Both the position numbers and the translations under genes were made by a program. Shown one piece after another: positions 1 through 64,000 of a stretch of 64,000 bases of DNA. The notes beneath the pieces were generated by a model. That model did not search any database. It was not told the DNA's origin and was given only the letters and a program-made list of their open reading frames with translations. How positions within the stretch are numbered: position 1 is the first letter of the stretch; every line of letters starts with the position of its first letter. This stretch comes from an uncultured delta proteobacterium (GTDB lineage Bacteria; Myxococcota_A; Polyangia; Fen-1088), in NCBI GenBank assembly GCA_963796685.1, contig CAWCMR010000006.1:64001-128000 (forward strand), read 5' to 3'.

Positions 1-1658
1 GATCGCCCAGGATTTCCTGGTAGGCCCCCGCCAGGAAGACGCCCAGATAGTACTCGTCGCCCGCGATCAGCGGGTGCAGCTCGAGCACGTTCTTGATGTC
101 GCGCCGATCGATGAAGTGGTCGATCTTGCCGTCCGAGTCGCAGGTGATATCGGCCAGCACGGCTCGCCGTGTGGGCTCTTCCCCGAGACGGTGAATGGGC
201 ATGATGGGAAACAGTTGGTCGATGGCCCAGATGTCGGGCAGCGACTGGAACATGGAGAAATTGCAGAAGTAGGTGTCCGACAAATTGCGCTCCAGGCCTT
301 CGAACTCCTCGGGGACATCGCGCATGTCGCGCACCAGCTTGAGGATCTTCTGGCAGATGGCCCAGAAGACATCCTCGGCCACCACCCGCTCGGGCAACGA
401 GAGGCTGCCGAGCGAGAACAGGGACAGCGCCTCTTCGCGGTATTCGAGGGCGTCGTGGTAGGCCTCGCGGACGTTCTTGGTCGAGATGTCGCGCCAGGTG
501 TCGAACAGGTTGCGCACCACGCGCGAAGCATTGTCGGGCAACGTCTCGGGCGCCTTGCCGACGTCGAATTCGCCCACGCCCAGGGCGTCCACGATGAGCA
601 TCGAGTGGTGGGCGACCACGGCGCGGCCGGATTCAGTGACGATGGTGGGTTGGGGGACCCCGGCCGCGTCGCAAATCTCTTGCAGGCCGAACACCAGGTC
701 GTTGGCGTACTCCTGCAAGGTGTAGTTCATGGACGACGCGAAGTTGGTCTGCGATCCGTCGTAGTCCACGCCCAGGCCGCCACCGGCGTCGAAGTACTTG
801 AGGGGTGCGCCCAGCTTCACAATCTCGACGAAGAAGCGGCCCGCCTCGCGCATGGCGTTCTTGACGGCGCGGATGGCCGAGATTCTGGCTGCCCAGGTGG
901 AAGTGGATGAGCTCGAAGCACGACAGCATGTCGATTTCGCCGAGGTAGCGCACCGCCTCGACCACCTCGCGGGTGGACAGCCCGAACTTGGAGCGGTCGC
1001 CGCCCGACCCTTCCCAGCGGCCAGAGCCCTTGGCCGCCAGCTTGATGCGCATGCCGATGCGCGGGCGCACGCCGATCTTCCTGGCGGTGTTGGCGATGAG
1101 CTCGAGCTCGGAGAACTTCTCGACCACGATCAACACCTTGCGTCCCAGCTTCGAGCACATGAGCGCGGTTTCGATGTACTCCTCGTCCTTGTAGCCGTTG
1201 CACACGATGAGGGCGTCCTCGTCGTCGAGGATGCCCATCACGGCCAGGAGCTCGGGCTTGGAGCCGGCCTCGAGGCCGTAGTGGTAGGGTCGGCCGAATT
1301 GCGTGATCTCCTCGACCACGTAGCGGTTCTGGTTGACCTTGATGGGGTAGACGCCACGGTAGTCGCCTTTGTAGCCGTACTCGGTCATGGCGCGCCTGAA
1401 GGCCTCGTGCAGATCCACGACCCGGCTCTTCAGGATGTCGGAGAAGCGGATGAGCAGCGGCAGCCCTATCCCGCGACGCACCACCTCGTCGACCAGCTCC
1501 TTGAGATCGATGCTGCCTGCCTCTGGTCCCTGCGGGTGGCTGACTACGTGGCCGGCGTCGTTGATGGAGAAGTACCCGTTCGACCAGTACTTGATGCCGT
1601 AGGTTTCGGCGGAATCGGCGATGTTCCACTTCCGCGGCAAACCGTTCGTCGTGCTCAT
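1..1658 (-). CDS. speA: Biosynthetic arginine decarboxylase (3' partial; +1 frameshift near 881-885)
   Basis: MSTTNGLPRKWNIADSAETYG...YPIKVNQ...GLEAGSKPEL...HFHLGSQ; after removing one base it continues ISAIRAVKNAMREAGRFFVE...DAGGGLGVDYDG; runs off the window start. Confidence 0.93.
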
Positions 1659-1705
1659 GGGCGTACGTTGAAGAAAAACGTCGGCGGATTCCACAAAAAA
1701 CAGTA

Positions 1706-1782
1706 GGAGGAGAGGACACAGAGGGTTGGGAGGGCACAGAGAAGGCACGGTGAGGGCACGGACGGGGCGCGGACGGGGCGCA
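1706..1782. repeat. Purine-rich CACAGAG/CACGG repeat tract in the speA-aroC intergenic region
   Basis: gaggacacagag...gggcacagagaaggcacggtgagggcacggacggggcgcggacggggcgc; GAGGACACAGAG recurs at about 56347. Confidence 0.5.
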
Positions 1783-1822
1783 GGGATCTTCGCGGGCTCC
1801 TGTGGTAGCCTGCGTGCTTATC

Positions 1823-2908
1823 GTGGCCAGTACCTTCGGCGAGCTTTTTCGGATAGCGACTTGGGGCGAGTCCCATGGCCCGGGCATTGGCGTGGTGATC
1901 GACGGTTGCCCCCCGCGTCTGGCCATCAGCCGAGAGGAGATCCAGGTCGAGCTGGACCGGCGCCGGCCCGGTCAAAGCCGCATCACCAGCCATCGCGACG
2001 AATCGGACCAGGTCGAGATCCTCTCCGGCGTCGAGGACGGCCTGACCACGGGCACCCCCATCGCGCTCTTGGTTCGCAACCGCGATGCGCGCAGCGGCGA
2101 CTACGACGAGATGCGTACCAAGTATCGGCCGTCCCACGCCGACTACACCTACCAAGCCAAGTACGGCATCCGCGCCGTGGCGGGTGGGGGGCGCGCCAGC
2201 GCGCGCGAGACCATCGGACGGGTCGCCGCCGGCGCCATCGCGCGCAAGTTTCTGTCCGAGATCGCGGCCGTCGAGATCGTCGCCTATGTGAAACGTGTTT
2301 GTGACATCGAGGCCGACGTCGATCCTGCGAGCGTCACTCGGGATGGTGTGGAAGGCAATATCGTGCGTTGCCCGGACCCCAACGTCGCGCAAGCGATGAT
2401 CGACCTCATCGATGCGACCCGAAAGGCGGGCGATTCCGTGGGCGGCGTGGTCGAGGCGGTGGCGCGCCAGGTGCCCGCGGGACTCGGCGAGCCGGTCTTC
2501 GACCGGCTCGAAGCGGATCTGGGCAAGGCGCTGCTGTCGCTGCCCGCGTGCAAGGGCTTCGAAAGCGGCAGCGGCTTCGCGGGCACGCGCCTGCGCGGCT
2601 CGCAGCACAACGACGCCTTCTTCGCCGAGCAGGGCAGGGTGCGCACGCGCACCAACCGCTCGGGTGGTATCCAGGGCGGCATCTCGAACGGCGAGGACAT
2701 CGTCGTGCGCGCCGCCTTCAAGCCCACCGCCACCATCTTGATGCCGCAGGAAACCGTGGACATCGGTGGCATGAACACGACCCTGCAAGCGCGCGGTCGC
2801 CACGACCCTTGTGTGTTGCCGCGCGCGGTGCCCATGGTCGAGGCCATGATCGCCCTGGTCCTGACCGATCACTACCTTCGTCAGCGCGGGCAATGTGCCC
2901 GGCCTTAG
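1823..2908 (+). CDS. aroC: Chorismate synthase
   Basis: [49 protein letters not shown] motifs; GTG start at 1823 inferred. Confidence 0.96.
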
Positions 2909-2912
2909 CGTC

Positions 2913-3401
2913 ATGAGGAAGCCCAAGCAGGAATCGCGCAAGGCCACGCGCTCGCCCAAGCGTAAGCCGGTCGCGCCCAAGCCGGGGCCCGTGACCGCCA
3001 AGTCCGCAGGGGTTGTCACGGTCCAGGCGAAGCTGGTCGAGGGTCCGATTGCCTATCTCGAAGTCGCCATTCGCGAGCCGGTGACCGAAAGCTCGATGGA
3101 GCGCCTGTTCGAGCGGGCGCGGGAGGAGATCTTGCGCAGCCAGGCCAAGCGGGTTCTCGTGGACCTGCGCGAAGGCTCCGTGGATCTCACGATCTCCGAC
3201 CTGCACGGGCTGGCGAAGATGGTGGCGAAGTCCTTCGCCGGGGTCTTGGAGCGATTCGCGCTGGTGCTTCGCCCGCAGGATGTGCTCGCCGAGAAGTTCT
3301 TCGAGCCTTCGGTCAGCAATCGTGGTTTGCCCACCTTCGTGACCACCGATCCGGACGAAGCGGCCTACTGGATCGCCGCCAAGCTCAGACCGGTCCGGTA
3401 G
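2913..3401 (+). CDS. Hypothetical protein, SpoIIAA/STAS-SEC14-like C-terminal domain
   Basis: Basic N-terminus, then RVLVDLRE...RFALV...TDPDEAAYW pattern; starts 4 bp after aroC. Confidence 0.6.
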   Translation: MRKPKQESRKATRSPKRKPVAPKPGPVTAKSAGVVTVQAKLVEGPIAYLEVAIREPVTESSMERLFERAREEILRSQAKRVLVDLREGSVDLTISDLHGLAKMVAKSFAGVLERFALVLRPQDVLAEKFFEPSVSNRGLPTFVTTDPDEAAYWIAAKLRPVR

Positions 3402-3450
3402 GATTGGTAGCAAGCGAGCTGGGCCCAGTCATCTCGGGGCGCTAAACCCT

Positions 3451-3671
3451 AATCCCGCGATAGGCGCGGGAGGTCGTGGCCGTGGTCGTGGTCGTGGCCG
3501 TGGCCGTGGCCGGAGTGATCTTCGTCGGCCACGACGGCGAGGACGCCTACGGCCACGGGGACGACTACGACTACGACCACCACTCGCCGTTCCGATTGGG
3601 TGCGAGTATCCATCGTGGAATGGTGTCTCTTTCTGCCGCCTTCCGCGAGGCACTGCGCTTGTCGCGGGATT
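3451..3671. mobile_element. MITE-like element with 17-bp terminal inverted repeats and GTGGYC/GRCCAC hexamer arrays (copy 1)
   Basis: AATCCCGCGATAGGCGC (3451-3467) vs reverse complement of 3655-3671 AATCCCGCGACAAGCGC (15/17); homologous to 58449-58585. Confidence 0.65.
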
Positions 3672-3675
3672 GAGG

Positions 3676-5209
3676 CTACACCGGCAGCACCGGCCTTCGT
3701 CGCGGATAGCCGCGGTCGATCTTCGTCGTCATGGTGGCAAAGCGGCGAATCGAGCTCGGTGCGCAACTCGTCGCCCGGAACCAAGGCGTCGACGTGCAAG
3801 TCCGAGGCGAGCTTCATGATGTCGACGTCCTCGCGGTAGGCTCGGCGCAGCTCTTCGACGTAGGCGGCACGCTCGGCCTCGGGCTTGGCCGCGATCTTGT
3901 TGGCGTACACGGCGTTGACCGCGGCCTCGGCGCCCATCACGGCGATGCTGGCCTGGGGCAGGGCCAGCGTCGCGTCGGTGTCGAAGGCTGGGCCGCACAT
4001 GGCGTACAGGCCCGCGCCGTAGGCCTTGCGCAAGATGACGCTGATCTTCGGCACCGCGGCGTCGGCGATGGCGGAGACCATCTTGGCACCGTGGCGGATG
4101 ATGCCCGCGCGCTCGACCGCGCTGCCGATCATGAAGCCCGGAACGTCGGAAAGAAACAGCAGTGGAATGCTGAACGCGTCGCACAGCCACACGAAGCGCG
4201 CGGCCTTGTCCGCCGAATCGACGAAGAGCACGCCGCCCTTCCACTTGGGCTGATTGGCCACGATGCCCACGGCGCGACCGCCGAGGCGGGCGAACCCCGT
4301 GATGAGCTCGCGCGCGTAGCGTTTCTTGATCTCGAAGAAGGTGCCCGCGTCGACCAGCGTTTCGACCAGCGCAAGCATGTCGAAGGGTTGGTTCTGGTTT
4401 TCCGGCAGAAGGTCGTCGATGCGCTTGTCGCTGGTAGGCTTCTGGGCGGCGATGTCGGAAGTCCGCGTCTCGGCGTTCTGGGGCATGAACGCCAGGTAAG
4501 CGCGCGCCGCCGCCAGGCAGGACAGCTCGTCCTTGGCCAGAAGGTCCGCGCAACCCGAGACCTCGCAGTGCATGCGGGCGCCGCCCATCTCCTCCAGCGT
4601 GGTCTTCTCACCGATGACCATCTCTGCCATGCGCGGCGAGCCGAGGTACATCGAGGCGTTGCCTTCGACCATGAAGACCACGTCGCAGAAGGCGGGGATG
4701 TAGGCGCCGCCCGCGGCGGACGGGCCGAGGAGCAGGCAGATTTGCGGGATCGAGCCGGACAGGCGCACCTGGTTGCGAAAGATGCGGCCCGCGTGGCGCC
4801 GCCCGGGAAACATGTCGAGCTGATCGGTGATGCGCGCGCCCGCCGAGTCCACCAGGTACACGAGCGGGATGCGCAAGCGCCCGGCGGTTTCTTGGATGCG
4901 CAGGATCTTCTCGACGGTGCGTTCGCCCCACGAGCCGGCCTTGACGGTTTGATCGTTGGCCATGATGGCCACAGGGCGGCCGTGGATGGTGCCGACACCG
5001 GTGACCACGCCGTCGGCGGGCAGATCGGGCGCCATGGCGTTGGCGAAGAGGCCGTCCTCGATGAAGCCGCTCGCGCTCTCGTCGCACAGGCGCGCGATGC
5101 GCTCGCGGCAGAACAGCTTGCCCGCGGCGCGGTTGCTGTCGTGGTATTTCTGCGCTCCACCTTTCCGTATTTGCTCGGCCCTGGCGCGAATCTCGTCGCT
5201 CTTGCTCAT
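3676..5209 (-). CDS. Acyl-CoA carboxylase carboxyltransferase (beta) subunit, MCC/PCC-like; +1 frameshift near 3748-3756
   Basis: ADGVVTGVG, ANDQTVKAGSWG, DSAGARITDQ, GGAYIPA, DVPGFMIG, RKAYGAG; C-terminus RRFATMTTKIDRGYPRRRPVLPV* lies in the shifted frame. Confidence 0.9.
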
Positions 5210-5219
5210 CGCGCGCAGT

Positions 5220-6062
5220 TTACCTTTCGTTCTCGTCGGAAAGCGCCGAGGCCACGGCCTTGCGCAGGGACTCCTGAACGTGCTCGGGCACGGTTGGCGT
5301 CGGAAGGGACTTGCACAGGGCGAGGCTGCGCTTGAGCCAATCGCAGAGGCTGCTGCAATGGGGGCAACCCGCCACGTGCTCCTCCATTTCGGCACACACG
5401 TCGGGGCTGATTTCGTCCTCCAGCTTGCGCGACAGCATGGTGAGGACGTCGGGGCACGATGGCTGGGCCGGCACGGTGGGCTCGCCGCCCACCACGGCCA
5501 GCAAGTGCTCGCGCAAGGCGGCCCTGGCGCGATGGAGGCGGCTCTTCACGGCCGCCACGCTCGCCCCCGTCACCTCGGCGACCTCCGCCGCGGTCAGACC
5601 CTCGATGTCGCGCAAGACCACCACCTCGCGTGCCTCGGGCTCCAAGGCATCCAGCGCCGCCGCGACGGTTTGGCGCGCCTCGAGGCCGAGCAGGGCCTGT
5701 TCGGGAGTTGTCGCCGGTTCGCCGATGTTTTCGTGGGTGACCTTGTCGAGCGGCTCGTGAAAAGCCGGAGCCCCCTTGGTTCGCCGGCGTTTCTTGATGC
5801 AGAAGCTGCGCGCCACCGTGTAGAGCCAGGTCGACAGCGACGCCTCGCCGCGGAAGTCCTTCACCGTGCGTGCCATGGTGAGCAGGGTGTCCTGCGCGAC
5901 ATCCTTGGCGTCTTCCGAGTCCCCGCACATCTTCACGCCGAAGCCGAAGACCTTTTGCTGGTGGCGTTCGAGGAGCGTGGCGAGCGCGGCTCGGTCGCCC
6001 TTGCGCGCCGCCGCCAGTAGCCCGGATTCGGTATCGTTCGTCTCGCCCATTTCGCCGGCCAT
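5220..6062 (-). CDS. ECF sigma-70 factor fused to a C-terminal zf-HC2 (zinc anti-sigma-like) domain
   Basis: Region 2 (DAKDVAQD, FRGEASLSTWLYTVA), region 4 (VVVLRDIEGL, VKSRLHRAR), then CPDV...HVAGCPHC (HxxxCxxC). Confidence 0.88.
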   Translation of the reverse strand: MAGEMGETNDTESGLLAAARKGDRAALATLLERHQQKVFGFGVKMCGDSEDAKDVAQDTLLTMARTVKDFRGEASLSTWLYTVARSFCIKKRRRTKGAPAFHEPLDKVTHENIGEPATTPEQALLGLEARQTVAAALDALEPEAREVVVLRDIEGLTAAEVAEVTGASVAAVKSRLHRARAALREHLLAVVGGEPTVPAQPSCPDVLTMLSRKLEDEISPDVCAEMEEHVAGCPHCSSLCDWLKRSLALCKSLPTPTVPEHVQESLRKAVASALSDENER

Positions 6063-6068
6063 GCGTCT

Positions 6069-6452
6069 TCAGCGGGTGACGGGGAGCCCGGCGGCCTGCC
6101 AGGCATTGAGACCGCCCTCGATGTGCTTGGCCTCGGTGTAGCCCTTGCTTTGCAGGAGCTTGAGGGCGTTGCCGCTGCGATGCCCGCTGCGGCAGTAGAG
6201 CAAGACGGGTTTGCCCTTGTCGATCTCGGTCACACGCCGGTCGAGCTCTTGCAAGGGGATGAGCTTCGCCTTGGCCAGGTGGCCTTCGGCGTATTCGTCC
6301 GCCGTGCGCACGTCGATGAGCTGGAGATCCTTCTTGTCCTTGATCAGTGCCGCAGCCTGGGTGGGGGGAACCGCGCTGTCCGCCAGGGCGTACGAGCGCA
6401 TGGCCAGAAGCAAGGCTGGTATGGTCAGTGCAAGCAAGAAAGGTTTGCGCAT
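6069..6452 (-). CDS. Exported rhodanese-like sulfurtransferase
   Basis: Signal peptide; LIDVRTADEYAEGH, active-site YCRSGHRS, EGGLNAW. Confidence 0.9.
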   Translation of the reverse strand: MRKPFLLALTIPALLLAMRSYALADSAVPPTQAAALIKDKKDLQLIDVRTADEYAEGHLAKAKLIPLQELDRRVTEIDKGKPVLLYCRSGHRSGNALKLLQSKGYTEAKHIEGGLNAWQAAGLPVTR

Positions 6453-6490
6453 GGTGTGTTCCTCGTTGGAGCTCGGCCAAGCATACCCGC

Positions 6491-6566
6491 TGGACAGGCG
6501 GAGCTTGGTAGGATTCGTACCCCGGCGGGGCAGGCGTGTGAATCCTTTTTTCGGCCAGTGGCTCCA
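6491..6566. promoter_or_regulatory. Back-to-back ECF-type promoter candidates (GAATCC-N16/17-TCCA)
   Basis: Plus strand GAATCCT at 6540 with TCCA at 6563-6566; minus strand GAATCCT from 6516 with TCCA at 6494-6491. Confidence 0.5.
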
Positions 6567-6589
6567 AGGTCTTGAAAGGACAAGTCACC

Positions 6590-6958
6590 ATGGCAACCAC
6601 GGCACTCAATCGCGACAATTTCAACGACACCGTCAAGCAGGGCATCGTCCTGGTCGACTTCTGGGCGCCCTGGTGCGGACCCTGCCGTGCCTTCGCCCCC
6701 ATCTTCGAGAAATCGTCCGTCACCAACCCGGATGTCACCTTCGCCAAGGTCAACACCGAGGAAGAGCCGGGCCTTGGCGCCGCCTTCGGCATCCAAGCCA
6801 TCCCGACCTTGATGGTCTTCCGGGACGGCGTGCTCATCTACCAGCAGGCCGGGGCTCTGCCCGGCTCGGCGCTGCAACGCCTCATCGACGAGGTCAAGGC
6901 GCTGGATATGCAAAAGATCCTCGCCGAAGCCAAGGCCGAGGGCGTGCATGCCGCCTGA
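6590..6958 (+). CDS. trxA: Thioredoxin
   Basis: DFWAPWCGPC motif, IQAIPTLM; AAAGGA RBS upstream. Confidence 0.9.
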   Translation: MATTALNRDNFNDTVKQGIVLVDFWAPWCGPCRAFAPIFEKSSVTNPDVTFAKVNTEEEPGLGAAFGIQAIPTLMVFRDGVLIYQQAGALPGSALQRLIDEVKALDMQKILAEAKAEGVHAA

Positions 6959-7016
6959 AACCGCGCACTCGGACTCGGTGTCGACCCAGGTGCCAGTCCA
7001 GGAAAGGAAGCGAAAG

Positions 7017-7187
7017 ATGCTTTTGCACACCATTCTCTACGTGGTCGGCGGCGCCGTCGTCGGCTTCGGCTACCACAAGATCGTCGGCTGCCGCAGCGGC
7101 GCCTGCCCCATCACCGCCAATCCCTACATCTCGACGCTCTACGGGGCGCTGATGGGGTTCTTCGCCGGCGGTGGCCTCGGGCGCTAG
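7017..7187 (+). CDS. Small membrane protein, DUF6132-like
   Basis: GGAVVGFGYHKIVGCRSGACPITANPYISTLYGALMG: two TM segments around CxxGxCPIT. Confidence 0.75.
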   Translation: MLLHTILYVVGGAVVGFGYHKIVGCRSGACPITANPYISTLYGALMGFFAGGGLGR

Positions 7188-7811
7188 GGGCTGTCCCTAG
7201 TTCTCTGTGTGAGGAAGGAGAAATCCGGGAGAGCGGCGCTCGGCTTCGCGGGCTTGCGCCGGGACGCCCCCTTTGGGAACGGAAGTCAACGGCCGCGCTG
7301 CGCGCGTCCATGACTTCCTCGACCCGAGCGGAAGAAGAAGCCGCGACTGGACCGCAAACTTTATCGGCACCGCTATCTCGTCGAGATCTTCTTCCATCGA
7401 CTCAAGCGATTTCGTGCCATCGCCACTCGCTACGAGAAGACTGCGCGCAATGACTTGGCCCTCGTGCACCTCAGCTGCGCGTGGCTGTGGCTGAGCTGAA
7501 GTCGAGCTCGGCGTGCGGGTGGAGCGGGGGACGACTCCGAGGCAGGGTCTGCCCGTGTTGCCGAGCGCACCGGGCGTCTTCGCCCGGTTGCCAGCGAAGC
7601 GGAACAGGGGCCCGCGACCGGCCTGCACAATGCCGCTCTTCCCTCGGATTTGCTGCCGGTCGCGCAAGGACGCGTCTGCCGAGCGTGCCATGGACGCGCG
7701 CAGCGCGGCCGTTGGCATGCGGCCGCCGAGGAGCGCCCCCGCGTAACCCGCGAAGCCGAGCGCCGCTCTCCCCTTTGCCGCCTTTCCGGCCACGAGTATT
7801 AGGGACAGCCC
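7188..7811. mobile_element. Non-autonomous IS5-like element with about 125-bp imperfect inverted arms, flanked by CTAG
   Basis: CTAG at 7184-7187 and 7812-7815; terminal IR GGGCTGTCCCTA; two exact 26-bp inverted blocks (7227-7252/7747-7772 and 7287-7312/7689-7714). Confidence 0.8.
7314..7499 (+). pseudogene. IS5-family transposase C-terminal fragment
   Basis: DRKLYRHRYLVEIFFHRLKRFRAIATRYEKTARN...WLS*; typical YxxRxxVE and RxIATRYEK signature; no start codon. Confidence 0.85.
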
Positions 7812-7898
7812 CTAGTCGGCGAAGCTCGCCTGAGGCCGAACCATCCCCCCATAGCCAGAACAGTTACGCCTTTGGTCATGCGGTGATAGCATCGCCAC

Positions 7899-8510
7899 AT
7901 GATCACTAGAGACTCATGCCGCAAACATGAGGCCGCCTATGGGGCCGCCCTCGCTGGTGCATTCCTTGCCGCACTGTCGGGTTGTAGCGACAAGGATTCT
8001 TCGCCCGATTCCGCGGTGCCCGACACGGCCGTGGATGCGCCAGGTGCACCCGACACGGGGAACTCTCTCGACGAGGCAGCGGACGCCGCAAGGCGGCCAG
8101 ATGCCGGGGCGTGCTCGTACGACATTAGCGAAATCGGGAAGTTTAGTGCTCCCTGCCCAACAATTATCTCGGATTTTCGGGCGTCCCATCAATCCTGTGA
8201 CGCCGGGGTCTTCATCTACGATACACAGTGTGGCCAACGCGAGGTCGTGACCTTGAGTTGGGGTACGCACGGCCAAACCTGCCTCTACGACGCCGGCAGT
8301 CTGGTTGGGCTCGTCCTGAGTGACGACATCTCCTCGTTTTGCAATAATACGGCCAGGTTCATCGAAATCGGTGATACAGCAGGTTGTCCCGGGTCAGCGT
8401 CGAGTGTCGAGCTTTGCAGGTCGAAGGACGCAGGCGTCGCAGACACTGGCGTCGTGGTAGAGGCAGGACCCTCGCAGGATGTGGGCAGCGTGCAGAACGC
8501 TGGCGGCTGA
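7899..8510 (+). CDS. Hypothetical Cys-rich lipoprotein
   Basis: Lipobox LSGC, D/A/P-rich linker, Cys-containing domain. Confidence 0.6.
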   Translation: MITRDSCRKHEAAYGAALAGAFLAALSGCSDKDSSPDSAVPDTAVDAPGAPDTGNSLDEAADAARRPDAGACSYDISEIGKFSAPCPTIISDFRASHQSCDAGVFIYDTQCGQREVVTLSWGTHGQTCLYDAGSLVGLVLSDDISSFCNNTARFIEIGDTAGCPGSASSVELCRSKDAGVADTGVVVEAGPSQDVGSVQNAGG

Positions 8511-8531
8511 TGGGAAGCCTGGGAGGCGGGG

Positions 8532-9326
8532 CTACGCGGCGCTGACCTGCTGCATGGCGCGGATCTGCTTCTCGTCCAGCCGGTAGACGCAATCGAAGAG
8601 CTGCTGCTTGAAAGAGCTGGGGCCGTCGGACTTCTTCACCGCCAGCTCGGCGGCAATCTCGTAGCAGGCCAACCCCGCGGCGGCGGCCTCGGGGACTTGG
8701 CCGGGCGTAGCGCCCGCGAAGGCGCCGATGACGGAGGTGGCCATGCAACCGGTTCCCACCAGGTTGGCCATCATGGGGTGCCCGTTGCGAACCATGAACA
8801 GCTTGCCCTGGCCCGCGACGATGTCCTCGGCGCCGGTGATGACCACGGTGCAGGCGCGCTTGCCGGACAGGGACACCGCCACGTCGCGCAGATCGGTCGA
8901 GACCTGACCGGCATCGACGCCCTTGGTTTCGACGGCCTGGCCCGCGACGCGCGCGACTTCCGAGCTGTTGCCCTTGATGACGTCGATCTTGGCCGCGTCG
9001 AGGATCTCGGCGCACTTGCGGTCGCGGTAGGGCGTGGCGCCGGCTCCGCAGACATCGAGCACGATGGGGATCCCTTTCCGATTGGCGGAGGCGGCGGCGA
9101 GCTTCATGCTGTCCACGAGCTCGGTGGTGAGCGTCCCGATATTCAGAACCAGCGCCGATCCCAGCGAGGTCATGGCCTCGACCTCTTCGGGCGCGTGGGC
9201 CATCACCGGCGAGGCGCCAAAGGACTTCGTCACCTGCGCGCAGTCGAAGATGGTGACCCAGTTGGTGATGTGATGGACCAGCGGGCGCTGCTCGCGTACC
9301 GCCTGCAGGAACGAGTAGATGTTCAT
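8532..9326 (-). CDS. thiM: Hydroxyethylthiazole kinase
   Basis: PLVHHITNWVT, GASPVMAHA, LVLNIGTL, IKGNSSE, VGTGC. Confidence 0.93.
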   Translation of the reverse strand: MNIYSFLQAVREQRPLVHHITNWVTIFDCAQVTKSFGASPVMAHAPEEVEAMTSLGSALVLNIGTLTTELVDSMKLAAASANRKGIPIVLDVCGAGATPYRDRKCAEILDAAKIDVIKGNSSEVARVAGQAVETKGVDAGQVSTDLRDVAVSLSGKRACTVVITGAEDIVAGQGKLFMVRNGHPMMANLVGTGCMATSVIGAFAGATPGQVPEAAAAGLACYEIAAELAVKKSDGPSSFKQQLFDCVYRLDEKQIRAMQQVSAA

Positions 9327-9415
9327 CGCGCGTGGCTCCTTAGCGGCGAAAACATGACCAGCAAAGTGGACAAATGCGAGAGTATTCTTGCCGCGGGGAT
9401 GCGAAGAGCATCCCG

Positions 9416-9811
9416 CTACCTGCCGGCCCGCAGGCGGTCGAGGAGGGGCTCGGGGAATTCCCTTATGTCGCCCTCGCGGCTGACGCAGGCATGGGCGGTG
9501 TGGCCCAGGGCCAGGAGATCCGCGCCGCGCAGGACGCGGTAGTCGAAGCGCAGGGAGGCGCGACCGAGATCCGCGAGGCGGGTCTCGACCGCGATGACGT
9601 CGTCGTAGAACGCGGGCCGTTTGTAGCTCACCTTGGCCTCGACCACGGGCAAGTAGATGCTGTGTGCGGCTTCGATCTCGCGCCAGCGCGCGCCCTTGGC
9701 CCGCAGCCACTCGTTTCGCCCCGCCTCGAAGAAGCGCAGGTAGTTGCCGTAATACACGACGCCCATCTGATCGGTGTCGCCGTAGATGATTCGAATTTCC
9801 GTCTTGATCAT
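9416..9811 (-). CDS. YbgC/FadM-type acyl-CoA thioesterase (4HBT hotdog fold)
   Basis: RIIYGDTDQMGVVYYGNYLRFFEAGR. Confidence 0.9.
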   Translation of the reverse strand: MIKTEIRIIYGDTDQMGVVYYGNYLRFFEAGRNEWLRAKGARWREIEAAHSIYLPVVEAKVSYKRPAFYDDVIAVETRLADLGRASLRFDYRVLRGADLLALGHTAHACVSREGDIREFPEPLLDRLRAGR

Positions 9812-10154
9812 GATGTCTTGTGAATCCCCGCGCGAACCCCCGAGGGCATATACCCGAGGTCGAGGGTCGCGGCCGAGTGTCATGGGTAAGATGGACCCAC
9901 GCATACACCAATCCGCGGCCGGCCGAAACGGCTATGGCCCTGGCACTGCCGATTCTCGACCAGATTCGGCGGCATTTGGTCACGACCACGCGATGAACAG
10001 TGGCGCCCTCGGTACCGTGGCGAGGGCACCACAGTGGCGTGTGCGCAGGCGAACACACCTGCACCGCCTGGCAAGGCCTCCCGGCGAGAACCTGTGGAAG
10101 ATTCCACACTGTCTCGGCCAGGCGCGGGCACGGAACGTGCTAATTGGGAAAGCC

Positions 10155-11415
10155 ATGCGTGCTCGGGTCGTGCGTTTCCTGGTGGCCGTGCGTCGACGAA
10201 TCCGTGGCACGCCGCGGATTCGGACCCTTCGGGTCAGGGCCTTGGTGGTCGGCGGGCTCTACCTCTCGCTCGTCTCGACCGGGTGCGTTTCGAACGAGTA
10301 CGTCATTCCGCGGGCCGAGCTGAATCGTTTGTCGCGCCTGCCACCCAGCCAGCGCGGAGCGCGCGTGCAGGTGGTGCAGAGCCTCGGCTCGCGCTGGGAT
10401 TCGGCCGTCGACAATGGCGATCCCGTGTCCGAGCAAGTCTACGCCGACGAGTTCGTGGACTATGACCGACCCGGAACCGCGGGCAATGGCGAGGTCGATG
10501 CACGCGTGGATATTGCCCTGCAACTCGACGGCTGGGTGCACGGGCGTGGGGACGCTCCGCGCGGTGCTGGCGGTCGGGGCTTGAGCGGCTGGCGGGCACG
10601 GCCTCAGGCGCCGCCAGGCGACACGCGGCGGGGCCCGCGCGAGGGAGGCGGCAATTGGAACCTCGGCAACATTGGTGGCGGCGGGGGCGGCGGTGGCGGC
10701 GACGACCTGGCGGTCTTCGCGATCGTCGTGGTGGCGGTGGCGCTCATGGCCGCGGCGGGCCTGGCGGTGACCGAAGGGATTCGCTACGACGGTTTCGTGC
10801 AGCTTCATCCCGAGCAGCCCGTTCACCTGAAGGATTCCGGCGGGCGGCGAGCGCACCATCCCCTTGGCCGCGCTCACGCCCGCCGACGTCGCCTCCAGCA
10901 AGGAAGCCTTGGTCAAGGACGACGAAACCTTCGGCTTTCGCTTCGACCATCGCCGCGCCCTGGATCGCAAGGGCTTGGCCTTCAAGGTCGACTTCGGCTC
11001 GCTCGATTCGCTGTGTACGTGCTACTCGGCGGCGGGCTTGGCCTCGAACATCCAATTCGGCTATTTCCCCCATCACCGTTTTGGTCTTCTTGGCACCTTG
11101 ACCCTGGGCGGTGGCAAGAACGACCTCGACCAAACCTTCCAGCGCCACTCGGCCAACCTCGAGGCGCAGTTCTTCCCCCTGGAATGGTGGCACTTTCACC
11201 TGGGTGGCTTCGGCCACGGCGGCGTGCAAGTGGCGCGCGACGAGCTCGGCACACGGACGGGGCAGGCCTGGGGCGGCGGCGCGATTCTGGAATTCTCCCT
11301 CACCACGCGCCTGGCCCTGACCGGCCGCGTGGACTACACCATTGCCCGCACCGCGCCCGACGGCCAATCATGGGCGCAAATGACGACGTTCACGGGCGGA
11401 CTGGCGATTTACTAG
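10155..11415 (+). CDS. Hypothetical exported protein with C-terminal beta-barrel-like domain; +1 frameshift near 10845
   Basis: STGC lipobox-like segment, Gly tract, TM segment; second frame (10864-11415) has alternating beta-strand pattern ending in aromatic Y. Confidence 0.6.
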
Positions 11416-13374
11416 TGGCTGCTCCGCATCTTGCGCATGATGACCACAATGAAGATGATCCCGAGCAGTAGGAGGAAAAGCCACCAGGGCACATGCGTTC
11501 CCGGCGGAATCGGACTCGGGGGATTGCCTTCGTTCGCCGACAGGGTCGTCACGACGTTGACCGAGCCGCCGTTGGGAACGCCGATCTTGTAGAAATCGCG
11601 GCCGATCTTGGTGAGGCCCGCTCCTTCGAGGCCGTGACTCCAGCCGGTCAACGCGCCGTCGTGGGAGACAAAGTAGCCGAAGGAGGGCATGGCCGCGAGA
11701 CGCTTGATGGTCTTCCCGCCCGAGGTGATGACCTTTCCCGTGTCGTACCAGGCGTAGACCATGTAGGTGGGCATGATCTTTTCGACGTCGCCTATGGACA
11801 GCTCGCCGCTCGCGAGCATGCGCTTGATGACCTCGGCCTTGTCTTTGCCGACGACGCACGACTTGCAGCTCCAGGCGGGATAGGCGTTTGGCCAGCGCCG
11901 GGTCGATCGCGCTGCAACCTTCGCCACCTTGTCCTCCGTCCTTGACCTCGCTGGGCATGTTGCGCGTCTTGATGTACAGGTACACGTCGCGGCGGGGTGT
12001 CACCGCCGCAGCCAATCCGCCGATGTCCACGCGCGATACGCGTTTGAATTCGGATGCGGGTACAAAGTCGTGGTTGCGATAGGCGCTGGCCGTCGAGAAG
12101 TAGAGCGATCCGCCGGTTCCTCCAGCGGTTGTCAGATCCACGAGCACGCACTGATGTTCGTTGCGCGTCGGCGTGATGCCGCTGCACCCGGCCGGTCTTG
12201 GGGTCGTGTTGTACAGGCACGCGTCCGGCATCCCGACGGTCCAATCGCAGGTCAGGTCGAACTGGGTGTTGTTGAAGGCCGTCCCCGATCCGGTGGCGGC
12301 GCTGCACCCTGGGATCGCCCGCCACGAGGGAGAGTCGAACAGTGTAGTACCCCAGTCGGCCAATCTGAATCCCGCTTGGATGGCGGCTCCGCCCAAATCA
12401 CCACCGGTGTGGTTCCATGGACGCGCGTTGAAGTGGTTCTGTCGCGTAAGGGAGATTTGGTGCGGATCGTCTCCAGCAGCGGGGGGGATTTTGGAAACGT
12501 CGATACCATCCGATTCGAGGTCGATACCCTTGGTGCAGGTCGGATCCGAGGTGTCGAGCCCGACCTGCTGCCAGGTCGAGGTCGCCGGGAAGAAGGGGGT
12601 CGGGATGGCGTTCTCATCGGCCACATCGGCCAGGCCCTCGGGCATTTGATAGCTGGCTTGCAACGGATCGGTCACGCTAGTGGTGTTGGCCTTGATCTCG
12701 TAATAGAAGCGGAACTTGGTGCCCACGTTGAGCCCGGGCCCGGAGAAGGGATCGTCGAAAGAGCCCGCGGCGTCGATGGGAATGCGCAAGCGGATGGCCC
12801 AGGCATCGCAGACCGCGCCGGCGCAATCCACATCCACGCGCGCGTCGGTCTGAATCCAGGCGGGGAAGTCGGGTATGGCGGTGACCGCGGCCCAGGCAGG
12901 GGTGGCGGAACCGCCGTTCCAATAGAAGCTCTTGCCTTGCAGATTGCCGGGGAACGCGCCGTTGCTGATGGCCGTACCGACCACCCTCTTGATGCGAAAC
13001 ACATTGCCGGTGGAGGTCGAAGGGACACCGGTGTCATTGAAGAACCCCACGTAGAACATGTCGTTGGCGGTCGCGTCTGGATCGGCACGCACCTCCCAAG
13101 ACATGACCAGGTACTTCTTGCCGCCGGAGTTGTCGATGACGATGCGGAAGCGCGCGTAGTCGCCGGTATGGTCGAAGCTGGCGGCACCCCGCCAGCGCGG
13201 ATCGTCGAGGGGCGCAGGGCTGGTCCACCAGTCCGGGGCTCCCATGGTTCCGGGCACGCCACCCGAGGGCGGAAAACAATACAAGGTTGGGGCCGCCGAC
13301 ACGGACCTTGAACTGGACAACAGCGCCAGCGAGGCAACGACAAGAGGCAAGCTTCTACCTTTAAGAACTCCCAT
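11412..13374 (-). CDS. Hypothetical secreted, C-terminally membrane-anchored protein; +1 frameshift near 11868
   Basis: Signal peptide; Trp/Cys-rich beta domains; frame 11412-11927 supplies a Pro-rich stalk, TM (WWLFLLLLGIIFIVVIM) and basic tail. Confidence 0.65.
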
Positions 13375-13417
13375 CGTGAGAACTCCTTTTCAAGAATGAG
13401 TGGTTGGGACAGCGGAG

Positions 13418-15685
13418 CTACTGGGGAAGGACCGCGATGTAAACGTTCACTTCTGGGCTTGTACCGGCGGTGACGGTGCTCGCGGGCACTGGACTTGGTA
13501 GCGGATTGCCCCAGGTCTGTGTGAAATAGCGATCGGCCACGGTGGCTGTGCCATGACCAAGTGCCGTGGCGTTCGCGTTCACCGCTATCATCAGCCAGTA
13601 GGTGCCCGGAGCGAGCATCACAGGGGTGGGGGGGCTCGTCACCGCAAATTCATTTCGGCCGGAGTTCGCAGTGCTGAGGGTTCTGTCGACCGAAGCTGCC
13701 AGCAGGGTGTCGGGATTCGAAGTCGTGGCATTGTCGGTGTACAGGGCAAAGGTTGCATGACGATCGGTCGTCGTGCCCTTGAAGATCACGCCGAACCGCT
13801 CGAGCGTCACGGTCGTCGTAATGGAGATGGTCCAACCGACCATGACGCTGGCGTTTTGATTTCCTTGCATTCCCTGATCGCCGTACGAGCCGACGAATTG
13901 CTCGCCCGCGCACGCGGCCGCGGGATAGGTCCCGGCGCAGACGAGGGTGCCGCCGCCAGCGCACGACACGGTCGTGGATTGCTGACAGCCATTGTTGTCC
14001 GCACACTTGATCAGGGTCGTGCCTGAACAGTAGCTGCCATTCATCTGGTTGGCGGCGGAGCACTCGGGGACGCTCGGACAGGTGCAAGTCGCACTGCCTT
14101 GCGCCCCTTGACAGGTTTGGAGGCTGGTGCAGCCAACGGTCTTGGTGGCGACCTGGCAGCCGCTGACCGGATCAATCGCGCAGGTCACCAGTCGCCCTTG
14201 CGAATCGCACGCGGTGCCCTGAACGAAGGTGCCGCCATTCATGCACGCAGCGGGTGGTGCCGGACAAGTGCAGGTGGCGCCACCGCTGGTGGCCGCGGCG
14301 CATGGCTTTCCGACCGGACAGGTCGTGGTCACGGACTGCGGGCAGCCGTTGGCGTCGGCGGAACAGGTGACGACGTCGTTGCTCGAACAGTACGCTCCGC
14401 TCGTTGGGTTGGGCGAGGCGCACGCGGCGACTGCGGGACAGGTGCAGTCGGCGTTGCCGGCTGTTCCTCCGCAGGGCTTGCCAGCGGGGCAGGTCTTGTT
14501 TGGCGCGGAGACGAGACAACCCTGCCCGTCGTGCGAGCAGGTCACGACGGACGTGGCGCCATCGCAGGAGGTTCCGGTGGTGTTGGCGCAAATCGCGGGC
14601 GCGGGCGGGCAACTGCAGTTGGCGGACGGGAAGGTCCCGGTGCAGGGTTTCTGGGCCGGACAAATGGTGGCGGCACCGAGATACACGCAGCCGTCCGTGT
14701 CTTGCAGACAGGTCTGCAGGGAGCCGTCCGTGGTCGAGCAGAAGGAGCCCGTTCCGCCTGAACAGCCAGCAGGCGGTGTCGGGCAGGAGCAGGTTGCGCC
14801 GGAGGCATCGGTGGCACATGAACGGCGCCCGGTGCACGGCGCTTCCGGGCCCCAGCCCGCGCAGCCGTTGACGAGCGTGCAGGTCTGCAACCCGCCGGCG
14901 CTTCCGCAACGCTTGAGGCCGAGGGTGCAACTCGGGGTGCAGGAAGCATTCGAGTCCAGCGCCGTGTCGGCGGGCGCGTCCGCCGCCGGTGTATCCAGAG
15001 CAAGGTCAGTCGGTCCATCCTTTCCGACGGCGTCGGTCGCAGCATCGACCAAGCGCCCCGACTCCAGCGGGACATCCGGCGCCGAGCCAGCATCCGTATC
15101 CAGCCCCGCATCGAAACCGGGTGAAGTCGCCTCCGTCACCAGCGCATCCATGGGTTCGGCTGATCCATCGGGCGCGGCCGCGGCGGCATCGGGTGGTGTC
15201 GGCGGACGATTGGGAACGTAGGTTGGAAGGCTCTTGGGGTCGACTTGAATGGGCTGGGTGCAGGCGCCGTTCGAGCAGGTCAGGCCCGACCCGCAGGTCG
15301 TCACCCCGATGCAAGCGCGACCAAGGAACAACGTAAGCTCGCGGGCCTGGCTTGGGAGAAAGGCCGTGTACGCGTCCTGCCACACGACCGGCGTGGCGCC
15401 GAGCTCCGCCGTGGCGCGGACATCGAAGGCCTCGTCTTTCGCGCCCAGTGGAACCAACGCCAGTTGCACGGGCAATTGCGTCTTCGTGACCAACTTGAAG
15501 TCGAAGGGGTGCGTCCCACCCGACCCCTTGATGTCGAGATGGATGCCGTCGATTTCCGTCGGGATGGCGAGGTCGCTCCACACCGTGACCACGAGCTTGG
15601 TCGAATCCTGCGACTGACAAGCGCCGAGCAGCGCGACCGACGCGACCGACGCGACCGAGACGAAGGCCAGGCTTGTCCGCCGCAT
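13418..15685 (-). CDS. Cys-rich repeat lipoprotein with C-terminal beta-sandwich (DUF4082-like) domain
   Basis: Lipobox LGAC; about six Cys-rich repeats (C..G..C...CxC); C-terminal ATFALYTD...LAPGTYWL. Confidence 0.7.
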   Translation of the reverse strand: MRRTSLAFVSVASVASVALLGACQSQDSTKLVVTVWSDLAIPTEIDGIHLDIKGSGGTHPFDFKLVTKTQLPVQLALVPLGAKDEAFDVRATAELGATPVVWQDAYTAFLPSQARELTLFLGRACIGVTTCGSGLTCSNGACTQPIQVDPKSLPTYVPNRPPTPPDAAAAAPDGSAEPMDALVTEATSPGFDAGLDTDAGSAPDVPLESGRLVDAATDAVGKDGPTDLALDTPAADAPADTALDSNASCTPSCTLGLKRCGSAGGLQTCTLVNGCAGWGPEAPCTGRRSCATDASGATCSCPTPPAGCSGGTGSFCSTTDGSLQTCLQDTDGCVYLGAATICPAQKPCTGTFPSANCSCPPAPAICANTTGTSCDGATSVVTCSHDGQGCLVSAPNKTCPAGKPCGGTAGNADCTCPAVAACASPNPTSGAYCSSNDVVTCSADANGCPQSVTTTCPVGKPCAAATSGGATCTCPAPPAACMNGGTFVQGTACDSQGRLVTCAIDPVSGCQVATKTVGCTSLQTCQGAQGSATCTCPSVPECSAANQMNGSYCSGTTLIKCADNNGCQQSTTVSCAGGGTLVCAGTYPAAACAGEQFVGSYGDQGMQGNQNASVMVGWTISITTTVTLERFGVIFKGTTTDRHATFALYTDNATTSNPDTLLAASVDRTLSTANSGRNEFAVTSPPTPVMLAPGTYWLMIAVNANATALGHGTATVADRYFTQTWGNPLPSPVPASTVTAGTSPEVNVYIAVLPQ

Positions 15686-15687
15686 GG

Positions 15688-16410
15688 CTATTGGATCCCG
15701 ACGCAGGTCAGGGGTTCACCCGAGCAGCCGTTCTTGGTCCCTCGCCCCACGACAAAGGCCGTGACCGTTCCGGCTACCACGGCGCCCCCGACGGCGGTCC
15801 AAAACCACCAAGCCTTGTAGAAAGGTCGGCCCACTTCTCGAAGTGTGGTGTCGGGGGTACTTTGCGCCGCCAGGCCAGCGTTCGCCGGGACGGGCGGCTG
15901 CAAGGCCGGGTTTGGGGCGGCTGCGACCGGTGGTGGGGGCGCGGCTGGTGGAGCCGCGACCGCGGTGCTGGTCGGCGAAGCGATGGGTGTCGGTGCTTTC
16001 GCTGGCTCGGGATGGGCGCCTTTGTCTTCGTCCTGCTGGCGCTTGAGGTCGGCGATGTGCCTCTCGGCCATGTCCCGATTGGGGGCATCGGTTCCCGAGG
16101 TACGCAGGAACGCGCGGTAGGCGTTGATGGCCTTGTCGGGTTTTCTGCCCAAGCGATAGCTCTGGGCGATGTCGAACAGCAAGATCGGATCGGGCACCAG
16201 GCGATACGCTTCCTCGTAGTGCTGGGCCGCTTCGTCGAAGTGGCCCAGGTTGTACGCGGTGGTCGCCTGCTTGACTTGCTCGCGTGCCAAGTTCTCCTGG
16301 GTCCCAGCCAGGGCGCCGGCTCCGGGGTCACAGACCAACGCGAGCGCTGTCGCGCCTGAGACCAGCCATGCCTTCCACATGCGCGGAATGATAACCGCTT
16401 TTGCGGACAA
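15688..16410 (-). CDS. TPR-containing membrane protein of myxobacterial type
   Basis: AYNLGHFDEAAQHYEEAY...LLFDIAQSYR TPRs, Pro-rich linker, PFYKAWWFWTAVG TM. Confidence 0.8.
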   Translation of the reverse strand: MSAKAVIIPRMWKAWLVSGATALALVCDPGAGALAGTQENLAREQVKQATTAYNLGHFDEAAQHYEEAYRLVPDPILLFDIAQSYRLGRKPDKAINAYRAFLRTSGTDAPNRDMAERHIADLKRQQDEDKGAHPEPAKAPTPIASPTSTAVAAPPAAPPPPVAAAPNPALQPPVPANAGLAAQSTPDTTLREVGRPFYKAWWFWTAVGGAVVAGTVTAFVVGRGTKNGCSGEPLTCVGIQ

Positions 16411-16590
16411 AACTAGTCTGCATTCATGGCGACGACGGGCCTCTTGCCGTCCCTAGAACAGGGACGACCGAACCCTGACCTGAAACCTGCGCCCAGGGAG
16501 GGTCTCCCAATACCGGCGGACTGGTTTCGTCCTCGGCGGACGGGTATGGTTGGTCCACGCGTAGGCGGACTGCCATCAAGGGACTTGGCC

Positions 16591-17952
16591 ATGTCATCGA
16601 ACACGGAGGACCGGCAGAATCAACAGGGCGGCGAAAGCGAGACCATGTCGCTCGAGGCCGCCCTATCGCTGGGCGTGGAAAACCAGCGCGAGGGGCGCCT
16701 CAAGGAGGCCGCATACATCTACCTGCAGATTCTGGCCGTCGTTCCCGACAACGTGGACGCCTTGCACTTGCTGGGCGTGGCCGAGCACCAGGCGGGACGT
16801 TCGGAATCGGCGCTGAAGTTGATCGGTCGCGCGCTCGCGCTGGCTCCCGAGCACGCCGACGCCCTCGGCAATCGCGGAAACGTGTTTCAGAGCCTGCGCC
16901 GCCTAGACGAGGCCGAGGCCGACTACCGCCGGGCGCTCGACCTTCGTCCCGACGATGCCAACACGCTCAGCAATCTCGGAACCGTGCTGCGGGCGCGCGG
17001 CGACCTGGAGGGTGCGGTGGCCATGTTTCGCACGGTCCTCGCGCGCAAGCCGGATCATGCGCCGGCTTGGCAGAACCTCGGCGGCACGCTCCAGGCGCTG
17101 GAACGCGGGCCGGAGGCGGTCGACGCGTTTCGCGAGGCCGCGCGCTTGGCGCCGGGCTCGGCGGACATGTTCCGCGACCTAGGCGGTGCGCTCTATGCGG
17201 AGGGGCGCACGCGGGAAGCCGCCGAGATGTATCGCAGGTGTCTCGTGCTGGCACCCGACGATGCGCGCGCCCGGCACCTGCTCGCCGCGTGCAGCGGGGA
17301 ACCTGCGCCGATCCGCGCCTCGGACGATTACGTGCGCGCCGAGTTCGATCACTACGCTCCCACCTTCGACACCAGCCTGGCCCGGCTGGAGTATCGCGGG
17401 CCCGAGCTGATCGCCCGGGCCGTCGAGGAGATCGCCGGCGTATTGCCGCCCAAGCCGGTCGTCGTCGACGCCGGGTGTGGCACCGGACTGTGCGGGCCGC
17501 TCGTGCGCCCGCGCGCCGGCGTTCTGGTGGGGGTCGACCTGTCGGCGGCCATGGTGGCTCTGGCGCGCGAGCGCGGCGTCTACGACGAGCTCGTGGTCGG
17601 CGAATTGACCGGCTATCTGCGCGGGCACGCGCGAGGCTGCGACCTCGTCATCGCCGCGGATACGTTGGTCTACTTCGGCGACCTCGCGGAGGTCCTCGCG
17701 GCGGCGGCGGGGGCGTTGCGTCCGGGAGGCGCATTGGTTTTCACTCTCGAGCGCGCGCAGCCGAGCGATGCCCCGGCCGGCCATCGGCTCAATCCCCACG
17801 GCCGCTACAGCCACACCCGCGACTACGTGGCCGGGCTGCTTGCCGATACCGGCCTTGTCGAGCCCGCGATTCGGGAGATATCGTCGCGCAAGGAATCGAA
17901 GCAGTGGGTCCCGGGCTGGCTCGTGCGCGCGCGCCGCCCACCTACGCCGTGA
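16591..17952 (+). CDS. TPR-repeat SAM-dependent methyltransferase (COG4976-like)
   Basis: Multiple TPRs, then YVRAEFDHYA, DAGCGTGLCG, GVDLS, ADTLVYFGDL, GRYSH. Confidence 0.88.
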   Translation: MSSNTEDRQNQQGGESETMSLEAALSLGVENQREGRLKEAAYIYLQILAVVPDNVDALHLLGVAEHQAGRSESALKLIGRALALAPEHADALGNRGNVFQSLRRLDEAEADYRRALDLRPDDANTLSNLGTVLRARGDLEGAVAMFRTVLARKPDHAPAWQNLGGTLQALERGPEAVDAFREAARLAPGSADMFRDLGGALYAEGRTREAAEMYRRCLVLAPDDARARHLLAACSGEPAPIRASDDYVRAEFDHYAPTFDTSLARLEYRGPELIARAVEEIAGVLPPKPVVVDAGCGTGLCGPLVRPRAGVLVGVDLSAAMVALARERGVYDELVVGELTGYLRGHARGCDLVIAADTLVYFGDLAEVLAAAAGALRPGGALVFTLERAQPSDAPAGHRLNPHGRYSHTRDYVAGLLADTGLVEPAIREISSRKESKQWVPGWLVRARRPPTP

Positions 17953-18105
17953 TTCGCTCTTGGCGCCGCCAGCGGGGATTTTTGGGCTCAGTTGCGAAAC
18001 ACGATCTTGGTGATACACAGGTTGTTCAGCGTGAGGGCACACCAGTCCATCGTGATCTGCTTCTTGGCCCTGGTGATGGGCACTGAGGTCGTTTCCGGTC
18101 AAGGA

Positions 18106-18801
18106 CTACTTGAGGGTGGTGCGGAGCTCCTTGCGAGCGGTGTAGAGCTCCCAGAACTTTTCGGCAACGGTCTTGCCCTCGATGGTTGCGCCCTGGCCAC
18201 GGTCGAAGGGCGTGCCCTTGATCGTCCCGGAAATCATGATCTCGCCGACGTAGATCCCGTCGGCCTCGAGCTTCCTCGCGAGTAGGCCCACCAGCTTGTG
18301 CTTGGCGGCATTGCTGACGCCGAGGCCCATCAACCCATACTGCACCAGCATGCCGTCCACGGTCGGATCGACGAAGCCGGCCCCGCCGTTGGTCACGAGG
18401 AGCGCGCCTTTCTCGCTCTTGAGGTCGGTGAGCGCGGTCTGCACGGCGGCGACGAGCCCGCAGACCGACACGTCGAAGAGCGAGCGAATCTCCTCGGCGC
18501 TCGCCGCGAGGATGTCCGCGGCGACGCTGCCCGAGGTGTACGCGGTCCACTCGATGACCGAGATCGGACCGAGGGCAGCGCGGGCTTTGTCCACGACCTG
18601 GCGAACCGCGGTGGGGTTGCCGAGATCGGCCACGAAGGCCTCAGCCTTCACCCCCTTGGCCTGCAGGGCCTTCACGCCGTCCTCCAGCTTCTTGGCACTG
18701 CGTCCGATGACCGCGACCTGAAACCCTTCGGCGCCGAACTTCTCGGCAACCGCAGCCGAGATGCCGGGACCGTAACCTGCCACGAGGATAGTCTTCTTCA
18801 T
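18106..18801 (-). CDS. Short-chain dehydrogenase/reductase
   Basis: ILVAGYGPGIS Rossmann motif, DL..P, LLVTNGG. Confidence 0.85.
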   Translation of the reverse strand: MKKTILVAGYGPGISAAVAEKFGAEGFQVAVIGRSAKKLEDGVKALQAKGVKAEAFVADLGNPTAVRQVVDKARAALGPISVIEWTAYTSGSVAADILAASAEEIRSLFDVSVCGLVAAVQTALTDLKSEKGALLVTNGGAGFVDPTVDGMLVQYGLMGLGVSNAAKHKLVGLLARKLEADGIYVGEIMISGTIKGTPFDRGQGATIEGKTVAEKFWELYTARKELRTTLK

Positions 18802-18900
18802 GGTCCTTGGATGATTACAGAGTCCGGGGCGTTGCAAACCAGAGTGCTTCACCCGGCCGCTCGCTGAGCGCTCGTCACGCGGTGCTTTCAGAAAAGATGA

Positions 18901-19374
18901 TCATGATGGGTCCTCCATGTTTTCAACAAGGGCCGCCTGAATTGCGGCGATGCCTCCAACGAGCTCTTGGAGTTGTGGAGTGTCGAAGGCGTGGAACCAG
19001 GCGCGCTTGCGGGTGGCAAACACGCCGCGGCATGCCTGTGCGAGGGAAAGTCCTTTCGCTGATACGGAGAGCCAGGCGGAACGACGGTCCTCGGGATGAG
19101 GCGCAACCTCAACGAGGCCCATGTCCACGAGCTTCTTCACCACCTTCGAGACATGGGCGCGCTCTAGCAGGAGCCGATTGGTCACGTCCTTCTGCTGTAC
19201 TCGGCCCGCGTGAAATATCTCGAACAGGACCGAGAACTGCTGGTGGTTAAGCCCATGCGGTGAGAGCAGCCGGTTGCTCTCTCGTTCGATCAAGGCCCCG
19301 ATGTTCATGAGCTTGCCGACCAGCCGAGAGGCCGCCTCTTCCCGCTTCGCTGGGGAGTGTGCGTTTGTTGCCAC
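18901..19374 (-). CDS. MarR-family transcriptional regulator (start uncertain; alternative ATG at 19308)
   Basis: GLNHQQFSVL, VSKVVKKLVDMGLV, EDRRS...LSVSAKG. Confidence 0.88.
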   Translation of the reverse strand: MATNAHSPAKREEAASRLVGKLMNIGALIERESNRLLSPHGLNHQQFSVLFEIFHAGRVQQKDVTNRLLLERAHVSKVVKKLVDMGLVEVAPHPEDRRSAWLSVSAKGLSLAQACRGVFATRKRAWFHAFDTPQLQELVGGIAAIQAALVENMEDPS

Positions 19375-19412
19375 AGCAACAATATGGCATCATGATGTTT
19401 CCGTGGCAACAA
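19365..19412. promoter_or_regulatory. Two tandem palindromic operators, probable MarR autoregulatory sites
   Basis: TTGTTGC-caca-GCAACAA (19365-19382, perfect) and ATGTTTC-cgtg-GCAACAA (19395-19412) at the marR 5' end. Confidence 0.65.
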
Positions 19413-19715
19413 CAAAATTGCGAGGTGCAAGAGCCGTGTGCCCAAGTTGCCTCGGCCACCGCAAGCAGGCGCCACCGGTGTGCATTCCCTGGTCGGCGGC
19501 GGGTCGAGAGGTCAAGCCAGATCTGCGCCATTCGGCAGCACGGTATTGCCCTCCAAGGGCCTCCTCACTCGCCGCGAGCTGGCCGCGCGGCTCGGGCTCC
19601 GAGAATCCGACGAGCTCGACGCCTCGTACATGGGCTTCGGGGTCAAGACCGAGAGCAAGTCATGACCGCCCGAACCAGGTGCTCCTGGGCCAGCCGCAAC
19701 ATCTCTCGTCAAGCG

Positions 19716-20279
19716 CTAGCGCCGCTCCAGGAACCCCTTGCCTTCGAAGATCGCCGGCATTGCCTTTTCGATTCGCGCCACCCGCGTCGCCGGCTGCTTG
19801 GCCGCGGCGAAGTGGTAGAGGTAGCTCCTCTGCCGCCCCGGCGTCAGCGCCTCGAAGGCGCGTTTGAAGCGTGGGTTTCTTCGAAACTGCTCCGTCAGCT
19901 CTTCCGGCACCGGAAAATCCGAGGTCTTCTTCTTCGCCATTCGCAGCCCGGCCTTCTCGACTGCGATGGCCTCGCGCACGTAGTCCTTGATGGTCGCCGC
20001 CTTGGTGGTGATCTCTTTCACGCTGGTGAACTTCATCACCCGCCCGGCGTGGACGCGGCCAAGCTGCACCAGCACCTTCTTGGGATCCTTCAGCAGGGCG
20101 CCCTGGAAGAAACCCAGCCCGAAGTACTCTTTGAAGCCTTGCATGATGACGACGTTCTTCTCACCCACCGTGTAGGTGGGCTTGCCCCACTTACACTCCT
20201 CCTTCATCGCAAGGTCGGCGAGCACTCGCCGCATCTCTGCGATCTCTGCTTTCCACCGCTCTCGATAGGCCATCTCCAT
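19716..20279 (-). CDS. YdeI-like protein (DUF1801 plus OmdA domain)
   Basis: EECKWGKPTY, FFQGALLKDP, AFEALTPGRQRSY, TRVARIEK. Confidence 0.88.
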   Translation of the reverse strand: MEMAYRERWKAEIAEMRRVLADLAMKEECKWGKPTYTVGEKNVVIMQGFKEYFGLGFFQGALLKDPKKVLVQLGRVHAGRVMKFTSVKEITTKAATIKDYVREAIAVEKAGLRMAKKKTSDFPVPEELTEQFRRNPRFKRAFEALTPGRQRSYLYHFAAAKQPATRVARIEKAMPAIFEGKGFLERR

Positions 20280-20312
20280 GCCAGCACCTCTTCCGGTAGC
20301 TTGGTGCCTCGA

Positions 20313-20960
20313 TCAAGGGCTGGTGGGGCGCTCGGGGGCCGCTTGCGGAACGTCCATGAGCCCCTGTTGCACCACGAAGTCGGCCACCGCGGCCACGCCC
20401 ACGCCTTGTCTGATGTTGGTGAACAGGAACGGGCGCTTTCCGCGTTGCACGCGCGCATCGCGGTCCATGACCTCGAGCGAGGCGCCGACGTAGGGGGCGA
20501 GGTCGATCTTGTTGATCACCAGGAGATCCGACTTGGTGATGCCGGGGCCGCCCTTGCGCGGGATCTTGTCCCCGCCGGCCACGTCGATGACGTAGATGGT
20601 GAGGTCTGCCAGCTCGGGGCTGAAGGTGGCGGCCAGGTTGTCGCCGCCGCTTTCCACCAGAATCATATCCAACCCCGGAAAGCGTCGGATGAGGTCGTCG
20701 ATGGCCGAGAGGTTGATGGATGCGTCCTCGCGGATGGCCGTGTGCGGACAGCCGCCGGTCTCCACGCCCACGATGCGCTCCGTGGGCAAGGCGCCGCTCC
20801 TGACGAGGAACTGGGCGTCCTCTTTGGTGTAGATGTCGTTGGTGACGACGGCGATGTTGAAGCGATCGCGCAGGTGTTTGCATAGAGCGTCGACCAGGGC
20901 GGTCTTGCCCGATCCGACCGGGCCTGCGACGCCGACGCGCAAGGGTTGGTGTTCGTTCAC
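20313..20960 (-). CDS. ureG: Urease accessory GTPase UreG
   Basis: [43 protein letters not shown]. Confidence 0.97.
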
Positions 20961-20971
20961 GACAAGTCTCC

Positions 20972-21742
20972 TTAGGATCGGCAAAGCCGCGAATAGAGGG
21001 TTTCGTGCAGAGCGCTGGCGATGGCTTGGGCGGGCGCTGTGGCGCCAATATCGTCGTCGGGAAGAGCCTGGGCGCCCGCCACGGCGCCCTCGATGACCGG
21101 CAAGGACCGAGAAAGGATACGCTGAGCCGCTCCTTGGCCGAGGGGACAGAGTCGCGTGGCCGCACCCACCTGGGCTTCGGTCCACGCGAAGGCATATCCG
21201 GTCGCTGCCGAGGTCGCCGGGATCTCCCAACGGACCGCGGCCAGGGCGAACAGGGTGGCGTGGGTGACGTGCGCCGCCGTCAACCAAGCGTGGGCGCCGT
21301 CCACGCCCAGACCGTCGAGAACCCGGGCCAGCGCTCCGCCCAGGTGTCGCTCTTCCGCCTGCAGCTCGGAGCTGCCACGCGAGGCGAAGAGGAGCTCGCT
21401 CCAGCGATGGACGGCGCCGTCGTCCCCGGATGCGAACGCCGCGTGCAAGCGAAGCAGGATGGGAAGATCCAGTCTCCCCAAGGCATTCGACAGCAAACCG
21501 AGAATCCAGGCCTCAGCGGACGCCTCGTCGTTCACCCATGAAAGGGCGATGGCTTGTTCGAGCCCTTGCGAGTAGGCGAACGCGCCGATGGGGAGCGCGG
21601 GGCTGGCGAGGTGCATGAGACGCAGCAGCGGTACGCCCGCGACCCCTGGTGAGAAAGCCGACGCCGGCGCGAGCTCCGCTAGCGCGGCGATGCTAGAGCA
21701 CCGAATGGGTTGAATCGCCGGAGAATTCGATGACCTGCGCAT
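20972..21742 (-). CDS. ureF: Urease accessory protein UreF; ancestral start (21949) separated from the body by an inserted element, ATG 21742 lies inside the element
   Basis: [37 protein letters not shown]. Confidence 0.9.
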
Positions 21743-21938
21743 GTGCAAGCACTTTCATCCCCTCGCCCCGCGTAGCGGGGAGAGGGCTAGGGTGAGGGGC
21801 CGACGTCGAAGATGAAGCGATGCCCCCTCTCCCGCCGCGCTACGCGCGTCGGCCTCTCCCCGCTCGCGCGGGGCGAGGCGAAAGATCTCGGCGCTCGCAA
21901 CTGCTCGAAATTGCCGCTGTTCCAAACCGTTCGGTGTT
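21697..21938. mobile_element. 242-bp MITE flanked by CTAG with internal CCCTCTCCC/GGGAGAGGG palindromic repeats
   Basis: CTAG at 21693-21696 and 21939-21942; terminal IRs AGCACCGAATGGGTTGAA / AACACCGAACGGTTTGGA (14/18); removal restores ureF MSTSIAAL... Confidence 0.82.
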
Positions 21939-22409
21939 CTAGTGCTCATGGCGTTCCTCATGTCCGTGTCCGTGGCTGTATCCGCCGGCCTCGGGTTCGA
22001 AGGGCCGCTGTTCGACGACCACGGCCAGACCGAGCGCGCGGACCATGTCGTCGAGCACGTGGTCGTGCCCATAGGCCAGCCAGTCCGGACCGATCTGCAA
22101 GGGGACGTGCCGGTTGCCCAGGTGGTAGGCGGCGCGAGCCAAGAGGTGGCGATCCGTCGTGTGCGCCACGGACAACGTCTCCGCAATGGCCCTGACCACG
22201 ACCGGCACCCTCTCGTCGTCGTCGCAAAGACAGTCCCCTTCGCGCAGGATCGTTCCCCTGGCAAGAAACACCGCCACTTCGCGCCCATCATCGAGACTGG
22301 CGCGCAGGCGACTTTTTCGCCGAGCCTCGAACGGGAGCGTCAGCGAAGCCATGCCTCTTTCACCCACGAGGGCGGGTCTTGCACCGATCATTCTGCGCAG
22401 ATTCAACAT
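21939..22409 (-). CDS. ureE: Urease accessory Ni chaperone UreE
   Basis: [30 protein letters not shown], His-rich tail. Confidence 0.95.
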
Positions 22410-22421
22410 GGGCCTCGTCCT

Positions 22422-24130
<1,709 letters not shown>

Positions 24131-24134
<4 letters not shown>

Positions 24135-24760
24135 GCGGCCCCCTTGTCGAGGGGCCCCATCACCTCGCCGCGGAATCCCTGCACCACGCGGTCGCCGGAG
24201 AAGGCGCACAGCTCGACGGTCCGGGTTTGTCCGGGCTCGAAGCGTACGGCGGTGCCCGCAGGAATGTTCAGGCGATAGCCGCGCGTCTTCGCTCGGTCGA
24301 AGCGCAGGGCGGGATTGGTCTCGAAGAAGTGATAGTGCGATCCCACTTGGATAGGTCGGTCGCCGGTGTTGGCGACCTCGAGGGTGAGGGTGGCGCGACC
24401 CTCGTTGAGGACGATCTCGCCGGGCGTGGTCGTCACCTCGCCGGGAACGAAATGCGAAGGTTGAATGGGCTGGTGAACCGTGACCAGCTTCGTGCCGTCG
24501 GGGAACGTCGCTTCGACTTGCACCTCGGGGATCAGCTCGGCCACGCCTTCCATCACGTCGTCGGAGCCGAGGAGCTGGGTTCCGTAGGTCATCAAGTCGG
24601 CAACGCTTCGACCGTCGCGTGCGCCTTCCAGAATCGCCGCGGAGATGTACGCCACGGCTTCGGGATAATTCAGCTTCAGCCCGCGGGCCTTTCTGCGCTC
24701 GGCGAGAAGGCCGGCCGCGAAGAGGAGAAGCTTTTCTTGTTCACGAGGAAGTAGGTCCAT
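24131..24760 (-). CDS. ureA: Fused urease gamma/beta subunit
   Basis: [11 protein letters not shown]...[17 protein letters not shown] (gamma) joined in frame to PGE...[15 protein letters not shown]...TAVRFEPG (beta). Confidence 0.95.
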
Positions 24761-24774
24761 GGCTCTCCGACGAA

Positions 24775-25650
24775 TCAGGTTGACCAGATGCGGGGAAGGC
24801 AAACCGGACGACCGATGAGTGTCGGTCGCAAGATGCGCCAAGCCTTCTCGAATAGGATGCGGGCATGCTCGGCGCCGTTTCCGAGGTAGCGAAAGATCAG
24901 GGCGCCACCGACCTCGCTGGCGGAGACGAGCTCACCTTCGTCCACGCGGAGCCCGCGTAACTCGTGCAGCAGGGCTTGTCGGGTTTCGTGGGCCGGGCCT
25001 TCGTCGCTCAATCTCGGCAAAGCCGCAAGCAGTGTCCCGGTAACGGTTGCGCCCCGCAAACCCCAGGTCGCGTCTTGCATGTCGGCTGCGTAGCGCGCCC
25101 GTTCCAGGACCATGGGCCGCCCGTCGCGCCACAGCTCGAAGTGCTGTCGACAAGAGGAGCCGGCGCCGAAACGCTCGCCGCACGCGGGGCGGCCGAGGCA
25201 CAGGATGTCCCAGCCGATGAACGCGGCGGAGCCTGACAATTCGATTCGGGTCGTGAGGTGCGCGCGGGCGCCTTCGAAGAGGATGGTCTCTTGGGGCAGC
25301 CATTCGACGGCCGAGCCCGCTGCCGCTCGAACGGTTTGTACTTGGCGAGAGGTGCGACCGTCGCTGCGATAGATCTTGGTCGCCGCGGGCGAAGTGACGA
25401 GCGCGTGCGCTCCCTCCTCCACCGCGATGTCCAGCCCGAGGGCGTCCCCGGGCACGATTCCGCCGGGGGGATGCAGGATGTACGCGTGGCACACCTTGGG
25501 GCCCTCGGGGAAAAACGGTCGCTGCACCACCAGCGGTCCCTGGTGGCCGCGACGGCGCAGCTCGGTTGCACCCGCCCTGGCGGAGAAGGTCAGCGCCAGC
25601 GACGCCTTCCAAGATGAGGAAGCCGAGACGTCAACCGGCGCTGAATGCAA
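24775..25650 (-). CDS. ureD: Urease accessory protein UreD
   Basis: [52 protein letters not shown]; TTG start with GGGAG RBS inferred. Confidence 0.92.
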
Positions 25651-25984
25651 CGGGACGCTCCCAGATGACGAGCACGACGCAGCCCTCGGGACTGCTGACG
25701 TCATGGCTGCTGCCAGGCGGATTGACGACCAGCGTGCCGGCCGCATGGGTGCCTCGGGCATCGACCTGCGCGCCGTGGAGAACGTAGACGTGCTCGTAGC
25801 CTTGATGGCAGTGTCGCGGAATGGTCGCTCCCGGCGCGTATTGCAGCAGGGCCGCCGAGGGGCCGCTATCGCCCTGGCCGTAGAGGCGATGGATGCCCAC
25901 ACCGGGCCGGTAGGGAGCCCAGTCGAAGTCCGGGCTGAGAGCGCGGCGCGAAAGCTCCGAAATGACAAGCGTGTCTCCGTTCAC
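25631..25984 (-). CDS. ChrR-like single-domain cupin
   Basis: [15 protein letters not shown] and NPPGSSH metal-binding motifs; GTG start overlaps the biuH TGA (GTGA). Confidence 0.85.
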
Positions 25985-26682
25985 GCGGCTTGCAGGGCCT
26001 CCAGCAAGGCGCCCGAGTCCGAAACGGCACCGAATACGCCATTTTGCATCTTCACCATCTTGAGCGCCGCCAGGTGATTGCCGACGTCGGTGGCGGCGCA
26101 ACAATCGCCGAGCAAGAGGCACTCGTACCCGCGATCGTTGGCCTCGCGCATGGTCGTGTGGACGCAGACGTCGGTGGTGATGCCGGTGAGAACGAGATTG
26201 CGGATGCCGCGCTGGCGGAGAATGAGGTCCAGATCGGTGGCGCAGAACGAGCCCTTGCCGGGCTTGTCGATGATGGTTTCACCTGCCACGGGAGAAAGCT
26301 CGGGGATGATGTCCCAGCCCGGCTCGCCGCGAACGAGCACGCGCCCGCAGGGGCCCGGGTCGCCGATTCCCACGCCGCGGTTGCCGGGCGTCTGGCGCGA
26401 ACGCCAGCGCTTGTTGGCGGGAAGATCGGAGAGATCCGGCCGGTGCCCCTCCCGCGTGTGCAGAACGGGGAAGCCCTTGCTCCGCATCAAGGTCAGCACC
26501 TTGCGGATGGGCTCGATGCAGGCCCGGGTCAGGGAAATGTCGTAGCCGAGCAAATCGATGTAGCCGCCCTTGCCACAAAAATCCGTCTGCATGTCGATTA
26601 CGATAAGCGCGGTATTTTCTCGACCAAGATCGCCATCCCAGGGCCAGGGATAGGGGTCGGCGGGGATGAGCTGTTGTTTCAT
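25981..26682 (-). CDS. biuH: Biuret hydrolase (isochorismatase-like cysteine hydrolase)
   Basis: [54 protein letters not shown]; closely matches the Rhizobium BiuH sequence as recalled. Confidence 0.88.
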
Positions 26683-26789
26683 GCCAAAGTCCCTTTCCTA
26701 TCGGTCTTCTTGTTCATCGGGGCATCCGTGCATGCGCACGTCAGTTATGATCCGGGCCATGTTTCTCCCAGTTTTCTAAAGACCAAACT

Positions 26790-26885
26790 TGTCGTAAATT
26801 CTCACGCGCTTGCTTCGGCGTTGTTGCGCCGGGGGACAGGAGGCGGCCAAGATTGGCCCCACGCATGTCTTCACCTGTCGTAAAT
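26790..26885. promoter_or_regulatory. Direct repeat TGTCGTAAAT x2 at the biuH/atzF divergent junction (candidate regulator sites)
   Basis: 26790-26799 and 26876-26885 (second copy just inside the predicted atzF start); same 9-mer inverted at 38535-38543. Confidence 0.5.
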
Positions 26886-28715
26886 AGGGAGTGGTTCTGT
26901 CCGGCTTTGGAGGGGGTCGAGACCGGCTACGGCACGCGGCGCTTCTCGCCCACGGAGCTCATCGTGGACATGGTCGAGCGCGCCTCGACCGAGGAAGGCG
27001 CTGGGGTGTGGATTCACCGTGTGGCGAAGGACGACGTGGTCCGGAACATCAGGGACATCGAGGCGCGTCGTGTTGCAGGAGCATCCCTTCCCCTGTTCGG
27101 CGTGCCCTTCGCGGTGAAGGACAACATCGACGTGGCGGGCATGCCGACCACTGCCGCGTGTCCGGCTTTCGCCCATACCCCCAAGCGTTCGGCGGTTGCC
27201 GTCCAGCGTTTGCTCGACGCCGGGGCCATCGTCCTTGGCAAGACCAATATGGACCAGTTCGCGACGGGTCTCGTGGGGACTCGGTCGCCCCATGGGATTC
27301 CACGCAATCCCTTCGACCCTCGCTACATTCCCGGTGGCTCCAGCTCGGGTTCGGCGGTCGCCGTGGCCACCGGCATGGCCACCTTCGCGCTTGGCACCGA
27401 TACGGCGGGCTCGGGCCGGGTTCCTGCGGCCTTCAACAACATCGTCGGGATGAAGCCGAGCCATGGCGCGATCAGCACCACGGGCGTCGTTCCCGCATGC
27501 CGCTCCCTCGATTGTGTATCGGTGTTCGCCTTGTCCTGCAGCGACGCGTGGCGAGTATTCGAAGTCGTCCGTCATTTCGACCCGACCGATCCTTTCGCCT
27601 GTGAATGGCGCGATATTGCATCTCTGGGTGCGAGACCTCGTGGTTCCGCGTTTCGATTCGGACTACCGGACGCCGAACACCTGGAGTTCTTCGGCGACGA
27701 GCTGGCTCGCGCTGCCTTCGCCCAAGCCGTGGAGAGGTTGCGTACCCTGGGCGGTCAAGCGGTTTCAGTCGATTTCTCCCCTTTCCGGGAAGTCGCGCAG
27801 TTGCTCTACGGCGGGCCCTGGGCTGCGGAGCGATTGGTTGCCACGGGCAAAGTCCTGGGTGAATGTCCCGACGCTCTCGACCCCGATGTGAGGGCCATCT
27901 TGCGCGATGCTTGCCGCTTCGAGGCCAAGGATGTCTTTCTCGCCCAGGAGACCTTGCGGCTACTCGACCGGCGTACGCAATCCACCTGGCGCGAGGTCGA
28001 CGTCCTGGTAACGCCCACCGCTCCCACCATCTATACGATCGACCAGATCCGGGCCGAACCACTCGGCCTCAACAGCAACCTCGGCTACTACACCAATTTC
28101 GTGAACCTGCTCGACCTCTGCGCGCTGGCGGTTCCCGCCGGGTTTCGTTCCGATCGGCTACCGTCCGGGATTACGCTGCTCGCGCCCAAAGGGAACGATG
28201 CCGGGTTGGCCATGCTGGGAGCCCGCTTTCATGCTCTCAGCAGCCATAGCGTAGGGGTCTTTCAACGGGCTCCATCCGGGCGCGATGCGCTCCCGACGGT
28301 TGCACCGGAACAGGAAGGCATCTGCATTGCGGTGTTGGGAGCCCATCTCTCGGGAGAGCCGCTCAATCATCAGCTCGTCGACCTGGGGGCGAGCTTCGTG
28401 AGAAGCGCCCGGACCGCATCTCGCTATCGCTTGTACGAGTTGCCGAACACGACTCCACCCAAGCCCGGGTTGGTTCGTTGCGAGAACGACGAGGGGGCCG
28501 CCATCGAGCTGGAGATTTGGCGGATGTCACCCGCGGCCTTTGGCTCCTTCGTCGCTCGCATAGCCGCGCCCCTTTGCATCGGGAGCATCGAGCTGGCCAA
28601 TGGGGAGCGTGTTCAGGGCTTTCTCTGCGAGCACCACGCTGTTGCCCACGCCCGGGACATTTCCCTATATGGCGGCTGGCGCTCGTATCGAAGGTCGTTG
28701 CCAATAGGGCCGTAA
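26865..28715 (+). CDS. atzF: Allophanate hydrolase
   Basis: Amidase signature AVKDNID, GKTNMDQFATGLVGTRSP, PGGSSSGS, DTAGSGRVPA; C-domain GAHLSGEPLN, PPKPGL, GGWRSY. Confidence 0.95.
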   Translation: MSSPVVNREWFCPALEGVETGYGTRRFSPTELIVDMVERASTEEGAGVWIHRVAKDDVVRNIRDIEARRVAGASLPLFGVPFAVKDNIDVAGMPTTAACPAFAHTPKRSAVAVQRLLDAGAIVLGKTNMDQFATGLVGTRSPHGIPRNPFDPRYIPGGSSSGSAVAVATGMATFALGTDTAGSGRVPAAFNNIVGMKPSHGAISTTGVVPACRSLDCVSVFALSCSDAWRVFEVVRHFDPTDPFACEWRDIASLGARPRGSAFRFGLPDAEHLEFFGDELARAAFAQAVERLRTLGGQAVSVDFSPFREVAQLLYGGPWAAERLVATGKVLGECPDALDPDVRAILRDACRFEAKDVFLAQETLRLLDRRTQSTWREVDVLVTPTAPTIYTIDQIRAEPLGLNSNLGYYTNFVNLLDLCALAVPAGFRSDRLPSGITLLAPKGNDAGLAMLGARFHALSSHSVGVFQRAPSGRDALPTVAPEQEGICIAVLGAHLSGEPLNHQLVDLGASFVRSARTASRYRLYELPNTTPPKPGLVRCENDEGAAIELEIWRMSPAAFGSFVARIAAPLCIGSIELANGERVQGFLCEHHAVAHARDISLYGGWRSYRRSLPIGP

Positions 28716-28945
28716 AGATACCGAGAAGGGGTCAAGTTATGCCTTTGCACATGTTACCTACCTTTTGGTGGAACGAAATCCGTCGTTAACATCGCCATTG
28801 TATATTCACACATGTCATCCGAAGTGGGACCCCCAAGGTCCGAATTCAATGGCAACAGCATAGGTAAAGGTACTTTCCAAACAGCGCACACGGCTCAATC
28901 GCAAGCAACCGAGGGCTGCGTGTCAACTAGAGGAGAAAAGAACAC

Positions 28946-30253
28946 ATGCGATTACCCTTCCGACAAGGCGTGTCATTCAAGCTCGTGCTCGTAGGCGGCC
29001 TGGGCGCAGTTGGCTTCATGGTGGCCAGTGCCAGTGCGCAAGAGGCGACGGCGCCCGCTGAAGCGGTACCATCGGCCACGGCGGGCGCGAGCCCCGAACC
29101 GGCCGCGGCCGCTCCGGCTACACCGCCTGCGCCTCCTGCACCCGCGATGCCGGCACCGCCTCCGCCGCCCACGATGCCGCCGCAGCCTCCTCCGGCCATG
29201 GCGGCGCCGTCGATGGCTCCGAGCGTGCCGTTGAAGGAGGAGCCCGTGCCCATCAAGACGGTCTTCGGTCTACGGACATCCGGTCGCATCCAGGGCGGCA
29301 GCGATCCCAAGAAGCTGAACGATGTCAGTCTCGACACGCTTTACCTCGAGGCCCGCTTCAGCGGGGCCGTGGACAAGTACTTCGGATGGCAGGCGAACTT
29401 CAATGGCAACGCCAAGCCGGCGGGAACCAGCGGTCCAGCCAATATCATGGACATGATTCTGAAGATCGACGCCGACGATGCCTTCCACGTGTGGGCCGGC
29501 CGATTGTTGGTGCCGTCGGACCGCTCGAATTTCAGCGGCCCCTTCTTCATGAGCCCCTGGAATTACCCCGGTGTCTATTCCGTCGGTTCTTTGGGAGGAT
29601 TCATCGGTCCCAAGACCGGGGCCACCGGTCGCGACGATGGCGTCGTGGTGTGGGGTCAGGTCCTGAAGGGGAAGGGGAAGTACTTTCTGGGTGCCTTCAA
29701 TCTCGACAATGTCCAGCAAAGTCCCCTCTATTCGGGGCGCATCAACATCGCCCTGCTGGGCGAGGAACCGGGGTTTTGGGGCAGCAGCACCTATTACGGC
29801 GACAAGGATATTGTCGCCATTGGTGGCGCCTACCAATACCAAAAGCACGGTTCGGGGACGATCGATCCGGCAACGCTCGACGGCGACGTCAATTTGAATA
29901 TCGTCATTGGAGACCTTCTGGCGGAGAAGAATCTGCCCGGCGTGGGAACCTTCTCGCTCGAGGGGACATACTACCATTTCGACAAGGGCAATCCGCTCGC
30001 CAAGCAGGCGTTCTATGTTCTGGCCAGCTTTCTCACTGAGGACTACGTGGGCATAGGGAAGCTACAACCCCTGGTCAGGTGGCAGCAAACGTCGCCCCAG
30101 TCTGGAGGCACGAAGATGACCATGCTGGACGCCTTCGTGACCTACGTGATCCACAGCTACGACCTGAAGCTTACGGCAGGGTACCAGCGCACGGATCTTG
30201 GCAACTCGGTGGTGGGCAATGCCATCCAAGTCGGCTTTCAAATACAGGAATAG
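28946..30253 (+). CDS. Outer-membrane porin, FmdC-like (urea/amide), with Pro/Ala-rich N-terminus
   Basis: Signal peptide, HVWAGRLLVPSDRSNFSGP, GRDDG, beta-strand pattern ending QVGFQIQE; directly upstream of urtA. Confidence 0.7.
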   Translation: MRLPFRQGVSFKLVLVGGLGAVGFMVASASAQEATAPAEAVPSATAGASPEPAAAAPATPPAPPAPAMPAPPPPPTMPPQPPPAMAAPSMAPSVPLKEEPVPIKTVFGLRTSGRIQGGSDPKKLNDVSLDTLYLEARFSGAVDKYFGWQANFNGNAKPAGTSGPANIMDMILKIDADDAFHVWAGRLLVPSDRSNFSGPFFMSPWNYPGVYSVGSLGGFIGPKTGATGRDDGVVVWGQVLKGKGKYFLGAFNLDNVQQSPLYSGRINIALLGEEPGFWGSSTYYGDKDIVAIGGAYQYQKHGSGTIDPATLDGDVNLNIVIGDLLAEKNLPGVGTFSLEGTYYHFDKGNPLAKQAFYVLASFLTEDYVGIGKLQPLVRWQQTSPQSGGTKMTMLDAFVTYVIHSYDLKLTAGYQRTDLGNSVVGNAIQVGFQIQE

Positions 30254-30303
30254 ATCAACCCTTCACAAGAAACGATGTTTTTCACTCCACGGGAGGAATT
30301 CCA

Positions 30304-31680
30304 ATGCGTGTTTCGTTGGCAGCAATGACATTGAGCCTGTCGCTCGCTTCGGCGAGCGGATGCAACAAGACCGAGGAGGCGAAACCGGCTGCCATGGAGC
30401 CGGCCAAGCCCGCGGCACCGGCACCGGCACCGGCCGCCGTCGCGGATACCGGACCCATCAAGGTCGGCATCCTTCACTCGCTTTCCGGAACCATGGCCAT
30501 CAGCGAGACCTCTCTCAAGGATGTCGCCTTGATGGCCTTGGAGGAGATCAACGCCTCGGGCGGGTTGCTCGGTCGCAAGATCGAGCCGGTGGTGGTGGAT
30601 CCGGCTTCGAACTGGCCGCTGTTCGCGGAGAAGGCGCGTGACCTGCTTCAGAATCAGAAGGTGGCGGTGGTCTTCGGGTGCTGGACCTCGGTGTCGCGCA
30701 AGTCGGTCTTGCCCGTGTTCGAGGAATTGAACGGCCTTCTCTTCTATCCCGTGCAATACGAGGGCGAGGAGTCGTCGTTCAACGTCTTTTACACCGGCGC
30801 CGCGCCCAACCAGCAAGCCATACCCGCGGTGGAATACCTCATGAGCAAGAAGGGGGGCGGGGCGAAGCGCTGGGTGTTGCTCGGCACGGACTACGTCTAT
30901 CCCCGCACCACGAACAAGATCCTGCGCTACTTCCTGCATTCGAAGGGCGTGTCGGACGACGACATCATGGAGAAGTACACGCCCTTTTCCCACAACGACT
31001 ACCAGACCATCGTCGCCGACATAAAGAAGTTCGCGGCGGGCAAGCGCACCGCGGTGGTCTCGACGATCAACGGCGACTCCAACGTCCCCTTCTACAAAGA
31101 GTTGGTCAACCAAGGGATCAAGGCGGAAGACATCCCGGTGGTGGCGTTCTCCGTCGGGGAAGAGGAGCTGCGCGGCATCGACACCAAGCCGTTGGTTGGA
31201 CAGCTGGCGGCGTGGAACTACTTCATGTCTCTCGACAACCCCGAGAACAAGGCCTTCATCGCGAAGTGGAAAGCCTACGTGAAGAAGAACAACCTGCCGG
31301 GTGGCGACAAGCGGGTGACCAACGATCCGATGGAAGCCACGTACATCGGCATCCAGATGTGGGCCCATGCCGTGGAACAGGCGAAGACCACGCAGGTGGA
31401 TGCCGTCCGCCAGGCCATGGGTTACCAAAAGGTCAAAGCGCCGGACGGTTTCGAGATCGAAATGGACGCCAAGAACCACCATTTGCATAAGCCGGTGTTC
31501 ATTGGCGAAGTAAAGGCCGATGGTCAATTCCACGTGGTGTGGAAGACCGACGGGCCGATCCGAGCCCAGGCCTGGAGTCCGTACATTCCGGACGATGCCA
31601 AGAAGGTTGCCGATTGGACTTACCCCTGGGTTTGCGGCAATTGCACGGAGCCGAAGTACGCAGCTACGGCGGGACTCTAG
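30304..31680 (+). CDS. urtA: Urea ABC transporter substrate-binding protein
   Basis: IKVGILHSLSGTMAISE, GCWTSVSRK, YPVQYEGEE, GAAPNQQ, DYVYPRTTN. Confidence 0.95.
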   Translation: MRVSLAAMTLSLSLASASGCNKTEEAKPAAMEPAKPAAPAPAPAAVADTGPIKVGILHSLSGTMAISETSLKDVALMALEEINASGGLLGRKIEPVVVDPASNWPLFAEKARDLLQNQKVAVVFGCWTSVSRKSVLPVFEELNGLLFYPVQYEGEESSFNVFYTGAAPNQQAIPAVEYLMSKKGGGAKRWVLLGTDYVYPRTTNKILRYFLHSKGVSDDDIMEKYTPFSHNDYQTIVADIKKFAAGKRTAVVSTINGDSNVPFYKELVNQGIKAEDIPVVAFSVGEEELRGIDTKPLVGQLAAWNYFMSLDNPENKAFIAKWKAYVKKNNLPGGDKRVTNDPMEATYIGIQMWAHAVEQAKTTQVDAVRQAMGYQKVKAPDGFEIEMDAKNHHLHKPVFIGEVKADGQFHVVWKTDGPIRAQAWSPYIPDDAKKVADWTYPWVCGNCTEPKYAATAGL

Positions 31681-33357
31681 GTGTGGAGTAGCAGGATAGA
31701 ACTGCCGCTGCGGGCTCGACGCCGGGAGCCTATTCCCGGCGTCGCGTCCCCACGCTGCGCTCGTCGCACCTGGCAAGCGCTGATTGTCATGGTTGCGCTG
31801 ACCTTCACCGCCGAAGCAAGGGCGGCCGAATCGTTGGCGGACACGCTTCGTGGCCTGGCCTCCGACGACGTGGACGCGGTCGGACACACCCTGGACCTGC
31901 TGGCCGGCCGCGGGGATGCCACCGTCGTTCCCGCCATCGAGGCCTTGTGTGACGACCGGCTTCGGGTGGGGGCGAATGGCACGGTCTACTTGAACGCACC
32001 CGGAGAGCACACGCTGCGAGATGCCATCTCGGGTGCGCTCGTCGAGCCGCAGCCTTCGGATACGCGCGAGGTGGACGTCAACAACCAAGTCCGGCGGCTC
32101 GCCCTGCCTGTCTTGGCCCAGCTCAAGCTGAAGGCGCCTCAGGAGACAGCGCGATTGGCCGCAGCCCAGGAGCTCGACGAGAGAGGGAGCGACGAGGCCT
32201 TGCCGGTGCTGCGGTCGGCCTTGCAGCAAGAGAAGAGCGCGCGCGTTCGCGACGCCATCGCCTTGGCCATTGCGCGATTCGACCTGCAAAGCGATGTTCC
32301 CGCGCGCCAGTTGGCGGGCCTGGACGTGGCGAGAGACCTCGGTTCGCCATCGCTCAAAGGCATCCTCGGGCGACTGGCCGCACCCAGCGTCGCGAATGCC
32401 GAGGTCCGCAAAAGGGCCAAGCAAGCCCTGGACGCCATCGACAGCCGCCAGAGGCGGATCGATGTCATCGCGGCGCTGTTTCACGGCCTCAGCCTAGGCA
32501 GCATCTTGCTTCTGGCGGCCCTCGGGTTGGCGGTCACCTTCGGCCTGCTCGGCGTCATCAACATGGCCCATGGGGAAATGCTGATGCTCGGCGCCTATAC
32601 GACCTATGCGGTGCAAATTGCATTCGAGCGATGGCTGCCCGGTGGGCTTCGATTCTACTTGTTGGCCGCCGTTCCGCTGTCGTTCCTCACGACGCTCTTC
32701 GCGGGAGTCGTGCTCGAACGGACGGTGATTCGATTCCTCTATGGGCGGCCCCTGGAGACGCTCTTGGCAACCTGGGGCATCAGCTTGGGGTTGATACAAA
32801 CCGTGCGTCTCGTCTTCGGAGCCCAGAATGTCGCCGTTGCCAACCCGTCATGGCTGAGCGGTGGTTTCGAGATCGCCCACGGCTTAGTCCTGCCCTACAG
32901 CCGCATCGCCGTCATCCTGTTCGCCATCGTCGTGACCGTCGGCGTGTGGGCGCTGTTGCAGCGCACGCGCCTCGGGTTGCAAGTGCGCGCGGTGACGCAG
33001 AATCGCGCGATGTCCGCGTGCCTAGGCATTTCGACCTCACGCATCGACATGTGGATGTTTGGCCTGGGTTCGGGCATCGCAGGGCTGGGGGGAGTCGCGC
33101 TGTCGCAAATCGGCAACGTCGGCCCCGAGCTCGGCCAGACCTACATCATCGATTCCTTCATGGTGGTCGTGGTGGGTGGGGTAGGGCGTCTGGCCGGCTC
33201 CATCGTCGCCTCTCTGGGCCTGGGTGTGGTGAACGAAATCCTCGAACCCTTTGCCGGCGCGGTGCTGGGAAAGATCGCGGTGCTAGTCCTCATCATTCTA
33301 TTCATCCAACGGCGCCCACAGGGGCTCTTCACCCTCAAAGGGCGCATCGAGGCTTGA
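31681..33357 (+). CDS. urtB: Urea ABC transporter permease with N-terminal helical-repeat domain (start uncertain)
   Basis: INMAHGE, LYGRPLETLLATWG, RAVTQNR, GNVGP, QRRPQGLF. Confidence 0.92.
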   Translation: MWSSRIELPLRARRREPIPGVASPRCARRTWQALIVMVALTFTAEARAAESLADTLRGLASDDVDAVGHTLDLLAGRGDATVVPAIEALCDDRLRVGANGTVYLNAPGEHTLRDAISGALVEPQPSDTREVDVNNQVRRLALPVLAQLKLKAPQETARLAAAQELDERGSDEALPVLRSALQQEKSARVRDAIALAIARFDLQSDVPARQLAGLDVARDLGSPSLKGILGRLAAPSVANAEVRKRAKQALDAIDSRQRRIDVIAALFHGLSLGSILLLAALGLAVTFGLLGVINMAHGEMLMLGAYTTYAVQIAFERWLPGGLRFYLLAAVPLSFLTTLFAGVVLERTVIRFLYGRPLETLLATWGISLGLIQTVRLVFGAQNVAVANPSWLSGGFEIAHGLVLPYSRIAVILFAIVVTVGVWALLQRTRLGLQVRAVTQNRAMSACLGISTSRIDMWMFGLGSGIAGLGGVALSQIGNVGPELGQTYIIDSFMVVVVGGVGRLAGSIVASLGLGVVNEILEPFAGAVLGKIAVLVLIILFIQRRPQGLFTLKGRIEA

Positions 33358-33359
33358 GC

Positions 33360-34466
33360 ATGATGGCGCGAATTCGTGGCCGGCTGTTGGAGATGCACAG
33401 CTCGCGAGCATGGCTTGGCGTGTTTTTGTCGGCGACAGTATTACTGGTGGTGCTGCCGCTTTCCAACGCACTGATACCGGCGAGATCGGCGCTCCACCTC
33501 CCCGACTACTTGGTCCCGCTGCTCGGCAAGTTTCTGTGCTTTGGACTTGCCGCCTTGGCCGTGGATCTCATCTGGGGATTCGCGGGAATTCTTAGCCTCG
33601 GTCACGGGCTCTTCTTCGCGCTCGGCGGCTATGCCATGGGGATGTACCTCATGCGCTCCATCGCCGGAGAGGGTGTCTATCGAAGCGCGCTGCCGGACTT
33701 CATGGTGTTCCTGGACTGGAAGAGCTTGCCTTGGTACTGGCATGGATTCGAGCACTTCGCCTTTGCCGTGGCGGCGGCCCTTATCGGCCCGGGCTTGCTT
33801 GCATTCGTCTTCGGCTACTTTGCATTTCGCTCGAAGATCAAGGGCGTCTACTTCGCCATCGTCACCCAGGCGCTGACCTACGCGGCGATGTTGCTCTTCT
33901 TCCAGAATGCCGCCGGATTCGGCGGCAACAATGGCTTGACCGATTTCAAACACATCCTCGGACACTCGCTGCGGGCGCCCTCGACCCGGCTGGCGTTGTA
34001 CGTGGCTTCCGGATTGGCGTTGCTGCTCGGATACCTGGCATGCCGCTACGTCGTCACCAGCAAGTATGGGCGCGTGCTCACGGCCATTCGCGATGCCGAG
34101 CTCAAGGCCCGCTTCTGTGGCTACGAATCCACGCACTTCAAACTGTTCGCTTGGACATTCTCGGCCATGTTGTGCGCCCTGGCCGGTGCCCTGTATGTCC
34201 CGCAAGTAGGGATCATCAATCCCAGCGAGATGCAGCCATCGAATTCGATCGAGATGGCCATCTGGGTGGCCGTGGGTGGCCGTGGCAGCCTGGCCGGCGC
34301 GGTGCTCGGCGCCTGGCTCATCAACGGCGGCAAGAGCTGGCTCACCGCTGCGTTTCCGTCGGCGTGGCTCTACGTCCTTGGGGCGCTTTTCATCCTGGTG
34401 ACGCTGTTTCTGCCCAAAGGCCTGGCAGGGGTATGGTCGAACCTGGCGAGGCGCAGGGGAAAGTGA
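33360..34466 (+). CDS. urtC: Urea ABC transporter permease
   Basis: LSLGHGLFFALGGYAMGMYL, LPDFMVFL, GVYFAIVTQA, GGNNGLTDF, PQVGIINP. Confidence 0.93.
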   Translation: MMARIRGRLLEMHSSRAWLGVFLSATVLLVVLPLSNALIPARSALHLPDYLVPLLGKFLCFGLAALAVDLIWGFAGILSLGHGLFFALGGYAMGMYLMRSIAGEGVYRSALPDFMVFLDWKSLPWYWHGFEHFAFAVAAALIGPGLLAFVFGYFAFRSKIKGVYFAIVTQALTYAAMLLFFQNAAGFGGNNGLTDFKHILGHSLRAPSTRLALYVASGLALLLGYLACRYVVTSKYGRVLTAIRDAELKARFCGYESTHFKLFAWTFSAMLCALAGALYVPQVGIINPSEMQPSNSIEMAIWVAVGGRGSLAGAVLGAWLINGGKSWLTAAFPSAWLYVLGALFILVTLFLPKGLAGVWSNLARRRGK

Positions 34467-35347
34467 TGCGCGACGGAAGAGAGAGCTTCGTCGTCGGCGG
34501 CCTCCGTCGCGCCGGGTCTTCGGCCAAGGCCCTCGGCTTGGCCGGGGACGTCGCGTCGCCGCCCATCCAGGCAGAGTCGTCGCTGCACGCTTCGACTTCC
34601 AAGCACGCCAAGCTCGTACTCTGGGTGGAAGAGGTCACGGTGAGCTTCGACGGCTTCAAGGCGCTCGACGATTTGACCTTGACCCTGGAACGGGGCGAGC
34701 TTCGCTGCATCATCGGTCCCAACGGCGCTGGCAAGACCACGCTCATGGACGTCATCACGGGAAAGACCCGGCCGGATCATGGCGCGGTCTATCTGGAAAA
34801 CCGCCTGGTGGACTTGACGGCGCTGTCCGAGCGCGAGATTGCGGCACTCGGCATAGGACGCAAGTTTCAACGGCCGACCGTCTTCGGCGGCCACACGGTA
34901 CACGAGAACTGCGAGCTCGCGTTGCGCGGAAACAAGGGTGTCTTCCATAGCCTGTTCGGACGCATGTCCAAGGCCGAGCGCGAGCGCATCGACGAGGTGC
35001 TCGAAACGGTGGGGCTATCGGACCGGCGGCACGAGAGAGCCGGGCTCCTGGCCCATGGGCACAAGCAGTGGCTGGAGATTGGAATGCTGCTGGCCCAGGA
35101 GCCGAAGGTCCTGCTCGTGGACGAGCCGGTGGCGGGAATGAACCACGTCGAGATGGAGCGGACGGCCGCGCTGCTCAATCGCTTGGCGGGCGAGCACACC
35201 GTGGTGGTCGTGGAGCACGACATGGAATTCATCCGTCAGATCGCGCGCCAGGTGACGGTCTTGCACGAGGGCAGGGTGCTCGCGGAAGGTCCGATGGAGA
35301 AGATCCAGAACGACCCGCGGGTCATCGAAGTGTATCTGGGGGCCTGA
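34466..35347 (+). CDS. urtD: Urea ABC transporter ATPase
   Basis: GPNGAGKTT, GIGRKFQRP, HGHKQWLEIGM, DEPVAGM, VIEVYLG. Confidence 0.93.
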   Translation: MRDGRESFVVGGLRRAGSSAKALGLAGDVASPPIQAESSLHASTSKHAKLVLWVEEVTVSFDGFKALDDLTLTLERGELRCIIGPNGAGKTTLMDVITGKTRPDHGAVYLENRLVDLTALSEREIAALGIGRKFQRPTVFGGHTVHENCELALRGNKGVFHSLFGRMSKAERERIDEVLETVGLSDRRHERAGLLAHGHKQWLEIGMLLAQEPKVLLVDEPVAGMNHVEMERTAALLNRLAGEHTVVVVEHDMEFIRQIARQVTVLHEGRVLAEGPMEKIQNDPRVIEVYLGA

Positions 35348-35348
35348 C

Positions 35349-36068
35349 ATGCTCGAAATCACCGGCATCAATCAATACTACGGCGAAAGTCACACGCTAT
35401 GGGACACGCGACTGGAGGTGCCCGCGGGCGGGTGCACGTGTCTCATGGGGCGCAATGGGGTCGGCAAGACGACGTTGCTCAAGGTCATCATGGGGCTTCT
35501 GCCCGTCCGGGACGGGCGGATTCAGTTCGGCGAGCAGGACTTGGCGGGCCGGCGCGCCGAGGTGCGGGCGCGGCTGGGCATCGGCTACGTGCCGCAAGGC
35601 CGCGAGATCTTTCCACAGTTGACCGTCGAGGAGAATCTGAGCATCGGCTTGCCCGCGCGGGCTTCGCGCGAAAGGCCCAAGGGCGAAAAGAGCAAGCAGG
35701 ACGTCTTCGAGCGCATCTTCGACCTGTTTCCGGTGCTCAAGAAGATGCTTTACCGACGGGGTGGCGATCTTTCGGGCGGCCAGCAACAACAACTTGCCAT
35801 CGGGCGTGCTTTGGCCGTCGATCCCAAGCTGTTGATCCTGGACGAGCCCACGGAAGGCATTCAGCCCAATGTTGTCCACGACATAGGCGACGTCATCATG
35901 CGCCTCAATCAGGAGGCCGGCATTGCCGTGCTGCTGGTCGAACAGAAGCTACCTTTCGCCCGCCGGGTGTCGCGAAACTTCTGCATCATGGACCGCGGAC
36001 GAACGGTTGCCGCGGGGGCCATGTCCGACCTCGGCGACGATCTCGTCCGCCAACACCTGACGGTGTAG
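35349..36068 (+). CDS. urtE: Urea ABC transporter ATPase
   Basis: YYGESH, GRNGVGKTT, YVPQGREIF, LSGGQQQQ, DEPTEGIQP. Confidence 0.94.
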   Translation: MLEITGINQYYGESHTLWDTRLEVPAGGCTCLMGRNGVGKTTLLKVIMGLLPVRDGRIQFGEQDLAGRRAEVRARLGIGYVPQGREIFPQLTVEENLSIGLPARASRERPKGEKSKQDVFERIFDLFPVLKKMLYRRGGDLSGGQQQQLAIGRALAVDPKLLILDEPTEGIQPNVVHDIGDVIMRLNQEAGIAVLLVEQKLPFARRVSRNFCIMDRGRTVAAGAMSDLGDDLVRQHLTV

Positions 36069-36090
36069 GGGCGGGTTTCAAACCCGCCCC
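36065..36090. repeat. GTAG-headed REP-like palindrome, possibly a bidirectional terminator between urtE and the permease
   Basis: GTAG overlapping GGGGCGGGTTT-C-AAACCCGCCCC (perfect 11-bp IR, 36068-36090). Confidence 0.65.
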
Positions 36091-36102
36091 TCTGTCCGGT
36101 TG

Positions 36103-37743
36103 CTACCCCACTGGCTCTCGATGAAGCGCAACCGCCGCGGGGGCAAGGACCGCGTGGGCAACCTCGGCGCCGCCCGACTCCTCGAGCGGCAGAACCGCCT
36201 TGGGCACGGCCACGGCGAACTTGGAACATGCGAGCAGAAGGGCGCCCACGGCCAGATAGCTCGCGGCCACCACCGGCGTCTGGCCGAAACCGATCGCCTC
36301 TCCGTGCATGAAGCCGAAGAAGGTCAAGGTGGCGCCGACGAGCGAGAAGGCCGCGGCCTTCTTGAAGTTGCGATCGATGATGAAGACGCCGATGGCGCCC
36401 AAGACCAACCCCGCGAGAATGGACCCTCCGCCCAGCACCGCCAGGCCGTGGTAGAGCACGCCGTTTTGGCCCAGTTTGTCCAGACCCACGGTGGCGGCGT
36501 TGGTGCCCGCGGCGATGAGGGAATTGTCGATTTGCAGCTTGCCCCAGGCCGCCACGTGGGGCGTAAGGGCAAGGATGATGGCAGGGGCATGACTCTTCGG
36601 CGTTTCCTGGAAGGCCTGTGAGCCGATGAGCATGCCGATGTAGAGAAGAATGGGAGAGATGGCCACGACCGGGATGACCGACACCATCAGGGAAATGATC
36701 CCGAACCACGACAACACGATCACCGCTATCCCGGTCGCGGCCGAATAGCCGATACGCCCGCCCATCGCCTTCCATCCTGGATGTCCGATGTAGACGGCGT
36801 TGATGAAGGGGTTACCCATCAAGCAACCGATGAGACTGACCACGCCGTCCGCGGTCAACACGCGCGTGGTGGGGAAGCTGTCGCCGGCCACGGCGGCGCT
36901 CTCTACATTGTCGATGGCCTCGACCAGGTCGTAGATACCGAAGGGGATCGCCGTGACCAGGATGACGCCCAGGAACTTGAAGCCGGAAAAGACGTGCCCG
37001 ACGGCTGGAATGGGAAAGGCGAAGCCGAAGTTCTGGAAGGACTCCCTGACCTTGGCCAGGCTCATTCCGCCGTAGTCCAGCCCGAAGGCGTTCGATCCCC
37101 ACGCGATGAGGGTACCCACGGCGATGGCCACCAAGCCCGCCGGGATGCCGCGGAAGTAGCGTACACCCCCGAACCAGCTGACCAGGATGACGGCGAAGCA
37201 CACGATGCCGATGACCGGGGTCATGAACATTTCCAGCGCGGGCCTCATCGAGATGAAGGCAATCGACACGCCGGCGAGCGTGCCGAGCAGCGCCGCCCGG
37301 GGCGTGATCTTGCGAATCACGGGCGCCACGAAACCGCCAACCATCAGGACGAAGCTCTGAATGAAGACCCACGTCAAGCCCGCTTCCCAGCCCTTGACGG
37401 GATCCCCCGTCTTGCTGGCGATGGGCAGCATGATGACGAAGGTGACCACGAACATGTGGGGCACGCTGATCCCAGAGGGCAGGGCGCACACGTCCTTGCG
37501 GCCGGTTTTGGCCGCGAGCTTGTAGGCCAGCCGCGCGTAGTAGAGCGTGCTCAGGCAGAGCATGAGTCCGGTCGCCGGCAGGATGCGCCCGAACACGAGG
37601 TGGTCGGGCATCTTGAGGACAAAGCGTAACAGGCCGGTCAGGACCAGCAGGTTGACGAGAATATTCGTTCCGAAACCAAAGAAGGCATTCCAGTCTCCGG
37701 GGGTCCAGAGGCGTGGTTTTGCGGGACTTACGGTGGTGTGCAT
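36103..37743 (-). CDS. NCS2/AzgA-like permease, candidate triuret/biuret importer
   Basis: Many TM segments; WTPGDWNAFFG, ALPSGISVPH, NVESAAVAGD, VYIGHPGWKAMGGR; directly downstream of trtA. Confidence 0.8.
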   Translation of the reverse strand: MHTTVSPAKPRLWTPGDWNAFFGFGTNILVNLLVLTGLLRFVLKMPDHLVFGRILPATGLMLCLSTLYYARLAYKLAAKTGRKDVCALPSGISVPHMFVVTFVIMLPIASKTGDPVKGWEAGLTWVFIQSFVLMVGGFVAPVIRKITPRAALLGTLAGVSIAFISMRPALEMFMTPVIGIVCFAVILVSWFGGVRYFRGIPAGLVAIAVGTLIAWGSNAFGLDYGGMSLAKVRESFQNFGFAFPIPAVGHVFSGFKFLGVILVTAIPFGIYDLVEAIDNVESAAVAGDSFPTTRVLTADGVVSLIGCLMGNPFINAVYIGHPGWKAMGGRIGYSAATGIAVIVLSWFGIISLMVSVIPVVAISPILLYIGMLIGSQAFQETPKSHAPAIILALTPHVAAWGKLQIDNSLIAAGTNAATVGLDKLGQNGVLYHGLAVLGGGSILAGLVLGAIGVFIIDRNFKKAAAFSLVGATLTFFGFMHGEAIGFGQTPVVAASYLAVGALLLACSKFAVAVPKAVLPLEESGGAEVAHAVLAPAAVALHREPVG

Positions 37744-37795
37744 GATTTCTCCCTTGTCGACGTGATGGGACCTTTCATTGTCGTGTTCACGACCT

Positions 37796-38464
37796 TCACG
37801 CAATCGCGGTCAATACGCTGGCCGAGTCGGTGACCCAGCCGAAGATTCCTCCTTGAGCTTTGATCATTCGCAACCCGACTTCGTGAAACTCGGGGAAGTA
37901 CGAGCCGCAACAGTCGCTGGGCACGAGGCAACGGTAGCCGCGATCGTTGGCCTCGCGCACCGTCGTGTGGACGCAGACCTCGGTCGTCACGCCACAGACG
38001 ATCAGGTTCTCGATTTGGCGGTTCTGCAGGATCGAGTGCAGATCGGTCGCGTAGAAGGCGCCCTTGCCCGGCTTGTCCACCACCGGTTCGCCTGGCTTCG
38101 GGTATAGGGCAGGCACGATGTCGTGTCCGGGCTCGCCCCGGACGAGAATGCGCCCCATGGGCCCAAGCGCACCGATACGCATGCTGGGTACGCCCCGTTC
38201 CACCTTGGCCTTGGGGGCGTCGGACAGATCCGGACGATGGCCCTCGCGGGTATGAACAATCAGCATGCCCCGCTTGCGCGCACCCGCGAGCAGCGCCTTG
38301 CAGGGTTCGACGGCGGCGTTCAGCAGGGAGACTTTGTTCCCCAGGGTCTCTCCGAATCCGCCCGGTTCGAGAAAATCACGCTGCATATCGATGATGAGGA
38401 CCGCGGTCCGGTCGATGTCGATGGGGACGGCTTCGGGTTCGGCGCTGACGACGGTTGTGGCCAT
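37796..38464 (-). CDS. trtA: Triuret hydrolase (cysteine hydrolase)
   Basis: DMQRDFLEPGGFGETLGN, GPMGRIL, GVTTEVC, GSYFPEFH, AQGGIFGW; TrtA-type rather than BiuH-type residues as recalled. Confidence 0.78.
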   Translation of the reverse strand: MATTVVSAEPEAVPIDIDRTAVLIIDMQRDFLEPGGFGETLGNKVSLLNAAVEPCKALLAGARKRGMLIVHTREGHRPDLSDAPKAKVERGVPSMRIGALGPMGRILVRGEPGHDIVPALYPKPGEPVVDKPGKGAFYATDLHSILQNRQIENLIVCGVTTEVCVHTTVREANDRGYRCLVPSDCCGSYFPEFHEVGLRMIKAQGGIFGWVTDSASVLTAIA

Positions 38465-38529
38465 GGTTTCGGCTCCCTCGTAATGAGGACTAGCCTGGTC
38501 CGCAATTGGTTTCGTCGGCTTTTCGGTGC

Positions 38530-38543
38530 CGTAAATTTACGAC
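38530..38543. promoter_or_regulatory. Palindrome CGTAAATTTACG overlapping GTCGTAAAT, upstream of trtA
   Basis: Perfect 12-bp AT-cored palindrome (38530-38541), 66 bp upstream of the trtA ATG. Confidence 0.5.
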
Positions 38544-38709
38544 GAAGTCTCGTTGTGCAGGGAGACGCGGCAATAGAGCGTCTCGTTTCTTGCCCGCGGG
38601 AATGCCAGCCGGTAAAGCGAGCGCCAATTGCGGGTTTCCGGAAAGTTACTTTTTCGACCTGAGCTTCATGCAAGTTGCTCTATCTGGATCCCCGAGCAGG
38701 ATAGTTGCC

Positions 38710-38985
38710 ATGGATGACCTGATCCGAGCGCGCTCGCAAAATAGAAGGCAACACCCACTGCCCAGTCGCACCTTTGGTACGGAGGCGCGCCGCAGGCTAC
38801 GCCCGGGGCGATGGCATTCGGGCCGAAATCGACCTGGCGGCGAGCACGCGTCTTTCGAGTTTGCAGAATGCGTGGTGGAGAGCGCCGGGCTGGGACGGCG
38901 CATGCTCACGCTCGTCGTCTTTGCTATCGGCGCCTGTCTGGTCCTCTTCGCCTACGCATCTATCCTGGGAGCCGGGAGACTCTAG
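38710..38985 (+). CDS. Small hypothetical protein with C-terminal TM helix
   Basis: MDDLIRAR...MLTLVVFAIGACLVLFAYASILG; AGGA upstream; stop overlaps the neighbouring stop. Confidence 0.4.
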   Translation: MDDLIRARSQNRRQHPLPSRTFGTEARRRLRPGRWHSGRNRPGGEHASFEFAECVVESAGLGRRMLTLVVFAIGACLVLFAYASILGAGRL

Positions 38986-39681
38986 AAGTCTTCTCCCAGC
39001 CGATCGATCTGCGCGTAGGCGAAGCGCAGCCAAACCTTGATTCTTTGCCGGTCTGCCCAACTGAAGGCGCCCCCGGCAAAGCTCGGATTGTTGGCGGCGG
39101 CCCAGTAGCTGGCATCATGGCGGTCCATCTTCTGCATGGCCGAGGCCTGGAGCTTCCGGCAACTCGAGGACCATTGCCCCCAGCGCACCGGCCTTGGTGC
39201 TCGTCGTGGACTGATCGAAGAGCGAGAAATCCTTGCCACGACCCAGATTCTTCACGGCGCAGACTCGGGCCGAGGCGCCGTAGCGCTCGAGAAGCCGATC
39301 GAGCGTCAGAACGGAATCCTTGCCGTCGTCCATGACATGCCAGAACACGACGCCGACGCCGCTTTCACGCGCCAGCTCCAACACCGCCACATCCGCGATC
39401 CATCTCGACAGCGGACGATCGCTCTGAGCCGGCAAATCGACCAGCACGCGACGATCGGTTTCGGTGGCCAAGGTCAAGATTTCGTCGGCGCTGTCCGGGC
39501 GTTCCAGGTCGACGGGCCGGGTGTATTCCGCGTAGTGTCGCAGGAGCGCGCCGTGCGAGGCATCCGCATCCAGCGCCTGAAACGGCAGCCCACGGTCGAT
39601 CAGATACTGCGCGCACAGGCGAGCCACCACCGACTTGCCGACGCCACCCTTTTCGCCGCCGATGAAGTGAATCTTGCTCAT
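38982..39681 (-). CDS. ParA/MinD-like P-loop ATPase (MobD-like family); +1 frameshift near 39151
   Basis: IHFIGGEKGGVGKS, LVDLPAQ; C-terminus MQKMDRHDASYWAA...RQRIKVWL in the shifted frame. Confidence 0.75.
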
Positions 39682-39783
39682 GAGATGGCGACGACCATAC
39701 CCGCCATCGGGTTTCGCGCGTGCAACGTCTTGGTTTCGTTTGGTCGCGGACGGGCCCGCGGCGGCAAGCAGGGGCCCGACGAT

Positions 39784-40755
39784 TCAGGCGGCGGATGGCT
39801 CGTCGACAGCCACCTTCTCGACGATTCCCTCGTCATGATCGTCGGCTGGCAGGGTCGCGAGCAGTGCGCGGGCCAGGTTGCGGAAGGTGGCCGCGTCCTT
39901 GGTGTCCGGGTCGAGCGCCAGGGGCCGCCGGTTGTTGACGGATTCATGAATCGTCGTCGAAGAGCGCAGCCAACCGAGGACGGGAATTTTCACACCGAGG
40001 TAATCGTGCATGGTGTGGGCCACGGCTGCGAAGACGCCGGTGTGTGCGACCTTGAATACCTGATTGCCGACCATGTAGGCGCCAAAGCGTTCGAGCTCGG
40101 TGAAGACCTTGTCGGCCAATTGTGGACGCGTCTCGCGCAGGCGGGCCAGGATCTCCACCACCTTCTCCGTGCTCGTGCTCAGCGTGGCCGGTTCGAGCAG
40201 GGCCGCGTCGATGGCCTCTTCCACGTTGTGGCGCAAGAGGCGCAGCACGGCGCTCTTGAGAAACGCGTAGGCATCGTGAAGCGCGGTCACCTGCGGCGTG
40301 GTCACGAGCAGCTTGCGTACGCCGAGGTCGAAGAAATCGAGGGCGTTGTACCCCACGCCGGCGCCCACGTCGACGACGATGACGTCTGCCTCCAGGGCGC
40401 GCAGCTTGCGCAGGAGGGAAACCTTCTGCGCATGGGTGATGTTGGCGGCCCCTAGCACGCCGCTCGTACCGGCCAGCAGCCGCAGGTTGGGCACTTGGGT
40501 CTCGGTCAGGCAGCTCTTGGCGTCCTTCACAGACTTGTCGAGCAGGTCCTGAAGCCCCACCGCCGGGTTGGGCAAGCCGAGGAGGAGATGCTGGTTGGCG
40601 GCGCCGAGATCCATGTCGGCGATCACCACGCGATGGCCGTCTTGCGCCAGAGAGGCCGCGAGGTTGAGCGCGATGATGCTCTTGCCCACTCCGCCCTTAC
40701 CACCACCGACGGTCATGATGCACGATCGGGCTGCTCGTTGCGGCGCGATGCTCAT
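39784..40755 (-). CDS. MinD/FlhG(FleN)-family ATPase
   Basis: GGGKGGVGKS, DMDLGAANQH, VDVGAG, DAYAFLK. Confidence 0.85.
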   Translation of the reverse strand: MSIAPQRAARSCIMTVGGGKGGVGKSIIALNLAASLAQDGHRVVIADMDLGAANQHLLLGLPNPAVGLQDLLDKSVKDAKSCLTETQVPNLRLLAGTSGVLGAANITHAQKVSLLRKLRALEADVIVVDVGAGVGYNALDFFDLGVRKLLVTTPQVTALHDAYAFLKSAVLRLLRHNVEEAIDAALLEPATLSTSTEKVVEILARLRETRPQLADKVFTELERFGAYMVGNQVFKVAHTGVFAAVAHTMHDYLGVKIPVLGWLRSSTTIHESVNNRRPLALDPDTKDAATFRNLARALLATLPADDHDEGIVEKVAVDEPSAA

Positions 40756-40909
40756 TGCACTATTCCGACCTACCTATCGGAGGTTGGTGCAGCTCGCTTG
40801 AGGAGGTCACCGGAACGAAGTCCTGGAACCTTCTGCTCGAGTGGGCGTCCCGTAACTTGTCGAAACTCTTGCAGTTCGAGATATGACACGAGGAGCTGTA
40901 AGAGAATTC

Positions 40910-43165
40910 ATGCTCTTAAACCCGGCCACCGAGCCTCATACAGGCATGGGACACTCGCCAGCGCGCAAGGAGACGCCCCGAGATGGCGCGAGAACCACTC
41001 GCACCTGCCTCGAGTGCGGTCAGGTCGTGACCGGCACCCTGGACCGTTGTCCCCACGATGGGACACGGCTTCTCTTGGCCAAGGCCACGCTTCGCGTTGG
41101 CACACGCGTCGGAGGGTACGAGATTGGGAGCGTCATCGGCGAGGGCGGGACAGGGATCGTCTACCGCGGGCGCGACGTCTCGCACGTCTCCGATGACAGG
41201 CCCGTCGCCATCAAGGTGCTGCACGACCGGGGCGTTCGTGACAAGGACGTCGTGGAGCAGTTCATCGGCGAGGGCAGGGCCACCCGCGGCATCCGCCACC
41301 CCAACGTCATCGAGGTGCTCGACCTCGGTACCACACCCGACGGCGCGCCCTTTCTCGTGATGGAGTACCTGGAAGGGGAGAGCCTGCGCAACCGTCTGCA
41401 CTCGGCTTCGCGCCTGCCGCTCTTCGAAGCCATCAACATTCTCAGGCAGGTGGCACGCGGGCTGGGCGCGGCGCACGAGGCGGGCATCGTCCACGGCGCG
41501 CTCAAGCCGGCCGACATCTTCCTGTGCAAGCGCGCGGGCCGACGTCGCATCGTTCGTCGCAGCAAGGCGCACGGCATGCGTCTGGTGGTCGAGCCCGAGG
41601 AGAGCTTCGACCTGGTGAAGCTGCTCGATTTCGGGATGGCCAGGTTCCTCGACCTGGCTCCCGGCGCGCAGCCTCGGGCCGGGGCGGTGTCCGGCACGCT
41701 TCACTACCTGTCGCCCGAACAAGTCCAAGGGCAGCCCCCAGGCCAGCAGAGCGACATCTATTCCTTGGGCGTCGTGTTCTACGAGATGATCACCGGGACG
41801 GTCCCGTTCGCTGGCGAAACGCTGCTCGACATCCTCAGGGGGCACGTGTCGGGCCAGGTCATCACGCCCAGTCGCCGCACCCCTGGGGCCGGCATCCATA
41901 TGCGCATCGACGAATTGATCCTGAGGTGCCTGAAGAAGAATCCGATGCTGCGGTTCGCCAGCACCGGCGAGCTGTGCGAGGCACTCGACGGTTGCATCAC
42001 CGACCGCGCCTTCCTGCGGGACGCGCATCGCCTGTCGGGAATCACGGAGTCGGGCATCGATCTGTCGCAAGCCTCGCCCGAGGCGCGCCATGAGCCGGCG
42101 CGATCCGTGGAAAAGCCAGCGGCAGCGCCGGTGGCTGGGATGCCCGCGGTAGGGTCGGTGGCAGAGAAGCCCGCGGCAGCGTCGCCGGCGCAGAAAACGG
42201 CGGTCACGCCCGTCGCGGAGAAACCAGTGTCGGTCCCGCAGAAGCCGGACCCGCTCGCCGAGATCCCCGCCGATGAGCGACCAACCTTGAGGATCGTCGA
42301 ACGTCCCGAGGCGATGGTCCCGGACGCGGACGAGCGCCCCGCGCACTTCAACTTGGAGGAAGACATCCTGCCCGTCTCGCGTTGGCCGCGGGCGATTGCC
42401 GTGGTGGGGGTGCTTTTGCTCGGTGGCGTCGGGATCGCGATTTGGGCCTCGCACAGCGGCTCGGCTCAGAGCGTGGCAAAGCCTGCCACTGCCCCGCGGC
42501 CGGCTCCGGTTGCTATGCCCGCGCCACCGCCGCCGCCACCTGCGGCAGCCGCAGCGACCGCGCCGGCTCCCACGCTCGCACCGTCGCCGCCGCACCTTGC
42601 GACCCCGCCGACGATGGCCCCGGTCGTCGCGCCCATCGCGCCCGCAAAGCAGACGGCCGCGCCGCCCAGCCTCGCACCCAACCCGCCCGCCGAGATGGCC
42701 AGGCCCGCGGCGCGTGGTCCGGACAAGCTCGCATCGTCCCGGCTCCGTCCGGCTCGGGCAAACGGCGCTCGCCGGACCCTACGGATGAGCCGCGCGTCCC
42801 CCGAGGCTGCGCCGCCTTCCGCCAAGCCAGTGCCTTTGCCCGAGACCGCGCCACGAGTGGGGAGCACGGCCACGACCGAAGGTCAGCCGACCTCGCCTGC
42901 GCCGGCCAACGCCGACGAGCTCGTGCACGGTGCCCAGCAGGCCTGGATGGGGGGACACTACGCCCTGGCAATCAGCAAGGCGCGGGCAGCGCTCAAGGCC
43001 GAGCCCAAGCCCGCGCAGGCTGCACAGGCCTACGAGATCATTGGGACCTCCTTGTGTGCGATTGGCGAGGCCGACGCCGCCCGCGAGGCTGCCTCCCATC
43101 TCGACGGCGCGAATCGCGAGCTGGTCAAGACAATGTGCGAGAAGACCGGGGTGAGGATCGAGTAA
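40910..43165 (+). CDS. Membrane-anchored Hanks-type Ser/Thr kinase homolog (probable pseudokinase)
   Basis: CxxC...CPHDG, GEGGTGIVY, VAIK, HPNVI, HGALKPAD, DFG, YLSPE, SDIYSLG; TM, Pro-rich linker, TPR-like end. Confidence 0.88.
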   Translation: MLLNPATEPHTGMGHSPARKETPRDGARTTRTCLECGQVVTGTLDRCPHDGTRLLLAKATLRVGTRVGGYEIGSVIGEGGTGIVYRGRDVSHVSDDRPVAIKVLHDRGVRDKDVVEQFIGEGRATRGIRHPNVIEVLDLGTTPDGAPFLVMEYLEGESLRNRLHSASRLPLFEAINILRQVARGLGAAHEAGIVHGALKPADIFLCKRAGRRRIVRRSKAHGMRLVVEPEESFDLVKLLDFGMARFLDLAPGAQPRAGAVSGTLHYLSPEQVQGQPPGQQSDIYSLGVVFYEMITGTVPFAGETLLDILRGHVSGQVITPSRRTPGAGIHMRIDELILRCLKKNPMLRFASTGELCEALDGCITDRAFLRDAHRLSGITESGIDLSQASPEARHEPARSVEKPAAAPVAGMPAVGSVAEKPAAASPAQKTAVTPVAEKPVSVPQKPDPLAEIPADERPTLRIVERPEAMVPDADERPAHFNLEEDILPVSRWPRAIAVVGVLLLGGVGIAIWASHSGSAQSVAKPATAPRPAPVAMPAPPPPPPAAAAATAPAPTLAPSPPHLATPPTMAPVVAPIAPAKQTAAPPSLAPNPPAEMARPAARGPDKLASSRLRPARANGARRTLRMSRASPEAAPPSAKPVPLPETAPRVGSTATTEGQPTSPAPANADELVHGAQQAWMGGHYALAISKARAALKAEPKPAQAAQAYEIIGTSLCAIGEADAAREAASHLDGANRELVKTMCEKTGVRIE

Positions 43166-43248
43166 GGGGTTCAAGCTTCCAGGGAACCGCTACCTCCAGG
43201 CGCTTTTCGTTGCTCCGCTCCGGGCGTCTGCCACAAACTACCCCGGAC

Positions 43249-44158
43249 ATGGGAGCTCGAGGACGCGCGCCAAGGATTGCTGCAGCTTGTATCGGCCTGT
43301 GCATCGCCGACGCCGGCTCGCACGCCGCGCCGACGAGCCGGACGACCGTCAATACCGGCGAATCGCTTCCGCGCACGGCGGTGTCGGATCGGCGGTGCCT
43401 CGATCGGAAGGCGGGGGCCACGCGATGGCTGGGCTCCAACCCGCATGTGCCTTTCTTCGTCGTGGCGGGCGACGACATCGAGCCTGCGGGGAATGCGTGT
43501 TGCGCGCCGTGGGCGGTGCGCGGGTCGCGCTGGCGGGCCATCGGACGCTACGGCGATGTGACGGGCCTGGCCAAGGTCAGCGGCGGCGAGGGGTACGACC
43601 TCACCCAGTGCTACGAGCTCGACCTCGCGATGGTCCATGGCGTGCCAGGGGTTGGTTTGTTTGCCTCGGAGAATGGCAGGTGGAAGCCGCCCGCGCGGTC
43701 GGCCCGCTGGGAGCCGACCCGGGACGAGCTCGACGGTCTTGAACGCATGGTTGGCCTCCTCGAGGCGTTGTTCGAAAAGCCGCGCTGGGAGCCCGAGCGC
43801 GAGAGCAAGCCGCCCAGACCGGCGCAGCTGCGCGAGCGTATGCTGCCCTTTTCCATCGCCCTGGATGCGCAGAGCGGCGAGCGCGGCAAGCGCTTTGTCG
43901 CCATCGGTGGGCGCGCGTTGATTGTCGCTCGACTGGACGAGAAGGAGGGTTGGCGGCTGTCGCACGTCGACCTCTCCTTTGCCATGGACGGGGTCGAGAG
44001 CATCTTCCCGTTGGCGGCCTTCGACGTAGACGGTGACGGCGTGCCTGAGCTCGATCTACCACTGGAACGCGGGCGACGACTGGGCCGACGTGATCCTGCG
44101 CTTCGACGCTCACGGGTGGACCCCCATGGCCGAGAGCGTGGGCGGCTCGAGCGCGTAA
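43249..44158 (+). CDS. Hypothetical exported protein with DVDGDGVPEL (FG-GAP-like) motif; +1 frameshift near 44052
   Basis: Coding-like frame from ATG 43249; shifted frame IYHWNAGDDW...ESVGGSSA* ends at 44158. Confidence 0.5.
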
Positions 44159-44441
44159 CGTCTGATGACCTGTCCATGAATTGGACAGGTCGAAGGAAGC
44201 CGAGCCAAAGGCTCGGCCGCAGGTGGGGTGAAGTCCGCGAATTCACTTCGCGGACGAGGGGCGGGCCGCGGCCCGCCCCTTTGAAATCTTCAAGACGGGT
44301 CCATTTATGGACACGTCTTGAGCGGTGCCGGCTCTGCCGATGGCGGCAACCGGCGGGAATATTTGGCCTGCCGCCCTGTTCTATACGTATGCGAGACACA
44401 GCCTTGCTCGGACGAGCCCCGTGGGGCAGAACGCCAGTTGC

Positions 44442-46688
44442 ATGTTGAGGGTCAAAACCAAAGCTCTTGGCCTGTTGTGCGCCGTCGGGCTCGCTGTTAC
44501 CACGGCGGTCTGGGGCGGTCAGCCGTCGTCCAAGGCAAGCCCCACGGATGCGACCGAAGCCAATATCACGCTGGTGACGGCCGGATTCCTGGAACACTCG
44601 CAGCTATCGCATCACCCGCTCGACACCGAGCTGGCGGGCAAGTTCCTCGATCGCTATCTCGACGATTTGGACGGATCGCGATCGCTGTTCTTGCAGTCCG
44701 ACATCCAGGAGCTTGCCGCCTTTCGCTCGACCTTGGCCGAGGCCATCCACAAAAACGGCGACACCAGCGCGGCCCACGCCATCTTTGCGCGTTACATCGA
44801 GAGGCTGGGGCAAAGGGTAGCCTACGACACCAAGCTCTTGCGGACCGAGAAGCTCGACTTCACGGGGCACGATGTCTACGCCTTCGATCGGGAGCACGCC
44901 GAGCGTCCGCGCGATTTGCAGGCGGCCGAGAAGATCTGGCGACAGCAGATTCGCGCCGAGTATTTACAGGAGAAGCTGGCGGGCAAGTCGCCCTCCGAGA
45001 TCGTGCATGCGCTGTTGCGCAGGAGAGCCCACCAACTTGCCACCATGAAGGGCATGACCGGCAGCGAGGTGATCGAGATCTTTCTGGACGCCCTGGCCCA
45101 CGTCTACGACCCGCACACGGACTATCTGGGGCACGAGCAGATGGAAAGCCTGGCCATCTCCATGAACCTGTCGCTCTTCGGCATCGGTGCGGCGCTGCAG
45201 ACGGAAGACGGCTACTGCAAGATTCACGAGCTCTTGCCGGGCGGGCCGGCGCTGCGCAGCGGTCAGCTCAAACCCGGCGATCGCATCCTCGCGGTCGCGC
45301 AATCGAAGGGCGAGCCCGTCGACGTCACCAACATGCCCATCTCGCGCACCGTCGAGCTGATCCGCGGCCCGAAGGGGACGACCGTGAGGTTGACCATCCT
45401 TCCTGCCGGGGCCGCCGAGGGAGCGGTCACCAAGACCGTGTCGCTGGTGCGTGACGAGATCAAGCTCGAAGACCAGGAGGCCAAGGCCCGCATCCTGGAC
45501 ATGCCGACCGACAAGGGGGGCACGCTTCGGGTGGGGGTCATCGATCTGCCGTCGTTCTACGCCGACATGGGGGGGCGCAAGGGGGCCAAACCTCGCAGCG
45601 CGACCGCGGACGTGGCGCGCCTGCTGGCCAAGTTGAAGCAGGAGCACGTGCGTGGCGTGATCCTGGATTTGCGAGGCAACGGCGGCGGCTCACTGGAAGA
45701 GGCGATTAGCCTGACCGGGCTGTTCATTCGTCGGGGCCCGGTGGTGCAGACCCGCGGCCTCGAAGGCCAGATCGAGGTGAGCTCGGACCAGGATCCCGCC
45801 GTTCAATACGACGGGCCGTTGATCGTGCTGACCAGCCGATTCAGCGCTTCCGCGTCGGAGATCCTGGTCGGAGCCTTGAAGGACTATGGTCGCGCGCTGG
45901 TGGTGGGGGATTCCTCGACCTTCGGCAAGGGCACGGTGCAAAGCATTCTGCCACTCGGGATGATGATGGATCGGGCAGGCTTTACCCATGCCTACGACCC
46001 CGGTGCGCTCAAGGTCACCATGAGCAAGTTCTACCGGCCAAACGGCGCCTCGACGCAACTGCGCGGCGTGGCCTCCGACATCGTGCTGCCTTCGCCCAGT
46101 GACCTCAGCGACGTCAACGAGTCGGCCCTGAAGGACCCCTTGCCGTGGGACTCCGTGCCCGCCGCGCCCCACGAACAACTGAATCGGGTGCAGCCCTATC
46201 TCGCGACCCTGCGGGAGCGCTCGCACCATCGCATCGACACGGAGAAGGAGTTCAGCTTTTTGGAGGAGGATATCGCTCGTCTCAAGAAGAGCGTGGCCGA
46301 AAAATCGGTCTCGCTCAACGAGGCCGAGCGCCGGCAGGAGATGGCGAAGCTCAAGGCCCGGCAAGAGGCGCGCAAGCAGGCAGAGCTGGCCCATCCCACC
46401 CCGGAGCCCAAGACCTACGAGATCACCCCAGAGAACGCCTCCGCGCCCGGCCTACCGCCCCCCATGGCGGCGAAGAAGCAGGACCCCTCGAGCGGGGGCG
46501 CGCCGTCCGGCGAGAAGTCGCCTTCCTCTGCGGATGACCTCGATCAGGTGACCGTCGGCAAGTCTCCCGACAGCGACATCATCTTGCACGAGACCGAGAA
46601 GATCCTCGGCGATTACGTCGACCTTCTCGGCGCTCAGCCCAAGGGACCCCGTCTCGCCGGCCCGCGACCCCTCGGAGCCGACTTGTAG
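44442..46688 (+). CDS. prc: Tail-specific (C-terminal processing) protease, S41
   Basis: YDPHTDY, GIGA PDZ, IRGPKGTTV, DLRGNGGGSL, SASASEI, FGKGTVQ, KFYRPNGASTQ. Confidence 0.93.
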   Translation: MLRVKTKALGLLCAVGLAVTTAVWGGQPSSKASPTDATEANITLVTAGFLEHSQLSHHPLDTELAGKFLDRYLDDLDGSRSLFLQSDIQELAAFRSTLAEAIHKNGDTSAAHAIFARYIERLGQRVAYDTKLLRTEKLDFTGHDVYAFDREHAERPRDLQAAEKIWRQQIRAEYLQEKLAGKSPSEIVHALLRRRAHQLATMKGMTGSEVIEIFLDALAHVYDPHTDYLGHEQMESLAISMNLSLFGIGAALQTEDGYCKIHELLPGGPALRSGQLKPGDRILAVAQSKGEPVDVTNMPISRTVELIRGPKGTTVRLTILPAGAAEGAVTKTVSLVRDEIKLEDQEAKARILDMPTDKGGTLRVGVIDLPSFYADMGGRKGAKPRSATADVARLLAKLKQEHVRGVILDLRGNGGGSLEEAISLTGLFIRRGPVVQTRGLEGQIEVSSDQDPAVQYDGPLIVLTSRFSASASEILVGALKDYGRALVVGDSSTFGKGTVQSILPLGMMMDRAGFTHAYDPGALKVTMSKFYRPNGASTQLRGVASDIVLPSPSDLSDVNESALKDPLPWDSVPAAPHEQLNRVQPYLATLRERSHHRIDTEKEFSFLEEDIARLKKSVAEKSVSLNEAERRQEMAKLKARQEARKQAELAHPTPEPKTYEITPENASAPGLPPPMAAKKQDPSSGGAPSGEKSPSSADDLDQVTVGKSPDSDIILHETEKILGDYVDLLGAQPKGPRLAGPRPLGADL

Positions 46689-46756
46689 CACCACGACCGC
46701 GCCCCAATCTCGCGCCAAGGAGAGCGACAGCGCGGTCGCTGCCAGGGGCTGGTTCA

Positions 46757-46770
46757 GTTCGGTGCTCTAG
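46757..46770 (-). repeat. Solo MITE-end motif CTAGAGCACCGAAC at the gltD stop codon
   Basis: Exact 14-bp match to 61487-61500; near-identical to both ends of the ureF element. Confidence 0.55.
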
Positions 46771-49700
46771 TCTTTGTTCCCGACCTGAACATCATCGGGA
46801 AGCTCCGAGATCAATGCTCCGGCGGTGATGGGGGTCGAGACGTAATCCGGTTCAGGCTTGATTTCGGCCGCCAGCGGGTATTCGGTTGGCTTCATCTGAT
46901 TGAGCTCGACCTCGCACAGGTTCGACCACTCGTTGAACCACGATTCCTTGGTAGCGGCCTTGAGGCATAGCTCGTAGCCCGTGATGGCCTTGGACTCGAT
47001 GGGCTCCGCCTTGTCGACCAGGGCGTCGCAGAAGATCTCGCGCGGCCGGTTGCCCCACTCGTCCTGCTCCTTGAGATCCTTGGGAATGTCGGCGGTGTAG
47101 AGCTGATTGACGAAGTCGGCGAAGACCTGGCCGATGCGCGCCGACGCGGCAATGGTCCAATGGGCCACGTGGTAGTCGAGCACGAAATCGTACATCCCTT
47201 TCCTGTCCTTGCTCGAGCTCGCCAGGCGGTCGGCCAGCTTGGTCTTTTCGTTCAGGTAGGCCAGGAACTTCTTCTCCGAATCGTCGTATTTCTTCTTCTT
47301 GGCCGTGGCGACTTTCTTGCTGTCGTATTGTGTCGGCTGCTGGAAGTCGAGGCCTTGCGGGAACTTGACCTTGAGGAACTGCTCGTAGACCTGCTCTGCC
47401 TGGTAGAAGGCCGCGCCGGCCACGGCAAAGCGCATGAAGGCATCGCGAGCCGCGGCCTCGTCATGGTTCGTTACCTGGCTTTGCAGCTTCTTTTCGGCCT
47501 CGCCCTTGGCCCACAATTTGAGCACCTCATTGAAGTCTTTCTGGGCCTCGGCGGCCAGTTTGGGCGAACGGTCGTACACGGTGATCTTCGAGCTGGTGGG
47601 CGGGCCGCACTGGGTGCGAAGCTTCTCCCGCAGCTTCTTCTTCCTGTCCTTGATCTTCCTGTTGATCTCGTACAGCGCCTTCTGTTTGCCGTTCATGGTC
47701 AGGCGGTCGATCTTGATGCACGCCCCGTTCACGCCCGCCTGTGGGCAGGACTTCGCCCAGGCGATTTCACCGAGCTTGAAGTGCGCGAGGATCTCTTTGT
47801 CGATGCCCCCCTTGGCACCCCACTTCTTCAGGTATGCCTCGAGGTTCTTGGCGAGCTCGTCGGTCTTGTTCTCTTTCTCGTACACCTCGCTCATCTGGAA
47901 CACGACATTGGCGGTCTCGGCGGGACGTTTTGCGCCGTAGTACTTGACGAAGTTGTTCATGTCCTGAATCGCCTGGTCGAACTCGCCCAGACCGATGCGG
48001 AACGAATAGGCATTGCCGAGCGCGGTCAGCGCCTTCTTTTCCCCGGGGAACTTGTTGGCGAATTCCTCGTAGCGCCTGGCCGCCTCGGAGTAGTAGGCGA
48101 GCTGGTGGTAGCCGGAGGCGATCTGGAACAGCGCCCGCTGCGCCAGCGGATCGTTCGGGTGGTCCTTGATGAGCTCTTCACGCGCCTTGATGGCCTGACC
48201 AATCAGGTGCGCGTTCTGGAAGCACAATCCGGCATTGTATAGGCGCTGGGCGTGATCCTTGTGCTCGGGCAGCGTCTCGGCGGCAGCGATGAAGGAGATC
48301 CCGCATTCCTTGTAGTTCTTGTCCTTCTCGTACTGCTTCGCTTCGGCAACCAGACTGTCGGTCTTGAGCGATACCATCTGTTTGCGGAATTCCTCGTCCT
48401 TCATGAGGATGGGATTGGCCAGATAGTTGTCGACGGTGTGCAGCAGCTCCTTGTAGCGGTGGAGAATGTTGAGACAATCGAGGAGTAGGTTGGCCGAGTA
48501 GATCGCGAGCTCGTCGGTCGTGTTGTGGTCGACAATGTCGGCAAAGAGCTTGATGGCCTCGTCGAAGTGATTGTAGTCGTAGAAGATGCGCGCCTTGCGG
48601 TACTTGATCTTGACCAGCTCCGGGGCATCGGGCACGTATTTGATATAGGTATCGAAGGCATCGATCATCTTTTGCTGATACTCGGGGATCGGCCGCGGCT
48701 CCAATTTCTTCTCGCGATCCTTTTCCCTGTCCACGCCTTCGCCCTCGTCGCTGATGTTGAGGGCGTTCTTCCAGGCCAGCACGGCGGCGTAGGCGGCCTC
48801 CTTGACGTACTTACCCTTGGGGTCGAGGTGGATGACCTTGGTGTACGTCTCGGCCGCCTCCTTCCACGCGTTCATCTGCCACAGAATCTCGCCGTAATAG
48901 AAGGTCATCTCCGGCGTGTCCTTTTCGTTGCCGAAGTGGTTCAAGAACTCCCTGTAGACCATTCCCGCCAGTTGGTAGGTGTCGGCGTTCTTGGTCCGCT
49001 GCGCCTCCTTGTGCCAGATGAGCGCCAGCTCCTTGGCCGTGTCGTGGTACACGTTCTGGCACTCCCTCATGAGGTCTTTCTTGACGTCCGTTCGTTTGGC
49101 CGTCGCCTCGTACACGTTGCCCAGTCGAATGAGCTCTTGCACTTGGTCTCTCTTGGTGCCGCTGGACAGCGTGTTGCGCAGGATCTTGTCCTGCCACTCG
49201 CAAAGGCGCTGCGAGCCTTCGTTGAGGGAGATGATCTTCCGGTAGACCCTCGATGACTCGGTGAACATACCCTGTTCCCAGTACAGCTCGGCCAACGCCT
49301 CGAGCATCTTGGGCGCGTAGTCGCCGCCCATGCGCTGGAAGAACTCCCAGGCCTTGTCGGGGCTGGCGCCGGGTGTTCGGCCATAGGCCTTGACCAGATC
49401 CTTCTTGGCCTCCCGTTCGAGTGGCCCGGCCTGGTTCTTCGCGATCTTTCCGTTCTGGCAAAGTTGGATGACCTTGACGAAGATCTCGAGCGCGTTCTTG
49501 AAGTTGCCGAGATTGATCTCGACCCAGCCCTTCTTGTACAGGGCATAGCCGAACACCGTGGAGGCGGGAAATTCCGTGACCTTATCGTAGAATTTTCCGG
49601 CGGTTTCCATGTCGCCCTTCTGGAAGTACAGCTCGGCAAACGAGAGGTAGGCGTTGGGCACGTACTTCGACTGCGGATAGTCCTTGATGAGGCGGTGGTA

Positions 49701-50315
49701 GAATTCGCGCGCCTGGTCTTCCTTTTTCAGCATCTGCAGCAGGTACGCCAGCCGGAAGAGCACCTCGTCCATGCGCGCGTAGGTCGGGTATTTGGAGGCG
49801 GCGACGTAGCTCTTGACCGCCTTCAGCGCCGAATCGTCGGCCAGCTTCTGGTAGCGCTGCTGCTTCTGTTGCAGGCTGGCCACGAGGCCGGGGTTCTTCG
49901 CCTGCTGCGCCTCGTAGATCTTTTCGTCGAGGGCGCGCGCGTTGAACGTCAGATAGCGCTCCTTGTCGGCAAAGAGCTCGCCGAGGCGGAACATATAGTC
50001 CGGTTTCTGTGGATCGTCGTTGGAGGAGTTCTCCACCAGATCGTACATGTACCGGATCTGCTTGTCCGTGATTGCATTGATCTTGTTTCTCTGTTGACCC
50101 TCGAACGCGTCCACGGTCAGGACCGGTCCGGTCTCCTTCTTCTGCTCCTTGGGCGGCTCCTTGGGGCGCGTAAGCTCGGTTTGCGTCCCCTCGGTGACCT
50201 CGACTTCCTTCTTCTTGAACCTGGCCTCGGCTTGGGCCGAGGTCGCGGCAAAGGTGGCCGCGGCGAGAAAGGCCCCGAACAGGGCGAACCGCGCGAAGAG
50301 TCGACTGAGATTCAT
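46767..50315 (-). CDS. gltD: Large periplasmic TPR protein, GltD/AgmU-like (gliding motility)
   Basis: About 1180 aa, signal peptide, many TPRs; DPQKPDYMFRLGEL, LIKDYPQSKYVP, WTIAASARIG, FCDAL...PIESKA, WFNEWS. Confidence 0.65.
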   Translation of the reverse strand: MNLSRLFARFALFGAFLAAATFAATSAQAEARFKKKEVEVTEGTQTELTRPKEPPKEQKKETGPVLTVDAFEGQQRNKINAITDKQIRYMYDLVENSSNDDPQKPDYMFRLGELFADKERYLTFNARALDEKIYEAQQAKNPGLVASLQQKQQRYQKLADDSALKAVKSYVAASKYPTYARMDEVLFRLAYLLQMLKKEDQAREFYHRLIKDYPQSKYVPNAYLSFAELYFQKGDMETAGKFYDKVTEFPASTVFGYALYKKGWVEINLGNFKNALEIFVKVIQLCQNGKIAKNQAGPLEREAKKDLVKAYGRTPGASPDKAWEFFQRMGGDYAPKMLEALAELYWEQGMFTESSRVYRKIISLNEGSQRLCEWQDKILRNTLSSGTKRDQVQELIRLGNVYEATAKRTDVKKDLMRECQNVYHDTAKELALIWHKEAQRTKNADTYQLAGMVYREFLNHFGNEKDTPEMTFYYGEILWQMNAWKEAAETYTKVIHLDPKGKYVKEAAYAAVLAWKNALNISDEGEGVDREKDREKKLEPRPIPEYQQKMIDAFDTYIKYVPDAPELVKIKYRKARIFYDYNHFDEAIKLFADIVDHNTTDELAIYSANLLLDCLNILHRYKELLHTVDNYLANPILMKDEEFRKQMVSLKTDSLVAEAKQYEKDKNYKECGISFIAAAETLPEHKDHAQRLYNAGLCFQNAHLIGQAIKAREELIKDHPNDPLAQRALFQIASGYHQLAYYSEAARRYEEFANKFPGEKKALTALGNAYSFRIGLGEFDQAIQDMNNFVKYYGAKRPAETANVVFQMSEVYEKENKTDELAKNLEAYLKKWGAKGGIDKEILAHFKLGEIAWAKSCPQAGVNGACIKIDRLTMNGKQKALYEINRKIKDRKKKLREKLRTQCGPPTSSKITVYDRSPKLAAEAQKDFNEVLKLWAKGEAEKKLQSQVTNHDEAAARDAFMRFAVAGAAFYQAEQVYEQFLKVKFPQGLDFQQPTQYDSKKVATAKKKKYDDSEKKFLAYLNEKTKLADRLASSSKDRKGMYDFVLDYHVAHWTIAASARIGQVFADFVNQLYTADIPKDLKEQDEWGNRPREIFCDALVDKAEPIESKAITGYELCLKAATKESWFNEWSNLCEVELNQMKPTEYPLAAEIKPEPDYVSTPITAGALISELPDDVQVGNKD

Positions 50316-50582
50316 GGGTGTTCTCCTATGCCTCGCATCATCCGTGCCTTGCCCCATCTGTGCATTCACGGTGCCACCGGTTGTCATGGGCGGGCGGCTT
50401 GCGACCTTGCCCAATGCGACGATTCCGCGCGCTGAATTTCGTTTTGGCCACGAGGCAATTCGTCACGTGTGGCAGGTCGCCACGCCACAACAGCTCTCCC
50501 GAACTTGGAGTCCGCCCACGGGCTGCGCACTTCGAGCTGTCTCTACTTTTGGGCCGGACGAGGCTTGCTCGGCGCCTTCTCT

Positions 50583-51009
50583 TCAGAAGCTGCACATCCG
50601 CCTCGGTCTCGTCGGATGCCTCCATTTCCTCTTCTTCGGATTCCTCCAAGTCCATCGGAGTCGGAGGGCCGTGCCCCATGGCAGTGGGTAATGGCTCTTG
50701 CGTCGAGCCGGGCGGATTGGACTCATCAGGTTGGGTGTCGAATTCGCTGCCGGCATCGCTCTCGAGGAAGGGCCCTCCCATGTCCTCGGGTACTTCCTGT
50801 TCGAAATCCTCGTCGGCCACATCCTCGCCGGTCGTGGCAGCGCTCACGAAGTCCTCGGCCAATGCATTGGCGAGGTCGTCTTCACTTCTGGCAGGCCCAT
50901 TGGCCGGGTCGGGAATGAAGGCGTTCGCGTCGTCGTGGCGCACTCTACTCACGCGCGCGTCCGGCTCTGCAGGATGCGTCTGTTTGCCCCCACTCAATCG
51001 TTTGGCCAT
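50583..51009 (-). CDS. Acidic hypothetical protein (as read, extends to 50338; likely true stop at 50583)
   Basis: DDANAFIPDP, DDLANALAEDFVSAATTGED, EDMGGPF, DESNP; the Arg-rich read-through tail starts at an AGCT and one base deletion gives a stop at 50583. Confidence 0.55.
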
Positions 51010-51107
51010 ACATGAACTATACCCCCGGCGGTGCAACGTGCTTCCCCCGACAGCCGCGTCGACGCTCGGCGCGGACTTCGCCCGCAACCCAAGGCTTCAT
51101 CCGGCCG

Positions 51108-51584
51108 TTACAGAGCGTCGCGGACGATGAATTTGGCCCGGGCCTCCACCACGACCTTGCCGTCCTGAAGCAGCTCGGCGCGCTGAAGATAGAGTGGATG
51201 CGCGCTGGCGTTCTCGGTCCAGGCCCGGACCATGGCAAACCGGCCCGTCGAGGTGGGTGCCAGAAAGCGAACCTCGAGCGCAGCCGTGACTGCCACGACG
51301 CCGATGGCAAAGAGGGCGCTCGCCATGGCCGAATCGAGCAGTGCGGAGATGACCCCGCCGTGCAAGACGCTCGGGTAGCTTTGCAGCATGGGCAAGCAGT
51401 CGAACGCGGCCGCCACCGAACCGTCCGGTTGAACCTTGAACTTCACTTTGAGACCGTTCGGATTCGCCGGCCCACAGAGCAGACACATCGCGTGCTCTCG
51501 TTCCCTCATCCTATCGAGGCACTCCTGGGTCGCCACCACGCCGGCAGCCTTGACGCTGATCGCGTTGGATTCGCGGGGAAGCAT
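51108..51584 (-). CDS. PaaI-family thioesterase
   Basis: CLLCGPANPNGL, LHGGVISALLDSAM, LEVRFLAP. Confidence 0.85.
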   Translation of the reverse strand: MLPRESNAISVKAAGVVATQECLDRMREREHAMCLLCGPANPNGLKVKFKVQPDGSVAAAFDCLPMLQSYPSVLHGGVISALLDSAMASALFAIGVVAVTAALEVRFLAPTSTGRFAMVRAWTENASAHPLYLQRAELLQDGKVVVEARAKFIVRDAL

Positions 51585-51727
51585 TCGCGGCTCTGAAAGT
51601 AGTGGACATACGTGCAAAATACAACAACAAAGCCGCAGCCCTGGAACGTCTCTGTTTCGGTGGTAATCCCTGGCCCCTTCGCCGGACAGCTCGGTGCGTC
51701 CTGTGTCCTGGAACGCGCGGACAGAAT

Positions 51728-51745
51728 TTGTCACCAAATTGAAAC
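51728..51745 (+). promoter_or_regulatory. Pho box
   Basis: TTGTCAC-CAAA-TTGAAAC, 7-4-7 direct repeat 35 bp upstream of pstS. Confidence 0.6.
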
Positions 51746-51780
51746 GTGGGGTCGCTGGTCCGTGAGCCAGTCTCCTCCGC

Positions 51781-52896
51781 ATGCATACACTACCCATCCC
51801 AGGCAGCGACAAGAGAAGACGTGCTCACTCGACCCTCGGCGAAGTCGCCGGATTGGCCCTCGTGGCCGCCGGCTCCATCGTGCTGGGCGGCAGGGCTCAG
51901 GCAGGCGAGGCGACCACCATCTCGGGAGCAGGCGCCACGTTTCCGTACCCGGTCTATTCCAAGTGGGCGGACACCTATGCGAAGGAGACCCAGGTCAAGC
52001 TGAACTATCAGGCCATCGGGTCCGGCGGTGGCATCAAGCAAATCAGCGAGGGAACGGTCGATTTCGGCGCGTCCGACGCGCCCCTTACACCCGAGGAGCT
52101 GGACAAGGCGGCCTTGATTCAGTTCCCCATGGTCATGGGCGGCGTGGTTCCGGTCGTCAATATTCCTGGCATCAAGTCGGGTGAGCTCAAGCTGGAGCCG
52201 GCGGTGCTGGCGGAGATCTTCATGGGCAAGATCAAGAAGTGGGATGACCCGGCCATCAAGAAGAGCAACCCGGGATTGAAACTGCCCGCCACCGCCGTGT
52301 CCGTGGTGCACCGCTCGGATGGCTCGGGCACCACCTGGATCTTCACCAACTATCTGGCCAAGGTCAGCCCAGAGTGGTCCAAGTCGGTCGGCAGCGACAA
52401 GTCGGTGGCGTGGCCAACGGGCGTGGGTGGCAAGGGCAACCAGGGCGTGGCCTCCTACGTTCAGCGCATCAGCGGCGCGATCGGGTACGTCGAGTCTGCC
52501 TATGCCACGCAGAACCGAATGCCGCACGCCAAGCTGAAGAACCGCGACGGCAAGTTCGTCGACCCCACGGACGAGAGCGTTCAGGCCGCCGCCAAGGGCG
52601 CGGATTGGACGCACGCCCACGGTTTCTACATGGTTCTCACCGACCAGCCGGGCGCCGACTCGTGGCCCATCACGGGCGCCTCCTTCGTGCTGCTTCGCCG
52701 CGTGCAGAAGGATCCCGATGTCTGTCGCGCGGTGTTGCGCTTCTTCGACTGGAGCTACCGCAACGGTGGCGCCGCGGCGAAAGAGCTCGGTTACATCCCC
52801 ATGCCCAGCAACGTGGTGGAGATGGTGGAAAAGACCTGGGCGAAAGATCTGAAGGACGCTGGCGGGAAGAAGGTCTGGCCCGCGGGCAAGCGTTGA
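51781..52896 (+). CDS. pstS: Phosphate ABC transporter binding protein
   Basis: GAGATFPYP, YQAIGSGGG, DFGASD, RSDGSGTT, GKGNQGV. Confidence 0.96.
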   Translation: MHTLPIPGSDKRRRAHSTLGEVAGLALVAAGSIVLGGRAQAGEATTISGAGATFPYPVYSKWADTYAKETQVKLNYQAIGSGGGIKQISEGTVDFGASDAPLTPEELDKAALIQFPMVMGGVVPVVNIPGIKSGELKLEPAVLAEIFMGKIKKWDDPAIKKSNPGLKLPATAVSVVHRSDGSGTTWIFTNYLAKVSPEWSKSVGSDKSVAWPTGVGGKGNQGVASYVQRISGAIGYVESAYATQNRMPHAKLKNRDGKFVDPTDESVQAAAKGADWTHAHGFYMVLTDQPGADSWPITGASFVLLRRVQKDPDVCRAVLRFFDWSYRNGGAAAKELGYIPMPSNVVEMVEKTWAKDLKDAGGKKVWPAGKR

Positions 52897-52921
52897 TGGA
52901 GCCGGGCCGCAAAGTGATATC

Positions 52922-53935
52922 TTGAGATCGGTAGAAGCAGCCACGCAAGAGGAGGGGGGGCCGCCTTTCGAGGTAGCCCCTCCAGACCTGGGCGTGGGTG
53001 TGGGCTCGCGTGCGCCCGGCGATGTGTTCTTTCGGGGACTGACCGGATTCTTCGCCGTGCTGGTGTTGCTGTCGGTCTTCGGCATGCTGGTCACGCTCCT
53101 CGTGGGGGCTTGGCCGGCGCTCAAGGCCTTCGGGTTCGGGTTTCTCACCAGCAAGGAGTGGAATCCGGTCACCGAGCAGTTCGGGACCTTGGCTCCTCTC
53201 TACGGCACCGTGATCACGTCGGTCATCGCTCTACTCGTGGGGGTTCCGGTCAGCTTCGGGATTGCCCTCGTGATCACCGAGCTTGCCCCAGGCTGGCTGA
53301 AGCGGCCCATCGGCGTGGCCATCGAGCTTCTGGCCGCCATTCCCAGCATCATCTACGGAATGTGGGGGCTTTTCATCTTCGCCCCGCTCTTCGCGTCGAC
53401 CCTGCAACCTTGGTTGACCGAGCACATGGGGTCGTGGCCGCTCCTGGGCTCGCTGGTCGAAGGGCCGCCCATGGGTATCGGCATGCTCACGGCCGGGCTC
53501 ATCCTGGCCATCATGATCGTCCCCTTCATGGCGGCGGTGATGCGCGACGTGTTCGAGACCGTGCCAGCTTCACTGCGCGAATCCGCCTATGCGCTTGGCT
53601 GCACGACCTGGGAGGTCGTGTGGCGGGTGATCCTACCCTACACGCGCGTGGGCGTGATCGGCGGCATCATGCTGGGCCTCGGCAGGGCTCTGGGCGAGAC
53701 CATGGCGGTCACGTTCGTCATCGGCAACGCCCAAGACGTCAAGCTGTCCTTGTTCATGCCGGGCAGCACGATTTCCTCGACGCTGGCCAATGAGTTCACC
53801 GAGGCCACCACCCCGCTTTACACATCGTCCTTGCTGGCCTTGGGGTTGGTCCTCTTCGTGTTGACGTTCATCGTCCTTGTCGGTGCGCGCCTGATGCTGA
53901 TGAAGATGCGGGCACGCGAGGGGGTGAGAACATGA
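52922..53935 (+). CDS. pstC: Phosphate ABC transporter permease
   Basis: ELLAAIPSIIYGMWG, ESAYALG, GRALGETMAV. Confidence 0.95.
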   Translation: MRSVEAATQEEGGPPFEVAPPDLGVGVGSRAPGDVFFRGLTGFFAVLVLLSVFGMLVTLLVGAWPALKAFGFGFLTSKEWNPVTEQFGTLAPLYGTVITSVIALLVGVPVSFGIALVITELAPGWLKRPIGVAIELLAAIPSIIYGMWGLFIFAPLFASTLQPWLTEHMGSWPLLGSLVEGPPMGIGMLTAGLILAIMIVPFMAAVMRDVFETVPASLRESAYALGCTTWEVVWRVILPYTRVGVIGGIMLGLGRALGETMAVTFVIGNAQDVKLSLFMPGSTISSTLANEFTEATTPLYTSSLLALGLVLFVLTFIVLVGARLMLMKMRAREGVRT

Positions 53936-54772
53936 GCCTCTACACGCGCCGCCGGATCGTGAATCAGGTCGGACTGACCCTGTCGGTGTTGGCGACGCTG
54001 TTCGGCCTGTTCTGGCTCGTCTGGTTGCTGTGGACGCTCTTCGGCAGCGGACTGCGATGGATCGGGCCCAAGCTGTTTCTGGAATCCACGCCACCGCCCG
54101 GCGCAAGCGGCGGGCTGGCGAACGCCATCGTGGGCAGCGTGATCCTCACGATCGCCGGCGTGGGCATGGGCGCGCCGGCGGGCATCCTGGCCGGGACCTA
54201 CCTGGCGGAGTTCGGTCGGACATCCCGCCTGGGGGCGGTGGTCCGGTTCGTCAACGACATCCTGCTCAGCGCTCCGTCGATCATCATCGGCGTCTTTGTC
54301 TACGGGTTGATCGTCCTGCGAACCGGGCACTTTTCGGGATGGGCCGGCGCGGTGGCCCTGGCGCTCATCGTGATGCCGGTGGTCGTGAGAACCACCGAGA
54401 ACATGATGCGGCTGGTTCCGGACAGCCTGCGGGAGGCCGCCGCCGCGCTGGGAAGCTCCGAGCTGGAAGGTCACGATGGTGATCGTGTACCGCAGCGCTC
54501 TGCCCGGCATCCTGACCGGGGTCTTGCTTGGAATGGCCCGAGTCAGCGGCGAAACCGCACCGTTGCTCTTCACCGCCCTCAACAACCAGTTCTGGAGCAC
54601 CGATATGAGTCGGCCATTTGCCAATTTGCCGGTGGTGATCTTCCAGTTCGCCATGAGCCCGTATGAAGATTGGCAGCACCTGGCTTGGGCCGGCGCGCTG
54701 CTCATTACCGTCACCATCCTCGGCATCAACATCGCCGCCAGGATGCTGCTCAAACGCAAGACCGTGAGGTAG
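53932..54772 (+). CDS. pstA: Phosphate ABC transporter permease; +1 frameshift near 54454
   Basis: [16 protein letters not shown]; then [19 protein letters not shown] in the second frame. Confidence 0.92.
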
Positions 54773-54775
54773 AGC

Positions 54776-55648
54776 ATGGAAGCAAGAGAACACTCTCCCG
54801 TGAACGATGAGCCCTCTCGTGTGGCATCCGCCCCCGTGGCGCCGGTGCATCCTGCGGCGCCCGGCGCCCAGGCGCAGAAGCAGACCACGCGACAGACCCC
54901 CAAGGTCGAGATCCGGAACCTCAGCTTCTTCTACGGGAAATACAAGGCGCTCCACGACATCGACCTGGATATTCATGACTGTCAGATCACGGCGTTCATC
55001 GGTCCATCCGGCTGTGGCAAGTCCACGTTGCTGCGAACCTTGAACCGCATCTACGAGCTCTATCCCGGGCAACAGGCGACGGGAAAGATCATGCTCGGCG
55101 GTCGCAATCTTCTCGAGCGCGAGGACAACGTGAATCTGCTGCGCGCCAAGGTCGGGATGGTGTTTCAGAAGCCGACGCCCTTCCCCATGTCGGTTCACGA
55201 CAACATCAGCTTCGGCGTCAGGCTCTACGAGCGGCTCTCGCACGCGGACATGGAAGAACGCGTGCAATGGGCCTTGGAAAAGGCCGCTTTGTGGGAAGAG
55301 GTGAAAGACAAGCTGCGCCAGGATGGGACGGCGCTGTCGGGCGGGCAGCAGCAGCGCCTTTGTATCGCACGTGCCGTGGCGGTGAAGCCCGACGTGCTGC
55401 TGCTCGACGAGCCCGCCTCTGCGCTCGATCCCATCTCGACGCAAAAGATCGAACAACTCATCACGGATCTCAAGAAGGACTACACGATTGCCATCGTGAC
55501 CCACAACATGCAGCAGGCGGCACGGGTGTCCGACTATACGGCGTTCATGTACCTTGGTCGCTTGGTGGAGTTCGGCGAGACGAAGAAGCTCTTCATGAAG
55601 CCGGCGCAGCAGCAAACCGAGGAGTACATCACGGGGAGGTTTGGGTGA
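54776..55648 (+). CDS. pstB: Phosphate ABC transporter ATPase
   Basis: [41 protein letters not shown]. Confidence 0.96.
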
Positions 55649-56340
55649 GCTTGCGCGAGCACTCGAGCCACGACTACGAGAACGAGCTCGAGTCCGTGCG
55701 GCAGAGGATCTTCGCGATGGGACGCCAAGTGGACCAGGTTCTACGGTCGAGCGGCAAGGCGCTGCTCGAGAACAACATCGAGTTGTGCAAGCAGATCGTG
55801 CTCGGGGACCAGCAGACCGACTCCATGGAGCTGGACATCGACCATTTGTGCATGGAGATCCTCGCGCGCCGGCAACCCGTGGCCGGAGACCTGCGCCTCT
55901 TGACCGCGGCTTTGAAGCTGGTCATCGATCTCGAACGGATCGGCGACATGGGCGTCAGCATTGCGGCGCGCGTGATGGAGCTCGAGGGCGAACCGCCGCT
56001 CATCCCCTACGAGGATCTGCAGCGCATGCTGACCACCGCCCGCGAGATGCTGACCGAGTCACTGGCCGCGCTCGAGACCCAAGACAGCGCGCGTGCCAGC
56101 CGCGCCATCGACATGGACGAGGTCGTCGATGCCTACTACACGCAAATCTTCGACAAGGTGCTGAGCCGGATGCGCGAAAGTCCGGAGAACATCTCTCGTG
56201 CCACGCGCGTGCAAGCCGTCTCGAAGTACATCGAGCGCATCGGGGACCACGCCAGGAATGTTGCCGAGCGGGTGATCTTCATCTTGACCGGCGAGGATAT
56301 CCGCCACGCCGCGCGCATGCGCCGCCCCGATCTCTCCTGA
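55645..56340 (+). CDS. phoU: Phosphate signalling protein PhoU
   Basis: [30 protein letters not shown]; GTG start overlaps the pstB stop. Confidence 0.95.
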
Positions 56341-56414
56341 GCCCAGAGGACACAGAGAACACGGAGACGGATGAGAAAGGAAGGGTTCGGATCGAGATCC
56401 GGAGAACCCTTTCC

Positions 56415-58358
56415 TCAGTAGGTCAGGCCGAATCCGTAGGGATACAGGGGGTCGTAGCTCGCGTCGCCCACGTTGATCGGGATCTGCGACATGGAGCGCG
56501 GCCAGCTGTGCGGCAGGGTGCCCGTGGGATGCGCGTCCCCGAACAGGATGTCCGTGATGCCCGCGCCTTCGCTGCCCGGTAGCCACGCCATCACGATGGC
56601 GTCCGCGTATGGCATCAGGGGATCGAGAATCATCGGGCGTCCGGCGATGAGCACGACGACGGTCGGGAGCCCGGCCTGCTTCAGGGCCTGGACCACTTTC
56701 ACGTCCGCGCTGGACACGGTGAGGTCGGTGCTGTCACCCTTGCCCTCGGCGTAAGGGGTCTCGCCGATCACCGCGACGCCGACGCTGGCCGCGCTCACGC
56801 TCGAACCGGTGCTGGAATACTTCACCTGGCCCGTGCCGAGCACGGCCTCGAAAGCCTGGCGCACGCTGGTCGCGCCGGGCACGCTTCCGGAAGCGCCCTG
56901 CCACGAAATGGTCCAGCCGCCACACTGATTCCCGGTGTCGTCGGCGCTCTTGCCCGCCAGCGCGACCGTCACGGTCTTGGGAAGAGGCAACAGGTCGCCG
57001 TCGTTCTTCAGCACGACCAACGATTCCCGCACCGCCTGCCGGGCGACTTGCCGGTGCGCCGCGGAGCCGACATCGGCGGTGAGCGTGCGATCGACCTGGC
57101 CGCTCGCTTCGAAGAGCCCGAGCTCGCACTTTACGGCGACGATGCGCCGGACAGCGTCATCGATACGGTCTTGCGAGACCGTGCCGGTCTGCACCAGGTT
57201 GGCGAAGTATCCCAGCATGGTCGGAATGGTCGTGCCGTAGATCATGAACATGTCGACACCCGCGTTCAGGCACTGGCCAAGTCCATCTTGGTTGGGCAAT
57301 CCAAGCTGGAAGCAAGCATTGAAGTCGGAAATCACGAAGCCGCCGAAGCCCAGCTCGCCCTTCAAGACATCGGTGATCATGGTCTTGTTGGCGTGCATCT
57401 TGACCCCCTGCCAACTGCTGTAGGAAGCCATGATCGCACCGACATGGGCCGCCACCGCCGCGCGGTAGGGCTCGAGATGGATGGCCCGCAGGGTGGCTTC
57501 GTCGCCGCTGGTGTCTCCGCCATTCACGCCGTTGGCCGTGCCGCCGTCGCCCAGATAGTGTTTCGCACTGGTCAGAAGGCCGGTGGGAGCGCCTGCCGGG
57601 GTGAATTGCAAGCCCTTGACCATGATCGAGCCCATGGTCGATGCCAGCTCGGTGGTTTCGCCGAAGGCTTCGTAGGTGCGGCCCCACCGTTCGTCGCGGG
57701 CGACCGCGACCACGGGCGTAAAGGGGAAGTCCACACCGCAACCCAGGCTTTCGCTGGAGACGATGCTGGCAATTTGCCCGACCAAGGCCACGTCACGCGT
57801 GGCGCCCAGGCCGACGTTGTGTGGAAACACCACCGCGCCTTTCACCGTGCCCACGCCGTGAACCTCGTCGGCGCCGTACAGGAACGGAATCTTCATGCGG
57901 CTGGCCAACGCGGCCTGGCGGTAGCTGTCGGCCATATCCGCCCATCCCGAGGGCGAGTTGTTCGTGGGCGCCGAGCCACCCTGGCTGAAGCCCGAACCGA
58001 CTCCATACTGGGTGACCAGGGCCGTGGTCAGAGCCGCACGCTCCATCTGCAACATCTGCGCATATTTTTCCTCCGGCGTCATTTGGCCCAGCAGCGCGGT
58101 TGCGCGGTCAAGGCACGCCTGGGTGGGATACGGACCGCTGCTCGCACCGCCGTCGAGGCCTGCCGTCGTTCCTTCGTCGACACCCAGGCCGAGCGTGCCC
58201 GCGTCGATGACGAAGCTGCTCGCGCCCCCATCGATGCCCCAGCCCTGGAAGGGGCCCGCGTCTACCGCCACGCTGGGGGCAGGCGTCTCGTGGCTTCCCC
58301 CGCAAGCGGATCCGGCCAGTGCGAAGCTCAAAATCAAGAACCGTAGCTGTTTGATCAT
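56415..58358 (-). CDS. GH3 beta-glucosidase, lipoprotein
   Basis: Lipobox GSAC; DEVHG, FPHN, RWGRTYE, AKHYLGDGGT, GFVISD, GETPYAEG, AWLPGSEG, PLYPYGFGLTY. Confidence 0.93.
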   Translation of the reverse strand: MIKQLRFLILSFALAGSACGGSHETPAPSVAVDAGPFQGWGIDGGASSFVIDAGTLGLGVDEGTTAGLDGGASSGPYPTQACLDRATALLGQMTPEEKYAQMLQMERAALTTALVTQYGVGSGFSQGGSAPTNNSPSGWADMADSYRQAALASRMKIPFLYGADEVHGVGTVKGAVVFPHNVGLGATRDVALVGQIASIVSSESLGCGVDFPFTPVVAVARDERWGRTYEAFGETTELASTMGSIMVKGLQFTPAGAPTGLLTSAKHYLGDGGTANGVNGGDTSGDEATLRAIHLEPYRAAVAAHVGAIMASYSSWQGVKMHANKTMITDVLKGELGFGGFVISDFNACFQLGLPNQDGLGQCLNAGVDMFMIYGTTIPTMLGYFANLVQTGTVSQDRIDDAVRRIVAVKCELGLFEASGQVDRTLTADVGSAAHRQVARQAVRESLVVLKNDGDLLPLPKTVTVALAGKSADDTGNQCGGWTISWQGASGSVPGATSVRQAFEAVLGTGQVKYSSTGSSVSAASVGVAVIGETPYAEGKGDSTDLTVSSADVKVVQALKQAGLPTVVVLIAGRPMILDPLMPYADAIVMAWLPGSEGAGITDILFGDAHPTGTLPHSWPRSMSQIPINVGDASYDPLYPYGFGLTY

Positions 58359-58448
58359 GGTTTTCCTGTGGCGTCGAAGGGTTTGCTCGGAAGCCACCGA
58401 TGGTAGCAGTTTCGGTGCGGTTCGAGGAACCCGCAAAGTTCCGGCTGT

Positions 58449-58585
58449 AATCCCGCGACAAGCTCAGCGACATCGCGAGGCGCCGGGCTAAAGGTCCCAT
58501 TCCAAGGCTATGCCTCTCGCCTGGCAGGGCGACGAAAGGTGGTCGTGGCCGTAGACGTCACCGTGGCCCTGGCCGTGGCCGGACA
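58449..58585. mobile_element. Partial second copy of the 3451-3671 element
   Basis: AATCCCGCGACAAGC...TCGCG...CCATTCCA...CTCGC...GGTGGTCGTGGCCGTAGACGTCACCGTGGCC is colinear with the reverse complement of about 3540-3671. Confidence 0.65.
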
Positions 58586-58591
58586 TTTGGG

Positions 58592-59017
58592 CTAGCGGGT
58601 CGCCTGGCGAAGAATCTCCCACAAGCGCTCGCTTGCCGGAAGCTCGTCCATGACCGCGGTCGCGCCCAGACGTTGGGCTCGTGTCGCGGTGGCCAGGAGA
58701 CCTCCCGAGGGAATCAGGACCAGGGCGCGCGTGACGCCTGGCGAGGCGAGGCGCTGGGCGAGCTCGGGATCCTCCTCTTCGGCAAACAAGCCTCCACACA
58801 GAATGAGGTCGAGCGGTTGCCCCGTGCGCGCGGTGTTCTCGGCCAGCCTGGCGCGCATGTCCTGGGCATCGGCCGCCTCGAGAACCTCGTGGCCCTGCTG
58901 GCGCAGGGCCGAGGCGAGCCGTTCGCGCAAGATCGGATCTGGGGCGCCTACCAGGATGGAGAGGGGCTCGCCATCTCCTCGTCGATTCGCCTGGTTGGTA
59001 CCTGTGCCCGTGGACAT
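58592..59017 (-). CDS. Stand-alone atypical (pseudo) receiver domain
   Basis: ILVGAPDPILRERLASALRQQGHEVLEAAD...DLILCG...AQRLGATAVMDE; CheY-like pattern without the canonical Asp/Lys. Confidence 0.7.
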   Translation of the reverse strand: MSTGTGTNQANRRGDGEPLSILVGAPDPILRERLASALRQQGHEVLEAADAQDMRARLAENTARTGQPLDLILCGGLFAEEEDPELAQRLASPGVTRALVLIPSGGLLATATRAQRLGATAVMDELPASERLWEILRQATR

Positions 59018-59342
59018 CTCCCTACATTGGAGCCTGGCCGCACGGATTGGATTCTTCGCCCGGAGGCTGACAGCTTGCACGTCGCTTGATTGCGCGTTGG
59101 GCCGAGCCAAGGCCAGGCCACGCGTGCTGCTGCAACCTGAGTCCCCGGTCCCGGCGGGCCATCAGGCTGAGCCCCGGTTGACGGTCTCCCGCGTGTTCGG
59201 AGCCCCTGCTCGGACCCAGGCCTCGGGTGGTCGGGCATGAGAGGCTCAAATTGGGGTTGCCTTTCCTTGGGGAGGGAGAGGATAGTTCTAGTGGGCTGGA
59301 GCGCATCTTGTCGAGGCCCCCATCCACCGAAGGAGCAGTTAC

Positions 59343-60785
59343 ATGAGAGCATGCGTTCTTTTCTCAGGTGTAGCCACCCTCTTGGCCCTCTCGGGTTGCA
59401 AGACCACGACCCCGGAGGGAGGGTCGCAGACGGGCGGCATCACGAGCAATGGCGGGCAGGACCAACCGGGGGAGGGCGGCAGTAGCGGCTCGGGCGGTGG
59501 CGCGGGCAGCGGTGGCGCCACCAGCTCGGGCGGCACCAATACGACCAGCAGTGGTGGCAGCTCTGCCGGCGGCACCACGGCCGTGGGCAGCACGACCAAC
59601 AGTGGTGGCAGCTCCGCTGGTGGCACCACGGGCAAAGGCGGCTCGACCTCGAGCGGGGGCAGCAGCGCGCGCGGAGGCGCCACTTCCGCGGGTGGCATCG
59701 TTGGCTCCGGCGGGCAGGGAGACGGCGGCGCGCCGGCTCGCGGGGGAGCTACCGGTTCCGGAGGAGCGACGGCCTCCGGCGGGAGCACGGGAAGCGGTGG
59801 CCAGACCGGTGCGGGCGGCACCGAGGCGTCCTACCAAGGCCCTTGCGACGTGCTCGCCAGCGGGTGCGCGGAGGCGTACAGCGTGACGAGGGCCATGACA
59901 GCGAGCTACACAGGCCCGCTCTTCCAGCTCGGAAAGGCCTCGGACAGCAAGGCGGCGACGCTCGATATAGGCCAGACCAGCGACCACAAGGCGGACATGA
60001 CGACCTGGAGCGCCTACTGCGGCGGGACCCAGTCGAATTGCGTGGTTTCGAAGATCTACGCCCAGATCCACAAAGGAAGTAACGATCTGATGCCGGGCGT
60101 GTGGAACACGCCCTGGAAGCCGGATTGTAGCGCCGGCGGCTACACCTGCGCCGCGAAGTTCACGATCGAATCGGCGACGGGCTTGCCCATCGTCACGACG
60201 GTTTCGCCGCAAGAATATGCCCTCTCCAACGACAATGCTGCCACCGGTATCAACGGCGGGTCGAAGGCCATGGGCATCATGTACAATGGAAAGCCGGTCA
60301 AGAGTAATTATTGCTGCGGCGTCATCGGCCTTACCCACAGATACGACGCGACCGACACCACCGGGACCGATTTCATGCTCGCCCTGGCCTACGGGTGGAA
60401 AGATTCGGGCGGCTGCTGCATTGCCACCAACTGCGGCGCGTCCGACAAATACTGCGTCGGCGCGGAGGAGGAGGAAAACAACGATATGTACGACTACGGT
60501 TCGTCACCCGTCGACAACGCCATGGTCGTGACCCAGTTCGACCCGACCGCGAACGCTGTGATTATCAACCTGAACAGCGGCCAAGCGGTTACGAAATCGC
60601 CTCCCAAGGCGGGGAAGCTCAACGCGGGGACGCGCATCCACCTTGGCGGCGGCGGCGACCTGAGCCAGCCCGATCCGGTCCTCATGCGGGAGTCTCTGTT
60701 CACGAACAACGTCATGAGCGCGAGCGAAGTGAAGGCGATGATGGCGAACATTACCGGCTTCTTCTCGTCCCTCAAGTTCCCCTGA
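59343..60785 (+). CDS. Lipoprotein with Gly/Ser/Thr linker and divergent GH54 (AbfB-like arabinofuranosidase) catalytic domain
   Basis: Lipobox LSGC; GPCDV...AYSVTRAM...YTGPLFQL, CVVSKIYAQ...NDL, vicinal CC, IHLGGGGDLS. Confidence 0.7.
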   Translation: MRACVLFSGVATLLALSGCKTTTPEGGSQTGGITSNGGQDQPGEGGSSGSGGGAGSGGATSSGGTNTTSSGGSSAGGTTAVGSTTNSGGSSAGGTTGKGGSTSSGGSSARGGATSAGGIVGSGGQGDGGAPARGGATGSGGATASGGSTGSGGQTGAGGTEASYQGPCDVLASGCAEAYSVTRAMTASYTGPLFQLGKASDSKAATLDIGQTSDHKADMTTWSAYCGGTQSNCVVSKIYAQIHKGSNDLMPGVWNTPWKPDCSAGGYTCAAKFTIESATGLPIVTTVSPQEYALSNDNAATGINGGSKAMGIMYNGKPVKSNYCCGVIGLTHRYDATDTTGTDFMLALAYGWKDSGGCCIATNCGASDKYCVGAEEEENNDMYDYGSSPVDNAMVVTQFDPTANAVIINLNSGQAVTKSPPKAGKLNAGTRIHLGGGGDLSQPDPVLMRESLFTNNVMSASEVKAMMANITGFFSSLKFP

Positions 60786-60935
60786 GCCAACGGAAGACGC
60801 GCTACCCGGCCGCACTCGAACGGCGATCGGCTTCGTGCCACCTGGCCCGCGGCTTCTTCCGCACCTGGCGGAGCCATCCCTGATGGGCCAAGCTGTGAGC
60901 CTACGAAGAGGCTTTCGCCCAAGGAGAATCAGCAC

Positions 60936-61202
60936 ATGGCTGTTGGCTGGGCTCACGATGGGGCCGTGCAGGAACAGATCGATGCGAGCGTTGATGATGC
61001 GATCGCACGCGCCAGGCGTGCTGTGCACAAGGGCGAGAGCCTCACACACTGCGAGGACTGTGGCGAGTCGATCCCGGAGGCCCGGCAGAGAGCTGTCCCA
61101 GGGGTTCGCCGCTGCGTCCCGTGTCAGTCCGAGGCTGACTGCGCGTACGTCGATTCCAGTCTCTACAACCGGCGCGGCAGCAAGGACAGCCAACTGAAGT
61201 AG
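60936..61202 (+). CDS. ybiI: DksA/TraR-family C4 zinc-finger protein
   Basis: GWAHDGAVQEQID, CEDC...IPEARQRAVPGVRRCVPCQ, NRRGSKDSQLK. Confidence 0.9.
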   Translation: MAVGWAHDGAVQEQIDASVDDAIARARRAVHKGESLTHCEDCGESIPEARQRAVPGVRRCVPCQSEADCAYVDSSLYNRRGSKDSQLK

Positions 61203-61486
61203 ACGTGTACCAGGCCCGGCGACAGGCGCGCTCAGCGACGGCACAGGCTGCGCGCCCCTATTCGGCGTCTCGGCTGGAGTCACTTACTACTGCAGCACCT
61301 GCCCGTCCGGCACCTGCGCGTAGGGCCAGCAACGGACTCCACGCGAAGGCGAGGGCGCCTTTGGCGCTTCGGATCCTACGGTATGGTTCCGGGCCCTGTA
61401 AAGGTATGGGCCTGGCTTCTTGCGCAAAAGATGGAGGCGGATGATTCTGAGGGGACCTATCTACAGGGAGGGTCTCATGGCCAGCG

Positions 61487-61508
61487 CTAGAGCACCGAAC
61501 GGGTTGAG
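61487..61508 (+). repeat. Solo MITE-end motif CTAGAGCACCGAACGGGTTGAG
   Basis: Matches 21693-21713 (CTAGAGCACCGAATGGGTTGA) with one mismatch. Confidence 0.6.
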
Positions 61509-61612
61509 GCGTTCTCGCCAGCAGTCTGTCCCGCCCGAACGTGTGGCGTTACCGGCAGCACTTCCCACGACCTCCGCGTTCTCCGACGGGTTGTGCCGTC
61601 GAGACGGTCGCG

Positions 61613-62791
61613 CTACTTCTGCCCATCCCGACGCCGATTTCTGCGGCGACGGACGAGCAAGAGCGCGCCTGCAAGAACCATCAGGGTCCGCCCGCTGAGC
61701 GCGCCGCCTGTTGCCGCCGTGGAGCAACTGCAACCGCCTGAGGCTTTCGCGGCGGGCTCAGTTGCCGACGCGCCGGCCGCACCGCCGTTGCCCAGGGTGC
61801 CGCCGGTAGACACGGATCCACCGACGCCAACCACGCCCCCGGTACCCACCGCACCGCCAGTGCCCGACGTCCCGCCATTCCCCAGCGCACCACCGGAACC
61901 TGGCGCCACCGCGCTTCCGCCCTCGCCAGCCGCCGCGTCGCGCCCCCCTGCACCGCCCTTGCCGCCCGATCCTGCCGATCCGCCGGTGCCGCTGGTTCCG
62001 CCGGCGCCGCCCGCTGCTCCGCTGTCGCTTACCCCTGCATCGATGGCCGTTCCCTGCGGCACGAAGGTGAAGTCTCTGACGATGATCTCGACGTTCTGTC
62101 CATTGGACGGCACGCCCTGGAAACACCACAGGTTCATGCCGAGCGGCAGCGCTTGCTGCGGAACTTGGGTAGCTGGAGAAGCGGGTGCAAATGTCCACGC
62201 CTCGAGCAGACCCGCGGTGCCACCGAGCGGCTCGAATCCGCTCAGCGTGACGAAATCGATCCTGGTGCTGCTCCAGGCAAACCGCGACGTGGTGTACGTG
62301 CCGGTCAGAGTGAAGTCGAAGGTGATTTCGCTGCTACCGGTCCCAGTCGGCGGATACACGGTGTAGTTGCCATTCGGGTAGCTCGCGTTTCCCCAGCGCG
62401 CGTACTCGATGTCAATCTCGTTCTGACCGTCGCTCCCGATGCCGGCCTGGGGCCCGTATGGGTAGAGCCCGACCACGACGTTCTTATCGAGCTTGTCGAC
62501 CGGCCCATCGATCTGCCACTGGTAGGTGCCGAAACCGAGCTTGTCGGTCGTGAAGATCTCCGCAGCGGTCCAAGTGCCGCCGTTGTTGGTGATCTTCATG
62601 TGCAGATAGCCGTCGCTATCGATCGCTATATTGGCCGCGTTGCCCTGGCAGACGCCGGCCATGCCACCCGCGGTCACGTCCCAGGTATGGCCCTTCCAGT
62701 TGATGGTCGCCGCGTGGCCGACCCGGCCGAGCGAAAGGGTCGCGATGAGACCCGCCAACGCTGACGACAAAACCATGGACCAGATTCGCAT
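61613..62791 (-). CDS. GH16-like glycoside hydrolase with Gly-rich linker and MYXO-CTERM-type anchor
   Basis: Signal peptide; LGFGTY, catalytic EIDIE; C-terminal SGGCSCS-TM-RRRR. Confidence 0.8.
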   Translation of the reverse strand: MRIWSMVLSSALAGLIATLSLGRVGHAATINWKGHTWDVTAGGMAGVCQGNAANIAIDSDGYLHMKITNNGGTWTAAEIFTTDKLGFGTYQWQIDGPVDKLDKNVVVGLYPYGPQAGIGSDGQNEIDIEYARWGNASYPNGNYTVYPPTGTGSSEITFDFTLTGTYTTSRFAWSSTRIDFVTLSGFEPLGGTAGLLEAWTFAPASPATQVPQQALPLGMNLWCFQGVPSNGQNVEIIVRDFTFVPQGTAIDAGVSDSGAAGGAGGTSGTGGSAGSGGKGGAGGRDAAAGEGGSAVAPGSGGALGNGGTSGTGGAVGTGGVVGVGGSVSTGGTLGNGGAAGASATEPAAKASGGCSCSTAATGGALSGRTLMVLAGALLLVRRRRNRRRDGQK

Positions 62792-62857
62792 GCAGACTCC
62801 TATTGGAACACGAGACCCCACCTGCGGCCGAGCCCTTGGCTCGCCCCCCCATCGAGG

Positions 62858-63581
62858 TTACGCGGTGGCCGGACGGAGCCTTCCTTGGAGATCCGGCCAC
62901 AACCGTTCCGGTAACTCCAACATGGATCGCAAATGGTCTGGCCCCGGCGTAGCTGTACCCCGGCGGATTTGCAGCGCCTTGAAACCGGCGGCCCTGGCGC
63001 CGTAGAGATCCATCTCCGCGCTGTCGCCGATGTGTAGAATCTGACTTGCGGGCAGTCCGACCTTTTCGGCAGCTCCGTCGAAGATGACGCGGTCGGGTTT
63101 GGCATGGCCGACCTCGGACGACACGACGATGGCCTCGAAGCGGGAATCGAGCCTGAGCCGCCCGAGCAAGCATCGCAGGCGTTCATCCCAGTTGGAGATG
63201 ACCGCCAAGCGCACGCCCCGCGCGGCCAGCTTGTCCAGCACGGGCAGCACATCGTCGTAGATGCGCCAGGCCTCGGCCTGGGCGAAGCGATCGTAAGATC
63301 TCGGCGAAAAAGCTCCGGCTGGGCGGGATCTCGACCAGACCTTCAAATACCGCGTCGACCAGTTGCTCCCAGCCGGCCCGCGTCTCCGCCAGGTGGAGTC
63401 GGCCCGGCCAGATGGCCCGAAAGCGCTCTTCCAGAAGCGCCGCGGTGAGGTGACCGAGGCCGTTCCGAGCGGCGATGTCCGCATACACCTGGCCGACGGA
63501 CGGCCAGGTCGTGATCAGGGTGTTGCCGACATCGAAGGTGATGGCCTTGATGTCGGCTAAGGGACGCGATTCTTGCTTCAT
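62858..63581 (-). CDS. HAD-superfamily hydrolase; +1 frameshift near 63296
   Basis: ITFDVGNTL motif I; VISNWD, KPD, HIGDSAEMD in the second frame. Confidence 0.88.
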
Positions 63582-63800
63582 GGTTTTCGCCTTGGGTCAG
63601 CTTGAGCGTCTGCCCGCTGTTCGTCGAGCATCTTGAAGCTCACCCCCGTCGTCTTCCACCCGCCCTGGTCGTAGACGTCGGATGCGTCCACCGTCAACAC
63701 CAGGCCGTGGGCGCCGGGAGTATCGGCCCTTTACCGTGAGATCGCCTTCCTGGGAGAAGGTGGGCCTTGACACCACCTGCCCTCCGGACTTCGTCTGCCG

Positions 63801-64000
63801 CTATTCGTAGTGGGTCCAAAGCCGCAGAACCTTCACCACACGTTCACGCTTGAGCACTTGATACACAACGCGGTGCTGAATGTTGATACGGCGGGAATAG
63901 GCCCCTTCCAAGTCGCCGACCAGCTTTTCAAAGGGCGGCGGAGTTCGAAAGGGATCTTCGGCAAGAAGGGCCAGAAGTGCTTCCGCCTTCTGGCGCAAGC
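63801..64000 (-). CDS. yoeB: Txe/YoeB-family toxin (5' partial)
   Basis: PPPFEKLVGDLEGAYSRRINIQHRVVY...WTHYE. Confidence 0.92.
   Translation of the reverse strand, partial: LRQKAEALLALLAEDPFRTPPPFEKLVGDLEGAYSRRINIQHRVVYQVLKRERVVKVLRLWTHYE

Follow-up and report, generated by a model that had tools for sequence, protein, structure and literature searches.

A predicted triuret-, biuret- and urea-scavenging gene cluster in a Polyangia-like myxobacterium and its conserved cupin

The window analysed in this study is the whole 64,000-nucleotide stretch of DNA. It contains an 18-kb gene cluster in which all the genes named in an earlier note (a trtA-like gene, biuH, atzF, the urease set, a porin gene, urtABCDE and a permease gene) are present and intact, about where that note had placed them and mostly with matches above the NCBIfam or Pfam cut-offs. 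The genes had been described as contiguous; they are there, but the listing omitted a cupin gene on the minus strand (25984-25631) in the biuH/ureD interval and overlooked a promoter box that precedes biuH and the porin gene and, in weaker form, trtA. The 18 kb comprises three oppositely oriented blocks on both strands rather than a single operon, and probably four transcription units. The features are as follows.

20313..38464, both strands: cluster genes
20313..20960, minus: ureG (TIGR00101)
20972..21748, minus: ureF (PF01730); start uncertain, maybe further downstream
21700..21938, no strand: palindromic insert in the ureE/ureF interval, missing in the closest relative
21939..22409, minus: ureE (NF009751)
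22422..24134, minus: ureC, alpha subunit (TIGR01792)
24131..24760, minus: urease gamma/beta, fused subunit (NF009671)
24775..25650, minus: ureD (PF01774); probable TTG start, 20-nt overlap with the end of the cupin gene
25631..25984, minus: 117-aa metal-binding cupin with a single Cupin_7 domain; its start codon and the biuH stop overlap
25981..26682, minus: biuH, biuret amidohydrolase (NF050097), with BiuH-type residues
26761..26798, minus: GlnR-box-like promoter box before biuH, KTTAC-N17-GAAAA-N6-GAAAC; TATAA-like element about 11 nt on
26868..28715, plus: atzF, two-domain allophanate hydrolase (TIGR02713), divergent from biuH; start uncertain
28753..28790, plus: promoter box before the porin-urt unit, second-ranked site
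28946..30253, plus: probable outer-membrane porin (O/P-like) with a Pro/Ala-rich linker (ExtI model; Atlas clusters)
30304..36068, plus: urtABCDE urea ABC transporter (TIGR03407-03411, all five above cut-off); urtA 30304-31680, urtB to 33357, urtC 33360-34466, urtD 34466-35347, urtE 35349-36068
36103..37743, minus: membrane permease of a family annotated 'regulator', distantly NCS2-like, with relatives after trtA-like genes
37796..38464, minus: trtA-like triuret hydrolase of a permease-linked subclade; best PDB match 6XIX, TrtA signature
38509..38649, minus: box-like repeats before trtA, TTTAC-n6-GAAAA-n6-GAAAC at 38535 and GTAAC-n6-GAAAC at 38649

The urease cluster is complete, with structural subunits and UreD, UreE, UreF and UreG. 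Scores exceed the cut-offs for the fused gamma/beta subunit (NF009671, 314.7 bits, cut-off 243), UreC (TIGR01792, 965.5 bits, cut-off 680), UreE (NF009751, 184.1 bits, cut-off 144) and UreG (TIGR00101, 339.5 bits, cut-off 204). The gap between ureE and ureF is 276 nt in the window as against about 42 nt in the related locus L004, and the palindromic insert has a folding z-score of -6.3 (equally stable shuffles, 0/200). An Rfam match to 5_ureB_sRNA (23699-23985) lies antisense within ureC and was set aside as probable coding conservation.

BiuH exceeds its NCBIfam cut-off (NF050097, 399.5 bits, cut-off 370), is 73.8% identical to the BiuH of Rhizobium 3841 and keeps the Asp-Lys-Cys triad and the substrate Gln. 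At the six positions taken from PMC7948467 to discriminate TrtA from BiuH, it has BiuH-type residues (Y35, Y41, S134, D160, T187 and V205); position 39 is Leu, as in 12 of 70 operon BiuH proteins, with Met in the other 58. The second hydrolase scores 271.6, too low for the BiuH cut-off, and in the PDB it is matched best by TrtA (6XIX, 276.5 bits, versus 235.8 for BiuH 6AZO). It is 55.8% identical to Rhizobium TrtA and carries the signature F35, N41, A134, E160, Y187, I205 and Q202 with the triad D24/K129/C162. Guanylurea hydrolase, GuuH, has Glu at the site where both window enzymes have Gln. AtzF, with amidase and AH_C domains, scores 785.7 bits against TIGR02713 (cut-off 511) and is 50% identical to AtzF of Pseudomonas ADP. 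The pathway assignment of the earlier note is borne out by the signature alignment, six of six published positions being as expected in each hydrolase, and from its homologues BiuH is predicted to turn biuret into allophanate.

In a quick tree built without 6XIX, the TrtA-like hydrolase falls within a 76-row TrtA-like clade (98% SH-aLRT) and outside the 69-row subclade of operon TrtA (99%). Its residue 164 is His, which is found in 6/6 members of the permease-linked clade, versus Gln164 in 68/68 operon TrtA proteins. The adjoining permease is 65-77% identical to genes immediately 3' of trtA-like hydrolases in four plasmid loci, and in three of these four the hydrolases accompany atzE/atzH/atzF, which are consumers of carboxybiuret. 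The permease gene had been called NCS2-like; the gene is present, but the family label rests on its Atlas neighbour (NCS2, 0.89, 172 shared features) and on 38-45% identity to proteins annotated as xanthine permease, because no Pfam (including PF00860) or NCBIfam model matched at E 1e-3. The separate clade of the hydrolase with the distinctive His164, its own transcription unit and a relative carried by E. coli plasmids (65% identity) beside fdrA/arcC, with no biuH close by, would fit an enzyme that takes another ureide, leaving a cluster for biuret and urea scavenging with an unrelated neighbour. This appears unlikely, given that all six published TrtA determinants are retained, that the neighbours atzE and atzH act on carboxybiuret and that the same hydrolase occurs near biuH-cupin in L072, L073 and L083. 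We prefer to regard the window hydrolase as a TrtA predicted to act on triuret, and the permease as a probable triuret importer. For TrtA, kcat/KM with triuret is near 1e5 per M per s.

The porin matches the ExtI model at E 4e-14, below the cut-off, and falls in Atlas Myxococcota clusters in which 20-28% of members have Porin_O_P. In bioRxiv 10.1101/138586 an fmdC porin accompanies urtABCDE; the likeness, which is by description, is a porin for urea and short amides alongside urea uptake.

When a matrix trained on six relatives was scanned over 64 kb, the box before biuH was the top-scoring site and that before the porin gene the second. The trtA box is weaker than these two, as by matrix score alone it does no better than chance. 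In related loci the box precedes bmp (L011, L018, L025, L071 and L083) or biuH (L004 and L005), and it is conserved before the porin gene in L004, L011, L025 and L071. The box pattern, which was refined with the window's own sites already in view, occurs 13 times in 254 kb of myxobacterial loci, each time ahead of bmp, biuH or porin, and has no match in 1.39 Mb of other loci. The actinobacterial GlnR box, gTnAc-n6-GaAAc (PMC10704036), has the same 5-bp sites, 11-bp spacing and letters and likewise lies ahead of urease or nitrogen-uptake genes, but the host here belongs to another phylum and the second of the four sites in the window box is usually degenerate. Exact matches to the GlnR box lie before trtA (38649) and before pstS; biuH and the porin gene have part of the architecture in front of them. 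The units share a box with 11-bp periodicity, to which an activator of the OmpR/GlnR type, with its gene elsewhere, would probably respond; the ORFs scanned in the window yielded no such regulator. The portion of the Myxococcota literature searched has no mention of GlnR or biuret. A 9-mer with three copies in the cluster was considered as a possible palindromic operator and rejected: two of them belong to the larger box read on the opposite strand, and no counterpart of the third (26877) was seen in L004. A sigma-70 consensus scan gave no sites, and terminators were about as numerous as expected by chance (15 versus 14.7).

As had been reported, the cluster has no urea carboxylase, cyanuric acid hydrolase or regulator gene. 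Urea carboxylase was not found among the scanned ORFs of the window, nor were homologues of atzD, trtB/atzH, atzE, atzG, GntR or LysR in the 64 kb (tblastn, E 1e-5), and a dedicated BMP-type importer is absent from the window. The MarR gene at 18901-19374 was rejected as a cluster member; it lies outside the region common to the window and L004. The proposed myxobacterial host agrees with chorismate synthase, for which the sole match with a named organism among the best 120 is a Polyangia bacterium (82%). The cluster does not have the marks of a recent island: there is no GC shift (63.9% within versus 64.7% outside) and no tRNA gene, and 14 kb of the cluster (82% nucleotide identity) recur in L004 along with one flanking gene. 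On the best explanation, which taken as a whole is quite probable, a Polyangia-like myxobacterium has inherited the cluster vertically, as a regulon for scavenging nitrogen.

The junctions between biuH and the ure genes overlap or are very short, so that co-transcription is likely. Adjacency was counted among cupin loci (n=80) and was not biuH-centred: ureD adjoins the cupin gene, fusing the biuret operon to urease, in nine of the 80, all myxobacteria-like, and the other 71 have no urease gene. Seven of the nine retain nupA, an ABC-transporter gene, in the biuH/cupin interval, and two match the window; the UreD proteins of the fused loci are 45-79% identical to that of the window. At the biuret operon the ABC-transporter genes have been lost from the window and from two relatives, and the window biuH has in front of it the very box found before bmp in relatives. 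In this lineage, ureD would have become joined to an ancestral operon of the form bmp-nupBC-biuH-nupA-(trtA)-cupin, whose transporter genes would later have been lost. The arrangement singled out in the earlier note, biuH heading the urease operon, is thus real, but it is a derived rather than an original state, biuH being first because the upstream bmp-nupBC and nupA were lost. A full urease cassette co-located with trtA-biuH-atzF has been published before, for ammonia oxidisers (PMC12625717, section 8). There the urease is 'nearby on the same contig' and bmpA-nupABC is present, whereas in the window urease is in the same apparent operon, together with a cupin.

It is plausible that both fates of allophanate are captured, although urease could instead mainly serve Urt-imported urea. 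The fusion might then be a regulatory convenience that places urease under a strong nitrogen-starvation promoter with little allophanate flux, a reading that we put just short of an even chance. AtzF is present and intact, Urt is adjacent under the same box, and urease is lacking in 71/80 cupin loci, all consistent with it; against it, allophanate decays to urea and CO2 (PMC6219798), and the fusion is retained in nine genomes despite UreD identities of just 45-79%.

The cupin matches Cupin_7 only in Pfam (AlphaFold2 pLDDT 94). In 85/85 sequences its metal ligands, His-His-Glu-His, are invariant, as are a Tyr, Gln, Asp, Cys and Trp. It is 41% identical to RL_RS29185, the cupin after trtA in the triuret operon of Rhizobium 3841. 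Fold searches gave generic cupins, with no decarboxylase or other specific enzyme prominent, and among solved structures a ChrR-type cupin comes closest (Z 14.2, rmsd 2.9 over 104 residues). Its relatives were surveyed in 80 loci with 10-kb flanks, many shortened by contig ends: biuH or trtA lies within 8 kb in 77, full atzF is present in 12 and trtB/atzH in none. Conversely, a trtB-like hpxZ is found in five of six cupin-less biuH-nupA-trtA operons, immediately 3' of trtA in three, and the cupin occupies the slot held by trtB in other operons; the exclusion between cupin and trtB involves few independent lineages, three trtB operons falling in one clade. The trtB-slot protein of L085 is PF11533, and L086 has neither cupin nor trtB. 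Among plasmids, 120/139 of those with the cupin are from Rhizobium versus 0/52 of those with AtzH-like genes. The 150 profile matches include one fusion of a TrtA-type hydrolase to a cupin and one cupin-AH_C fusion. The cupin is more tightly associated with biuH, which it follows in 59/60 loci with enough flank, than with trtA (50/66), and Salipiger has biuH-cupin without trtA; such a tie and layout are not required of a carboxybiuret decarboxylase.

These features make the cupin a candidate carboxybiuret decarboxylase, a TrtB analogue unrelated in fold, which may catalyse the step that the earlier note took as spontaneous. More broadly, the family may be a metal-dependent N-carboxy (carboxybiuret or allophanate) decarboxylase that replaces TrtB across cyanobacteria, Alphaproteobacteria and Myxococcota, including the Rhizobium 3841 locus, and that in Polyangia would belong to nitrogen scavenging under a GlnR-like box. 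We advance both statements tentatively, at somewhat less than even probability. In the Rhizobium 3841 model locus the carboxybiuret step has been called spontaneous; carboxybiuret has a reported half-life of roughly 20 min. The cupin is not TrtB proper, which groups with AtzH/HpxZ (PF11533), a domain that it lacks.

Action on allophanate, decarboxylating the BiuH product to urea for urease, would explain the position of the cupin after biuH in 59/60 loci and between biuH and ureD, as well as the presence of full atzF in merely 12/80; in Rhizobium 3841 the fate of allophanate is stated as unknown, and the annotation shows no atzF less than 10 kb from biuH. We consider this improbable: in Agrobacterium and Mesorhizobium operons the cupin is immediately 5' of atzF and would compete with AtzF, and the trtB slot and the fusion to a TrtA-type hydrolase also oppose it. 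No relevant literature on a cupin decarboxylating allophanate to urea was found, nor any joining biuret hydrolase with a cupin, in a search that did not cover Aukema 2020, Tassoulas 2021 (AEM) and Robinson 2018. A ligand sensor, metal carrier or accessory subunit outside the main enzymatic path, as the ChrR-type structural match and the lack of a regulator gene in the cluster might suggest, is rather doubtful, considering the full four-ligand metal site with five further invariant residues, the GntR or LysR regulators beside the cupin in rhizobial loci and the 71/80 loci with no urease needing nickel. A role as urease nickel chaperone is unlikely because of the same 71 loci. A ChrR anti-sigma factor was rejected, TIGR02451 scoring 45.3 versus 124.5 bits over the C-terminal half alone and the N-terminal anti-sigma domain not being found.

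With the cupin as candidate decarboxylase, triuret would enter through the porin and then the permease. TrtA would remove one ammonia to give carboxybiuret, whose loss of CO2 to form biuret would probably be accelerated by the cupin in the place of TrtB; BiuH would release another ammonia, leaving allophanate, from which AtzF would free the last two. Urease would act on urea from Urt and any urea from allophanate decay. The reactions of TrtA, BiuH, AtzF and urease are known from homologues, and the TrtA-TrtB-BiuH-AtzF pathway has been described in Herbaspirillum BH-1 and Rhizobium 3841 (PMC7948467). The window shares homologues of TrtA, BiuH and AtzF with signature residues and, with the Rhizobium operon, a cupin of the same family, which there lies 3' of trtA. 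It differs in having no trtB, GntR/LysR or BMP-type ABC transporter, in a permease-linked trtA in its own unit and in the fusion of biuH to the urease operon. Ammonia oxidisers and comammox also have trtA, biuH and atzF together, in ammonia-oxidising bacteria with a full urease cassette nearby; in comammox trtB is absent and the enzyme for that step has been left open (PMC12625717). Like the TrtB/AtzH/HpxZ decarboxylases, the cupin is a small protein in the same operon slot, with the same type of reaction proposed, but it is a metal-binding protein of an unrelated fold family.

Because the pathway itself is known, the cluster mainly adds myxobacteria to the range of the pathway and captures an operon fusion under way. 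The promoter box offers an initial way into the control of nitrogen in Polyangia. The cupin accounts for most of the value. Well over a hundred biuret operons encode this small protein and, should it prove to be a decarboxylase, it would fill the missing step of trtB-less pathways and provide a second fold for the reaction.

The cluster comprises 16 genes in three blocks across positions 20313–38464 of the window:

Block 1, minus strand: biuH (25981–26682), the cupin gene (25984–25631), ureD, a fused ure gamma/beta gene, ureC, ureE, ureF and ureG.
Block 2, plus strand, divergent from biuH: atzF, a porin gene and urtABCDE.
Block 3, minus strand, convergent with urtE: a trtA-like hydrolase gene (37796–38464) and a permease gene.

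BiuH, AtzF, UreC, gamma/beta, UreE, UreG and all five Urt proteins pass curated family cut-offs, and UreD and UreF have Pfam matches. The gene set named in the earlier note is present. All of it lies within the 18 kb described there as contiguous, but in three oppositely oriented blocks. The reported lack of urea carboxylase, cyanuric acid hydrolase and a regulator gene also stands: the first was not found among the window ORFs scanned (29 and 61), and atzD, atzE, atzG, trtB/atzH, GntR, LysR and a BMP-type transporter had no tblastn match within the window. The start of the cupin gene overlaps the biuH stop, the probable ureD start overlaps the end of the cupin gene and the ureC start overlaps the gamma/beta stop; these overlapping junctions fit a single predicted biuH-urease transcript. 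A strong palindromic insert lies between ureE and ureF (21700–21938), and a short hairpin starting with GTAG between the convergent urtE and permease genes (36066–36089) may be a shared terminator.

The host is probably a myxobacterium, as first proposed. Among the best 120 matches to the window chorismate synthase, the only organism-named one is a Polyangia bacterium (82%), and BiuH falls in a 13-row clade, mostly Myxococcota (99% SH-aLRT). The cluster is resident in its host; a recent island is ruled out by the near-equal GC content inside (63.9%) and outside (64.7%) and by the 14 kb, at 82% nucleotide identity, and one flanking gene in common with a closely related locus, L004. Elsewhere in the window, nested long inverted repeats (arms of 69 and 42 nt) occupy 7184–7815 with no clear gene; a TraL/ParA-like P-loop gene (39681–39115, region 39115–39784), preceded by a MinD-like gene, ends abruptly and may be truncated; and pstA is apparently split in two frames (53932–54666 and 54476–54772) by a frameshift or sequence error.

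Residues F35, N41, A134, E160, Y187 and I205 are named as TrtA-specific in PMC7948467. Alignment at these positions, proposed in the earlier note, agrees with both assignments: the TrtA-like protein has the TrtA-type residue at six of six and BiuH the alternative at six of six. Position 164 is His in the former vs Gln in 68/68 operon-encoded TrtA. The protein belongs to a sister group of operon TrtA in which the same permease gene follows and His164 is found in 6/6; we know of no assayed member. Three of four plasmid loci of this group have atzE and atzH, whose products consume carboxybiuret (PMC6219798), among the neighbours. Because of these neighbours and the TrtA-type residues, triuret hydrolysis is likely. 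A TrtA-like gene 65% identical to that of the window occurs on E. coli plasmids (L097:20001–27211; at least 78 Escherichia records) beside fdrA, DUF1116, arcC, an AH_C-like gene and a cytosine permease gene, with no biuH nearby. The permease family is annotated 'regulator', apparently a misannotation.

In the proposed pathway, TrtA would convert triuret to ammonia and carboxybiuret, which would yield biuret through the cupin or spontaneously (half-life ~20 min; PMC7948467). BiuH would release ammonia and allophanate, and AtzF would convert allophanate to two ammonia. Allophanate can decay to urea (PMC6219798), which urease would recover together with Urt-imported urea. A purine-oxidation origin of triuret is a hypothesis of the TrtA paper (PMC7948467).

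The cupin is single-domain (predicted structure pLDDT 94), and fold searches returned generic cupins. His59, His61, Glu65 and His95, which we take to be the usual cupin metal site, are invariant in 85/85 locus sequences, as are Tyr50, Gln74, Asp76, Cys103 and Trp109 (numbering of the 118-residue query). Several GenBank plasmid records annotate the cupin (as at L101:8953–9294) as 'allophanate hydrolase', which looks like a misannotation. One genome scan with a 43-sequence cupin alignment gave 276 relatives, and the 80 best were taken forward. Either biuH or trtA lies within 8 kb of the cupin in 77 of these 80; the three exceptions have <1.5 kb of upstream flank, with nupA visible in two. No trtB/atzH occurs in the 80 loci (host genomes viewed within 10 kb). 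An AtzH-like gene is present in five of six cupin-less biuH-nupA-trtA operons, one of them selected through a trtB search, and in three it directly follows trtA, the slot of the rhizobial cupin. Among plasmid records, 139 carry the cupin (E 1e-12), 120 of them Rhizobium, and 52 the AtzH-like gene, none of them Rhizobium; the sole certain overlap is Salipiger, with the AtzH-like gene 15 kb off in an atzG-atzE-hpxZ operon. Among 21 longer proteins scanned out of 150 profile matches listed, there is one fusion of the cupin with a TrtA-type hydrolase and another with the AtzF C-terminal domain, each a single record that could be a read-through error. We tentatively consider the cupin a candidate carboxybiuret decarboxylase, at somewhat less than an even chance. 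Several points count against this role: three trtB operons share one clade, so that they offer few independent contrasts; genome context covers 10 kb around the loci; and the cupin is tied more to biuH (after it in 59/60 loci with ≥3.5 kb upstream) than to trtA (50/66). Decarboxylation of allophanate instead appears quite improbable, and a non-catalytic role rather unlikely. In Rhizobium 3841 carboxybiuret decarboxylation is described as solvent-mediated (PMC6219798), and for trtB-less comammox an unidentified enzyme is considered possible (PMC12625717). Neither the cupin nor the promoter box was found described in the literature searched (text without figures; two key papers and a third lay outside it).

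Among the 80 loci, 14, all titled cyanobacterial, have a stand-alone AtzF C-terminal domain without an amidase domain in the locus (L015, L022, with PF21986 confirmed, L031, L034, L042, L043, L046, L048, L053, L054, L058, L062, L076 and L082); the Salipiger atzF (L098) has the amidase domain only. Another recurrent member of biuH operons (17/80 cupin loci; L001:8952–9968) is a 'formamidase' of the nitrilase family, which may act on formylurea or formylbiuret, a hint of a different natural entry substrate.

The promoter box was scored with a matrix trained on bmp promoters of six relatives, its columns picked after viewing the window's sites; porin sites were outside the training set. The biuH, porin and trtA sites rank first to third in the window (25.9, 17.5 and 11.3), against a best first score of 23.0, a best second of 17.1 and a mean third of 11.4 in 30 simulated windows, so that by score the trtA site does not stand out from chance. 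The fixed pattern has 13 matches in 254 kb of myxobacterial loci, all before bmp, biuH or porin, and none in 1.39 Mb of other loci. The putative box resembles the GlnR consensus, gTnAc-n6-GaAAc-n6-GtnAC-n6-GAAAc (PMC10704036), in letters and 11-bp spacing. Because a similar 16-mer, GTnAC-n6-GAAAC (51730–51745, plus strand), possibly a PhoB/PhoP-type site, precedes the pstSCAB-phoU operon, the pattern may be a general feature of OmpR-family sites.

Linkage of biuH to ureD, surveyed through the cupin, was found in nine of the best 80 of 276 loci, where ureD adjoins the cupin; these nine alone among the 80 have urease genes. Six are titled Polyangia or Polyangiaceae and three unclassified proteobacteria; three other myxobacterial loci (L071, L073 and L080) lack the fusion. 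In seven of the nine, nupA lies between biuH and the cupin, with more bmp/nup genes upstream in six of these seven; two have the compact layout of the window. Both layouts carry the same box, ahead of bmp in the long form and ahead of biuH in the short one. The simplest history suggested by these layouts is that a biuret operon became fused to ureD and then lost its transporter genes. The earlier note considered biuH at the head of a urease operon unusual; the layout is present, but trtA, biuH and atzF have already been described together with a urease cassette in ammonia oxidisers (PMC12625717). The known pathway is arranged here in a new way, and the cluster is less unusual than first judged.
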